From a virus: a stretch of 37,150 nucleotides of DNA. This document shows, one piece after another, positions 1 through 37,150 of this stretch. A model generated the notes under the pieces. It was not told the DNA's origin and did no database searches. It saw nothing but the letters and a program-made list of their open reading frames with translations. Location: the IMG/VR virus record IMGVR_UViG_3300026613_000128. One strand, written 5' to 3'. Every line of letters begins with the position of its first letter. Position 1 is the stretch's first letter. The translations under genes were made by a program, and so were the position numbers.

Positions 1-99
1 AAACTATTGATCGGGATGGCAAGCTGGGCCTGGATCCAAACCGATTTTATGATGTCTATCGCCCGGCTGAGGAGCTTGCGGACCCTGAGTGTATTGAGT
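1..99. repeat. Terminal overlap: nt 1-99 are identical to nt 37052-37150 (closure of a circular contig)
   Basis: Read directly. aaactattgatcgggatggcaagctgggcc...gaccctgagtgtattgagt is present at both ends, and a single ORF reads through the join. Confidence 0.95.
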
Positions 100-1100
100 C
101 CTTCAAGCTGCTTCCCTGGATTAATGGGCATGTGATGCTGGGTAAGGGGCAGGGGATGACGCCAGCCGAGGATAAAGGCATAGAGGGGGTTATCGGGGAG
201 CAGGTTTATTTTGATCCTGATGACGATGATGGAACCCTTAAGGGTAATATCAAGATGTTTTCCGGGAAGCTTGAGGAAAGTGTTGAGTATGGCAAAGATG
301 AGCTAAGCTGTGGATATCGTTGCAAGTGGGTGCCGGAGAGCGGTATATTTGGCGGGAAACGTTATGATATAACCCAGCGTCATATCCGTGGAAATCATTT
401 AGCGTCTGTGGATGAGGGTAGGATGGGGCCAGATGTGGCCGTTCTGGATGAGTCTGAACGCTTGAGTTTTACTATTGATCGAAAGGAGTTCCGTATGGAT
501 CCTGAAGAAAACAAAGAAATGAGTATGTCAGAAATGGGCATGGCTCTCAAGGCGCTGACTGAAGCTGTTGCGAAAATCAATGAGCAGATGGCAGCAATGA
601 GCGGTGACATGAAAGACGGCAAGGATATGAAAGACGGCAAGGATATGAAGGATGCCAAGGACATGGAGGAAGAGGTGGAAGTCAAGGAGAAGGTTGAGGG
701 GCAAGATGGCTATGAAATGGATGCTTTAGTTGCTGACAATAAGCGGCTTTCTGAAGCGGTGGACAAGCTGACATCGGCAATGGATAGCATGCAGAAAGAT
801 GGCATGAAAAACCTTTCTGCTCAGATTTCTCAACGTAATACCCTCGCGGCCAATCTTTCACACCATTTGGGTACTTTTGATCATTCAAATATGAGTGTAG
901 AAGAAGTGGCGAAGTACGGTGTTGATAAGCTTGGCCTGGCGTGTGATAGCGGCCATGAGCTTGATGCCTTAAACGGCTATTTACATAATCGAAAGCCTCC
1001 AGTCGCTTCGCAGCCTCATGCCCTGGATTCGGCGGCGCGTAGTGGTAAAGCGAGTGTAAGCTTTGTGGATAACTATATTTCTGGGGGTGAAAAGTCATGA
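1..1100 (+). CDS. Prohead protease/scaffold-like protein (DUF2213-like), C-terminal part of the gene that wraps the contig ends (5' part at 36715-37150)
   Basis: Frame 3 is open from nt 3 and is in phase with the ORF that runs off the window at 37150. The motifs [28 protein letters not shown] and RGNHLASVDEGRMG match my recollection of DUF2213 phage proteins. The C-terminal half is acidic/Lys-rich and coiled. The gene lies between the Mu-F-like gene and the capsid gene. Confidence 0.75.
   Translation, partial: TIDRDGKLGLDPNRFYDVYRPAEELADPECIESFKLLPWINGHVMLGKGQGMTPAEDKGIEGVIGEQVYFDPDDDDGTLKGNIKMFSGKLEESVEYGKDELSCGYRCKWVPESGIFGGKRYDITQRHIRGNHLASVDEGRMGPDVAVLDESERLSFTIDRKEFRMDPEENKEMSMSEMGMALKALTEAVAKINEQMAAMSGDMKDGKDMKDGKDMKDAKDMEEEVEVKEKVEGQDGYEMDALVADNKRLSEAVDKLTSAMDSMQKDGMKNLSAQISQRNTLAANLSHHLGTFDHSNMSVEEVAKYGVDKLGLACDSGHELDALNGYLHNRKPPVASQPHALDSAARSGKASVSFVDNYISGGEKS
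606..668 (+). repeat. 18-nt tandem repeat, about 3.5 copies (gacatgaaagacggcaag / gatatgaaagacggcaag / gatatgaaggatgccaag / gacatggag), encoding DMKDGK repeats
   Basis: Read directly. It lies in the linker of the scaffold-like protein (..GDMKDGKDMKDGKDMKDAKDMEEE..). Confidence 0.9.
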
Positions 1101-1603
1101 CATTTCAATCTCAAGTTTTTCCTGATCAAGTAAGTGCCATTATTGGTGAGCCCTTTGTTGATAGTCCTTCTCGGGTAAAACCGGTCATTATCAATTCGTC
1201 TGGTGCCACGCCTAACACTATTGGTAAGGCTTACACTTACGTTGTGGGTGCTGCTGATCCAACGGCAGGTGCTGGCACCAATGGTGGCGGTGCTTTTGCT
1301 GGCATCCTGGTTAATCCAAAGGTATACGCATCCCAGGGGGCGGCTACTGGCTCACTGGATCCAACCCTGGATATCCCCGATAACACCGAAGGCGAGTTGA
1401 TGACAATGGGTACTGCTGTCTTCAATTTGTCCATTGTGGGTACTGGTGAGATTGGCGAAGGTATTTTCTACGTGGATGCCACTGGTGAGCTGGGATCTGG
1501 TGTTGCTGGTGGCGGCCAAACTCAGATCTCAAACGCAAAGATTGACCGACAGGAAGTTTTTGGGCCTGGCCCGGCAATCATTACATTAACTGAGCCTGAA
1601 TAA
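1097..1603 (+). CDS. Capsid cement/decoration-like protein (Gp24-like), tentative
   Basis: 168-aa ORF whose ATGA start overlaps the scaffold stop, lying between the scaffold and major capsid genes. The Gly-rich beta-type pattern (FAGILVNP.., GELMTMGTAVF.., GEGIFYVDATGELG) resembles cement/decoration proteins of DUF1073/DUF2184-type head modules. The family is assigned from memory. Confidence 0.5.
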   Translation: MTFQSQVFPDQVSAIIGEPFVDSPSRVKPVIINSSGATPNTIGKAYTYVVGAADPTAGAGTNGGGAFAGILVNPKVYASQGAATGSLDPTLDIPDNTEGELMTMGTAVFNLSIVGTGEIGEGIFYVDATGELGSGVAGGGQTQISNAKIDRQEVFGPGPAIITLTEPE

Positions 1604-1613
1604 GGGGGTTCTC

Positions 1614-2741
1614 ATGAGAGTTCGCGAACTATCTCATCTCACCGCATCTCAAGTGCGACCTATGCAAATGGCTGCAGGTGATGTGGAGCATTGGCAGGAT
1701 CTTAGTCGCATTGGCATTTGCTTTGATGCTGCTGACATTGACCGAATGAATCATTATCTGGGAAATGTTGCAGAAGCTGGTATTGCCATGGATGCGCTGG
1801 TCCCACCGGTAACAACGCCCAGTATTGGAACGCCTATCCAGTTTCTTCAGGAGTGGTTGCCAGGGTTTGTTAACATTCTCACAGCTGCCCGGAAAATTGA
1901 TTCATTGGTTGGTATTACCACTCAGGGTCGCTGGGAAGATGAAGAGATTGTGCAAGGTGTTATGGAGCATTCAGGGCAGGCGCGCCCGTATGGCGATTAC
2001 ACCAACATTCCTTTGTCTTCCTGGAACGTCAATTTTGCACGCCGTACCATTGTGCGCTTTGAAGAGGGTATGCAGGTTGGCAAGCTGGAGGAGGCGCGTG
2101 CTGCTGCTATGCGCGTTAATAGTCCTGAGGCTAAGCGTGAAGCCGCTGCCCTGGCGCTGGAGATCATTCGAAACCGTATCGGGTTTATTGGCTATAACAA
2201 TGGTGTAAACCGTACCTATGGCCTGCTGAATGATCCTGAGTTGCCTGCATATGTGAACCTTCCCAATGGAGCTGGTGGTTTTTCTCAGTGGTCAACCAAG
2301 ACGTATCTGGAAATTTTGGCTGATATCCGGTCTGCTGTTTCAGCGCTGCGCCTGCAATCAGTTGATACTGTGGATCCACATCAAACGCCTCTGGTTTTGG
2401 CTTTGTCGCTGGATGCATTTGATTACCTGTCAGTTACCAATGAGCTTGGTAGCAGCAGTGTTATGGATTGGATTAAGAAAACCTACCCTAACATGCGCGT
2501 AGAGTCGGTGCCTGAATTTGTTGCTGCCAATGGTGGCGATTCGGTGTTTTACCTTTATGCTGAATCTGTCTCTGATAACTCAACAGATGATGGTCGTACT
2601 TTTGTGCAGGTAGTTCCCACCAAGTTTATAACACTTGGCGTGGAGCCGCGTGCAAAAAACTACACTGAAGATTACAGTAATGGTACTGCTGGAGTTTTGA
2701 CAAAGCGGCCTTTTGCCGTGGTACGTCGCTCAGGCTGTTAA
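1614..2741 (+). CDS. Major capsid protein (DUF2184/encapsulin-like fold family)
   Basis: 375-aa ORF with an SD (aaggggg) 6 nt upstream. It lies after the scaffold and cement genes and is followed by the strongest intrinsic terminator in the window. Size and module context fit DUF2184-type capsid proteins. Confidence 0.75.
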   Translation: MRVRELSHLTASQVRPMQMAAGDVEHWQDLSRIGICFDAADIDRMNHYLGNVAEAGIAMDALVPPVTTPSIGTPIQFLQEWLPGFVNILTAARKIDSLVGITTQGRWEDEEIVQGVMEHSGQARPYGDYTNIPLSSWNVNFARRTIVRFEEGMQVGKLEEARAAAMRVNSPEAKREAAALALEIIRNRIGFIGYNNGVNRTYGLLNDPELPAYVNLPNGAGGFSQWSTKTYLEILADIRSAVSALRLQSVDTVDPHQTPLVLALSLDAFDYLSVTNELGSSSVMDWIKKTYPNMRVESVPEFVAANGGDSVFYLYAESVSDNSTDDGRTFVQVVPTKFITLGVEPRAKNYTEDYSNGTAGVLTKRPFAVVRRSGC

Positions 2742-2767
2742 AAATTTCCCGTCAGGTGGGAAAGCAG

Positions 2768-2808
2768 AAAGGCGCCTGATTGCCTGTTGACCGGGCGCCT
2801 TTTTTTTA
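2768..2808 (+). terminator. Rho-independent terminator after the capsid gene
   Basis: aaaggcgcc (2768-2776) pairs with ggcgccttt (2793-2801) and is followed by a T8 run. A second small hairpin, tttccc/gggaaa, lies just upstream at about 2745-2765. Confidence 0.85.
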
Positions 2809-2837
2809 CTTACTTAATAGACCAGAAGGTATTTTTT

Positions 2838-3233
2838 ATGAAGTATGTATGCTCAAAATTGGCCTCAGATAATCGGTATGCTCTTTGGAAGGATGAGAGT
2901 GAATTGCCTAATGATTTGCCGCAAATTGATAAATCGGTGTTGATCAAGGGTGGATCTGGCGTTGCCAATAAAAACGTTATCACGCCCTATGGTATTGTGA
3001 CTGAAATCACTGATGAGCAGTGTGAGTTTCTGGAAAAAAATGAAGCGTTTAAGCGTCACAAGGAGCGTGGTTTTGTAAAGATTTTGGCCAAACATCCCCA
3101 TGATCAAACTGAAAAAGTGGCGGCTGACCTGGCTGATGATGAGGGCAGTGCTCCATTGACCCCTGAAAAAGCAAAGAAGGAAATGGGGGCCAAGGAGCTT
3201 GTTGAGGATCCCAAGAAAGCAAAGGGGAAGTAA
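2838..3233 (+). CDS. Hypothetical protein with a Lys-rich C-terminal tail (moron-like position)
   Basis: ATG at 2838 with SD agaagg 8 nt upstream. The listed start at 2787 lies inside the terminator and is unlikely. The product is 131 aa and ends ..PEKAKKEMGAKELVEDPKKAKGK. Confidence 0.65.
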   Translation: MKYVCSKLASDNRYALWKDESELPNDLPQIDKSVLIKGGSGVANKNVITPYGIVTEITDEQCEFLEKNEAFKRHKERGFVKILAKHPHDQTEKVAADLADDEGSAPLTPEKAKKEMGAKELVEDPKKAKGK

Positions 3234-3236
3234 GCC

Positions 3237-3692
3237 ATGGCTGTTATAGAGTTTGATCCAGCGCAGTTCAGAGAGGCTCTCCCGGCCTTTGCTGATCCCG
3301 CTGTTTATCCTGATGCGCTGCTGCAGGTTTATTGGGATACGGCTACCTGCTATGTCAGTGATAATGATTATGGTGTGGTAAATGGTGCGTGCCGCCGTCA
3401 GGCGTTAAACCTTATGACAGCCCATCTTTGCGTGATTTCTGAAAACGCTCAAAAAGGCGGTGCTCAAGCATCCAGGGGGAAAAGCACCAACTTTATCACC
3501 TCCTCCACTGTGGATAAGGTTTCAGTATCGGTGGCTGCTCCTCCTGCTAAAGATGAGTGGAGCTGGTGGTTATCCACAACTCCTTATGGGCAGCAATTTT
3601 CTGCGCTTATGTCTGCGCGTGCTGCTGGTGGGCTTTATGTTGGTGGGCGCCCTGAGCGCTCTGCCTTTCGTAAAGTGGGAGGCTTATTCTGA
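3237..3692 (+). CDS. Head-tail adaptor/connector protein (DUF4054-like)
   Basis: The N-terminus FREALPAFADPAVYPDALLQVYWDTATCYVS and ..RRQALNLMTAHLCVIS match the pattern I recall for DUF4054 head-completion proteins. It is the first gene after the capsid block. Confidence 0.6.
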   Translation: MAVIEFDPAQFREALPAFADPAVYPDALLQVYWDTATCYVSDNDYGVVNGACRRQALNLMTAHLCVISENAQKGGAQASRGKSTNFITSSTVDKVSVSVAAPPAKDEWSWWLSTTPYGQQFSALMSARAAGGLYVGGRPERSAFRKVGGLF

Positions 3693-4186
3693 TGGGGCGC
3701 GTCACCAGGCAAGTTACTGATTTGGGTCAAAAGCTCAAGGTCGCTTTAGATATTGATAAGATGACTGCTCAGGTAGGCTGGCTGGATGGCGCCCGATACG
3801 ATGATAAAAATGCAACTCCGGTTTCCTATGTGGCCACTATCCTGGAGTATGGTTATGCCAAGGGAGGAATTCGCCCCTATGCTTTTGTGCGAAAGACGGT
3901 ATCTCTCAGGCAGGCAGCGTGGGGCCAGCTTGCGGAATCGGGTGCGCGGGCTATGCTGGCCGGGAATGCGTCTCCTGAGGATGTTCTGGAGGGGCTGGGG
4001 CTGCAGGCTGAGGGTGACATAAGGAAAACGATTGCCCAAATTAAAAGCCCCCCTTTGCATCCTTCCACCATTAAGAACCGTCAGCGCAAACTGGCCAATG
4101 GTAAGAAAATTGGCAACTTAACCAAGCCGTTGGTAGAAAGTGCGCTAATGATCAACTCTTTATCATCTGAAGTGGTGCGAAAATGA
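3692..4186 (+). CDS. Neck/tail-completion protein (HK97 gp10-like)
   Basis: The start overlaps the previous stop (ATGA). VATILEYGYAKGGIRPYAFVRKT resembles the HK97 gp10-family signature (..EfGt...paRPF..). Confidence 0.5.
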   Translation: MGRVTRQVTDLGQKLKVALDIDKMTAQVGWLDGARYDDKNATPVSYVATILEYGYAKGGIRPYAFVRKTVSLRQAAWGQLAESGARAMLAGNASPEDVLEGLGLQAEGDIRKTIAQIKSPPLHPSTIKNRQRKLANGKKIGNLTKPLVESALMINSLSSEVVRK

Positions 4187-4548
4187 TACCTGGTAGCAAT
4201 CTATTAGAGGATGCCCTTACTGTTATTGAATCGCAGGACTTTCAGTGGCTGCAGTTCCTTGGTAGGGATACCAATAGCATTGGTATTGATAACGCTAATT
4301 ATGCGCCCGCTGTGCCTCTTGAGGGTAGTGTGCAGCCGGTTCCGCGTTCCCTCTTCCAGGCCTTGGGGCTTGATTGGAAAAAAAACCACATAACGATTTA
4401 TAATTTTGAAAACATTACCGGGATTCAGCGTGATTCATCAGGTGACCGGGTGATATTTGGTGGCAAGACCTACCAGGCGTTGTCTGAAAATGATTGGAGT
4501 CAGATCGATGGTTGGACAGGGACGCTATTTGCTGAGGTGCGCAACTGA
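4183..4548 (+). CDS. Head-tail joining protein, family unknown
   Basis: 121-aa ORF translationally coupled on both sides (4-nt and 1-nt overlaps) within the connector block. Confidence 0.6.
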   Translation: MIPGSNLLEDALTVIESQDFQWLQFLGRDTNSIGIDNANYAPAVPLEGSVQPVPRSLFQALGLDWKKNHITIYNFENITGIQRDSSGDRVIFGGKTYQALSENDWSQIDGWTGTLFAEVRN

Positions 4549-5087
4549 TGATAGAGGCTGATATCTGGCGTGCTTTGATTGCTGTTCTGCGTGCGGGTCT
4601 TGATGCTCAGGGTTATCCTGGAATTGCTATCAAACAGACTTATCAGCCCAAAAAGCAGGGGGTGAATAGTCAGGATACTGTGTACTTGTATAAGATCACT
4701 TCCCGGCGTGCAAGTCATCAGGCTAAAAAGTTTGTTTATAATCTGGCAAACAATAATTTTGAAGGGGAAGAGGGGTATTGGTTGGAGGGGTTGTTTCAGC
4801 TCACCCCCCAAATTGAAAGGGATACGGTTGATGAGGATTCTATAACCTCTTATGACATTGCCGATTTGTGTGCCGCGATACTGCAGACGGAAACCGCTAT
4901 TAAGCAGCTCCTCGAAAGTGGGATTGGTATCTACAGAATCACCGATGTCAGAAACCCTTATTCCATTGATGATTATGATCAGTTTGATCAGGAATCAAAT
5001 TTTGATTTTACTTTGGTTTATAGGCAGGTGATTAGGTCAATAGTGCCGGTGGCGGATCCAATCATTCTGGATATTCACAGGGTGTAA
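4548..5087 (+). CDS. Tail terminator/tail-completion candidate
   Basis: 179-aa coupled ORF immediately upstream of the sheath gene. The function is inferred from position only. Confidence 0.5.
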   Translation: MIEADIWRALIAVLRAGLDAQGYPGIAIKQTYQPKKQGVNSQDTVYLYKITSRRASHQAKKFVYNLANNNFEGEEGYWLEGLFQLTPQIERDTVDEDSITSYDIADLCAAILQTETAIKQLLESGIGIYRITDVRNPYSIDDYDQFDQESNFDFTLVYRQVIRSIVPVADPIILDIHRV

Positions 5088-5122
5088 TGAGCCCAGTTTT
5101 TTAACCTTTAAGGGGCTAAATC

Positions 5123-6634
5123 ATGTCGATTGCATTTACAAAATACGTGGATATTTTGAGCGGGGTTGCTGGCCTTCCTCAGGTTCCTCAGCGGGAATTA
5201 ATTGGGCGTTTGTTCAGCATTAATCAGTTGATCCCAACAAAAAGCTTTGCTGAATTTACTGATGCTGAGTCAGTAGGGGATTATTTTGGGTTCAATTCTG
5301 AGGAGTATTTTAGGGCTCAATTTTATTTCGGGTTCGTTTCCAAACAGGTAACATCGCCCCAAAAAATCAGTTTTGCTCGTTGGGCTAATGTGCCCACTGC
5401 GCCGCAGATATTCGGTGAGAAGAGTGAACGCCAATTATCAGAATTTACTGTTATTGTGGATGGTTCGCTTGTTATCACGCTGGGTGGTATCACTGAAAAT
5501 ATTGTGGGGATGAATTTTGCAGCGGCGTTAAGCTTTGCCGATGTTGCCGCAACTGTGCAGGCTGCTATTCAAGCGGCTAATGTAGATCCTCTCTTTTCGG
5601 GTGCTACTGTAGTTTATGATGCCATTGCGCAACGCTTTAATTTGACCGGTGGTAATGTTGGTCCTGCTAATGTTGAGGTTGGCTTCTCTGGTATTGGTAC
5701 CGATATTGGCGACCTTATCGGGTGGTCCAATTTCAACGGGGGAACCATTTATTCTGATGGTGTTAATGCTGAGCCAGTAACGCAAGTGCTAAGTGAATCG
5801 GCTGAGGCTTCCAATAACTTTGGGTCTTATTTGTTCATGCCGCCACTAACGGAAGATGAGTTGGAGCAGGCTGCTAGCTTTGCGCTGGGTTCAAATGTGC
5901 GCTTTCAGTTTTATCACGCTGTTTTCGAGATGGATGCCGCTGCCACTTTTGCGCTACTTGAGCAGTATGATGGTACTGGCATTATGATCAAGTCTACCGA
6001 GATTCCTTTTCAGTTCCCGGAAATGATGCCAATGTGCATTCTGGCTGCTACTGATTTTAACCGCCGGGCAGCTAATCAAAACTATATGTACTATCAGTTT
6101 AATATTGCGCCAGTGGTAACTGATACGACGGTGTCTAATCAGCTGGATTTTTTCAGAATGAATTACTACGGGCAGACTCAGCAAGCTGGGCGTCCACTTT
6201 CATTTTTTCAGCGTGGGGTGTTGATGGGGCGCCCAACGGCGCCGCGTGATATGAATACCTATGCTAATGAGCAGTGGTTCAAGGATGCTGCAGGCGTGGT
6301 GCTCATGAATCTTAACCTTGCTTCGCCTGGCGTTCCTGCTAATGACAGTGGGCGTGTAGAGGTGTTGGGGGTTCTTCAGAGCCCGATTGATCAGGCATTG
6401 CTTAATGGTACTATCTCAGTGGATAAGCCTTTAACGGCTGTCCAGCAAGCTACAATCACCCAGATTACCGGTGACCCTAACGCGTGGCGCCAGGTTCAAG
6501 GAATTGGCTATTGGGTGGATGCTGCTGTTGTGCCTAATCCTTTGGCGCCAGAGGAGTTCCAAATTACTTACCTACTGGTATACGCCAAGGGTGATATTAT
6601 CCGCCGTATCCAGGGTGCTCATACTTTAATCTGA
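5123..6634 (+). CDS. Tail sheath protein (DUF3383-like)
   Basis: 503-aa ORF with an SD (aagggg), followed by a 148-aa tube-sized gene, a chaperone and the tape measure. The N-terminus MSIAFTKYVDILSGVAG is reminiscent of DUF3383 sheath proteins. Confidence 0.7.
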   Translation: MSIAFTKYVDILSGVAGLPQVPQRELIGRLFSINQLIPTKSFAEFTDAESVGDYFGFNSEEYFRAQFYFGFVSKQVTSPQKISFARWANVPTAPQIFGEKSERQLSEFTVIVDGSLVITLGGITENIVGMNFAAALSFADVAATVQAAIQAANVDPLFSGATVVYDAIAQRFNLTGGNVGPANVEVGFSGIGTDIGDLIGWSNFNGGTIYSDGVNAEPVTQVLSESAEASNNFGSYLFMPPLTEDELEQAASFALGSNVRFQFYHAVFEMDAAATFALLEQYDGTGIMIKSTEIPFQFPEMMPMCILAATDFNRRAANQNYMYYQFNIAPVVTDTTVSNQLDFFRMNYYGQTQQAGRPLSFFQRGVLMGRPTAPRDMNTYANEQWFKDAAGVVLMNLNLASPGVPANDSGRVEVLGVLQSPIDQALLNGTISVDKPLTAVQQATITQITGDPNAWRQVQGIGYWVDAAVVPNPLAPEEFQITYLLVYAKGDIIRRIQGAHTLI

Positions 6635-6650
6635 TAAGGGGTTTTTTGTA

Positions 6651-7097
6651 ATGAATATTTCTGGCATTGGCTTGCAGGTGCAACTGGTTGCAAGCGTAAC
6701 TTTTCCGGCGGGTATCAATATCACTGAGTTTGCCGATGATACTGACCCCTTGGATGTTCCAAGTATTCAGTTGGCTGATAAAGCCATGGGATTGAATGGG
6801 CAACTTGTTTCGTGGACAACTGCTAACCCTATTGGCATGGTTCTCGCTGTTATACCTGGCAGTGATGATGATGTTAATTTAGGCATTCTGGCAGAAGCCA
6901 ACCGGGCGGGGCGCGGCAAGGTAAGCGCTAATGATGCGGTCAGGGCGATTGTCAGCTATCCCGATGGAAAAACGGAAACGTTGCTGGCTGGCATTATCAC
7001 AGATGCGCCGCCGGCAACCTCAGTGGCCTCAGCGGGTCGCAAAAAAAGCCAGGTTTATGGCTTTGCCTTTGAAAACAAATTGGGAGCACAACAATAA
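6651..7097 (+). CDS. Tail tube protein (DUF3277-like)
   Basis: 148-aa ORF between the sheath and chaperone genes. Size and synteny fit. Confidence 0.65.
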   Translation: MNISGIGLQVQLVASVTFPAGINITEFADDTDPLDVPSIQLADKAMGLNGQLVSWTTANPIGMVLAVIPGSDDDVNLGILAEANRAGRGKVSANDAVRAIVSYPDGKTETLLAGIITDAPPATSVASAGRKKSQVYGFAFENKLGAQQ

Positions 7098-7561
7098 TGG
7101 ATCTACGTGAGCCAAAGGAAATCACTATTGAGGCTCAGGGTGGAATTCAAAAGACCTATATCATCTCGAAATTCCCGGCTGTTGCAGGTCGGGAAATCGT
7201 TTGTAAATACCCTCTCAGTGGTATGCCAAAGCTGGGTGAGTACAAGGTCAATGAAGAGACCATGCTGAAGCTAATGAGCTATGTTGCGGTTAAGCCAGGT
7301 GGCGGAAAGGAGCCTATTCGACTGCAAACCATGGAGCTTGTGGATAACCATGTTCCCGATTGGGAAGCGCTTAGCAAAATTGAAATGGAAATGATGGGGT
7401 ATAACTGCAGTTTTTTTCAGAACGGCAAGATCTCAAGTTTCTTGGACGGTATCAAAGCGACAGCCCAACAGTTGATTTCGTCAACATTGACGGATTCATT
7501 GGCGCAATTGTTGCAGACGGCAAAGCAACACTCAGAGAGCTCACAGAATACTACACCTTAG
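7097..7561 (+). CDS. Tail assembly chaperone (G-like, zero-frame product)
   Basis: 154-aa ORF directly upstream of the tape measure. It contains a T7 slippery run, and the -1 frame downstream is open. Confidence 0.75.
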   Translation: MDLREPKEITIEAQGGIQKTYIISKFPAVAGREIVCKYPLSGMPKLGEYKVNEETMLKLMSYVAVKPGGGKEPIRLQTMELVDNHVPDWEALSKIEMEMMGYNCSFFQNGKISSFLDGIKATAQQLISSTLTDSLAQLLQTAKQHSESSQNTTP

Positions 7562-7656
7562 AAGAGGCGTTTATTCTTTGGGAGTGTATTGCTGTGCCGC
7601 GATATAATGAGCATCTTGCCATAAAACAAGCACAGGGGAATAACCGTGGCCGGTAG
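7097..7656 (+). CDS. Tail assembly chaperone -1 frameshift product (GT-like)
   Basis: After a slip on T_TTT_TTT (7411-7417) the -1 frame is open for 79 further codons, with its stop TAG at 7654-7656. It reads SERQDLKFLGRY...ATLRELTEYYTLEEAFILWECIAVPRYNEHLAIKQAQGNNRGR and ends 10 nt inside the tape measure gene. Confidence 0.65.
7411..7417 (+). promoter_or_regulatory. Slippery heptamer T_TTT_TTT for programmed -1 frameshifting
   Basis: The zero frame reads AGT TTT TTT CAG (S F F Q). The -1 frame is closed by TAA at 7402-7404 and open from 7405 onward. Confidence 0.65.
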
Positions 7657-9163
7657 CGTATTAGAGACATTCTTTATTCTGTTTGAATCTGATGCATCAG
7701 AGGCCAAGAAGGATATCAAGGGCATGGATAAGGCTCTGGATGATACAGAAAAATCCGCTAAGGATGGGGTGGCATCCAGCGATAAGGCGGGCGCCTCTTT
7801 TGTGCAGATGGGCAAAAGTGCGCTGGGTGCTGTTGCTGGCATCTTTGCAATTGGGAGTGTAATCCAGGGTACCTTGTCTAAAGCTGCTGAGCTTGATGCC
7901 ATTGGCAAATTTGCGCGAACCCTGGGCGAGGATGTAGGAGATATTGATGCATGGGGGCAGGCCGTTATTAGGGCTGGTGGTAGTGCTGATTCCTTTCAAG
8001 CTTCAATTGAGTCTCTTAATGAAAAGGTTGTGGATGCCTCTATTAAGGGCATGAATGAGATAGTTCCTTTTTTCAATCAGCTGGGAATATCCATTGTTGA
8101 TGAAACTGGGAATGCTCGTTCAACACTTGATTTGCTTCCTGAGCTGGCTGATGCCTTTGAAAATATCAGCAATCAGGAATCGGCGGCGCTTGGTAAAAAG
8201 CTTGGTTTAGATCCTGGCACTATTCTGCTTCTGCAGTCCGGGCGTAAAGAGGTAGAGGCCCTGGTTGAGCGTCAGCGACAGCTGGGGGTGACAACAGAAG
8301 AGGCGGTTGTCATTTCTGAAAAATTCAATGATCAAATGGCTGACTTGCGCCAGATATTTGGCTTTGCCTCGCAATCACTTTTAGTTAGCTTTTTGCCTTC
8401 TATAAATGCCGTCCTGGAATCATTTACTGATATTGTTTTATGGTTGGGCAAAAATGAAACTTTGGTGGAGGGGTTTTTTATAGCGCTTGGCGCCGTAGTG
8501 GCAAAGTTTGCGATCCCTCCCATGATTAGCCTGGCTGCGGCAACCATAGCCGCCACTTATCCGTTTATCCTTATTGGGGCTCTGGTTGCTGCTCTGGCTG
8601 CTGGTTTTGCCCTTTTGTATGAGGATGTCATTGCTTACATGAATGGCCAGGATTCGCTGTTGGGAGAGATGGAAAAGCGCTGGCCAATCGTTGGGGATAT
8701 TATCCGGGGGATTACTGAATTTATTAAGGGCTATATAGAGGTCATGAAAGCCTTTATTTCTGGTGTGGGGGATGTTGTTGGGGCTTATATTTCCTCAATG
8801 AAAAGCCTTGCTGAATTCCTTTTTGATTTGTTCACAGCGCCAGAAGAGGCGCTTAACAAGATCATGAAAGCCGGTGGCTTTATCAAGGATTTTCTTGGTT
8901 TTGGTGGCGATGATGAAGAGGTTGTTTTAAATGCTCAGAAGTCATTGGCGCTTGCTTCCAGTAGTGGCTTGGCTTCGCAAACTTCTACCAGTATTCAAAA
9001 CAGCAATATCCAGAGAAACCGCTCTATCATGGTTCAAACGGGTGATACTGTGATACAGACACAGGCCACTGATCCTGATGGTATTGCGGCTGAGGCTGCT
9101 AATTCTATGACAAACCAGATTAGGGCAGCTGTTGAGGATTATGATGATGGGGTAGATGTATGA
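7646..9163 (+). CDS. Tail tape measure protein
   Basis: 505-aa ORF with a GTG start and SD agggga. It is Ala/Gly-rich and helical, has a hydrophobic central segment (FFIALGAVVAKFAIPPMISLAAATIAATYPFILIGALVAALAAGFALL), and follows the chaperone genes. Confidence 0.8.
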   Translation: MAGSVLETFFILFESDASEAKKDIKGMDKALDDTEKSAKDGVASSDKAGASFVQMGKSALGAVAGIFAIGSVIQGTLSKAAELDAIGKFARTLGEDVGDIDAWGQAVIRAGGSADSFQASIESLNEKVVDASIKGMNEIVPFFNQLGISIVDETGNARSTLDLLPELADAFENISNQESAALGKKLGLDPGTILLLQSGRKEVEALVERQRQLGVTTEEAVVISEKFNDQMADLRQIFGFASQSLLVSFLPSINAVLESFTDIVLWLGKNETLVEGFFIALGAVVAKFAIPPMISLAAATIAATYPFILIGALVAALAAGFALLYEDVIAYMNGQDSLLGEMEKRWPIVGDIIRGITEFIKGYIEVMKAFISGVGDVVGAYISSMKSLAEFLFDLFTAPEEALNKIMKAGGFIKDFLGFGGDDEEVVLNAQKSLALASSSGLASQTSTSIQNSNIQRNRSIMVQTGDTVIQTQATDPDGIAAEAANSMTNQIRAAVEDYDDGVDV

Positions 9164-9696
9164 GCACAAGCCTTGATCGCCTGGCGCCTACCTCAGTTGT
9201 AGATGTGGTGGCTGTTTTTGATGCTGATTTTAACCAGGTGTTTCCTGATGCGGCACCTATGAGTGCTTCAATCAATCAGACGGCAACGTTTTTTAAACAC
9301 CCCCTGGAGGATAGTCGCCAAAGAACAGACCATATTATTTTTAACCCTGTAGAGGCTGTGCTCACGGTAGTGTTAACTGGCGCTGAATATCGTCAGGTTT
9401 ATCAGCAGATAAAGCAAATTTACAACACCCAAACAGCGCTTGTTTTTCGTACTAAGGTTGATACTTTCGAAAATATGTATCTTCAGGGAATGCCGCATGA
9501 TGAAACACCAGAAAATTATGATTCTGTGGTGGTTTCTCTCAGTCTTCAGGAAACCCAGTTTGGTACAACCGTGGTGACTTTTCAGCCTGCAAATACTGAG
9601 GATACTGATACGGTGGACAGGGGGCAGCAAGAGCCAGGAGAGCCCACTGAATCCCAGCAGCAACAGGGTTCAACCTTGTTTAGGATTTTCTCATGA
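9160..9696 (+). CDS. Distal tail/baseplate assembly protein (XkdP-position), family unknown
   Basis: 178-aa ORF coupled to the tape measure stop by ATGA. The function is positional. Confidence 0.55.
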   Translation: MSTSLDRLAPTSVVDVVAVFDADFNQVFPDAAPMSASINQTATFFKHPLEDSRQRTDHIIFNPVEAVLTVVLTGAEYRQVYQQIKQIYNTQTALVFRTKVDTFENMYLQGMPHDETPENYDSVVVSLSLQETQFGTTVVTFQPANTEDTDTVDRGQQEPGEPTESQQQQGSTLFRIFS

Positions 9697-10016
9697 GCTT
9701 GATTGTGCCTATTGCGTCCATTCCTAATCAATCGTTTTCCTTTCAGCCCGAAGAGGTTCGCTATGATATTCGGCTGGCTGATACTGGCAGCATGATGATT
9801 TTGGACCTTTCGATAAATGAGGTGGTGGTTTTATCGGGATCCAGGATAACGGGAGGGGCGCCGCTGATTCCTTACCAGTATCTTGAAAACGGGGGTGGCA
9901 ATTTCCTATTTTTAACAGAGCTGGGTGATATTCCTTACTGGGATCAATTTGGGATAACTCAAAGCCTGATGTATGTGACTGTCTCAGAACTGGAGGCTAT
10001 TCGTGCTGGATCCTAG
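9693..10016 (+). CDS. Baseplate-associated small protein
   Basis: 107-aa coupled ORF between the tape measure and hub genes. Confidence 0.55.
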   Translation: MSLIVPIASIPNQSFSFQPEEVRYDIRLADTGSMMILDLSINEVVVLSGSRITGGAPLIPYQYLENGGGNFLFLTELGDIPYWDQFGITQSLMYVTVSELEAIRAGS

Positions 10017-10842
10017 GGTTGTTCGGGTTGGTGTCACTATCAATGATCAGCTAAATGTCTATGAGGGGCTTGCTATAACCGCTCAGGGGTCCAAGTATGC
10101 GAGTGCCACTCAAAATGAAACCACAATTAAAATTGCCAATCTGAACAAGCAGGCACGTGATTTTTTGGCAACTGAGGGTACACCGTTCAATCGGGTCAGA
10201 AATAGAAGGCGGCAAAAAATTTTTGTCCAAGCTGGCAGGGAATCAACCGGTGTAGCTACCATTTTTATGGGTGATATCACGCTTGTGAATGTGGCACAGC
10301 CTCCTGACATTTGGACAGAGATACGTGCGGTAACTTCTCAGTTTCAGAAAGGCGATATTATATCGACAAGTGAGGGGCCTTTATCCACACTAAATGCCAT
10401 TTCCAAAAAGGCTGCAGATGCGTTGGGTGTAAGCCTCCAGTTCGAGGCTGATGATAAACAGATTGCCAATTACGGCTATACCGGATCAGTTACCAAGCAG
10501 GTTGATAAGCTGGCTGAGCTGGCCTCAGTGGATGCTTTTGTTGATGATGAGGTTTTGGTTGTCAAGAATATCAACGCGCCATTGTCGGGGCGCCGGCGTG
10601 AGCTGAGCGCAGCTAATGGCATGGTGGGAAAGCCTGAATTCACTGACTTTGGTGTTAAGGTGAAATTCCTGTTTGATGTTTATACCAAGGTGGGTGATGA
10701 GTTGGAAATTGTCAGTGAGGTTTATCCGGCTGCCAATGGTCGATATGTTATCTATAAACTGGATTTTGATATTGCCAACCGGGATACGCCATTTTGGTAC
10801 GTGGCCGAAACCAGAAGGCCTGGAGGGGTTTTAAGTGGCTAA
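10003..10842 (+). CDS. Baseplate hub protein (XkdQ / gpD-like)
   Basis: 279-aa ORF with a GTG start and SD tggagg 6 nt upstream, directly before the spike gene. Size and order match PBSX/Mu-type baseplate modules. Confidence 0.6.
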   Translation: MLDPRVVRVGVTINDQLNVYEGLAITAQGSKYASATQNETTIKIANLNKQARDFLATEGTPFNRVRNRRRQKIFVQAGRESTGVATIFMGDITLVNVAQPPDIWTEIRAVTSQFQKGDIISTSEGPLSTLNAISKKAADALGVSLQFEADDKQIANYGYTGSVTKQVDKLAELASVDAFVDDEVLVVKNINAPLSGRRRELSAANGMVGKPEFTDFGVKVKFLFDVYTKVGDELEIVSEVYPAANGRYVIYKLDFDIANRDTPFWYVAETRRPGGVLSG

Positions 10843-11485
10843 TAGTCAACCATCAAGAAATCCGGCCAACAGTTCGGGCGATTTTACTGGTGGCATGCGT
10901 GAGATTTTGCGCAAGTTTTTAGTTCGCGATGTGGATGACATGATTCCGGCTACGGTTGTGGCTTATGATCGGGCGTCTAACCGCGCTACTGTACAGCCAC
11001 AAATTGCTGTGCTGAAAACTGATGGAAGCTTTACCAGGCGTAACCAGGTAGCCAGCGTGCCTGTAGTTAATATTGGTGGGGGTAATGCCGTACTATCATT
11101 TAATCTCAACCCTGGCGATTTGGGATGGCTGAAGGCATCGGATAGAGATATTGCTGAATTTCTCAAAAACTACAGTGAATCATTGCCGGCAACCAAAAGA
11201 ATTCATGATTTCAATAATGGTATTTTTATCCCGGATATGATGACGGGTTATACCATTGATGAGGAGGATGAGGGGAATGCAGTTCTTCAAACGCTTGACG
11301 GTACTGTGAAGGTATCCCTCTTTCCTGATAAGTTAAAGCTGACGGCCCCAGTTGTTGAAGTTGCCGCTGCTGCACAGCTGGGTGGGCCTGCAGGTTTGCC
11401 GATTGCTAGGCTTGGTGACCAGGTTACAGTTGGCGGAAATGTTGGTGTTATAACGAGTGCCAGCGGTATTCATAGGGCGACATGA
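10835..11485 (+). CDS. Baseplate central spike protein (Gp138-N / gpV-like)
   Basis: IPATVVAYDRASNRATVQPQIAVLKTDGS...VPVVNIGGGNAVLSFNLNPGDLGWLKASDRDI matches the OB-fold N-domain pattern of gp138/gpV spikes. Confidence 0.75.
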   Translation: MANSQPSRNPANSSGDFTGGMREILRKFLVRDVDDMIPATVVAYDRASNRATVQPQIAVLKTDGSFTRRNQVASVPVVNIGGGNAVLSFNLNPGDLGWLKASDRDIAEFLKNYSESLPATKRIHDFNNGIFIPDMMTGYTIDEEDEGNAVLQTLDGTVKVSLFPDKLKLTAPVVEVAAAAQLGGPAGLPIARLGDQVTVGGNVGVITSASGIHRAT

Positions 11486-11841
11486 TGGCTATACGAATTT
11501 TTGCAGAGAATGAAAAGCGCGATATTTTCATGGGTAGCAATAAGCGGATATCTATAATTGATGGGAAATCTGCTGTTGCTCAGGCTGCGAAAAGTGCTGT
11601 TGAGATCCAGTTGGGGGAAGCGATTTATAACACTGTGAGAGGTGTGCCTTCGGATCGCGCTGTGTGGAGTGGCACCCCCGATTTGCAGCAATTTGAGTTC
11701 TATGCACGGCGTCAAATATTAAGTGTTCCCGATGTCCTGGAAGTTACATTTTTTAATGCTGAAATGGTGGGTGATGAGCTTCAATATCAGGCCACTATTA
11801 AAACGACATTTGGAGAGGGTCAAATAAATGGCAGCGTATGA
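11482..11841 (+). CDS. Baseplate wedge protein (gp25/W-like)
   Basis: 119-aa coupled ORF immediately upstream of baseplate J. It contains a ..IQLGEAIYNTVRGVP.. motif. Confidence 0.6.
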   Translation: MMAIRIFAENEKRDIFMGSNKRISIIDGKSAVAQAAKSAVEIQLGEAIYNTVRGVPSDRAVWSGTPDLQQFEFYARRQILSVPDVLEVTFFNAEMVGDELQYQATIKTTFGEGQINGSV

Positions 11842-13036
11842 TTTTATTAATTTAAGCGGTGTTATTGTTGCTGATACCTCAGCTACAAAGGGAGAGGTTC
11901 AGCAAGAATACCGGGATATTTTCGGTGATGATTTAGACCTTGATGATGAGACCCCCGAGGGGGTTTTGATTAACAGTGAAACATTATCCCGCAATGGTAT
12001 TGCCAACAACAACGCCAACATGGCCAATCAGATCAATCCTAATTTGGCTGGTGGTATTTTTCTGGATGCCATATGGGCGCTGACTTATGCCTTAACCGGT
12101 GGGCGCCGGGAGGCCACCCCCTCAACATTCTCTCAACCGATTAACTTGACTGGCGTGCCTGGTACGGTGATCCCTGCGGGTAGTGTTGCCTTGTCTGTGG
12201 CTGGTGATGAATTTGAGTCTTTGTCTGAAGTGGTGTTAGATCTGGCTGGTGAGGCCTCTGTGGCTTTCCAGGCAGTAAAGAATGGCCCTATTGCTGTTGG
12301 TATTGGTGAACTTAATAGCTTGGCTCCTGGTGCGCCTCTGGGTTGGGAGACGGTAAATAACACTGTTGCGGCTACGCTGGGTAGTGATGAGGAGAGTGAT
12401 TCTCAGAGCCGCCTTAGGCGCGTTGATACATTGGCGCTTCAAGGGATAGCAATATCTGAGGCCATTACATCTGCTCTCAATAATATTAATGGCGTAAAAA
12501 GCTTGTCATACAGGGAGAATTTCACTGATACAGATCAAGTTATTGATGGTGTTTTTTTGCTTAAGCATTCAGTTTATGCCTGCGTGGATGGGGGTGGTAA
12601 TGGTGAGGTTGCTTTAGCGCTCCTGGAAAACAAAACAGCGGGAGCAAATTGGAATGGCGCTCTTGAGATTCCTGTTCTTGATGAAACAAGCGGCCAAGTT
12701 TATCCGGTGAAATTTGATAGACCTGTGCTTGTTCAAGTATGGATTCGAGTAACAATTGCCCCCACTACAGTATCAAATCCCTCTGATGTTATTGATGATG
12801 CTGTTTTAAAGTATGTTAATGGAGAGCTTGAGGGGCAGCGTGGTTTTGTGGTGGGAGCCAATGCCAGCCCATTTGAAATTGCTAGCGCTGTTAATATTGA
12901 GGCTCCTACTATTTTTGTCCGACAGGTTGAGCTATCTACTGATGGTCTTGTATACAACGTGGCTGAGATTCCTGTGGAAATTTTTGAAGTGGCGCGCACC
13001 AGTGCTGCTCAAATAACAACGGTTATAGTGCCATGA
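11828..13036 (+). CDS. Baseplate J-like protein
   Basis: 402-aa ORF whose size and position (after the gp25-like gene, before the DUF2612-like gene and fibre) fit. N-terminus ..TKGEVQQEYRDIFGDDLDLDDETPEGVLINSE. Confidence 0.8.
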   Translation: MAAYDFINLSGVIVADTSATKGEVQQEYRDIFGDDLDLDDETPEGVLINSETLSRNGIANNNANMANQINPNLAGGIFLDAIWALTYALTGGRREATPSTFSQPINLTGVPGTVIPAGSVALSVAGDEFESLSEVVLDLAGEASVAFQAVKNGPIAVGIGELNSLAPGAPLGWETVNNTVAATLGSDEESDSQSRLRRVDTLALQGIAISEAITSALNNINGVKSLSYRENFTDTDQVIDGVFLLKHSVYACVDGGGNGEVALALLENKTAGANWNGALEIPVLDETSGQVYPVKFDRPVLVQVWIRVTIAPTTVSNPSDVIDDAVLKYVNGELEGQRGFVVGANASPFEIASAVNIEAPTIFVRQVELSTDGLVYNVAEIPVEIFEVARTSAAQITTVIVP

Positions 13037-13680
13037 AGGTTCAAGCGTTTGATTTTTCAATTGATGTTATTCGCTCGTTGCTTTGGCGTCATAATGAGGC
13101 TGAAAATTTACAGGCTATTTTGCAGAATAAGCAAGCTGCCATGGATGAGCTAAACCAGGATTTTTGGGAGTCTTGGTTTGATGATGTTTTTAACCTGGAT
13201 ACAGCCAATAGTTTTGGTCTTTCAGTCTGGTCTATCATCCTTGATATTTCGCTCACTGTAGGATCAGGAACCCCTGAGATTCCAAATTCAAATTTTGGTT
13301 TTGGATCATTCAGGAAAAATTTTAATAACGGAAATTTCACCAATGTTGGTGATGTTGTCATCAGTGATGATGATGCGCGCATACTATTAAAGCTGCGTTA
13401 TTACCAGCTGGTTACGCGTGGCACCATTCCAGAATGCAACAAAATTGTGGCTGATGTATTCAGTGATTTTGGTCTGGTTTTTGCGCTTGATGGTTATGAT
13501 ATGACCATGGCTTATATATTTGAGCAGGATCCACCATTGAATATTAAGCGCTTGCTGGAAGATTATGATTTACTCCCGCGCCCATCGGGTGTTGGTGTGC
13601 GGGTGGTGTATGCTCCGAATAGTGCATTTGGCTTTGGTGGTTTTCGTAAAAACTTTAACAATGGTAATTTTAGGGCGTAA
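13033..13680 (+). CDS. Baseplate/tail-fibre adaptor protein (DUF2612-like) with an internal duplicated motif
   Basis: 215-aa ORF carrying NSNFGFGSFRKNFNNGNF (nt about 13290-13343) and NSAFGFGGFRKNFNNGNF (nt about 13618-13671). Confidence 0.6.
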   Translation: MKVQAFDFSIDVIRSLLWRHNEAENLQAILQNKQAAMDELNQDFWESWFDDVFNLDTANSFGLSVWSIILDISLTVGSGTPEIPNSNFGFGSFRKNFNNGNFTNVGDVVISDDDARILLKLRYYQLVTRGTIPECNKIVADVFSDFGLVFALDGYDMTMAYIFEQDPPLNIKRLLEDYDLLPRPSGVGVRVVYAPNSAFGFGGFRKNFNNGNFRA

Positions 13681-13682
13681 TC

Positions 13683-14696
13683 ATGACTAAATATTTTGGG
13701 ATTCCCTTTGCTAATGCTGGTGATAAGGTTCCAGTTCCAAACGGTTTACAGCCTGGTGGTGAGGTGAGTTATACCGAAGGATGGGGGCCTGATTATGAGG
13801 CTGATCAGGAGTCAGATCCTTCAGCAAAGGACATAAGCCGTACTGCAGAAAATCAATTGAAATTTGATATCACAGAGGCCCTGAAGGAGCTCCAGGAGCT
13901 CGGGTTTAAAGTGTATGCCTCTGATGTTAATTATCCAGTTACAGCTTATACCGTAGGGTCTGATGGTCGTGTTTATCAGGCAGCTATAGTCAACGGTCCT
14001 GCATCATCCATTGTTGATCCTGTTGGTGATGGTACGGGAACCTGGTTTCCCGCTCTTGGTCATTCCATTCAAACGGTATTGACTGCCTCAAATCCTGCTT
14101 GGAATCCTAATCCATTGACAAAAGTGATTGAGTTTATGGCAATTGGTGGTGGAGGTGGTGCAGGTGGTGTAAATGGCCAGGGGGTTGGCACTGCTGGGGT
14201 GTCATCTGGTGGTGGTGGTGGTTCAACTGTTGTAAAGCGTTTCAATAATGCCGGTGGTCCATTTGCTATTATCGTTGGTGCGGGTGGTGCCGGTGGGGCT
14301 CCTGGCAATACATTTGGCAATGGTGGCGGTATCACCTCAATCATTGGTCCTGGAGTGAATCTCCAGGCTGGTGGTGGTGGTGGTGGTTTTGGTCAGACAG
14401 CATCAGCCGGTGACCAGCGCGTGCCTATTGGAGCTGGCGGCTCAGGGCTTGGGGGGGATTATACCTTGGTCGGTGGGTCATCAAGTGCTGGCTATATTGT
14501 GGGTGGTGTCAGGGGTTCTGAGAGCTTCTCAGGCGGTTCTTATGGTGGCCCTGGTAAACCTTCAAATGCTGGCCCTGCATTTGATGGCGATGGGTTTGGT
14601 GAAGGCGGTGGTGGCGTATCGGTTTTTGGTACTGCTGATCAGCTTGGAGGTGGTGATGGGTTTCAGGGTGTGGTGATTATTAAGGAGTATTTATAA
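13683..14696 (+). CDS. Tail fibre protein with a glycine-rich C-terminal domain
   Basis: The N-terminus MTKYFGIPFANAGDKVPVPNGLQPGGEVSYTEGWGPDYE is a typical fibre attachment motif. The C-terminal 200 aa are Gly-rich (IGGGGGAGGVNGQG..GGGGGGFGQ..). Confidence 0.75.
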   Translation: MTKYFGIPFANAGDKVPVPNGLQPGGEVSYTEGWGPDYEADQESDPSAKDISRTAENQLKFDITEALKELQELGFKVYASDVNYPVTAYTVGSDGRVYQAAIVNGPASSIVDPVGDGTGTWFPALGHSIQTVLTASNPAWNPNPLTKVIEFMAIGGGGGAGGVNGQGVGTAGVSSGGGGGSTVVKRFNNAGGPFAIIVGAGGAGGAPGNTFGNGGGITSIIGPGVNLQAGGGGGGFGQTASAGDQRVPIGAGGSGLGGDYTLVGGSSSAGYIVGGVRGSESFSGGSYGGPGKPSNAGPAFDGDGFGEGGGGVSVFGTADQLGGGDGFQGVVIIKEYL

Positions 14697-14869
14697 TGAA
14701 AGCGGTGCGTATTGAAGGTGGCGTTGTAACCAACGTGGCTATTTTTGATGATGAAAGCGACCTCCCCGAAGGTTGGCAAGAAATTGGCAACAAAGAGGCG
14801 GTTGAGATTGACAGTGTTGTTAATGATCAAGGAGGATTTGAAGCGCCCCCACGCACTTCTCAAGAGTAA
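14696..14869 (+). CDS. Small conserved-type protein downstream of the tail fibre (57 aa; absent from the ORF track)
   Basis: The ATG overlaps the fibre stop (TAATG). It translates to MKAVRIEGGVVTNVAIFDDESDLPEGWQEIGNKEAVEIDSVVNDQGGFEAPPRTSQE. The MK..RI..G.V.NV pattern is common in small genes after tail fibres. Confidence 0.6.
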   Translation: MKAVRIEGGVVTNVAIFDDESDLPEGWQEIGNKEAVEIDSVVNDQGGFEAPPRTSQE

Positions 14870-14874
14870 GGAGA

Positions 14875-15096
14875 TTATTTTTTGGGGTAGATTTGGTGTG
14901 GTTTTGTGATAAGGCTATATGCTCTATCTACAAGCGCACCTTTTCCCCGGTGATCTTTCACTTTGTCTATCTCAATTTTTTGGCTATCAATACCGGTGGT
15001 CTCAATATACCGGTTAAGAGTGTTTATCTTTTGCTCCAGGGGAAGGGAGATAATTTTTCTCATTCTTTCTATTGATGATCGATCAGGCTTTTTCAT
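14875..15096 (-). CDS. Hypothetical protein (last gene of the leftward operon)
   Basis: 73-aa ORF whose ATGA overlaps the upstream gene stop. Confidence 0.55.
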   Translation of the reverse strand: MKKPDRSSIERMRKIISLPLEQKINTLNRYIETTGIDSQKIEIDKVKDHRGKGALVDRAYSLITKPHQIYPKK

Positions 15097-15686
15097 AAAT
15101 ACTCAAGCATGCTATTTACAGCATTCTCCATTTGTTCTTCAGTTTCAAAATGTCGCACCAGAACCAGATTCCAGATTACTGAAAAGACGGCCTTATACCA
15201 GGCGTTAAAATCCTCTTGTGCCATGGATCCAAATGAGAGAGAGCGTGCTTTTTTCTGGAGTCCTGACGGGCTCATCTCCAGGTCATAAAATCCCGCTCTG
15301 ATGGTTACATCCTTGCGGAATGCATCAAAGCTTTTCTCAAGCTCTCCAATTCGCAGCAGACGGTTATCTGCAACTTCCTTGGCAATCAGTGCAACCTGCT
15401 CCACGATTACACCAGAGCCCCCACCCATGGCGTCAAGCCGGTCAGCTATAATCTGTGCCATATGACGCTCACCGGCTGTTAGGGGCTCTGTGGGAGGCTC
15501 CCAGTATGAAAAGCCCAACTGGAGGAGAGCGAACCCTTTTCGATGGTGAGCGCCGTTTCTTGGCTTCTGTGCCTTAAACCTGATAGTGTCACCCACTTTA
15601 TACAGGCGGCACGCCTCTTGATCCTGCTCAGTGGCCGGGAAAAAGCCCTGATTGATTTTCTTGAGATGGATTTCTTCAGCGGCCAT
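15093..15686 (-). CDS. DUF1367-like phage protein, function unknown
   Basis: 197-aa ORF with SD gagga. ..FKAQKPRNGAHHRKGFALLQLGFSYWEPP.. resembles the signature I recall for DUF1367. The family is assigned from memory. Confidence 0.5.
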   Translation of the reverse strand: MAAEEIHLKKINQGFFPATEQDQEACRLYKVGDTIRFKAQKPRNGAHHRKGFALLQLGFSYWEPPTEPLTAGERHMAQIIADRLDAMGGGSGVIVEQVALIAKEVADNRLLRIGELEKSFDAFRKDVTIRAGFYDLEMSPSGLQKKARSLSFGSMAQEDFNAWYKAVFSVIWNLVLVRHFETEEQMENAVNSMLEYL

Positions 15687-15696
15687 TTCTTCATCC

Positions 15697-16035
15697 TCAT
15701 TGAATAAATTTACTAATACTCACCGATGGTGCGCTGACATTTCCATAGATGTCAATTGTTCTTATTGTAAAATAACAGCTCGTGTTGCTCGGGAGTTCCT
15801 CGGGTATGCATGCGGGTTGCCCTTTAAAGCTATAGGTAAAGGATTCATTGCCGCATTGCACATTAACTTCATGATCATCTACCTCAGTGGATTTAAATGG
15901 CGTTCCATCATTTCTCTCGGTAGCAACATCCCAAGTCAGAATTGCATGGCACGGACCACTTCCAAAACCACCGCCAGGAAGGTGGCATTTTTGTAAAGCG
16001 GCTAAGGTGATGATAGACCAGATAAGTATTCTCAT
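15697..16035 (-). CDS. Secreted Fn3-like protein
   Basis: It has an N-terminal signal-like segment MRILIWSIITLAALQ. ILTWDVATERNDGTPFKSTEVDDHEVNV...YFTIRTIDIYGNVSAPS resembles bacterial fibronectin-III repeats. SD gagga. Confidence 0.6.
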   Translation of the reverse strand: MRILIWSIITLAALQKCHLPGGGFGSGPCHAILTWDVATERNDGTPFKSTEVDDHEVNVQCGNESFTYSFKGQPACIPEELPSNTSCYFTIRTIDIYGNVSAPSVSISKFIQ

Positions 16036-16043
16036 TTTTATCC

Positions 16044-16544
16044 TCAGGAATAAATTTTTCTAACAGGCATTAAGCCACCGATGCCTCCAGGAAATCGAAA
16101 AGCAATAAGCTCTAATGGCCCTCTGTCAATGCAAATTCCAAGTGGCTTGGGAAGGGCTTCCAGGAGCGGTAAATATTTAATGCTGTCAATATAAATGCCA
16201 TTTCCAATATGAATAGGACATACTCCATTGCCATAACCGGTGCCCTTGCATTGTCGGCATCGTGCGCACTCTTTGCGGGTTCTTTCAGTGAATTCAGGTA
16301 GCTCAATATATTGATTATCACTATTGGTGCAGACATCAAGAAATCGTTCAATTCCAAGCCTGGCTTTACTGCCGATAGATTGAGTAGATTCTATATCTCT
16401 GATAGGCAGCGCAATAAAAGCATGTTTATTTCCATAAAATTTATAGCCACCATGGGTAAATGGTGTCCGTAAAAAGAATTCTGATGGGTTTAATTCATCG
16501 CTAGGCTTGGCGCAGAATGCCATTAATAATTTGCTGTCAATCAT
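16044..16544 (-). CDS. Hypothetical protein with a CXXCXGXG (DnaJ-type) zinc motif
   Basis: 166-aa ORF containing CARCRQCKGTGYGNGVC. Confidence 0.6.
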   Translation of the reverse strand: MIDSKLLMAFCAKPSDELNPSEFFLRTPFTHGGYKFYGNKHAFIALPIRDIESTQSIGSKARLGIERFLDVCTNSDNQYIELPEFTERTRKECARCRQCKGTGYGNGVCPIHIGNGIYIDSIKYLPLLEALPKPLGICIDRGPLELIAFRFPGGIGGLMPVRKIYS

Positions 16545-16569
16545 GATTTAGTCCTTTTTGATTTTTGGT

Positions 16570-16866
16570 TTAGTATTCAAGTGATCCAGGTATCTCACGT
16601 TGAGTAACTGACATAATCACCCACCCATCAGCCAGCCCATATAGAGGGCCATGCATAACAAAATCAACTTCTAAATAAATTTCTCTTCCTGAATAGATGA
16701 GAGGTTTTTCATTCCTCATTTCTTCACCAGAATGCTTTGTTTCGTTAAGTAGAAGAATGTCGCCTGGCCTAAAATCCCTATCATTTAAGCGTATTTCAAA
16801 GCCTTTTATTCCATCCCATGAGGCCTGAAAAGCATCAGGGTCTGTTTTTAGTTCGTGAATAGTCAT
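16570..16866 (-). CDS. DUF3850 / ASCH-like (PUA-fold) protein
   Basis: From the ATG at 16866: MTIHELKTDPDAFQASWDGIKGFEIRLNDRDFRPGDILLLNE...YSGREIYLEVDFVMHG..GLADGWVIMSV. This matches the HELK..P..F......G.K.FEiR.NDRdF..GD.L.L.E pattern of DUF3850. Confidence 0.7.
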   Translation of the reverse strand: MTIHELKTDPDAFQASWDGIKGFEIRLNDRDFRPGDILLLNETKHSGEEMRNEKPLIYSGREIYLEVDFVMHGPLYGLADGWVIMSVTQREIPGSLEY

Positions 16867-16877
16867 GTGATAACTCC

Positions 16878-17336
16878 CTACTTTCGGTCTTTTCTGTTTA
16901 AAATGAGAAGCTGTTTCTGGCATACCTCTTTAGCTTTGTTGCATTGGTCAATATCAAACCACCCAAAATGGCAGCCAGCTTTTGCTATCGACAGCTCCCC
17001 GGCAAGCCATGTATAGGCCTCATCTCTGGACATGTAGCCTTTTTCATACAGTGGGATGAAGAAAGCCTTAGCATCCTTCCTGGCTTCCCTGGTTAACCCG
17101 TTGGCCAATGTGCCAAGTGGTATATTGGTGAATTTATGCATCCCTACATAAGCACCGCAATTGTTACAGAGATAAAGCCAGGGCCACTCACCAAATGGAC
17201 GCCCATAAACAAAAGCATTTTCTGTGATAGTCACATTATCGCTATCACAGATATGGCAACTGGTGGGTACTGGGAGAGGATTTTTTACACGCTTTATAGC
17301 TTTCCTGGATGGATTCCAGGGAGTTTTATCATTCAT
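16878..17336 (-). CDS. DUF3268-like zinc-finger protein
   Basis: CHICDSDN...WLYLCNNCGAYVGMHKFTNIPLGTLANGLTREARKDAKAFF...EAYTWLAGELSI..AGCHFGWFDIDQC matches the recalled DUF3268 pattern. Confidence 0.65.
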   Translation of the reverse strand: MNDKTPWNPSRKAIKRVKNPLPVPTSCHICDSDNVTITENAFVYGRPFGEWPWLYLCNNCGAYVGMHKFTNIPLGTLANGLTREARKDAKAFFIPLYEKGYMSRDEAYTWLAGELSIAKAGCHFGWFDIDQCNKAKEVCQKQLLILNRKDRK

Positions 17337-17360
17337 AATTTTGGCCTTTTATTTAATGAC

Positions 17361-17762
17361 TTAGGAAAATAAATCTGGTTGCCTTCCGATATTAAGAGCC
17401 CACGTTTCCATATTATTCCAGGTGTGAATCCATTCAGCGCTACAATTCTCATACTTTCGGTTCATATCTATGAGCCAGAGAATAACCTTTCTGGCCTCAT
17501 CCAGAGCTTGCATTTCTGTGGTAGGGTCTCTATCGCCTTTCTGGTAGCGAATTCCTGATGCTTTGGAGAGGGGTGTTCCCATTCCCATGGTGCCGCAGCT
17601 TGTGACTTTTTTGTCATACGATACTGCCTGTAGCCAGCAATCTGGTTCAACCTGCAAAATACGAGCTTCTAAATAAATTCGGCTATCCTCAAAAATATAA
17701 GCATCAGCTTTTTCTTTTGGATAAACGCCATGGACGTTAGGTTGAATTTTTTCCATTGGCAT
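17361..17762 (-). CDS. Hypothetical protein
   Basis: 133-aa ORF in the operon. The start is uncertain (17762 or 17756) and overlaps the upstream gene by about 20 nt. Confidence 0.55.
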   Translation of the reverse strand: MPMEKIQPNVHGVYPKEKADAYIFEDSRIYLEARILQVEPDCWLQAVSYDKKVTSCGTMGMGTPLSKASGIRYQKGDRDPTTEMQALDEARKVILWLIDMNRKYENCSAEWIHTWNNMETWALNIGRQPDLFS

Positions 17763-18129
17763 GCTCCATATTTGTTAGAATCTGACAGGCATTATTCATT
17801 AGTATGGATCTGGCCGCGTAAAATTTAGAGCGATCTTTAGGGGATATGTTGCAGCATGAATAGACTTCAGCGGCGCGAACAATTGTTTCTCTTAGCTTTA
17901 TAATGTCCGCAATATCAACAATTGCTTTATCTTTTGTTATCGATTGTAGGCGCTCAGAGGCTTCAGAAATAACAATATCAGGATCATAATCGACCTCAGC
18001 AGGTATACGCATGGTAAACGTTTTTAAAATGCTTTCATTACCCTGACAAATGGATTCAACAATTTCATCCAATCTCTTACAAATTTCCTCTGTGGGTACT
18101 TCGCTAGGATTTTTATATTTTCTACTCAT
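17737..18129 (-). CDS. Hypothetical protein (Ead/Ea22-like motif, tentative)
   Basis: 130 aa. ..TFTMRIPAEVDYDPDIVISEASERL.. is reminiscent of Ead/Ea22-family lambdoid early proteins. Confidence 0.5.
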   Translation of the reverse strand: MSRKYKNPSEVPTEEICKRLDEIVESICQGNESILKTFTMRIPAEVDYDPDIVISEASERLQSITKDKAIVDIADIIKLRETIVRAAEVYSCCNISPKDRSKFYAARSILMNNACQILTNMEHANGKNST

Positions 18130-18134
18130 GGTCT

Positions 18135-18386
18135 TTATCCTTGGTAATGTATTATCTTTTGAGAGATTCGGTTTAAAATCTCATTTTGCTTGCTGGAGAG
18201 CTCATAATCCTCTGGCTTATCGGCTAAGCTATTAATAAATTCGGCTTCCCATTCTGATAGTGCGTGCTCGCAATCAAGGGCGTCTTTAATGAATTTTATC
18301 TGCACTCTATTCATAGTCTGGTGTGTGCTCCAGTAGTAGTTACTCGCATAATCCATAGGCGCTAGAGCATGCCTCAGGATCCTCAC
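18135..18386 (-). CDS. Small hypothetical protein (true start probably 18356 or 18314)
   Basis: The longest ORF overlaps the PAPS-reductase-like gene end by 47 nt. Internal Met codons give MDYAS.. or MNRVQIKFIKDALDCEHALSEWEAEFINSL... Confidence 0.5.
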   Translation of the reverse strand: MRILRHALAPMDYASNYYWSTHQTMNRVQIKFIKDALDCEHALSEWEAEFINSLADKPEDYELSSKQNEILNRISQKIIHYQG

Positions 18387-19275
18387 TAGCTGCTATTAAA
18401 TCCATGGTGCGACCACCACGGGTTGTTTGTGCCCATTCAACGCGGCGATCTATGCCGTGAGTTGTAAAGTGGATATCATCGCCAGGTGATACCAAGGGAT
18501 CATCTGTGGCGGTAAAAAATGTAGTTGAGCCTCTCCGGGATGCGTTACTGACAAGCCTTTCCCATTCTCTTACCCTTGCTACCTCTTCAGGAAAACGCTT
18601 AGCAATATTATTTAATTCGGCCTTATTGCAGTTTATGCAAGGCATGCAGCCGACGCGCCCCATTCCTTTTTTATAAAGTGGGTTGGGCTCTATTCCCATG
18701 TAGTGATGAGCCTCAAAAGCACTATCAGCACTCCATTTAACCAATGGTCTATAGTTATATAGGCCGCCTCCCACATCTTCAAACTCAGGGGTATATCGGC
18801 GCGCCAAGGATTCATCTCTACGGACTCCTTGCCAGCTATAAATAGCTTCACCTTGCTCAAGAATTGGGAAAAATACTTGTTCAAATATAGGATTGCGCTT
18901 TAACTCCTGAGTGCAAAAACGAGCCTTTGAAGAGGGAAAGCGACCTTTCCAAAGGCATAAATCCAAAAATGGAATTCCAGTTGGATAAAGTATTTTTAGC
19001 GCTCGCGCTATTGCTTGATCTGTCCAGCCAGGCAGTTTTCCCTGTATAAGCTTTTGCCGCTTTCTTTTAATCTCTTGAGAAAAATCAGCCTTCACTATTG
19101 CTATAGGATGATTGAGTGCGTCTTCTAAGTAGCAGATATAGTTATAAGTTTCTGGATGTTCATGCCCTGTATCAGCAAAAACTAGCTTAATATTTGGTGT
19201 TTCGAGAGCTATCGCAAGCAATGCTGTTGCTGTCGAATCTTTGCCGCCGCTAATGGATATGATGTTGTTGATCAT
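18340..19275 (-). CDS. PAPS reductase-family PP-loop ATP pyrophosphatase (DndC/CysH-like)
   Basis: MINNIISISGGKDSTATALL contains the SGGKDS PP-loop. A C-terminal Cys pair sits in GRVGCMPCINCNK. The ATG at 19275 overlaps the upstream stop (TGATG), with SD aggaga. The longer start at 19296 is less likely. Confidence 0.85.
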   Translation of the reverse strand: MINNIISISGGKDSTATALLAIALETPNIKLVFADTGHEHPETYNYICYLEDALNHPIAIVKADFSQEIKRKRQKLIQGKLPGWTDQAIARALKILYPTGIPFLDLCLWKGRFPSSKARFCTQELKRNPIFEQVFFPILEQGEAIYSWQGVRRDESLARRYTPEFEDVGGGLYNYRPLVKWSADSAFEAHHYMGIEPNPLYKKGMGRVGCMPCINCNKAELNNIAKRFPEEVARVREWERLVSNASRRGSTTFFTATDDPLVSPGDDIHFTTHGIDRRVEWAQTTRGGRTMDLIAASEDPEACSSAYGLCE

Positions 19276-19472
19276 CAAAAGCTCTCCTGAATCCATTCGG
19301 AGACAGTGGGATCCACTTCAATCAGTGCGCTAATGTTAGATTCAAGCATTCCACCATTGCGCACATCAAAAGTGACGGCCTGGTTTTCAGGATCTGTTGG
19401 ATGAGGTGCGGCAAATTCTACAAGCCGACGCTTATCGCTATCAAAAAATGTGGTGCCTTTGGATGTTTTCAT
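19275..19472 (-). CDS. Hypothetical protein
   Basis: 65-aa ORF coupled at both ends. Confidence 0.55.
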   Translation of the reverse strand: MKTSKGTTFFDSDKRRLVEFAAPHPTDPENQAVTFDVRNGGMLESNISALIEVDPTVSEWIQESF

Positions 19473-19765
19473 GATTGTGTTACCGTTTCATAAGTGGGGA
19501 TGGTCAGCTTTGCAAAGATAAAAGAAGAGTGCCACATTGCAATCTCTTCCGGTGTGTAGCAGCGCCATCCCCGGCGGGGAAGCTTTGTTGCAGTTGAAAC
19601 CACCTGAATAGGCTCAATCATATCAGCGCGGGGGATATGGCCCTGACAGATCAAATAAAAGCCTGGTTCAGTTGGTTTTTTGACTGTCCATTTTCCAATA
19701 GGATTGGATGCAGTCGCTTTATTTTGGATAAAAAACGGCGTTAATAGGTTGTCTTTATCGGACAT
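19469..19765 (-). CDS. Hypothetical protein
   Basis: ATG at 19765 with SD gaggga 6 nt upstream (MSDKDNLLTPFF..). The upstream extension to 19909 would overlap the preceding gene and is His/Arg-rich junk. Confidence 0.55.
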   Translation of the reverse strand: MSDKDNLLTPFFIQNKATASNPIGKWTVKKPTEPGFYLICQGHIPRADMIEPIQVVSTATKLPRRGWRCYTPEEIAMWHSSFIFAKLTIPTYETVTQS

Positions 19766-19865
19766 AATGTTATCCCTCGCTTTGAGATAATCGCTAATGT
19801 GAGAGTGTCCAGCATGGTTAGCGCGGCCATGTTTTCGGGAGCAACCCCTAGGACACCCATGAATC

Positions 19866-20318
19866 CTAATCTGTAAAATCAGATTGTTCAACTTTACCCA
19901 CCCCCGCAATGGTCGCTTTAACGTGTGTTGTCACGTATTGCGCCATATTGGCCTGATTAAAAATCTCTTCTACCTGGTCTTCAAAATAGGGGGTGAGATT
20001 CTTCAGGCAGCAGTGAGCGACTAACTGGGCGCCTCTGAAATAGCTTTTCCCGGTGATATCTTTGAACTCAACTTCAATCTCAACGCGCCATTTGAAAGCT
20101 ATGCGATCAATGAAGTCATTGTAATAGGGCATCATCTGCTGAGTGTGGAGTTTGTGAATTGGGTTCTTGTGCTCCACTGATCCACTACCCGGTGTTAATT
20201 CATAGTCAGGTGAAAGGGGGTCATCGGTTTCAAACTTGAATACCAGGCCAGTCATGACGCGCCTGACGGATTTCAGTAATTGGGTTTGCTTTTTGCGCTT
20301 GTTGAGCTTTCGTGCCAT
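19866..20318 (-). CDS. Hypothetical protein
   Basis: 150-aa ORF with a perfect SD aggagg 5 nt upstream of the ATG at 20318. Confidence 0.65.
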   Translation of the reverse strand: MARKLNKRKKQTQLLKSVRRVMTGLVFKFETDDPLSPDYELTPGSGSVEHKNPIHKLHTQQMMPYYNDFIDRIAFKWRVEIEVEFKDITGKSYFRGAQLVAHCCLKNLTPYFEDQVEEIFNQANMAQYVTTHVKATIAGVGKVEQSDFTD

Positions 20319-20356
20319 TATTTCCTCCTGCGGGTTATTGGTCTTTCCTGCGCTTA

Positions 20357-20417
20357 AGGTCTTGCGTCGCTACAACCTACCGGTGGCGCAAGGCCTTACT
20401 TTCTGATCATAAAGTAA
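20357..20417 (+). other. Two adjacent hairpins in a 226-nt non-coding gap; the first stem is fully paired only as + strand RNA
   Basis: 20357-20370 aggtcttgcgtcgc pairs with 20383-20396 ggtggcgcaaggcct (14 bp including 3 G-U pairs). On the - strand these G-U pairs become A-C mismatches. The second stem is ttacttt (20396-20402) / aaagtaa (20411-20417). Confidence 0.4.
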
Positions 20418-20544
20418 TCTGTTCCTGGTGGTTTTATTACTTTTTCATGGTGTCTCACTCCCTTCTCATGGTTTTATGCTATTTCTGCCCTCTCTGAGGG
20501 GTGTAGATTCAACGTTCTCAGATTCCGCACGGGTTTGTCCAGGG

Positions 20545-21318
20545 TTAATCCTGGGGCTCTGAGAGCCTTCCTGGGAGAGCCCACGACCTATCCGTTAATA
20601 ATTCCTGTATGCTCTCACGCCCTCTTTGAGGTGCTAGCTCTGGAATGTCATCCAGCCAGCGCTGATTTCTTAGCCAGCGTTCAATATGCTGGAAGTTTTC
20701 TACAAACTCGCCTGACTTCCTGAATTGAGTTTTTTGCTCAATCTGTTTTGAGAGCGCAAAAAGCATGGTTTCCATCAGGTCTTTATCTGGATCCAGTTTT
20801 TTGAACTCGGCCAAGGCTTTCTTTTTGGATCCCTTAGCGCCAAATCCTTTTTTTGGAAATGCATTCCAGAAGAATTCAAAGTTTTCAGTCAAAAAAACAT
20901 CCCTTTTTTTCTTAATCTCCTCTCCTCTTCTCTCCTCTTCTCTTCTCTTCTCTGGACAAGCATGTTGCTTGCTTCTTGCTAGCATCGTGCTAGCAGTTTG
21001 CTCCATAGGTGCTGGGATATCCCCGCAGGCCCCGTCATTACTGGGGATTAGCTCAATAAAGCCAAGCTGCAAAAGTGCCTCCAAATCTACATTTTCGGTG
21101 ACGCCGATTTTTTGTTTTATCCATCCTGAATCCATTGGCAATTTGTTCTTGTTGCGACTTGCTAGCGCCCAAATCAAAATCAGGTGCAACTTGCTAGCAT
21201 CGTGCAAGCATGAGAATTCATAATCCTCAAGAATGGAGTTATAGAGCTTGATCCAGGGGGGGGAGCGATCCTTGTAGTGCTGGTAAATCTCCCAATTTTT
21301 TACCCTAAAAAATCTCAT
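20545..21318 (-). CDS. Replisome organiser / replication initiator-like protein
   Basis: The N-terminus MRFFRVKNWEIYQHYKDRSPPWIKLYNSILEDYEFSCLHDASKLHLILIWALAS is a pattern seen in phage replication/DnaD-like organiser proteins. A charged linker EKRREEERRGEEIKKK follows. DNA-level repeats lie inside the gene. Confidence 0.5.
   Translation of the reverse strand: MRFFRVKNWEIYQHYKDRSPPWIKLYNSILEDYEFSCLHDASKLHLILIWALASRNKNKLPMDSGWIKQKIGVTENVDLEALLQLGFIELIPSNDGACGDIPAPMEQTASTMLARSKQHACPEKRREEERRGEEIKKKRDVFLTENFEFFWNAFPKKGFGAKGSKKKALAEFKKLDPDKDLMETMLFALSKQIEQKTQFRKSGEFVENFQHIERWLRNQRWLDDIPELAPQRGRESIQELLTDRSWALPGRLSEPQD
20916..20953. repeat. 38-nt uninterrupted homopyrimidine (+ strand) / homopurine tract
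   Basis: tctcctctcctcttctctcctcttctcttctcttctct read directly. It encodes the REEKRREEERRGEE linker of the replication-like gene. Confidence 0.9.
20975..21205. repeat. Iteron-like repeats inside the replication-like gene: cttgctagcatcgtgc x2, plus an extra cttgctagc and gtgctagc copy
   Basis: An identical 16-mer occurs at 20975-20990 and 21190-21205. acttgctagc occurs at 21157-21166 and 21189-21198. There are four GCTAGC palindromes within 220 bp. The two 16-mer copies are translated in different reading frames. Confidence 0.6.
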
Positions 21319-21377
21319 TGTTATCCTCTGGCTTTCGCCGCTGCCCTTTTGCTGACGCCAAATTCCCTTTTGGCCGA

Positions 21378-21587
21378 TTATTCCTGGTCAAGCCAGGCCT
21401 CAATATCCTCAAGCCGGTAGCGAACAAGTCGCCCTTTCTTGATGTGAGAGGGGGCCTTGGTGCCACCAAGCTTGCCAGATACGCGTGAATGGCTAAGTGT
21501 ATTCGGTGCAAGGCCTAATAATTCTGCGGCTTCCTTTGTTGTTAGAAAGCGTTTTTTGATAGTGGGGGTGGTGGTTTTTTCCATCAT
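21378..21587 (-). CDS. AlpA/excisionase-family (HTH_17) DNA-binding protein
   Basis: ..KRFLTTKEAAELLGLAPNTLSHSRVSG...KKGRLVRYRLEDIEAWL is a classic AlpA/Xis-type winged-HTH pattern. SD aggagg precedes ATGATG (start 21587 or 21584). It is the first gene of the leftward operon. Confidence 0.7.
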   Translation of the reverse strand: MMEKTTTPTIKKRFLTTKEAAELLGLAPNTLSHSRVSGKLGGTKAPSHIKKGRLVRYRLEDIEAWLDQE

Positions 21588-21620
21588 TTCCTCCTGTTTG
21601 TTTCGCGAAGGATAAAACAC

Positions 21621-21732
21621 TCTTTTCGAGATGGCAAATGATGGTATATAGTTTATTTATATTTGATATAATGTATTTAGTATTGTAGGCTTGTTGTTTC
21701 TAATCAATTTCAATGTGAATGGAGTGTAGGCA
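21621..21732. promoter_or_regulatory. AT-rich divergent control region between the leftward and rightward operons
   Basis: 112-nt gap. A perfect TATAAT lies at 21667-21672 (+), overlapped by TTGATA at 21663-21668. TGTAGGC is repeated at 21684-21690 and 21724-21730. Exact promoters are not resolved. Confidence 0.5.
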
Positions 21733-22572
21733 ATGGCAGCGAAAGTGGCAGAAAGAAAGACAGTTACAAAAAGTGTTGGGGAGGCCGGGGTGGAGAAAGT
21801 GGTTGAGTCTACGCCGGTGCGCAATCCGTTCTTTGATCTGGTTGAAATGGCCATTGAAAAGGATGCGGATATTACAAAAATTGAAAGGCTTGTGGAGCTC
21901 TTTAGAAGCTCAGAGCAGGCGGCAGCCCGGAAAAATTATTATCGGGCAATGGCAGCTTTTCAGGCTGAGTTGCCGGCGATAAAAAAAACCAAGGAGGCCC
22001 GATTTTCTTATAAAGAAGGGGGCGGCGAAGTCGTTTACAAATATGCCCCGCTTGGTCAAATTGCTGAACAAATTAGGCCGTATTTAGATAGGCATGGTTT
22101 TTCATATCGCTTTGAACAATCTGTAACGGAACAGGGATGGTTGAAAGTTACTTGTATTGTGACGCACCTGGATGGCCATTTAGAGCAGTGTGAAATGATT
22201 GGGATGCTGGATGCAACAGGGCGTAAAAATATTCTACAACAGGGAGCATCCACGACTACTTATTTAATGCGTTATACGCTTAGTGGAGTGTTTGGCATTG
22301 CTACCATTGATGATGATATCGATGGTTTTTTATTGAATGATGAAAAGCCGTTTGATAATCCTGCTCCTGCTGATCCATATGCAGAGTATGAACAAGTGGA
22401 GGGTGATACTAAGCCACCATATCCTGATGAAAAATTCTGCAAAAATTTTCCCAAATGGGCAGCAGCAATTAATGTTGGTGACGCGACAGCAGATAGCATT
22501 ATTGCTATGATTTCATCCCGTTTTACATTAACACCTGACCAGGTTGATTTGATCAAAAACGCTAATACTTAA
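21733..22572 (+). CDS. erf: ERF-family single-strand annealing protein
   Basis: ..MAAFQAELPAIKKTKEARFSYKEGGGEVVYKYAPLGQIAEQIRPYLDRHGFSYRF.. matches the ERF N-terminal core. It is followed by an exonuclease gene. Confidence 0.8.
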   Translation: MAAKVAERKTVTKSVGEAGVEKVVESTPVRNPFFDLVEMAIEKDADITKIERLVELFRSSEQAAARKNYYRAMAAFQAELPAIKKTKEARFSYKEGGGEVVYKYAPLGQIAEQIRPYLDRHGFSYRFEQSVTEQGWLKVTCIVTHLDGHLEQCEMIGMLDATGRKNILQQGASTTTYLMRYTLSGVFGIATIDDDIDGFLLNDEKPFDNPAPADPYAEYEQVEGDTKPPYPDEKFCKNFPKWAAAINVGDATADSIIAMISSRFTLTPDQVDLIKNANT

Positions 22573-22581
22573 GGTAGGCAT

Positions 22582-24258
22582 ATGAATATTTTGAATATAG
22601 AACCGGGTAGTGATAAATGGAAAAACATCCGTTTTGATTATCTGTGTGCTTCAGAAGCTCCGGTGATGACGGGGGATCACCCCCATATGTCGCGGGATGA
22701 TTTGTTGGCTTATAAAACCACAAAAATTGAAAAGGATGTTAGTCGCTTCACGCAATACATTTTTGACAAAGGACATAGACTTGAAGAAATGGCGCGCCCT
22801 ATTGCAGAGGATTATTTGGGTGTAGAGCTTTATCCCTCTGTTGGTGTTCGTGAGTATCATACTAACGATTACACTCTAAATTTATTGTCTAGTTTTGATG
22901 GGTTGTCACTCTGTCAGAAGCATATTTTTGAGCATAAGCAGTGGAATGAAAAAAAAGCTATTTCTATAATGGATAATTATGGATTGGAGCCGCTGCATTA
23001 TTGGCAGTTGGAGCATCAGGCCTTGGTGGCTGGTTTGAAGTCAGTTCTATTCGTTATGTCTGACGGGACTAGGGAGAATTGGCTACCCTTTAAATATGAT
23101 TCAAATCCTAATTTACGCAAGGAGCTCATTAAGGGTTGGGTTATGTTTATGAAGGATTTGGAGGGTTATCAGCCAAAAACCTATGTGGCAAAACCTGTAG
23201 CAGCTCCTGTAAAAGAATTGCCAGCAATCACTTATCAGCTTAATGGCCTGGCGCTCACATCCAACCTTGATCAGTATAGGACTGCTGCTGAGAAACTTGT
23301 GGATGATTCCAGAAAGCCAATGTCTACTGATCAGGATTTTGCCGACCGTGAATTGCTGGTCAAAAAATTCAGGGAAGCAGAGAAAACAATCTCATTAATC
23401 CAAGATCAAGTTATAGGTGAGGTTTCAGATATTGATGAGTTTCGCAAGGATCTTGGGCATATTGGCGATCTTCTCAGGCAGGCGCGCTTGAATGGTGAAA
23501 AGCTTATAAAGATGAGAAAGGAGGAAATAAAACAGGAAGTTATAAGGCGTGTTCAAACTGAATTAAATCAGTATATCGATAAGGCAAATCATGCTTTAAG
23601 AGATGATGATGTTGGTGCTGAATTTAATCTAAAAGTGCTATCAATATCTGCTGATTTTACTGGCGCTATTAAGAACAAGAGAACAATGAAGTCACTTAAC
23701 GAGTCGGCTAATGATGAGCTGGCCCGCGCAAAAATTCAGGTCGATAGTGTTTATGATCGCATGGCCTGGCATGTTTCGCTGTATAAGGATCTTGCAGAAA
23801 AAAATAAAAGTGATTTTCCTGCGGGTATTGGCTTCCTCTTTCCCGATATGCTAACAATCATTGATTATGAGGAGGACAGCTTTACAGCTGTTATTAAAAC
23901 TCGAATAAATGAATTTAAAGAGGCGCAAAAAGAAAAGGAAAGGGTGCAGCAGGAGCAGCTAGAGGCTACTGATAAGGTTGAGGAAGGAAGCTTTAACAAG
24001 AATCTTGATGTTATTTTGGATGGATGTGAGGCCCCTGATGCGGCTGTTATAGAGCCATCTTTTTCTTCTGTCTCAAAAGATTCTGAACTTTACCAGGGTA
24101 TTGTTACTGATAGCATGGCTGAAAATACAAAAAAGGTAACGGCATTTTCAGCAGAAGGTCTTTTATCTGCAATTGATGGTTGGGCGCGAGGAAATCGCAT
24201 ATCGCCAGCTTCAAAAGCCCAGCTTATCGAAATATTAAATTTCCATAACGTTCTGTAA
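22582..24258 (+). CDS. YqaJ/lambda-Exo-type recombination exonuclease with a roughly 350-aa C-terminal extension
   Basis: N-terminal motifs GSDKWKNIRFDYLCASEAPVMTG, ..SSFDGL.., FEHKQ and HYWQLEHQALVAGL.. fit the YqaJ family. Residues from about 200 to 558 are charged/coiled with no family I recognise. Confidence 0.8.
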   Translation: MNILNIEPGSDKWKNIRFDYLCASEAPVMTGDHPHMSRDDLLAYKTTKIEKDVSRFTQYIFDKGHRLEEMARPIAEDYLGVELYPSVGVREYHTNDYTLNLLSSFDGLSLCQKHIFEHKQWNEKKAISIMDNYGLEPLHYWQLEHQALVAGLKSVLFVMSDGTRENWLPFKYDSNPNLRKELIKGWVMFMKDLEGYQPKTYVAKPVAAPVKELPAITYQLNGLALTSNLDQYRTAAEKLVDDSRKPMSTDQDFADRELLVKKFREAEKTISLIQDQVIGEVSDIDEFRKDLGHIGDLLRQARLNGEKLIKMRKEEIKQEVIRRVQTELNQYIDKANHALRDDDVGAEFNLKVLSISADFTGAIKNKRTMKSLNESANDELARAKIQVDSVYDRMAWHVSLYKDLAEKNKSDFPAGIGFLFPDMLTIIDYEEDSFTAVIKTRINEFKEAQKEKERVQQEQLEATDKVEEGSFNKNLDVILDGCEAPDAAVIEPSFSSVSKDSELYQGIVTDSMAENTKKVTAFSAEGLLSAIDGWARGNRISPASKAQLIEILNFHNVL

Positions 24259-24285
24259 AAACCACCTGGTTGAGGAAAATGAAAA

Positions 24286-24975
24286 ATGAAAAGTGAGATT
24301 TTTTTGAAAATTATGACTATCCCTGCTCAGCCTGAGGAACGGGAATGGGCTGCAATTTCTGACACTATTCAGGCTCCTGGGAATATGAAAAAAGCCGAAA
24401 CCATTTCCGATTGGCATTTGGGAGTGGGGAAATATGCTGGCGAAAAGGATCATGCAGTAGAAAAGGAATATTTTAAAACTGCTTATGACGGCGCTAAATG
24501 CCAAATATCCTGTATTTCTATGGCTCAAGGAGTGCATGGAGATATTGTTTCTATGACTCAGGGTTGTGGTGGTGAAGCTCGGCTTTTAGATTGGTTTGTA
24601 GAATCTGTTAATGTTTTGCTTGATGGAGATAATCCTTATTTTATTGGTCATAATATATCTGGTTATGACTTAAAAATATTGTTTCAGCGCCTCCTTGTTA
24701 ATGGTGTTAATCCAGGGATAGTTTTTCCTTTGGATGATGATGAAAAGTATTTTGATACCATGAAGCAATGGGATCCAAAAGGCCATATTAGTCTTTGCAA
24801 TTTAGCTAATGCTTTAGGGGTTCAGTGGTCTGATATTCTTAGTGAGGGGCCTGAGTATCATTATCTGCGTTTTAAGGATGGTGATATGTCATCAGCTCAA
24901 ATTCATTGCCAAGAATGGATATCGGTTGTTCAGCGTGTTTACCTGGCATTTTTGGAGGGTGGGCGCGTATGTTAA
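24286..24975 (+). CDS. PolB-exonuclease-like (DNA_pol_B_exo2 / DEDD fold) protein, possibly catalytically degenerate
   Basis: FIGHNISGYDLKILFQRLLVNGV matches the ExoII block. The position of the ExoI DxE block reads FLKIMTIP, and the ExoIII region reads HCQEWISVVQRVYLAFL. Confidence 0.6.
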   Translation: MKSEIFLKIMTIPAQPEEREWAAISDTIQAPGNMKKAETISDWHLGVGKYAGEKDHAVEKEYFKTAYDGAKCQISCISMAQGVHGDIVSMTQGCGGEARLLDWFVESVNVLLDGDNPYFIGHNISGYDLKILFQRLLVNGVNPGIVFPLDDDEKYFDTMKQWDPKGHISLCNLANALGVQWSDILSEGPEYHYLRFKDGDMSSAQIHCQEWISVVQRVYLAFLEGGRVC

Positions 24976-25520
24976 CTACATTGACAGCTTTGTTCTCAGT
25001 ACTTACCAGTGGCGCCGGGGGCGGCTTGCTGGGGGGTGTCTTTGGTATTTTCAAGCATTCTCAAGAGCGTAAGGAGCGCGTTGAGATGGCGCGTATTAAT
25101 GCGGATCTACAGGAGGCAAAGTACAGGAATGACTTCGAGCGCCGCCAACATGATATGCGGATGCTGGAAAAGGAAGGGTCTATTGATCTAGCAAAAATGG
25201 CTGAGCAGGCTAAAGCGGATATGGAGGTAGAGTATCAGCGCTCTTTAGCAAAAGCGCAGGAGGCGCTAACAGGGCTTAGCACTAATACCGCGATGGATAA
25301 TTATCGGGCCAGTGTTCGTCCTACCCTCGCTTACTGGGGGGCTATCCTGTTTACTCTGATGCTTGCGTGGGCCTTCACTGAATTCGGTGAGACTATCGAT
25401 AAGGATACAGGCAGGCAGATCCTGCTGGGGATGTTTTCAACACTGACTTTTATCATGACAAGTGTTGTTACATTTTATTACGTATCCCGTCGAAATCCTG
25501 CGCCAATCCTCTCCCAGTAA
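24969..25520 (+). CDS. 3-TM membrane protein, candidate holin (GTA_holin_3TM-like architecture)
   Basis: ATG at 24969 with SD ggaggg. It has an N-terminal TM (LTTLTALFSVLTSGAGGGLLGGVFGIF), a roughly 90-aa charged coiled region and two C-terminal TMs (LAYWGAILFTLMLAWAF, ILLGMFSTLTFIMTSVVTFYYV). Confidence 0.45.
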   Translation: MLTTLTALFSVLTSGAGGGLLGGVFGIFKHSQERKERVEMARINADLQEAKYRNDFERRQHDMRMLEKEGSIDLAKMAEQAKADMEVEYQRSLAKAQEALTGLSTNTAMDNYRASVRPTLAYWGAILFTLMLAWAFTEFGETIDKDTGRQILLGMFSTLTFIMTSVVTFYYVSRRNPAPILSQ

Positions 25521-25605
25521 AGTTCATGTAAAATGTTGTCTTTTTGTGGGGGTGTGCTAATATTACTCCCACATCAAGCAATTAACTTTTAAAGAGGTGG
25601 GCAAA

Positions 25606-25968
25606 ATGATTAGAGAATGGGCTGAAGAGGTTGTGGAAAACTCAAAGGAGGTGGTTGGGCTGGGTCCATATGGTCTTCCAGTGGCTGATAATCGTAATAT
25701 TGGTATGTGGATTGTTGGGCAATTGTGTTTGCGCCATGATCGCGAAGTTGTCCTTGCTAATAAGATCTATGCTGCTTATGGGTTGGATGTTGATTTTACT
25801 CAGCAGGCTAAAAACGCCAATGAATATTGGTTGCGCAACCGCTCCAATAATATCCATCTGAATCATCCAACAGAAAAAACATTATCTTTACTGGCTCCAA
25901 AAATTGCCGATAAGGGTTTGGGTGTGCTGCTTAATTGCATTCCTGAAACAGTAAAAGAACAGCTGTAA
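25606..25968 (+). CDS. Hypothetical protein
   Basis: ATG at 25606 with SD aagagg 8 nt upstream (a GTG at 25597 is listed in the track). The product is 120 aa and is followed by a terminator. Confidence 0.6.
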   Translation: MIREWAEEVVENSKEVVGLGPYGLPVADNRNIGMWIVGQLCLRHDREVVLANKIYAAYGLDVDFTQQAKNANEYWLRNRSNNIHLNHPTEKTLSLLAPKIADKGLGVLLNCIPETVKEQL

Positions 25969-25979
25969 GTTTTTCCTCT

Positions 25980-26025
25980 CCCCTGATTCGCTATGAAGTG
26001 CTTGAGTGAGTCAGGGGGTTTTTTA
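25980..26025 (+). terminator. Rho-independent terminator
   Basis: cccctgattc (25980-25989) pairs with gagtcagggg (26008-26017) for 10 bp including one G-U, followed by g + T6. Confidence 0.65.
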
Positions 26026-26049
26026 TTTAAAGACCAAAAGGAAGAAACC

Positions 26050-26508
26050 ATGAAATTAAATCCTGTCGTTGTTTTGTTGCGTGAATACAGAGAAGATTGC
26101 ACGCTTGGATCTGTTGTTTTACCAAGTGGTAATGTTCTTAAAACTATGGAGCTGCCCTGGAAGGATAATGAACAGGCCGTATCGGCTATCCCAGAGGGGG
26201 TGTATCTTTGTCGGTGGATGGAGTCATCAGCATCCGGTAAGTATGAGCGGTGTTGGCTTGTTGAGAATGTGGAGGGGCGCAGTGGTATTTTGTGGCATCC
26301 GGGAAATACTGTAAATGATACTTATGGTTGTATTCTTCCTGGTTTTGAGTTTGCCAAGTTTGCTGATGAGATGGCCGTTACTTCCAGTCGAAAAGCCATG
26401 GATGTGATGCGCGGGGAGCTGGGGGGGCAGGATTTTATTTTGGTGGTGTCGTCTTTCTCTGCTTATCAAATGGATGATCAATCCATTTATCAGAATCTAC
26501 TGTTCTGA
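26050..26508 (+). CDS. DUF5675-family protein (endolysin candidate)
   Basis: ATG at 26050 with SD aaggaag. CTLGSVVLP..LKTMELPWKDNEQAVSAIPEGVYLCRW...VENVEGRSGILWHPGNTVNDTYGCILPG matches the recalled DUF5675 pattern (..T.G.l......T.E.......IP.G.Y......S......l.nV.gr.gI.iH.GN...DT.GCIl.G). Confidence 0.6.
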   Translation: MKLNPVVVLLREYREDCTLGSVVLPSGNVLKTMELPWKDNEQAVSAIPEGVYLCRWMESSASGKYERCWLVENVEGRSGILWHPGNTVNDTYGCILPGFEFAKFADEMAVTSSRKAMDVMRGELGGQDFILVVSSFSAYQMDDQSIYQNLLF

Positions 26509-26510
26509 TA

Positions 26511-26563
26511 TTGAGCCTTTTCTCATTTGGGGTAGAATGCCTGTAAAAATTACCGACAGGCAT
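26511..26563 (+). promoter_or_regulatory. Sigma70-like promoter candidate (TTGAGC-16-TAGAAT) followed by an 8-bp leader hairpin
   Basis: TTGAGC lies at 26511-26516 and TAGAAT at 26533-26538. The hairpin is atgcctgt (26537-26544) / acaggcat (26556-26563), ending 7 nt before the ATG at 26571. No SD is visible in that spacer. Confidence 0.35.
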
Positions 26564-26570
26564 CCCCCGA

Positions 26571-26861
26571 ATGAGACAGCAAACCCTGGAAACTGTTCAG
26601 CATGCTGCAGCTGGTAAAGCTGCCTTTGTCGCTGGACCTGCTATAGCTACAGCTCCTTCCTGGATCGATTTCGTGCAAGGCCCCACCTTTCAAGCGCTGG
26701 CTATCATTCTGGGGGTCCTGGTATCTATCACTGTGATCCTGGTGAACATCCAATCATTACGCCAGAAGTCGCAAGTTAACCAGGAGCGGCGCAGACAGGA
26801 GCGCATACGCACCGCATTGCTAGAAGAGCAGGCAAAAGACCGGGGGATCTCAGTGGATTAG
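26571..26861 (+). CDS. Small membrane protein, holin-like
   Basis: 96 aa. It has a weakly hydrophobic segment (KAAFVAGPAIATAPSWI), a strong TM (FQALAIILGVLVSITVILVNI) and a highly basic C-terminal tail (RQKSQVNQERRRQERIR..), which is typical holin topology. Confidence 0.5.
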   Translation: MRQQTLETVQHAAAGKAAFVAGPAIATAPSWIDFVQGPTFQALAIILGVLVSITVILVNIQSLRQKSQVNQERRRQERIRTALLEEQAKDRGISVD

Positions 26862-26862
26862 C

Positions 26863-26913
26863 TGGTAAATAATCCTGGTAAACCTTTGGTAAATCCCGCT
26901 CTGGGTTGGTAAA
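26863..26913. repeat. Four direct YTGGTAAAY repeats in 51 bp (iteron-like array) in a convergent intergenic gap
   Basis: TGGTAAA lies at 26863-69, 26876-82, 26887-93 and 26907-13 (cTGGTAAAt, cTGGTAAAc, tTGGTAAAt, tTGGTAAAc). The array fills the space between the stops at 26861 (+) and 26917 (-). Confidence 0.8.
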
Positions 26914-26916
26914 CAA

Positions 26917-27357
26917 TCACACTCTTCTGGCTTCGAGATAGCCAAAGTAAGCTGCTGACCGATTATCCTTATTGCCACTTTTTGGCCAGCTGGTCATTCT
27001 CTGAAACATTTTGGCACTGTTGGCCCAGTTTCCGGCTTGCGGTTTGTGGAGCTTCACCGGTATTCCCCGCGATTTTAAAACCCTCTCAAGCTCAATCTGT
27101 GCCTGCTGGCAAAGCCCTAGCCGGCGCCCCCGCTCTCCCTGGTTGCGGGCTTTGTCGGTTGATTTCTGGCGAAAAACTGAGGTGTTTTCTTTCATGTCCT
27201 CAACGGAAAAGAGGCAGTTTTCGGCCACGTCAGGCCGTTCAATGAACGCCATAATTTCCACCAGGGTCCAGTTGAATACTCCCGTTAGTTTGCCGTGATG
27301 ATAAATAGCGACGCCGTGCGCGCTTGAGCTGGGATCTATGCCAATAATGTAATCCAT
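26917..27357 (-). CDS. RuvC-like Holliday junction resolvase
   Basis: MDYIIGIDPSSSAHGVAIY (catalytic Asp in the IGIDP motif), ..FSVEDM.. and a C-terminal ..DNRSAAYFGY.. fit the RuvC/RNase-H-fold pattern. It is the only - strand gene in this region. Confidence 0.75.
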   Translation of the reverse strand: MDYIIGIDPSSSAHGVAIYHHGKLTGVFNWTLVEIMAFIERPDVAENCLFSVEDMKENTSVFRQKSTDKARNQGERGRRLGLCQQAQIELERVLKSRGIPVKLHKPQAGNWANSAKMFQRMTSWPKSGNKDNRSAAYFGYLEARRV

Positions 27358-27399
27358 AATTTATCCTCTCTTACCCGTTTGTTTTTTGCGGCAATCCGT

Positions 27400-27414
27400 A
27401 TATAGTTACTATAT
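27400..27414. promoter_or_regulatory. Perfect 15-bp palindrome ATATAGT-T-ACTATAT overlapping the start codon of the next gene (operator candidate)
   Basis: Read directly. It lies in the 55-nt divergent gap between the RuvC-like gene and the accessory operon, and the ATG at 27413 lies within the right arm. Confidence 0.45.
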
Positions 27415-27622
27415 GAATAATATACGAGAAATAGAAGCATCTGAAAGCCGCACTTTAGCTAAATTTATCCGGGATAAGCTGCGCATCCATCTCAAGGAGT
27501 TTGCGCGCAGGGAAAATATACCGGTGAGTACGCTTTATGATCGCTGGAAAAGCCGTGGTGGTCGTATACAAGTCATGGATGCCGTGTTTCGTCAGTATGT
27601 TGAGCAATATCACAAGCTTTAA
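27413..27622 (+). CDS. Small putative DNA-binding protein (first gene of the CsrA cassette)
   Basis: From the ATG at 27413 (the track lists TTG at 27386): MNNIREIEASESRTLAKFIRDKLRIHLKEFARRENIPVSTLYDRWKS.., an HTH-like segment. Confidence 0.55.
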   Translation: MNNIREIEASESRTLAKFIRDKLRIHLKEFARRENIPVSTLYDRWKSRGGRIQVMDAVFRQYVEQYHKL

Positions 27623-27646
27623 AGATCAGTGCAGAAGGAGTGAGTT

Positions 27647-28189
27647 ATGAAGGTAGGCGAAACAATGGAGGATTTTGTTAAGGAGCGCTTCGGGGATAAT
27701 GTGTTGCTAGCAGCTAAGGCAATGGGTATGAGGCGTGAATTGCTTCAGCAGCGGATTGATAAAGGTTGCCTGGTGGTCGATGGGCGGCTTTACAATCCGG
27801 GGTGTGAGATCAAAGTCAATTATGACCTAATTGAAGGGCTTCCCTCTGGGGGCGGTGGGCGCGGACGGCAGGCCTACTATTCGTATGATCAGGAACTGCT
27901 TCAGGTTCCTGCAATATCTGAGATCTCAGGTGTCTCAATAAGCACTATTCGAAATCGCTTGATAAAGCACCAGATACCACCTGGTGGTGTCGTTGATGAT
28001 ATTTTGTACCCTTCGGAAAAGGAGCCAATTTATTATCTGCTCAATGGGCGTTCTGTTTCTATGAACAAAATCTCGCGTGATACCGGTATCACATTTGGCC
28101 GTCTTTATACGCTGATAAAAAGGGCTGGTCGTAAGCCTTTGGATGAAATTGGCGATCTGATCAAAATGGAGCTCAGGAAAAAGCCATGA
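27647..28189 (+). CDS. Hypothetical protein with repeated HTH-like segments
   Basis: 180 aa with SD aaggag 7 nt upstream. Segments ..LLAAKAMGMRRELLQQRIDKG.., ..ISEISGVSISTIRNRLIKH.. and ..MNKISRDTGITFGRLYTLIKRAG.. each look like helix-turn-helix units. Confidence 0.55.
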   Translation: MKVGETMEDFVKERFGDNVLLAAKAMGMRRELLQQRIDKGCLVVDGRLYNPGCEIKVNYDLIEGLPSGGGGRGRQAYYSYDQELLQVPAISEISGVSISTIRNRLIKHQIPPGGVVDDILYPSEKEPIYYLLNGRSVSMNKISRDTGITFGRLYTLIKRAGRKPLDEIGDLIKMELRKKP

Positions 28190-28416
28190 TTGCCGCCGAT
28201 GTTGTTCGCGTGAAAATGATGGTTCTCTTAAAAACCTCCCTCAAGCTTCAGGGTGGTCCTGTTATACCTGCTGGTACTGCCGGTATGATTGTTCGCAGGA
28301 TACGTCCTGGCTCACCGGTGGTGGCTGTAAAGTTTGGGGGTGTTCCGGTTTTGGGGTCTCATTTGGATCTGACTGTAAAGGTGTCCCTGAAGAATCTGGA
28401 AGAGTACAAGGTTTAA
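28186..28416 (+). CDS. Small hypothetical protein (beta-rich)
   Basis: 76-aa ORF with an ATGA overlap to the upstream gene. Confidence 0.55.
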   Translation: MIAADVVRVKMMVLLKTSLKLQGGPVIPAGTAGMIVRRIRPGSPVVAVKFGGVPVLGSHLDLTVKVSLKNLEEYKV

Positions 28417-28483
28417 AGCGCTTGGGGGGAATATGGGCATCCCCTGAGTATGTTTTTTTGCCCTTAATATCAAGGAGAAAGGA

Positions 28484-28711
28484 ATGCTGATTTTGAGTAG
28501 GCGTATTGGTGAAACCCTTATGATTGGTGATGATGTTACTGTCACTGTGTTGGCTGTAAAGGGTAATCAGGTCCGGGTGGGGGTGAAAGCTCCTAAAGAA
28601 GTGGATGTGCATCGGGAGGAGGTTTATCAGCGTATTCAGCGTGGCGAGGAGAAACCTGCTAAAACCACAAAAACTATCAAGCGTGGCCAGGGTGGTTTGA
28701 CGCGGTATTAA
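28484..28711 (+). CDS. csrA: Carbon storage regulator CsrA/RsmA homologue with a basic C-terminal tail
   Basis: [52 protein letters not shown] is near-identical in pattern to enterobacterial CsrA ([52 protein letters not shown]). SD aaggag. The tail is ..[19 protein letters not shown]. Confidence 0.95.
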
Positions 28712-28754
28712 TCTTAATTTTGAGCAATAAAACAGGTAAAAAAAGGGAAAGATC

Positions 28755-29681
28755 ATGGCTAAAGTTAAAGAAGAAAGGGCGGCATCAGTGGCTGGTGATG
28801 GTTGGTATATTGAGGGGCTTAATGTTGCGGTGGGGAGCATTATGCAGTGGATGGTTCAGCAGTTTCGTGATTTGCCGGAGCCTTGGGATGCTATGGGTGA
28901 GTATAGTCAGGAAAATTATTTGGAGCGCTGCGAAAAGCAGGCCAAGGATATTGTTCGCCAGGTGGGCGCCCTGGTGTCCTCTCACGGTCATCAAGTGGTA
29001 CCTGCGACAATTGGCCCTGTTACATTTAATGATGGTGTAAAGGCTACTCTGAAGATTGCTAACGGCGTCCAGGGGGCTTTTGAGGTGGCACAGTGCCAAG
29101 GGGAAGTGTGTCATATCTTGCTGGCCGATATTGAGGAGCTCCTTGAGTCATCGCAAGGGTTGCCGGCAGCCACGCCTGACCAGGGAGCTTTACATCTTGA
29201 GGATGGGTTACGTGATCCTCTTTATTGTGAGGCTGTGGCTTATGTTCAGCGCAAGGAGGGGGATACTATTTCCATCTCTAATCTTCAGCGGTATCTGAGG
29301 ATTGGTTATAACCGGGTAGCTCTATTGATTGAAGCAATGGAGAGTGCTGGTGTCGTTGCTCCTCTTGATGGGAGTGGAATTCGCCGCGTTATTATTCATG
29401 TCGGACCTGAGCCAGAAGAAACAGTTCTCAATGAGGGGGATGGTGATGACAAGGGTTTGAAGCCTGGTAAGGGTGGTGATGAGCATGATGATAAGGATCC
29501 TCTCTATCAGGATGCTGTGAAATTCGTTGTCGAATCTGGCAAAACTTCGATATCGGCTGTCAGATCTGAGATGAAAGTGGGATATAACCGTGCTGCAAAT
29601 ATGCTTGAGGTAATGGAAAAGGAAGGGGTTTTGAGTCCTCCCGATAATGGCGGCAAGCGCTCTATTGTGGTGCGGCAGTAG
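28755..29681 (+). CDS. Protein with two tandem FtsK-gamma winged-helix domains and no translocase motor
   Basis: aa 154-214: DPLYCEAVAYVQRKEGDTISISNLQRYLRIGYNRVALLIEAMESAGVVAPLDGSGIRRVI. aa 248-306: DPLYQDAVKFVVESGKTSISAVRSEMKVGYNRAANMLEVMEKEGVLSPPDNGGKRSIV. Both match the E. coli FtsK gamma pattern [47 protein letters not shown]..G.REVL. There is no Walker A/B anywhere, and the N-terminal 150 aa belong to no family I recognise. Confidence 0.85.
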   Translation: MAKVKEERAASVAGDGWYIEGLNVAVGSIMQWMVQQFRDLPEPWDAMGEYSQENYLERCEKQAKDIVRQVGALVSSHGHQVVPATIGPVTFNDGVKATLKIANGVQGAFEVAQCQGEVCHILLADIEELLESSQGLPAATPDQGALHLEDGLRDPLYCEAVAYVQRKEGDTISISNLQRYLRIGYNRVALLIEAMESAGVVAPLDGSGIRRVIIHVGPEPEETVLNEGDGDDKGLKPGKGGDEHDDKDPLYQDAVKFVVESGKTSISAVRSEMKVGYNRAANMLEVMEKEGVLSPPDNGGKRSIVVRQ

Positions 29682-30028
29682 TGGGTTTTATCAGCGCAAT
29701 ACAGCCCAAAAAACCCCAAAGTGATAAGTGGGAAGTAATACCGGTGGATACAAGCCGGTTTACTCATGGTTATGTTGGCGTGACATATGGTAGCTCTGAC
29801 GGCTTCTTTGTGATTTCTGCTGTCGAGGTGATGGACGGAGAGCCCTTTTATCATATCTCACTGTCAAAGGAATCCAGGCAACGCTGTACGCGCAATGAAG
29901 TTAGGGCTGTTATTAGGGATTTTGGAATGTGTGGTGCTGAGGAGGATACATCTGGTGCAGCTTTGGCGCGGCACTTCTTCCTGGCTGTTGCTGATCGTGA
30001 TGAGGTTGATGGTTATGAGCAAGATTGA
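29681..30028 (+). CDS. Hypothetical protein
   Basis: 115-aa ORF whose GTG start overlaps the upstream TAG. Confidence 0.5.
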   Translation: MGFISAIQPKKPQSDKWEVIPVDTSRFTHGYVGVTYGSSDGFFVISAVEVMDGEPFYHISLSKESRQRCTRNEVRAVIRDFGMCGAEEDTSGAALARHFFLAVADRDEVDGYEQD

Positions 30029-30245
30029 AATAGAAATTCCTGAGTTGGGGGTTGTTGTTGAAGCTGATTTGCAGCCAATAATAGATGATCATTTTCAGAT
30101 ATCTATGGGGGTTGTTTTTGCTGATGAGCTTGGTTGGGAGTCCAGTTTGCCGCCACTCCGTCAGCCTTGGTTATCAGCTGTCGCCCCAACGATTCCGCGA
30201 GCTATTGATAATTTCAGGGCCATGTTTTTGGGTGGTGACTCATGA
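30015..30245 (+). CDS. Hypothetical protein
   Basis: ATG at 30015 with SD gaggt 8 nt upstream (MSKIEIEIPELGVVVEADLQ..). The longer listed ORF from 29895 would overlap the previous gene by 134 nt. Confidence 0.5.
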   Translation: MSKIEIEIPELGVVVEADLQPIIDDHFQISMGVVFADELGWESSLPPLRQPWLSAVAPTIPRAIDNFRAMFLGGDS

Positions 30246-30487
30246 ATAATCAAGATGAATTAGCACCAACGGGGGTGAGTGAAACGGCTTTGGTGATGGC
30301 GGCATCTTGCCTGGTGTACATTGTGCGAGATCTGTACGTCGCTGGCTGGGATGTCTCTACAGTCAGCGATGAGAGCATCCAGGCCCTTATGACTGCCGTG
30401 GTAATGTATTTTGTGCGCAAGCGTATCAAGGCAAAGAATAAAGCCAGGCGGCAGCTGGTCGGGAGTGGGTTGAATGGACCTGGTTGA
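30242..30487 (+). CDS. Small membrane protein
   Basis: 81 aa with an ATGA overlap. Two hydrophobic segments (ETALVMAASCLVYIVRDLYVAGW, IQALMTAVVMYFV) are followed by a basic tail. Confidence 0.55.
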   Translation: MNNQDELAPTGVSETALVMAASCLVYIVRDLYVAGWDVSTVSDESIQALMTAVVMYFVRKRIKAKNKARRQLVGSGLNGPG

Positions 30488-30806
30488 TGTTAATGACCGT
30501 CGCCGGGTGCTTTGCGAGGGTTATCGTATAGTCAGAAACCCGAAGCGGCGCCGCAAGCTGCAGAAGCGTGGTGAATCTGTTTGGTGGTCAAGCTATTGGC
30601 ATGCATGGATTTGGCGCCCTGAGCCCTGTGAAGAACCTTTCACAGATACGGCTTTTTGTCCCATATGCGGTGAAGAAAGCCTCACAGTATGGCTTGATGA
30701 TTGTGGAATGGCCTTTACCGGTGAGTATGGTACTCATTGGGTAGAGGGGTTTGGTAAGTGTTCTGAGTGTGGTTGGTTTGGTGAGTGGGCTGATTCAGGC
30801 CCATGA
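30474..30806 (+). CDS. Zinc-ribbon protein
   Basis: 110 aa. CPICGEES...CSECGW form CxxC pairs after a basic N-terminal segment (RNPKRRRKLQKRG). Confidence 0.55.
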   Translation: MDLVDVNDRRRVLCEGYRIVRNPKRRRKLQKRGESVWWSSYWHAWIWRPEPCEEPFTDTAFCPICGEESLTVWLDDCGMAFTGEYGTHWVEGFGKCSECGWFGEWADSGP

Positions 30807-30814
30807 GGTGAGCG

Positions 30815-30928
30815 ATGAAGATAAGCGTTGATGAGTGGGTTGTGGCGGCTAAAAGCCTGTTATTGGCTATCACTGTTCTGGTAGCCGTTGCGGGTTTTTC
30901 GCTGGGTGTTTATTGCGCGTTTTCATAG
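30815..30928 (+). CDS. 37-aa single-TM micro-protein (absent from the ORF track)
   Basis: ATG at 30815 with SD gagg 6 nt upstream. MKISVDEWVVAAKSLLLAITVLVAVAGFSLGVYCAFS, with stop TAG at 30926-30928. Confidence 0.4.
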   Translation: MKISVDEWVVAAKSLLLAITVLVAVAGFSLGVYCAFS

Positions 30929-30934
30929 GTAGGG

Positions 30935-31231
30935 TTGATAGTGATTTTCAGGGGTGTTTATTTTTATGCGGCAACAGATCTGCCAAAGGAGCATGGTGGT
31001 TATTTGGATGTGGAGGGTTATATCTACGTGGATGCCCGTAGTAGGGAGTGTGCCCTGGAAGCAATGAAAAGGGCTTATCGCCATCGTTTTGACCGGGATC
31101 CCCATTTGGGCAACGGTGATATCTGTAATGTTTACAGTGAGGAGGAGAGGCCAGAGATAAAGCAGCAGTTATTGGAGGGTTCGCGCTCGTTGCCAAAATG
31201 GCAATGGGATCAGTGTGTTGTAAAGCATTAG
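30935..31231 (+). CDS. Hypothetical protein
   Basis: 98-aa ORF with a non-ATG start (TTG 30935 or GTG 30941). Confidence 0.5.
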   Translation: MIVIFRGVYFYAATDLPKEHGGYLDVEGYIYVDARSRECALEAMKRAYRHRFDRDPHLGNGDICNVYSEEERPEIKQQLLEGSRSLPKWQWDQCVVKH

Positions 31232-31266
31232 TTTAAAAATTAGACCATTATCAAAGGTAGGTTATT

Positions 31267-31929
31267 ATGAATTCTGATCATGTTTTTATCGGTGTGCATG
31301 GTATTAATGTCACCTTTCCGCAATTAACGATTAATAAATTCCGTGGCGCTGTGGAATTCTACGGCGCTGAATACGATGCATTCACTTACGGTCATATGAA
31401 CATTGGCCAGATCCATTGGGTCAATCGCTTGCTGGCTCAGAGCTTGGTTGATCGCATTGAGCATTGGTTACTTCTGGATAAGAAGGTCCATGTTGTCTGT
31501 CACTCCAATGGCGCTGCCATCCTTCACTTGGCACATAGGATTATCGGGCATGAGCTGGAATCTGTTATCTGCGTTAACCCGGCGCTTAAGCAGGATCTCA
31601 TCCCGTACGCCAGTGCAAAGCAAATCCTGGTTGCCCACAATGAGGAGGATCGCGTTGTTGAATGGGCGCGCCTCTTCACGCTTTTCACGTTCGGTGCTGT
31701 CGATCTGAGGCCGTGGGGAGAGATGGGGCGTTATGGGTATCAGGGTGCCAAATTTGCCAAGCTGACTAACTTTGATACTGCTGAGGGGCCTTACCCGGCG
31801 TTGGGTCATTCCGGGTTGTTCTTTGGTGCTCCTGCGTTTTATTGGATTCCCTTGCTTATCAGTCGGGCCCTCAATCTTCCTGCGCCCCCTTTGTTTCTGG
31901 GTGCTGAAGGGGTGCCTGATGGGGATTAA
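31267..31929 (+). CDS. Alpha/beta-fold serine hydrolase (esterase/lipase-like)
   Basis: Nucleophile-elbow-like VVCHSNGAA (Ser codon at 31504-31506), a later acidic HNEEDRVVEW and ..PALGHSGLF.. suggest a Ser-Asp-His triad. The product is 220 aa. Confidence 0.6.
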   Translation: MNSDHVFIGVHGINVTFPQLTINKFRGAVEFYGAEYDAFTYGHMNIGQIHWVNRLLAQSLVDRIEHWLLLDKKVHVVCHSNGAAILHLAHRIIGHELESVICVNPALKQDLIPYASAKQILVAHNEEDRVVEWARLFTLFTFGAVDLRPWGEMGRYGYQGAKFAKLTNFDTAEGPYPALGHSGLFFGAPAFYWIPLLISRALNLPAPPLFLGAEGVPDGD

Positions 31930-32035
31930 GCGCATAAATGGAGAGGAACCTTTGCTAGTATGAGACGAGTAATTTAAATCTTTTCATTGATGTGTTTGGT
32001 CAATTGGTTAGTCGGCTGAAAGTAAAGGCAAAAGT

Positions 32036-32656
32036 ATGAGAATTGTTGTGGATGGTGATCTGCTGGAGCTCACAGAAGAGCAGGTTGAGATGTTCGAGGG
32101 GCTTACTACGTTGCGGCGCAATGTGGCTTTGAAGAAGCTCACAGGGCTCAGTGATGTGGAGGCCTATCGCCAGGGAGGTGGTAAAGCCAAAAGCTTGACT
32201 TCACAGACATCATCTGCAGCTGACATCCTGACAAATCCTGACGTTCGGGCTTTCATTGATTCTTTTAATGGGTATCTGGTTTCAAAGTCTATTATGGGGC
32301 GTCAGGAGATGCTGCAGCGCTTAACTGCAATGGCCCGTACTGATATGACTGATCTGGTTGATATCAAAAATAGGGTGGTTGTAGAGGATCCTGAGATGGG
32401 TGTTATTGAGCAGTCATTTTGGGCGCTTAAGGATGTGGATGAAATGGATGCCGATTCGCGGGCTGCTATTAGTGAGCTGACGGCAACGCGTGGAGAGCTT
32501 AAAATAAAGATTCATGATCAAAAGGCCGCTATGAAACAGATTGCTGAAATTGAGGGATTTAATGCCCCTATTGAGCATGATGTGATAGTGGCCCCGAAGG
32601 GGTTCAATGACTTCTACAGCAATGAGGATGCCAACGACTCAACAGAAGAGACCTAG
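32036..32656 (+). CDS. terS: Terminase small subunit (Terminase_2-like)
   Basis: ..EQVEMFEGLTTLRRNVALKKLTGLSDVEAYRQGGGKAKSLTSQTSSAADILTNPDVRAFI.. matches the HTH region of Terminase_2 small subunits. It lies immediately upstream of terL and overlaps it. Confidence 0.75.
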   Translation: MRIVVDGDLLELTEEQVEMFEGLTTLRRNVALKKLTGLSDVEAYRQGGGKAKSLTSQTSSAADILTNPDVRAFIDSFNGYLVSKSIMGRQEMLQRLTAMARTDMTDLVDIKNRVVVEDPEMGVIEQSFWALKDVDEMDADSRAAISELTATRGELKIKIHDQKAAMKQIAEIEGFNAPIEHDVIVAPKGFNDFYSNEDANDSTEET

Positions 32657-34070
32657 CCTAAATCCGGCTTTAAAACCATTCTGGCAAACCAAGGCAGACC
32701 TTAAAATATTAAAGGGGGGTAGAGCCTCCTCAAAAACGTGGGATGCTGCAGGCTTCGCTATCTACCTGGCGCGTACATATAGGGTTAAATTCCTATGTAT
32801 GCGCCAGTTTCAGAACAAAATCCAAGAATCAGTATATGCCGTTTTGAAGGTTCAGATTGAGCGCTTTGGATTATCCTCAGAATTTGAGATTTTAAAATCA
32901 ACTATTCGTCACCGTAAGACGAAATCAGAATTTCATTTTTATGGCATTCACAGAAATATTGCCGAAATTAAAGGTTTTGAGGGTGCTGATATTGGGTGGA
33001 TTGAGGAGGGTGAGGGACTCACTCAAGAGCAGTGGAAACATATTGAGCCAACCCTTAGAAAGGAGGGCGCTGAATGCTGGTTGCTCTATAATCCTCGCTT
33101 GCAAAATGACTTTGTTGAAACCCTCCAGGATAAAGAATCATTAGAGTTTGATCCAAGAACCAAGCTTTATAAAACAGCTGATAAGTCTGTTTTGGTTCGC
33201 CACATTAATTACGATGAAAATCCCTTTTTGTCAGCTACTATGCTGCGCAAAATCAATCGTCTTAAGCGTCTTGATTATGATGAATATGAGCATATCTATC
33301 TGGGTATAGCCATAACTGATGATGATCATGTAATCATTAAAATGTCGTGGCTTGAGGCGGCTGTGGATGCTCATATTAAGTTGGGTATTGAGCCTAAAGG
33401 TAAGAAAAGAATTGGCTTTGATATCGCCGATGATGGCCCTGATTTATGCTCTCAGGTATACCGTCATGGAATTGTTGCGCTATGGGGTGAAAACTGGAAG
33501 GGTAAAGAGGACGAAATTTTAAAAAGCTGTACCAGGGTTTTCAATAAAGCAATTGAGCTTGGTGCATCGATAAATTATGACTCTATTGGTGTGGGGGCAT
33601 CTGCAGGGGGTAAATTCAGTGACCTCAATGATGCCCGAGAAGAGGCGGGTTTAGCCGGTAGAGTGCGCTATTCCAAGTTTGTTGCCGGGGGCGGCGTGGT
33701 GGATCCTGACGGGTTTTATATTGAAACAGACGATGAGCAGGTGGCTAATAAGGATTTCTTCTGCAATCTCAAGACGCAAGCTTGGTGGGGTGTGGGGGAT
33801 CTGTTTAGAAATACATACAATGCAGTAACGCATGGCGAAAAATTTGAGGAAGATGAGCTTATCAGTATTAGCTCTGATATGCCTGGCTTAAAAAACCTCC
33901 TGGTTCAGCTGTCAACTGTACGGCGTGACTTTAGCAAGACTGGTCAAGTGAAAGCTGAGGGTAAAGATGATTTGGCTAAAAGGGGTGTTAATTCGCCAAA
34001 TGATGCGGATGCCTTTATTATGGCTTATGCGCCTGAAGAGGCTGAGTCAATTGGATTTTTGGATTTTTAA
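32607..34070 (+). CDS. terL: Terminase large subunit (PBSX/Terminase_3-6 type)
   Basis: LKILKGGRASSKTW is the Walker-A-like P-loop and ..DIGWIEEGE.. is Walker B. The C-terminal nuclease part includes IGFDIADDG.. and ..SPNDADAFIMAY. SD gaagggg. Confidence 0.9.
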   Translation: MTSTAMRMPTTQQKRPSLNPALKPFWQTKADLKILKGGRASSKTWDAAGFAIYLARTYRVKFLCMRQFQNKIQESVYAVLKVQIERFGLSSEFEILKSTIRHRKTKSEFHFYGIHRNIAEIKGFEGADIGWIEEGEGLTQEQWKHIEPTLRKEGAECWLLYNPRLQNDFVETLQDKESLEFDPRTKLYKTADKSVLVRHINYDENPFLSATMLRKINRLKRLDYDEYEHIYLGIAITDDDHVIIKMSWLEAAVDAHIKLGIEPKGKKRIGFDIADDGPDLCSQVYRHGIVALWGENWKGKEDEILKSCTRVFNKAIELGASINYDSIGVGASAGGKFSDLNDAREEAGLAGRVRYSKFVAGGGVVDPDGFYIETDDEQVANKDFFCNLKTQAWWGVGDLFRNTYNAVTHGEKFEEDELISISSDMPGLKNLLVQLSTVRRDFSKTGQVKAEGKDDLAKRGVNSPNDADAFIMAYAPEEAESIGFLDF

Positions 34071-34082
34071 TGGGGTGTGGAG

Positions 34083-35657
34083 ATGGCCTGGTATAACCCT
34101 TTTTCGTGGGGAAAAAAGAAACCTGATATTGTTGATGAGCCTACAGAGGAAGAGTCTGGCGGCGTCGCCGGTGATCAGTCTGGAGATGATTTTTCAACTA
34201 ACCTTAGACCCTTCCGGGCCATGAAACAAAAGGCGCTTAATCAGTGGATTCATGACAATGCCTTTCAGGTTAAGGGGTCCGATGTTTTACCGGTTGATGA
34301 TAATGGTGATCCTGTCGGTGATTCATATGCCATGGATTCTCAGACTGTTAAAGGTGCCTATACTTTGGCCGCCGGAAATCTCCCGCAAGTTTTGTTTTCG
34401 TGGTATGTGCGGCAGGGTTTTATAGGCTATCAGGCCTGCGCAATCATTGCCCAAAATGGTCTTGTGGATAGGGCGTGCTCTCTTCCTGGAAAAGATGCTT
34501 TAAAGAAGGGTTATGATTTAACTGTATGTGATGGTAGTGATGTTGATGTTTCAGTAATTGCAAAATTACGCGCTTGTGATAAGCAATTTAATCTGAGAAA
34601 ACAGCTGAAGGAATTTGATAAAAAGCATCGTGTTTTTGGTATTCGAATCGCACTCTTTGTGGTGGATTCTGACGATGAGGATTATTACTTTAAACCCTTT
34701 AATATTGATGGCATAAAGCCCGGAAGTTATAAGGGTATCGTTCAAGTTGACCCTTATTGGATTACCCCAGAGCTTGATAGTGAGGCTAGTTCCAATCCGG
34801 CTTCAATGGAGTTTTATGAGCCCACCTGGTGGCGCATTAATGGAAAGCGATACCATCGTTCACACCTGATAGTAATCCGCTATACAGAAGTGGCGGACGT
34901 TTTAAAGCCTAGCTACATTTATGGTGGGATTCCTTTACCACAGCTTATCTATGAGCGTTGCTATTCTGCTGAGCGCACTGCTAATGAAGGGCCTCAGCTG
35001 GCGATGACCAAAAGAAGGAATGTTTTAAAGACGAATATAGAAAAGGCGCTAGCCAACCAGGAGGCGCTTGAAGAGCGTTTGCAGTATGGGAATGATCTGC
35101 AAGACAACTACCAGGTTACTGTATTAGATAAAAATGAGGATTTTCAACAAACCGATACAGCGTTGGGTGATTTAGATGCTGTAATCATGACTCAATATCA
35201 GCTTGTAGCATCTTTGTCAGGGCTTCCAGCTACAAAGCTTCTCGGGACATCGCCAAAGGGTTTTGCGGCTACAGGGGTTTATGAGCAGGAGAATTATTAT
35301 GATTTGTTGGAGGGTGTTCAGGATAATTACAGCATGCTGCTGGAGCGCCATTATCAGATCCTTATCCGTTCAAAAATTGCTCCTGAAGAAAAAGTGGAGC
35401 CTTTTGAGGTAGAAATTAAATGGAAGCCTCTGAAGAGCATGACGCCCAAAGAAGAAGCTGAGGTTGGGGAAATCAAAATGCGTACAGACCAGGGGCATAT
35501 CGCTATGGGGTCTGTGGATGCTTATGAAGTGCGTGACCGTTTAATTGCTGATCCCATATCTGGCTATAATGGGCTGCAATCTTTTGAGGCTATGGAGATG
35601 ACAGACACGGAGAGCAATCAGAATGATTTGTTAGGTGCAAATTATCAATTTAATTAA
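34083..35657 (+). CDS. Portal protein (DUF1073 / HI1409 family)
   Basis: About 525-aa ORF directly after terL and before the Mu-F-like gene. The start is ATG 34083 (or GTG 34077 as listed). Confidence 0.8.
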   Translation: MAWYNPFSWGKKKPDIVDEPTEEESGGVAGDQSGDDFSTNLRPFRAMKQKALNQWIHDNAFQVKGSDVLPVDDNGDPVGDSYAMDSQTVKGAYTLAAGNLPQVLFSWYVRQGFIGYQACAIIAQNGLVDRACSLPGKDALKKGYDLTVCDGSDVDVSVIAKLRACDKQFNLRKQLKEFDKKHRVFGIRIALFVVDSDDEDYYFKPFNIDGIKPGSYKGIVQVDPYWITPELDSEASSNPASMEFYEPTWWRINGKRYHRSHLIVIRYTEVADVLKPSYIYGGIPLPQLIYERCYSAERTANEGPQLAMTKRRNVLKTNIEKALANQEALEERLQYGNDLQDNYQVTVLDKNEDFQQTDTALGDLDAVIMTQYQLVASLSGLPATKLLGTSPKGFAATGVYEQENYYDLLEGVQDNYSMLLERHYQILIRSKIAPEEKVEPFEVEIKWKPLKSMTPKEEAEVGEIKMRTDQGHIAMGSVDAYEVRDRLIADPISGYNGLQSFEAMEMTDTESNQNDLLGANYQFN

Positions 35658-35786
35658 TGTAGGTGGGGAAGGCCGGTGAGAGAAAAAGATTTGGTTTTAA
35701 GGTAGGCTTTGGTTTTGATGGCTGCAGGTTTATTTATGCAAGTGGCAATATTGCTTTGGGCTGTTTTTGGTCAATAGGATACTGAT

Positions 35787-36722
35787 ATGGCAAAGCAGCT
35801 TCTCACAAAGAAAAAGCAGCGTTGGGTAAAAATGTTTAAGCCCACTGCGGCAGTGCGCGGGGAGCCGCTTCGCTATAATGTTGCTGTGGAGCGTCGATAT
35901 GTAAAGGATATGGAAAGCCTGGTTAACCAGGTGATAGAGGAGACCGAAAAAGAGGTTAAGCGGATATTATCTACCCCAGCAGCTGAGGAGTATTTTGTTT
36001 CTGATGCTATGGATGCTGCTAATGATGGGGTGGCCATGGATGCCAGCATTGCCAGTATTGCCAGGATCGACATGAACAAGCTGACCAAACAGGTCATGCA
36101 GAAGGTTCGCGCTAAGGCCAAGTTGATGTCTAACCGCATGGTTAATGCATCTGACAAGGCTAGCAAAAGCTCCCTCCATCATAGTCTGAAGGAGATGAGT
36201 GGTGGGTTGTCGATAAAGACCAATATCAGTTCCAGTGAAATACAGAACGCTTTTAAGGCCTCAGTAAATGCCAATGTTGACCTAATAGAAACCATCAGCT
36301 CCAATTACCTGCAGCAGGTAAAAGGCGCTGTTGATAGGTCTATCCAGGGGCGTGGTGGTCTCAAAGAATTGACCCCAATCATTGATAAATTCCTTGATAG
36401 TGAGGCCAGGAAAACGCGCAACAAGGCGAAAAATGTTGCTCTGGATCAGACCCGGAAAGCTTACAATTCGCTGAATGCTGCCAGAATGGAAAAGATTGGC
36501 GTAAAAAAATTTGAGTGGATTCATTCTGGGGGTGGTCAGACTCCAAGGCCGTATCACATCGCCCCCTATCCTGAGGGGCTTAATGGTGGCATTTTCAGTA
36601 TTGATAATCCGCCAGTGATCGATCCAAAAACGGGGGAACGTGGTTTGCCAGGGCAGGCCATTGATTGTAAGTGTACAATGCGGCCAATTGTTGAATTTGA
36701 TGAGGGGGTGCAAGTTGAATAA
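35787..36722 (+). CDS. Head morphogenesis protein (Phage_Mu_F / SPP1 gp7 family)
   Basis: The C-terminal motif [17 protein letters not shown]...GQAIDCKCT matches the Mu-F signature (W.....R..H...nG...........P....nCrC). Confidence 0.85.
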
Positions 36723-37150
36723 GAAGCCTTTAAGTGAAGAAATTAGTAAGGCCATTGCTGTGGTTTATGGGATGGTTGAGCGGCGTTCTGAGATTGATGC
36801 CGCTGACCTTAATGCTATTCATGATGCCGTTGCTGAAAAATTCGCTATGGATGCCACTGAGTCCTATGCGGAAGACCCTTTTAAGTCAGATGCACAGCGA
36901 AAGTATCTTTATGCCAATGAGCCGGCTGTGGCTGAGAAATTTGCTAAGGATGAAGAGGCGCCAGCATCTCATCGCGAAACAGATATTAATGGCTGGGTTG
37001 AGATTAAAGACAATCCCATATCCAAGGTTGGTGTTTTTCCTTACCTTGGGAAAACTATTGATCGGGATGGCAAGCTGGGCCTGGATCCAAACCGATTTTA
37101 TGATGTCTATCGCCCGGCTGAGGAGCTTGCGGACCCTGAGTGTATTGAGT
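36715..37150 (+). CDS. Prohead protease/scaffold-like protein (DUF2213-like), N-terminal part; it continues at nt 100 of the window via the 99-nt overlap
   Basis: The ORF is open to the window edge. TTG at 36715 is preceded by SD gaggggg (36702-08). Alternative in-frame ATGs lie at 36700 and 36772. The phase matches the ORF ending at 1100. Confidence 0.75.
37052..37150. repeat. Terminal overlap copy (identical to nt 1-99)
   Basis: Read directly. Confidence 0.95.

Follow-up and report, generated by a model that had tools for sequence, protein, structure and literature searches.

An intact accessory csrA gene with a positively charged C-terminal tail in a complete myovirus-like phage genome

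The csrA locus and its carrier genome

The DNA analyzed here, hereafter the window, is the entire stretch of 37,150 nucleotides of the IMG/VR virus record IMGVR_UViG_3300026613_000128. On its forward strand lies an open reading frame of the csrA family, which begins with ATG, ends with TAA and encodes a product of 75 aa. The gene, its leader and the major virion gene blocks of the genome are arranged as follows:

132-14696: tail sheath and a block of tail genes
28421..28448, forward strand: 8-bp hairpin followed by UAUGUUUUUUU (a U-run), with a GGA (28428-28430) at the stem/loop junction; present in the centroid RNA fold
28472..28483, forward strand: leader AAGGAGAAAGGA preceding the ATG, with the Shine-Dalgarno sequence AAGGAG and GGA motifs at 28474-28476 and, directly before the ATG, at 28481-28483
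28484..28711, forward strand: csrA-family coding sequence, 75 aa, stop codon included in the coordinates; delineated by ORF, Pfam, NCBIfam, PHROG and PDB matches
28484..28639, forward strand: conserved CsrA core, residues 1-52 (β-strands and helix), with both RNA-binding subdomains (residues 2-7 and 40-47)
28640..28708, forward strand: lineage-specific Lys/Arg/Thr-rich C-terminal tail, residues 53-75, net charge +5, predicted to be disordered
32036-36722: TerS, TerL, portal and head-morphogenesis protein

Proteins of the CsrA/RsmA family are about 60-75 aa long, with a fold of five β-strands followed by a C-terminal α-helix. They form an intertwined homodimer with two RNA-binding surfaces, which recognize GGA motifs sequence-specifically, often in hairpin loops, at ribosome-binding sites. 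Residues 1-52 of the phage product match positions 1-52 of the 53 in the Pfam CsrA profile (PF02599) with 89.4 bits (cut-off 27), and the protein likewise scores above the cut-offs of the NCBIfam equivalog models NF002469 (111.9 bits; cut-off 73) and TIGR00202 (99.8 bits; cut-off 70.1), i.e. the curated thresholds of the family are exceeded over the full-length domain. It also matches positions 1-59 of the 65 in phrog_9500, 'CsrA-like regulator', with an E-value of 1.4e-30, and the presence of this match in a genome encoding virion proteins marks it as a phage CsrA-like regulator. Alignment to the solved chains of chromosomal members, namely E. coli CsrA (PDB: 1Y00), Yersinia RsmA (PDB: 2BTI), P. 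aeruginosa RsmA (PDB: 1VPZ) and the P. fluorescens RsmE-RNA complex (PDB: 2JPP), requires no gaps and gives E-values down to 1e-25, and 44 of the 52 core residues (84.6%) are identical, again ungapped, to those of E. coli/Salmonella CsrA. The protein is full-length, and the original prediction of a functional-looking CsrA in a tailed-phage genome, with its first 52 residues close to the enterobacterial protein, is thus borne out by the family thresholds and by the retention of the critical residues described below. A longer antisense ORF (28262..28840, reverse strand) overlaps csrA and is unsupported, the family match fixing the coding strand. The AF2 monomer model contains strands at residues 11-14, 18-26 and 29-35 and a helix at 44-53, with a low mean pLDDT of 57, and does not model β1 and β5; both features would be expected of a protein able to fold only as an intertwined dimer. 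The confidence of this model was too low for its use as a query in fold searches.

An exact direct repeat of 99 bp at the two ends of the window (1-99 and 37052-37150) closes the contig into a circle of about 37,051 bp. This closure, together with the virion and packaging genes and a replication/recombination set comprising Erf, a RecE-like exonuclease, a replication protein, NinB and a Holliday-junction resolvase, establishes the contig as the complete genome of a myovirus-like tailed phage. Within it csrA is placed in a long rightward operon, between the recombination/replication genes (Erf, RecE-like, resolvase) and the packaging genes (TerS, TerL, portal), and is flanked by a 76-aa ORF 67 nt upstream and by the gene for a 308-aa protein 43 nt downstream. 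No tRNA genes are present in the genome. Isolated phages gave no megablast match, and the portal and sheath proteins are at most 45% identical to those of isolates spread over many genera; the host is presumably proteobacterial. A Xanthomonadales host was considered on account of the 'QRIQRGEE' junction, which resembles that of Xanthomonadales-type CsrA, but this assignment is opposed by the GC content of 46%.

Several other genes of the genome are of potential regulatory interest. The 308-aa protein directly 3' of csrA (28755-29681, forward strand) contains two FtsK-gamma domains without the translocase motor (PF09397, 136.8 bits; phrog_6576 and phrog_13700), and a pattern search of IMG/VR recovered no relatives of it. 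FtsK-gamma is a KOPS-binding, XerD-activating winged-helix domain, and the protein might disturb the resolution of host chromosome dimers or the translocation of DNA. The segment 21378-21732 is a divergent regulatory region, from which a leftward operon headed by an 80-aa HTH_17 protein and the rightward operon with Erf and RecE diverge. The leftward operon also encodes a second putative RNA-binding protein of the ASCH-like DUF3850 family (16570-16923, reverse strand; PF12961, 76.4 bits; phrog_986, 'RNA-binding protein'). A PAPS-reductase-domain protein (PF01507; phrog_424) is encoded at 18340-19296 on the reverse strand; proteins of this type frequently have a connection with DNA modification by phages or with takeover of the host. 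Downstream of csrA, a 110-aa protein with two CxxC pairs (30474-30806, forward strand) appears zinc-ribbon-like and has no family match, and the following segment of about 460 nt (30807-31266) is doubtful as coding sequence, containing an ORF with a TTG start (30935..31231) and 8 GGA in 150 nt (31001-31150).

A conserved RNA-binding core and a divergent tail

The fuller list of RNA-binding residues in CsrA, reportedly established by Mercante in 2006, comprises L2, L4, R6 and R7 in β1 and V40, V42, R44 and I47 in β5 and the start of the helix. In an alignment of 27 sequences, complemented by a comparison with 235 close homologues, the phage protein is identical at L2, L4, R6, R7, V40, V42, H43, R44, E45 and E46, and differs within the two subdomains only by the conservative changes T5S and I47V, the latter known from other CsrA homologues. 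L4 and R44, the residues singled out as critical in CsrA (reviewed in PMC7652899), are both intact. Disruption of the RNA-binding residues, a prospect which the original prediction had raised against itself, is therefore not seen on careful alignment, and both subdomains are retained. Of the 'GxxG/VHREE' region that had been proposed, VHREE (residues 42-46) is present unchanged, but the GxxG element is absent, as the canonical G24-V-K-G27 has become A24-V-K-G27.

At six core positions the phage protein departs from a state that hardly varies among the 235 close homologues: T5S (phage residue found in 1 of the 235), G24A (4), I32V (9), N35K (0), A/S41D (5) and I47V (1). Since S5, V32 and V47 are frequent among viral and more distantly related CsrA proteins, the substitutions T5S, I32V and I47V are compatible with function. 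Judged from these alignments, the six changes as a set could alter binding specificity.

The tail sets the protein further apart. The closest proteins in libraries of 5.8 billion and 1.84 billion sequences and in metagenome contigs reach at most about 88% identity, confined to the core, and none of them has the tail in common. Similarly, no convincing homologue of the tail itself was recovered by a word search of the 5.8 billion proteins, an exhaustive HMMER search of the 1.84 billion proteins or a search of the metagenome contigs. One candidate (P0130) aligns over its full length, yet its tail resembles a frameshifted read-through of high-GC sequence and it was rejected. As regards a possible frameshift origin of the tail, the single listed other-frame ORF across it (28605..28700) does not encode an acidic CsrA-type tail. 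With pLDDT values below 50 for residues 54-75 in the AF2 model, the tail is predicted to be disordered.

The unusual aspect of the tail is its charge. Residues 53-75 carry a net charge of +5, compared to -2.2 on average for the 119 closest homologues, only 3 of which have tails of +5 or more, all of these being Arg-rich and resembling frameshifted read-throughs. The nearest homologues range from 59 to 82 aa, so the phage protein is not unusually long and is 'extended' only with respect to the 61-aa enterobacterial protein. Thus, the basic C-terminal extension of the original prediction holds as a departure from the canonical tail in sequence and charge, but not as one in length. The C-terminal region is, moreover, the hypervariable part of the CsrA family (PMC7366521). 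Across 26 IMG/VR phage CsrA proteins the median tail charge is -0.5, versus -3 in the 119 closest homologues (Mann-Whitney U test, p = 3e-4, calculated without phylogenetic control). The present tail is the most basic among the phage CsrA proteins compared, followed by those of loci L004 (+4) and L009 (+3). In IMG/VR locus L001 the csrA product has 181 aa, its CsrA part being fused to a long, acidic domain at the C-terminus.

The most likely function of the tail is to provide non-specific electrostatic affinity for RNA, or to change the set of effective partners and antagonists. A broader proposition, which we consider rather unlikely, is that phage CsrA proteins are a functionally shifted sub-class that has lost the acidic character of the tail and works in post-transcriptional takeover or anti-defence rather than as an extra dose of host CsrA. 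If this were the case, the change in the tail could tighten or broaden RNA binding or permit evasion of host sponge RNAs and protein antagonists, cas or other defence mRNAs would be examples of targets for repression, and the present protein would represent an extreme case.

Phage residency and affinities to other CsrA proteins

The occurrence of CsrA in a tailed phage, which had been presented as unusual, is better described as uncommon but well documented. Besides the existence of phrog_9500, tblastn searches found matches in 88 of the 50,697 GenBank phage records in INPHARED (46 from Pseudomonas phages, 30 from Vibrio, 4 from Xanthomonas and the rest from others), a count that includes a few mislabelled bacterial contigs, and at least 26 IMG/VR contigs carry a csrA. 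Sobrero & Valverde (2020) reported 30 csrA-positive genomes among 2517 phage genomes (PMC7366521), and Campa et al. (2021), in a survey covering GenBank and IMG/VR, suggested manipulation of the host by phage RsmA/CsrA, possibly through CRISPR-Cas repression (PMC8450108). Knockdown of the csrA homologue of phage PTXU04 was subsequently found to result in smaller plaques (Adler et al. 2025; PMC11879866).

The present protein resembles the other members of phrog_9500 in being a small accessory CsrA homologue encoded in an early/regulatory region of a tailed phage of Proteobacteria; examples include those of Providencia phage PSTCR8lys, the Vibrio crassostreae phages, the Xanthomonas jumbo phages, the P. 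aeruginosa RsmM type, Burkholderia DC1, F116 and E. coli PTXU04 gp28. It differs from them in that its best viral match is only 83% identical in the core, with no synteny found. In four IMG/VR loci (L004, L022, L023 and L026) a RecE-like exonuclease gene lies 0.4-3 kb upstream of csrA, and one lies within a few kb here too. Apart from this occasional RecE-like gene, clustering of the neighbours across 26 viral csrA loci revealed no fixed partner of csrA. In the temperate Providencia phage PSTCR8lys the cI gene adjoins csrA, whereas no CI-type repressor or integrase was detected among the ORFs scanned in the present genome. A further likeness is offered by P0115, a 63-aa CsrA encoded at 6775-6966 of the metagenome locus L079, which has in common with the present protein the rare states I8, A24 and V47 and a short basic tail (RGETKKSKAVL). 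Its contig is a Mu-like transposable phage with an rve transposase, AAA_22 and Terminase_2 proteins, and the two proteins differ in that core identity is about 80%, the tail is of other sequence and length, the phage is of another type and no neighbours are held in common. At the sequence level this resemblance hints at a CsrA lineage circulating among phages.

Chromosomal CsrA/RsmA proteins of Gammaproteobacteria share with the phage protein the 84.6% ungapped core, the binding residues, the predicted arrangement of strands preceding a helix and scores above the equivalog cut-offs. The phage version is distinguished from them by its location in a viral genome, the six changes at near-invariant positions and a tail of +5 where theirs are acidic or neutral; the phage gene likewise lacks the alaS-csrA-tRNA context of the chromosome, and there is no sponge sRNA linked to it. 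The copies on plasmids and ICEs, such as Legionella CsrT/LvrC, the Rsm proteins of Pseudomonas plasmids and that of S. meliloti pMBA19a (reviewed in PMC7366521), are also common, and are comparable as mobile versions of a global regulator presumed to connect with the Csr/Rsm circuits of the host. However, they are associated with modules for conjugation or replication and in many cases carry a structured extension at the C-terminus, whereas the present gene resides in a virion-encoding genome and has a basic tail predicted to be disordered. A search of PLSDB with the phage CsrA returned 273 matching records, several of the best of which are multi-Mb in size and evidently chromosomes.

The composition of the gene bears on how long it has been in the phage. 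GC content is uniform along the contig at about 46-47%, and csrA itself has a GC of 46.8% and a GC3 of 44.2%, as against 46.6% and 43.6% for the forward-strand genes of the phage. At third codon positions the csrA core (28484-28639) shows a G>C skew of +0.74, in the same direction as the phage's own bias of +0.26 +/- 0.12; none of 52 other csrA genes reaches such a value, their mean being about 0 and their maximum 0.56. Because both its GC content and its third-position G>C bias match those of the genome, csrA is neither a contaminant nor a fresh capture from a host; its composition is adapted to the phage genome, and it is a long-resident gene. Throughout the window the coding strands have a strong G>C skew of 0.1-0.3.

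These observations make it extremely improbable that csrA is an artefact or mere passenger, i.e. host DNA that entered a viral contig through mis-assembly, or that was captured very recently and has no role in the phage. The exact protein is a singleton in a large protein collection, as might be expected of an artefact, but the recent host-derived contamination and chimeric assembly that the original prediction had raised as hazards are both contradicted: the contig closes on itself with uniform GC; csrA is co-oriented with the adjoining phage genes at gaps of 67 and 43 nt; its synonymous sites follow the G>C preference of the phage; over 156 nt it matches E. coli csrA with a DNA identity of only 76%; and cellular csrA products come no nearer than about 88% in the core, none of them having the tail.

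The gene is an accessory one, because phages with related terminases lack it. It is absent upstream of TerL in the IMG/VR loci whose TerL is 53-73% identical (in flanks of up to 10 kb, shorter on many contigs), and no csrA occurs near TerL in the available upstream flank of the TerL relatives in GTDB genomes. Locus L050, which has rep, erf, recE and portal in common with the present phage, is among those without a CsrA in the TerL-upstream flank. Conversely, none of the other proteins of the window was matched in the 82 csrA-bearing metagenome loci (L079-L160). Morons are independently transcribed accessory phage genes, absent from relatives and equipped with their own promoter and terminator. 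At csrA, we found no sigma-70-like promoter upstream and no terminator downstream, the sole terminator-like hairpin lying upstream of the gene. Since its own promoter and terminator were not found, csrA looks like an operon-embedded accessory gene rather than a classical moron.

The csrA leader, candidate targets and probable role

The original prediction held that two GGA motifs around the Shine-Dalgarno sequence would allow csrA to regulate itself. E. coli CsrA is a repressor of its own translation, acting at a site that overlaps the Shine-Dalgarno sequence, and a single dimer bridges two sites only when these are at least 10 nt apart (PMC7652899). The two motifs are indeed present, in a stretch (AAGGAGAAAGGA-ATG, 28472-28486) that is unique in the window, but only 7 nt separate their starts, less than one dimer needs for bridging, and the first is the Shine-Dalgarno element itself. 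The GGA of the upstream hairpin (28428-28430) brings the count to three in the 67-nt leader and lies 46 nt upstream of the Shine-Dalgarno GGA, inside the bridging range of 10-63 nt. The hairpin is possibly a weak terminator of the upstream gene, an upstream CsrA site or both; its role is tentative, because the fold of the csrA leader is no better than that of shuffled sequences (z = 0.10; z = 0.47 for the downstream spacer). At least two GGA occur within -30..-1 in 12 of 27 phage csrA genes, versus 104 of 451 control ORFs with a Shine-Dalgarno GGA (Fisher p = 0.01), a comparison in which the controls are crude gene calls and the loci are non-independent (L009 = L010). Given the third GGA in the hairpin and this modest enrichment of paired motifs in phage csrA leaders, autoregulation is still plausible, if weakly supported, by a mechanism other than the two GGA next to the Shine-Dalgarno sequence.

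In the remainder of the genome, candidate partners of the protein are few. An Rfam search of the window (E<=1) revealed no CsrB- or RsmX/Y/Z-type RNA, a single chance match to an lncRNA being the only hit, and GGA-density scans of the window detected no intergenic clusters beyond chance that might act as a phage sponge. Nothing in the window thus qualifies as an antagonist sRNA of the Csr/Rsm type, and any sponge RNA would have to come from the host. Nor is there an excess of the SELEX-like motif ACARGGAU, of which 2 copies were found against 2.4 expected. With neither a CsrB/RsmZ-type RNA nor an enrichment of this motif, the phage indicates no specific targets. A non-coding leader of 226 nt in the leftward operon (20319-20544, reverse strand) contains 7 GGA, compared to about 2.8 expected, and an imperfect hairpin. 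In this leader an AGGA lies about 20 nt upstream of the AGGAGGA Shine-Dalgarno sequence of an unannotated 150-aa gene (19866..20318), near the optimal bridging distance. The excess of GGA has an uncorrected Poisson p of about 0.02, which is lost after correction for about 20 region/strand tests. This suggestive stretch is the phage's foremost candidate for a leader under CsrA control.

Taken as a whole, the evidence is best explained, with a probability of roughly 0.7, by an accessory member of the CsrA/RsmA family which adds CsrA-type activity in the infected host, is probably self-limiting and is modulated by its tail. Beyond family membership and residue conservation this reading is inferred, and RNA binding, dimerization and targets in particular are taken from homology. 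The most likely mechanism, by analogy with the family, is the standard one of a dimer acting on GGA at ribosome-binding sites. The phage protein would be made during infection as an intertwined dimer and would bind GGA at or near such sites, raising the total CsrA-type activity of a gammaproteobacterial host past the level that sponge RNAs of the CsrB/RsmZ type can buffer. Host translation would then be shifted to favor phage production, with effects on metabolism, motility or receptors and possibly defence, e.g. CRISPR-Cas, as proposed by Campa et al. (2021). Its own translation would probably be limited via the GGA at the Shine-Dalgarno sequence and start codon, and the disordered Lys-rich tail, standing in place of the acidic tail of the cellular relatives, may modulate RNA affinity or interactions with partners.

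An alternative is that the protein mainly controls the expression of the phage's own genes, timing the translation of phage mRNAs including its own, rather than reprogramming the host. The three GGA of its leader, the modest enrichment of paired GGA in phage csrA leaders and the 226-nt leader with its near-optimal AGGA/Shine-Dalgarno spacing are what such a role would predict. Nevertheless, a scan of phage gene starts found two or more GGA within -30..+3 at only 4 of 58; the SELEX-like motif is not enriched; the GGA-rich leader does not survive multiple-testing correction; and related phages manage without csrA, which argues against a core function in timing. Hence, we regard this alternative as unlikely. 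Distinctly more improbable is an antagonist of the host Csr system, acting through mixed dimers of altered or dominant-negative activity or through a tail that soaks up sponge sRNAs or protein antagonists. Heterodimers are sterically plausible at 85% core identity, the tail charge is opposite to that of cellular tails, and C-terminal regions of CsrA serve elsewhere as the docking site of FliW-type protein antagonists (PMC7366521). On the other hand, the RNA-binding residues are all retained, giving the protein the look of an active binder and not of a decoy, and no FliW- or CesT-like gene was found among the selected window ORFs scanned against family libraries.

We thus favor the addition of CsrA-type activity in the host by what is a genuine, intact and long-resident accessory csrA in a novel complete phage genome. 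As phage csrA itself was already documented, the only new aspect is the unusually positive charge of the tail, and the present protein opens no new category. The reversed charge is a modest, testable variation, and its combination with a well-preserved core provides a convenient natural variant for probing the hypervariable C-terminus of the family. More generally, phage-borne CsrA represents a plausible candidate route by which viruses may rewire the translation of their hosts, defence systems included.

Follow-up and report, generated by a model that had tools for sequence, protein, structure and literature searches.

The locus described here lies in a stretch of DNA of 37,150 nucleotides (hereafter, the window), which is a complete circular phage genome of ~37 kb. 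An open reading frame at positions 28755 to 29681 encodes a protein of 308 amino acids that comprises an N-terminal domain (N-domain), a first FtsK gamma domain, a disordered acidic linker, and a second gamma domain, without a motor domain. This gene and the features that bear on its interpretation are as follows:

21733 to 22572, plus strand: Erf-like single-strand annealing protein (phrog_155, 1.2e-32)
22582 to 24258, plus strand: RecE-like exonuclease (phrog_7655, 2.9e-128)
28484 to 28711, plus strand: phage CsrA-like gene, separated by a 44-nt gap from the tandem-gamma gene (Pfam CsrA, 1.4e-25; phrog_9500, 1.4e-30)
28755 to 29681, plus strand: motor-less tandem-gamma coding sequence, 308 aa, ATG start (from the open reading frame list)
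28827 to 29204, plus strand: N-domain (aa ~25-150), an acidic PHROG 6576 module (profile match, phmmer family, and structural model)
29181 to 29198, plus strand: Q-x-x-L-x-L peptide (QGALHL, aa 143-148) in a coil at the end of the N-domain, just before gamma copy 1
about 29208 to 29402, plus strand: FtsK gamma copy 1 (aa 152-216; own gamma HMM and alignment to the E. coli and P. aeruginosa gamma domains)
29403 to 29477, plus strand: acidic Gly/Asp-rich linker between the gamma copies (aa 217-241; predicted disorder, pLDDT < 50)
about 29487 to 29678, plus strand: FtsK gamma copy 2 (aa 245-308; own gamma HMM, phmmer against the PDB, and Foldseek)
32036 to 32656, plus strand: small terminase subunit, terS, 2.35 kb downstream of the tandem-gamma gene (Pfam Terminase_2, 2.6e-12; phrog_51, 4.9e-19)

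The Pfam profile FtsK_gamma (PF09397) matched the 308-aa protein twice (E = 2e-40; 136.8 bits against a cut-off of 30.6), and both sites were also recovered in tblastn searches with eight cellular FtsK gamma tails (E = 1e-12 to 6e-25). The boundaries obtained with our own HMM bracket the two winged helices that the initial annotation had placed at 29214-29396 and 29496-29672. Somewhat tighter limits put copy 1 at 29211-29396 (aa 153-214) and copy 2 at 29490-29672 (aa 246-306). In an AlphaFold2 model of the protein (mean pLDDT of 79.7), both gamma copies were modeled with a pLDDT above 90 (~90-95 for copy 1), and Foldseek comparison of the model with the gamma domain of P. aeruginosa FtsK (2VE8/2VE9) returned TM scores of 0.90-0.92 and rmsd values of 0.8-1.8 Å. 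Copy 2 also matched PDB sequences in phmmer searches (2VE8/2VE9/2J5O, E = 2.3e-16; 5DCF, 3e-12). The phage copies thus resemble the gamma domains of cellular FtsK (E. coli residues 1266-1329; P. aeruginosa; 2VE8, 2VE9, 2J5P, 5DCF) in fold (TM 0.9), in sequence (identity of up to 62-66%, the upper value being that of copy 1), and in a shared G-Y-N-R core together with E1303 and E1306. They differ from cellular FtsK in being duplicated and in having neither an alpha-beta motor nor a membrane anchor attached.

The absence of a motor was confirmed. The 308-aa protein did not match the FtsK_SpoIIIE motor profile (PF01580) and lacks a Walker A motif, and tblastn searches of the whole genome in all frames with eight motor domains recovered no homolog (best E = 0.82). 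The NCBIfam FtsK equivalog model scored the protein at 80 bits against a cut-off of 1566. The product is therefore not a translocase: of the two parts that mark an FtsK/SpoIIIE protein, the motor is missing and the C-terminal gamma is present. Since no motor remnant was detected in any frame of the genome, the gene is not a frameshifted or split FtsK, and the initial description of the protein as motor-less is upheld. Scans for promoters and terminators near the gene gave no signal above background, and no tRNA genes were found. A megablast search of a 5.4-kb region against 50,697 phage records returned no match, indicating that there is no close isolate.

The two gamma copies are only 40% identical to each other, and each has a different nearest cellular gamma, which rules out a recent internal duplication. 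Their pI values are 8.2 (copy 1) and 6.4 (copy 2), and the linker that joins them has a pI of 4.2 and a net charge of -6. They also differ in residues of known function. XerD is contacted by Q1288, R1289, R1292, I1293, G1294, and N1296, among which R1289 is the most critical for activation (PMC5052618), while R1300, E1303, and E1306 lie in the recognition helix, and their substitution renders FtsK KOPS-blind (PMC2680272). Copy 1 retains all six XerD contacts (Q R R I G N) as well as E1303 and E1306, with R1300 replaced by L. Copy 2 carries Q1288R, R1289S, R1292K, I1293V, and R1300N (R, S, K, V, G, N at the XerD contacts) and retains G1294, Y1295, N1296, R1297, E1303, and E1306. The alignment proposed in the initial annotation thus gave a divided answer: the XerD-contact set is intact in copy 1 and has lost R1289 in copy 2, and the KOPS-reader set is complete in neither copy. 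Of 117 cellular gammas, 111 carry R1300, and replacement of this residue by alanine leaves FtsK defective in KOPS recognition (PMC2680272). The differing substitutions in the two copies may separate XerD contact from DNA reading.

These substitutions bear directly on the proposal that the protein acts as a KOPS decoy or FtsK competitor, coating host KOPS or capping FtsK loading sites and thereby disturbing segregation or division. Both copies are genuine gamma folds in which E1303, E1306, N1296, and R1297 are present; a crystal structure shows three gammas on one KOPS, which is why multimerized gammas bind better; and the gammas of Pseudomonas phages phi297 and P54 follow the P. aeruginosa host pattern at 11/11 functional positions. 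However, R1300 is replaced in both window copies, and ftsK strains that are blind to KOPS grow at wild-type rates (PMC2680272), which suggests that blocking KOPS reading would give a phage little leverage. The phage genome likewise shows no enrichment of the motif. Canonical KOPS (GGGNAGGG) occurred three times on the plus strand and not at all on the minus strand, against 3.1 and 0.6 expected by chance, with the caveat that the KOPS variant of the host may differ. No polar, over-represented octamer was identified in the phage genome, where codon-periodic GGT/GAT runs and Chi-like words make up the abundant octamers. Thus, the count and strand-skew check put forward earlier gave no sign of enrichment, and we consider a decoy role very unlikely.

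A second proposal is that the tandem gammas are a free XerD activator that would contact host XerD at chromosomal dif and set off strand exchange by XerCD in the absence of FtsK translocation, either perturbing the unlinking of host chromosomes or coupling phage-induced recombination to Xer. Activation of XerCD-dif recombination by isolated gamma has been demonstrated in vitro as well as in vivo, and it is stronger with an engineered tandem gamma3 (PMC3130261). Mobile elements are also known to encode FtsK-independent XerD activators (XafT; PMC6744903), a gamma domain is naturally fused to a tyrosine recombinase in one phage (P0008), and gamma 1 has all six contacts observed in 5DCF, including the critical R1289. 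However, the contact residues also touch DNA and are invariant in cellular gammas (117/117), such that keeping them does not single out XerD binding, and gamma 2 carries R1289S and Q1288R. Moreover, isolated gamma needs a high concentration in vitro and, in vivo, brought recombination at chromosomal dif to only ~1% (PMC3130261), the benefit to a phage of lytic type is not evident, and 127 of 151 relatives of the N-domain have no gamma at all.

Nor was a site for Xer action found in the phage. Searches of the window for a XerC arm, a 6-bp spacer, and a XerD arm, with dif from E. coli, V. cholerae, P. aeruginosa, and H. influenzae as references, yielded best candidates with 7-8 mismatches over the 22 arm positions, equal to those in shuffled sequences, and no XerD arm with ≤1 mismatch was present. 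The same search of phi297, which has its own integrase, also revealed no dif-like site. A phage dif site of the gammaproteobacterial type, serving Xer-dependent integration or resolution, was accordingly rejected for both genomes, and these observations leave the initial suggestion of phage dimer resolution or Xer-dependent integration unsupported. XafT, which is encoded by the V. cholerae satellite phage TLC-phi (PMC6744903, PMC9226527), provides a precedent for FtsK-independent activation of XerD, but it is not a gamma-domain protein, and TLC-phi has a dif-like attP and integrates at dif. On balance, the functional proposals made at the outset gain from the activity of isolated gamma on XerCD-dif and are weakened by the state of R1300, by the loss of R1289 in copy 2, and by the KOPS and dif tests; a free XerD activator has a real but minor chance of being correct.

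A more elaborate version of this idea casts the protein as a naturally occurring 'gamma-2' that hyper-activates XerD. Copy 1, with its full set of XerD contacts, would trigger XerCD at host dif independently of FtsK translocation, and copy 2 and the N-domain would tether DNA or a partner. Tandem gamma is the natural counterpart of engineered gamma multimers (gamma3 or 3-gamma), which surpass a single gamma both in affinity for KOPS DNA and in activation of XerCD-dif (PMC3130261, PMC3384302). Both are motor-less, with gammas on flexible, Gly-rich linkers. However, the engineered proteins are artificial, consist of identical wild-type gammas from E. coli or L. lactis, and have no N-domain, whereas the phage copies are 40% identical and altered at R1300. 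If the idea were correct, topologically complex products would be expected, as with the engineered multimers; the phage would either lock chromosome unlinking and division in its host or tie its recombination module to host Xer; and motor-less gammas on recombination proteins (PHROG 6576, RdgC, and an integrase) would constitute an unrecognized phage route into the FtsK-XerCD-KOPS system. We regard this as an unlikely possibility.

The N-domain offers a different perspective on the protein. The initial annotation assigned it to no known family, and searches of Pfam and NCBIfam and profile searches of PDB sequences indeed identified no relative; yet it is not an orphan, given that PHROG 6576 matched the full 308-aa protein (E = 5.6e-46) and the N-domain alone (4.9e-12). 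A word-indexed protein search with the N-domain alone was empty, and relatives surfaced only in an exhaustive phmmer search, which recovered 453 cluster representatives, mostly stand-alone proteins of 140-180 aa. All 62 sampled relatives matched phrog_6576 and none matched a Pfam family. Among 151 relatives, 127 have no gamma, 23 have one copy, and one, the protein described here, has two. Collectively, these observations indicate that the N-domain is an independent, acidic, and widespread phage module, and that the conserved function of the family resides in the N-domain, with gamma as an option.

The N-domain model (pLDDT of 84.5) comprises long helices (aa 17-38 and 49-76), a beta-hairpin (aa 85-100), and short helices. 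The fold comparison that had been recommended for this domain returned no significant match in the PDB (best E = 3), and a search of BFVD returned only three uncharacterized members of the same family. The domain is acidic (pI of 4.6, net charge of -12), as is the family in general (median pI of 4.8, net charge of -9, frequently with an acidic tail), which implies that any DNA binding by the protein must come from gamma. At the end of the N-domain, Q143 is nearly invariant among 62 sequences, and the pattern Q..[LIMV].[LIMFV] occurs at the QGALHL position in 85 of 145 family members. QGALHL partially matches the beta-clamp-binding hexapeptide QLxLxL (PMC4564189), from which it departs in that position 2 is not Leu. 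The peptide is possibly a docking site for a partner protein.

The genomic surroundings point toward recombination. The Erf-like annealing protein and RecE-like exonuclease of the window lie 4.5 kb upstream of the tandem-gamma gene on the same strand, and the window also encodes NinB/Orf and a RuvC-like resolvase. We retrieved related loci with a 9-sequence alignment and called their open reading frames with GC3 weighting. An annealing protein and an exonuclease are encoded within ~3 kb of the family gene in about 14 of 19 distinct loci, in three unrelated types of module: RecT with a PD-(D/E)XK exonuclease and an SbcC-like ATPase (phages phi297 and P54); an Erf/RecT-like protein with a RecE-like exonuclease (loci L008, L009, L012, L014, L017, and L018); and phrog_2480 with Sak4, SSB, and a Cas4-domain exonuclease (L003-L007 and L020). 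No recognizable recombination neighbor was found in the other five (L010/L011, L013, L015, and L016). The Erf and RecE-like clusters of the window recur directly upstream of the family gene in four loci (L009, L012, L014, and L018). The CsrA-like gene, the position of which directly upstream of the tandem-gamma gene agrees with the initial annotation, is also a recurrent neighbor: it adjoins the family gene in L009 and L012, and phi297 and P54 have both genes in one operon. This family, its embedding in phage recombination modules, and its homologs in the isolates phi297 and P54 had been overlooked in the earlier reading.

The terminase genes terS and terL (a PBSX-type headful terminase) also lie downstream as first described, on the same strand, which raises the possibility that the gammas help packaging by recognizing a pac-type site or orienting the terminase. 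The analogy is with Bacillus phages Sam46 and Sam112, in which a host-like gamma is used without a motor, with a putative function, as an N-terminal fusion to Terminase_2 (PMC8190038). In the window, by contrast, terS is a separate gene without gamma, and the 308-aa protein did not match Terminase_2 in Pfam. Five small open reading frames intervene between the tandem-gamma gene and terS, a terminase gene neighbors the family gene in none of the 19 related loci, the phi297 gene lies in a leftward early operon ~13 kb from terS on the opposite strand, and no repeated motif was found in the phage genome. A packaging role is therefore, in our judgment, highly improbable.

The arrangement of the family gene also recalls that of gam, which in the lambda red operon sits beside the genes for an annealing protein and an exonuclease. 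The acidic N-domain, often with an acidic tail, might accordingly mimic DNA and block RecBCD or another host nuclease, with the gammas placing it on phage DNA; a host target is favored by the occurrence of the family gene with annealing proteins of any type. However, the N-domain bears no likeness in fold to lambda Gam or any solved inhibitor, and a DNA mimic fused to a DNA-binding domain would be unusual. In addition, Chi is strongly enriched on one strand of the phage genome (seven occurrences versus none on the other), which suggests that the phage tolerates RecBCD rather than blocks it. We consider a Gam-like inhibitor doubtful.

The closest known relatives are gp12 of Pseudomonas phage phi297 (YP_005098039) and gp72 of YMC11/07/P54 (YP_009273754), both annotated as 'DNA translocase FtsK' and uncharacterized. 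They share the order of a PHROG 6576 N-domain followed by FtsK_gamma without a motor (32-36% identity over aa 28-307) and are encoded in an early operon that includes a CsrA-like gene. In contrast to the window protein, they have a single gamma, which keeps the canonical pattern of the host at all functional positions and precedes a stretch of ~100 aa in which winged-helix signals are faint at best; their genes lie directly between RecT and the SbcC-like ATPase, in temperate phages with their own integrase. Their FtsK name rests on a gamma-only match (62-80 bits against a cut-off of 1566), and the label on proteins of the phi297 type is an over-annotation.

Gamma domains recur in other phage recombination proteins. 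Of 207 phage records with a gamma match, most have it within genes annotated as RdgC or 'exonuclease recombination-associated'; phage gamma thus recurs as an appendage of recombination proteins. Such RdgC-gamma fusions in Vibrio and Pseudomonas phages (for example, PA8, JBD90, and Vibrio phage D53) resemble the window protein in being recombination-associated and motor-less with a C-terminal FtsK_gamma. They differ in having a single gamma and an N-terminal RdgC domain (PF04381), for which the 308-aa protein had no match in Pfam, instead of the PHROG 6576 domain. In literature on ShosTA and in a 2026 IMEX preprint, FtsK-gamma appears merely as a cited title or a reagent. Stand-alone phage FtsK_gamma genes have been noted in print with their role called unknown (PMC8190038), in keeping with the initial statement that no phage protein of this architecture has been characterized. 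Motor-less phage gamma is thus already on record; what is new here is its attachment to PHROG 6576, its association with recombination modules, and the tandem form.

Taken together, these findings make a recombination accessory tethered to DNA the most likely identity of the protein, ahead of a hijacker of the host chromosome-resolution system. Specifically, we tentatively favor an adaptor of the recombination module that is held on duplex DNA by its gamma domains, a reading to which we assign somewhat less than even confidence. According to this model, the protein would be a modular adaptor of the early DNA-recombination module of the phage, with the acidic PHROG 6576 domain as the core functional unit of the family. 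Because the neighboring annealing protein varies (RecT, Erf, Sak4), the N-domain would most likely dock onto a protein partner common to many hosts. This partner might be a nuclease or recombination protein of the host, or the beta sliding clamp, which the QxxLxL peptide would contact. The C-terminal pair of winged helices, acquired from cellular FtsK, would keep the N-domain on duplex DNA, and their arrangement on a flexible linker would raise avidity, in the way that covalently linked, engineered gamma trimers surpass monomers in DNA binding (PMC3384302). Given the absence of R1300 from both copies, binding would probably be non-specific or have a specificity other than canonical KOPS; this replacement and the lack of KOPS enrichment or a polar motif in the genome favor the adaptor.

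Several observations run counter to an adaptor. In most gammas of the PHROG 6576 family, with those of phi297 and P54 among them, all KOPS- and XerD-contact residues are intact, which suggests selection for a specific FtsK-gamma function and not for generic tethering. The argument from neighboring genes is one of guilt by association in a family whose members are unstudied, and in the window itself the gene is not adjacent to the Erf and RecE-like genes. Another possibility is that the acidic domain autoinhibits the DNA binder to which it is fused.

At the level of the family, a large group of acidic PHROG 6576 domains travels with three types of recombination module and carries gamma as an optional appendage, and phage gamma recurs on proteins linked to recombination, namely the PHROG 6576 family, RdgC, and one integrase. 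From this recurrence, phage recombination seems to have a general link to the surface by which the host recognizes KOPS and XerD. The distribution of PHROG 6576, in turn, suggests that phage recombination and recombineering systems include an accessory factor that has so far been missed.

Because the last 99 nt of the window (37052-37150) are identical to its first 99 nt (1-99), the contig represents an entire phage genome of ~37.05 kb (about 37,051 bp), either circular or circularly permuted. Its genes are organized as follows:

32.0-37.1 kb and 0.1-14.7 kb: terS, terL, portal, head, and contractile-tail genes
14.7-21.6 kb, minus strand: NinB/Orf, a PAPS-reductase-like gene, a replication initiator, and a small Xis/MerR-like DNA-binding protein
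From 21.7 kb, plus strand: Erf-like annealing protein, RecE-like exonuclease, small genes, CsrA, and the gamma-gamma gene
Minus strand, within the plus-strand block from 21.7 kb: RuvC-like resolvase
28484-28711: CsrA (Pfam, 1.4e-25), directly upstream of the gamma-gamma gene
28755..29681, plus strand: gamma-gamma gene, 308 aa, ATG start
32036-32656: terS, downstream of the gamma-gamma gene, with terL and portal

The placement of the gamma-gamma gene between CsrA (directly 5') and the terminase (3') agrees with the initial annotation. No integrase, repressor, partition gene, or tRNA was found in the window genome. The closest terminase, at 64% identity, was that of Vibrio phage 1.210.O; those of Edwardsiella and Klebsiella phages ranked next, and the host is therefore probably a gammaproteobacterium.

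Several other genes in this genome were also observed. The PAPS-reductase-like gene (18340-19296, minus strand; phrog_424, E=3e-72) lies amid unannotated early minus-strand genes and could serve in DNA modification or in an auxiliary pathway. The stop codon of the gamma-gamma gene overlaps a 115-aa ORF with a GTG start (29681-30028, plus strand), which is itself overlapped in a different frame by a 116-aa ATG ORF (29895-30245, plus strand); neither had a family match, and whichever is real may be translationally coupled to the gamma-gamma gene. A 220-aa ORF between the gamma-gamma gene and terS (31267-31929, plus strand) was unmatched in Pfam, PHROGs, and NCBIfam; it includes a 'CHSNG' stretch that resembles an alpha/beta-hydrolase nucleophile elbow.

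The gamma-gamma protein returned two matches to FtsK_gamma (PF09397; whole-protein E=2e-40, 136.8 bits relative to a gathering score of 30.6), and a gamma HMM built in this analysis located copy 1 at aa 152-216 and copy 2 at aa 245-308. Both the two copies and the ORF boundaries initially reported were thus confirmed. Gamma tails of eight cellular FtsK proteins matched both copies (tblastn, E 1e-12 to 6e-25), and phmmer against PDB sequences retrieved the P. aeruginosa FtsK gamma (2VE8/2VE9/2J5O) at E=2.3e-16, as well as the E. coli gamma (2J5P) and an XerD-gamma fusion (5DCF). In an AlphaFold2 model based on an alignment of 83 sequences (mean pLDDT 79.7), each copy had a pLDDT >90, the linker (aa 217-241) was disordered, and Foldseek comparison to 2VE8/2VE9 yielded a TM of 0.90-0.92 and an rmsd of 0.8-1.8 A. 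Neither an FtsK_SpoIIIE match nor a Walker A motif was found in the protein, and eight FtsK motor domains had no match in any frame of the genome (tblastn, best E=0.82). The protein is therefore motor-less, as had been claimed, and the possibility of a motor-containing FtsK split by a frameshift was rejected because no frame of the genome holds a motor remnant. For want of a motor, the gamma-gamma protein, for which the only database record is from a JGI metagenome, does not belong to the FtsK/SpoIIIE translocases; it is a member of PHROG 6576 with two PF09397 domains.

The N-domain had been assigned to no family, which holds with respect to Pfam, NCBIfam, and PDB but not PHROGs. When 1.84 billion cluster representatives were searched exhaustively with aa 1-153 (phmmer, E<=1e-3), 453 relatives were identified, mostly 140-180 aa and aligned end to end. 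All 62 sampled members matched PHROG 6576, and the only Pfam family detected among them was FtsK_gamma (14/62). Among 151 family representatives, 127 had no gamma, 23 had one, and only the window protein had two; P0002 and P0177, family proteins of about the same length, have a single gamma each. The N-domain is thus a widespread independent module. It is modeled as a pair of long helices with a beta-hairpin and short helices (pLDDT 84.5, pTM 0.63), a fold with no significant PDB counterpart (best E=3.0) and with only three hits in BFVD, all uncharacterised family members; its profile likewise matched nothing among PDB sequences or NCBIfam. The domain is acidic (in the window protein, pI is 4.6 and net charge is -12; family medians 4.8 and -9), and stand-alone members frequently have an acidic tail at the C-terminus.

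The gamma copies were compared at positions described for the E. coli protein, where 5DCF shows XerD contacts at Q1288, R1289, R1292, I1293, G1294, and N1296, with R1289 being the most critical, and where the XerD-contact surface also contacts KOPS DNA (PMC5052618).

Gamma residues at E. coli FtsK positions 1288, 1289, 1292-1297 / 1300 / 1303 / 1306
Gamma copy 1: Q R R I G Y N R / L / E / E
Gamma copy 2: R S K V G Y N R / N / E / E
117 cellular gammas: essentially invariant Q R R I G Y N R / R (111/117) / E / E
27 family gammas: mostly canonical (R1289 in 22/27, R1300 in 16/27); three degenerate

The gammas of phages phi297 and P54 are identical to that of their P. aeruginosa host at 11/11 positions. 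In the window protein, the full XerD-contact set is retained in copy 1, whereas R1300 is lost from both copies and R1289 from copy 2; the protein is therefore atypical. The copies share 40% identity and have different nearest cellular gammas (66% and 62%). A recent internal repeat was rejected on these grounds, and the pair is an old duplication or two separate captures.

[quoted passage not shown] In this phage integrase (433 aa; 6001-7302 of locus L021), which adjoins tail genes, the N-terminus combines the PHROG 6576 domain's C-terminal half with FtsK_gamma, and a Phage_integrase catalytic domain follows; it is a natural counterpart of the self-activating fusions, XerD-gamma and XerC-gamma, that have been engineered. 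An artificial gamma3 tandem was also more active than a single gamma, with topologically complex products (PMC3130261). However, no dif-like site was found in phi297, and the best candidates in the window had 7-8/22 arm mismatches, equal to shuffles, relative to gammaproteobacterial references (E. coli, V. cholerae, P. aeruginosa, and H. influenzae); no XerD arm with <=1 mismatch was present in the window. We regard this role as possible but unlikely.

That the protein is a putative KOPS decoy is less probable still, given that canonical KOPS, GGGNAGGG, occurs at the composition-expected level in the window (3 on the plus and 0 on the minus strand, versus 3.1 and 0.6). The enrichment or skew for which a count had been suggested was thus not observed, and no polar 7- or 8-mers were over-represented in the window beyond codon-periodic and Chi-like words. 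In the phi297 genome, GGGNAGGG was observed 8 times on the plus and once on the minus strand (9.7 and 7.2 expected from composition), a marginal polarity that reflects one-strand depletion in a temperate phage whose gamma matches the host pattern. As a separate observation, all 7 occurrences of E. coli-type Chi, GCTGGTGG, are on the plus strand and none is on the minus strand (~0.8 expected); they lie inside structural genes (1505-14367, plus strand). GNTGGTGG was counted 20 times on the plus strand and not once on the minus strand. This strand bias suggests that the phage exploits Chi and that its host has a RecBCD of the enterobacterial or Vibrio type, although GGT-GGT codon runs may account for a share of the signal.

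Gamma matches were detected in 207 phage records (146 Vibrio and 30 Pseudomonas by organism name, among others). Most have gamma at the C-terminus of genes annotated as RdgC or 'exonuclease recombination-associated', for example:

MZ285879 (PA8), 33712-33885
KM389247 (JBD90)
OZ195752 (Vibrio phage D53), 38457-38633

Among isolated phages, RdgC-gamma seems to be the most frequent architecture of a motor-less gamma, and these records indicate that phage gamma is, for the most part, appended to recombination-linked proteins. Stand-alone phage FtsK_gamma genes have been noted previously, with their role stated as unknown (PMC8190038). A putative packaging helper, by analogy with the Sam46 TerS-gamma fusion (PMC8190038), would be a very improbable role for the window protein. 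Single-gamma PHROG 6576 members are known in isolates such as phi297 and P54, in contrast to the two gammas of the window protein:

phi297 gp12, 4911-5882 of locus L001, RefSeq name 'DNA translocase FtsK'
P54 gp72, 4947-5879 of locus L002, same RefSeq name

That name derives from a gamma-only partial match (62-80 bits versus a cut-off of 1566) and is a misleading over-annotation of motor-less proteins.

The gene neighborhood was evaluated in phi297, P54, 15 IMG/VR loci, and three loci from bacterial genomes by calling ORFs, clustering proteins, and annotating recurrent clusters with PHROGs. Three settings were identified: between RecT plus a PD-(D/E)XK exonuclease and an SbcC-like ATPase (phi297 and P54); just 3' of an annealing protein (Erf/RecT-like) and an exonuclease, RecE-like or other (L008, L009, L012, L014, L017, and L018); and just 5' of, or inside, a set comprising phrog_2480, Sak4-like, SSB, and Cas4-domain exonuclease (L003 (=L019), L004-L007, and L020). 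An annealing protein and exonuclease, from three non-homologous recombination systems, are located within ~3 kb of the family gene in ~14/19 distinct loci. The window shares its Erf and RecE-like clusters with L009; they lie 4.5 kb upstream of the gamma-gamma gene on the same strand. The family gene of phi297 belongs to the leftward early operon, which corresponds to the PL operon of lambda; this phage also encodes an integrase, a CI-like repressor, and an AlpA-family regulator of its own. A putative Gam-like nuclease inhibitor is, in our assessment, an improbable identity for the protein.

A CsrA-like gene was a repeated companion of the PHROG 6576 gene, abutting it in the window, L009, and L012 (73% identity to the window CsrA in the latter) and sharing its early operon in phi297 and P54:

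Window, 28484-28711
L009, 6722-6925
L012, 7660-7851
L001 (phi297), 1434-1805
L002 (P54), 260-631

A functional or regulatory pairing of the two genes is possible.

The N-domain ends, in coil, with a conserved Q-x-x-L-x-L peptide:

29181-29198, plus strand: QGALHL, aa 143-148

Q143 is nearly invariant, and the pattern is present in 85/145 members, often as QPxLPL or QRxLxL and frequently followed by an acidic tail. The bacterial beta-clamp-binding hexapeptide is QLxLxL (PMC4564189), to which QGALHL is a partial match that offers a candidate lead.

Since the N-domain is conserved, gamma is optional, and three recombination systems are accompanied, we tentatively favor a putative recombination-module adaptor. 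The acidic N-domain would be the conserved unit and would dock a partner that may be host-side or generic rather than one specific annealing protein, because it travels with any of the three systems; the two host-derived winged helices would tether the protein to duplex DNA, with two copies providing avidity. What is new is the tandem gamma (1/151), the divergent substitutions between the copies, and the association of the N-domain family with recombination modules.
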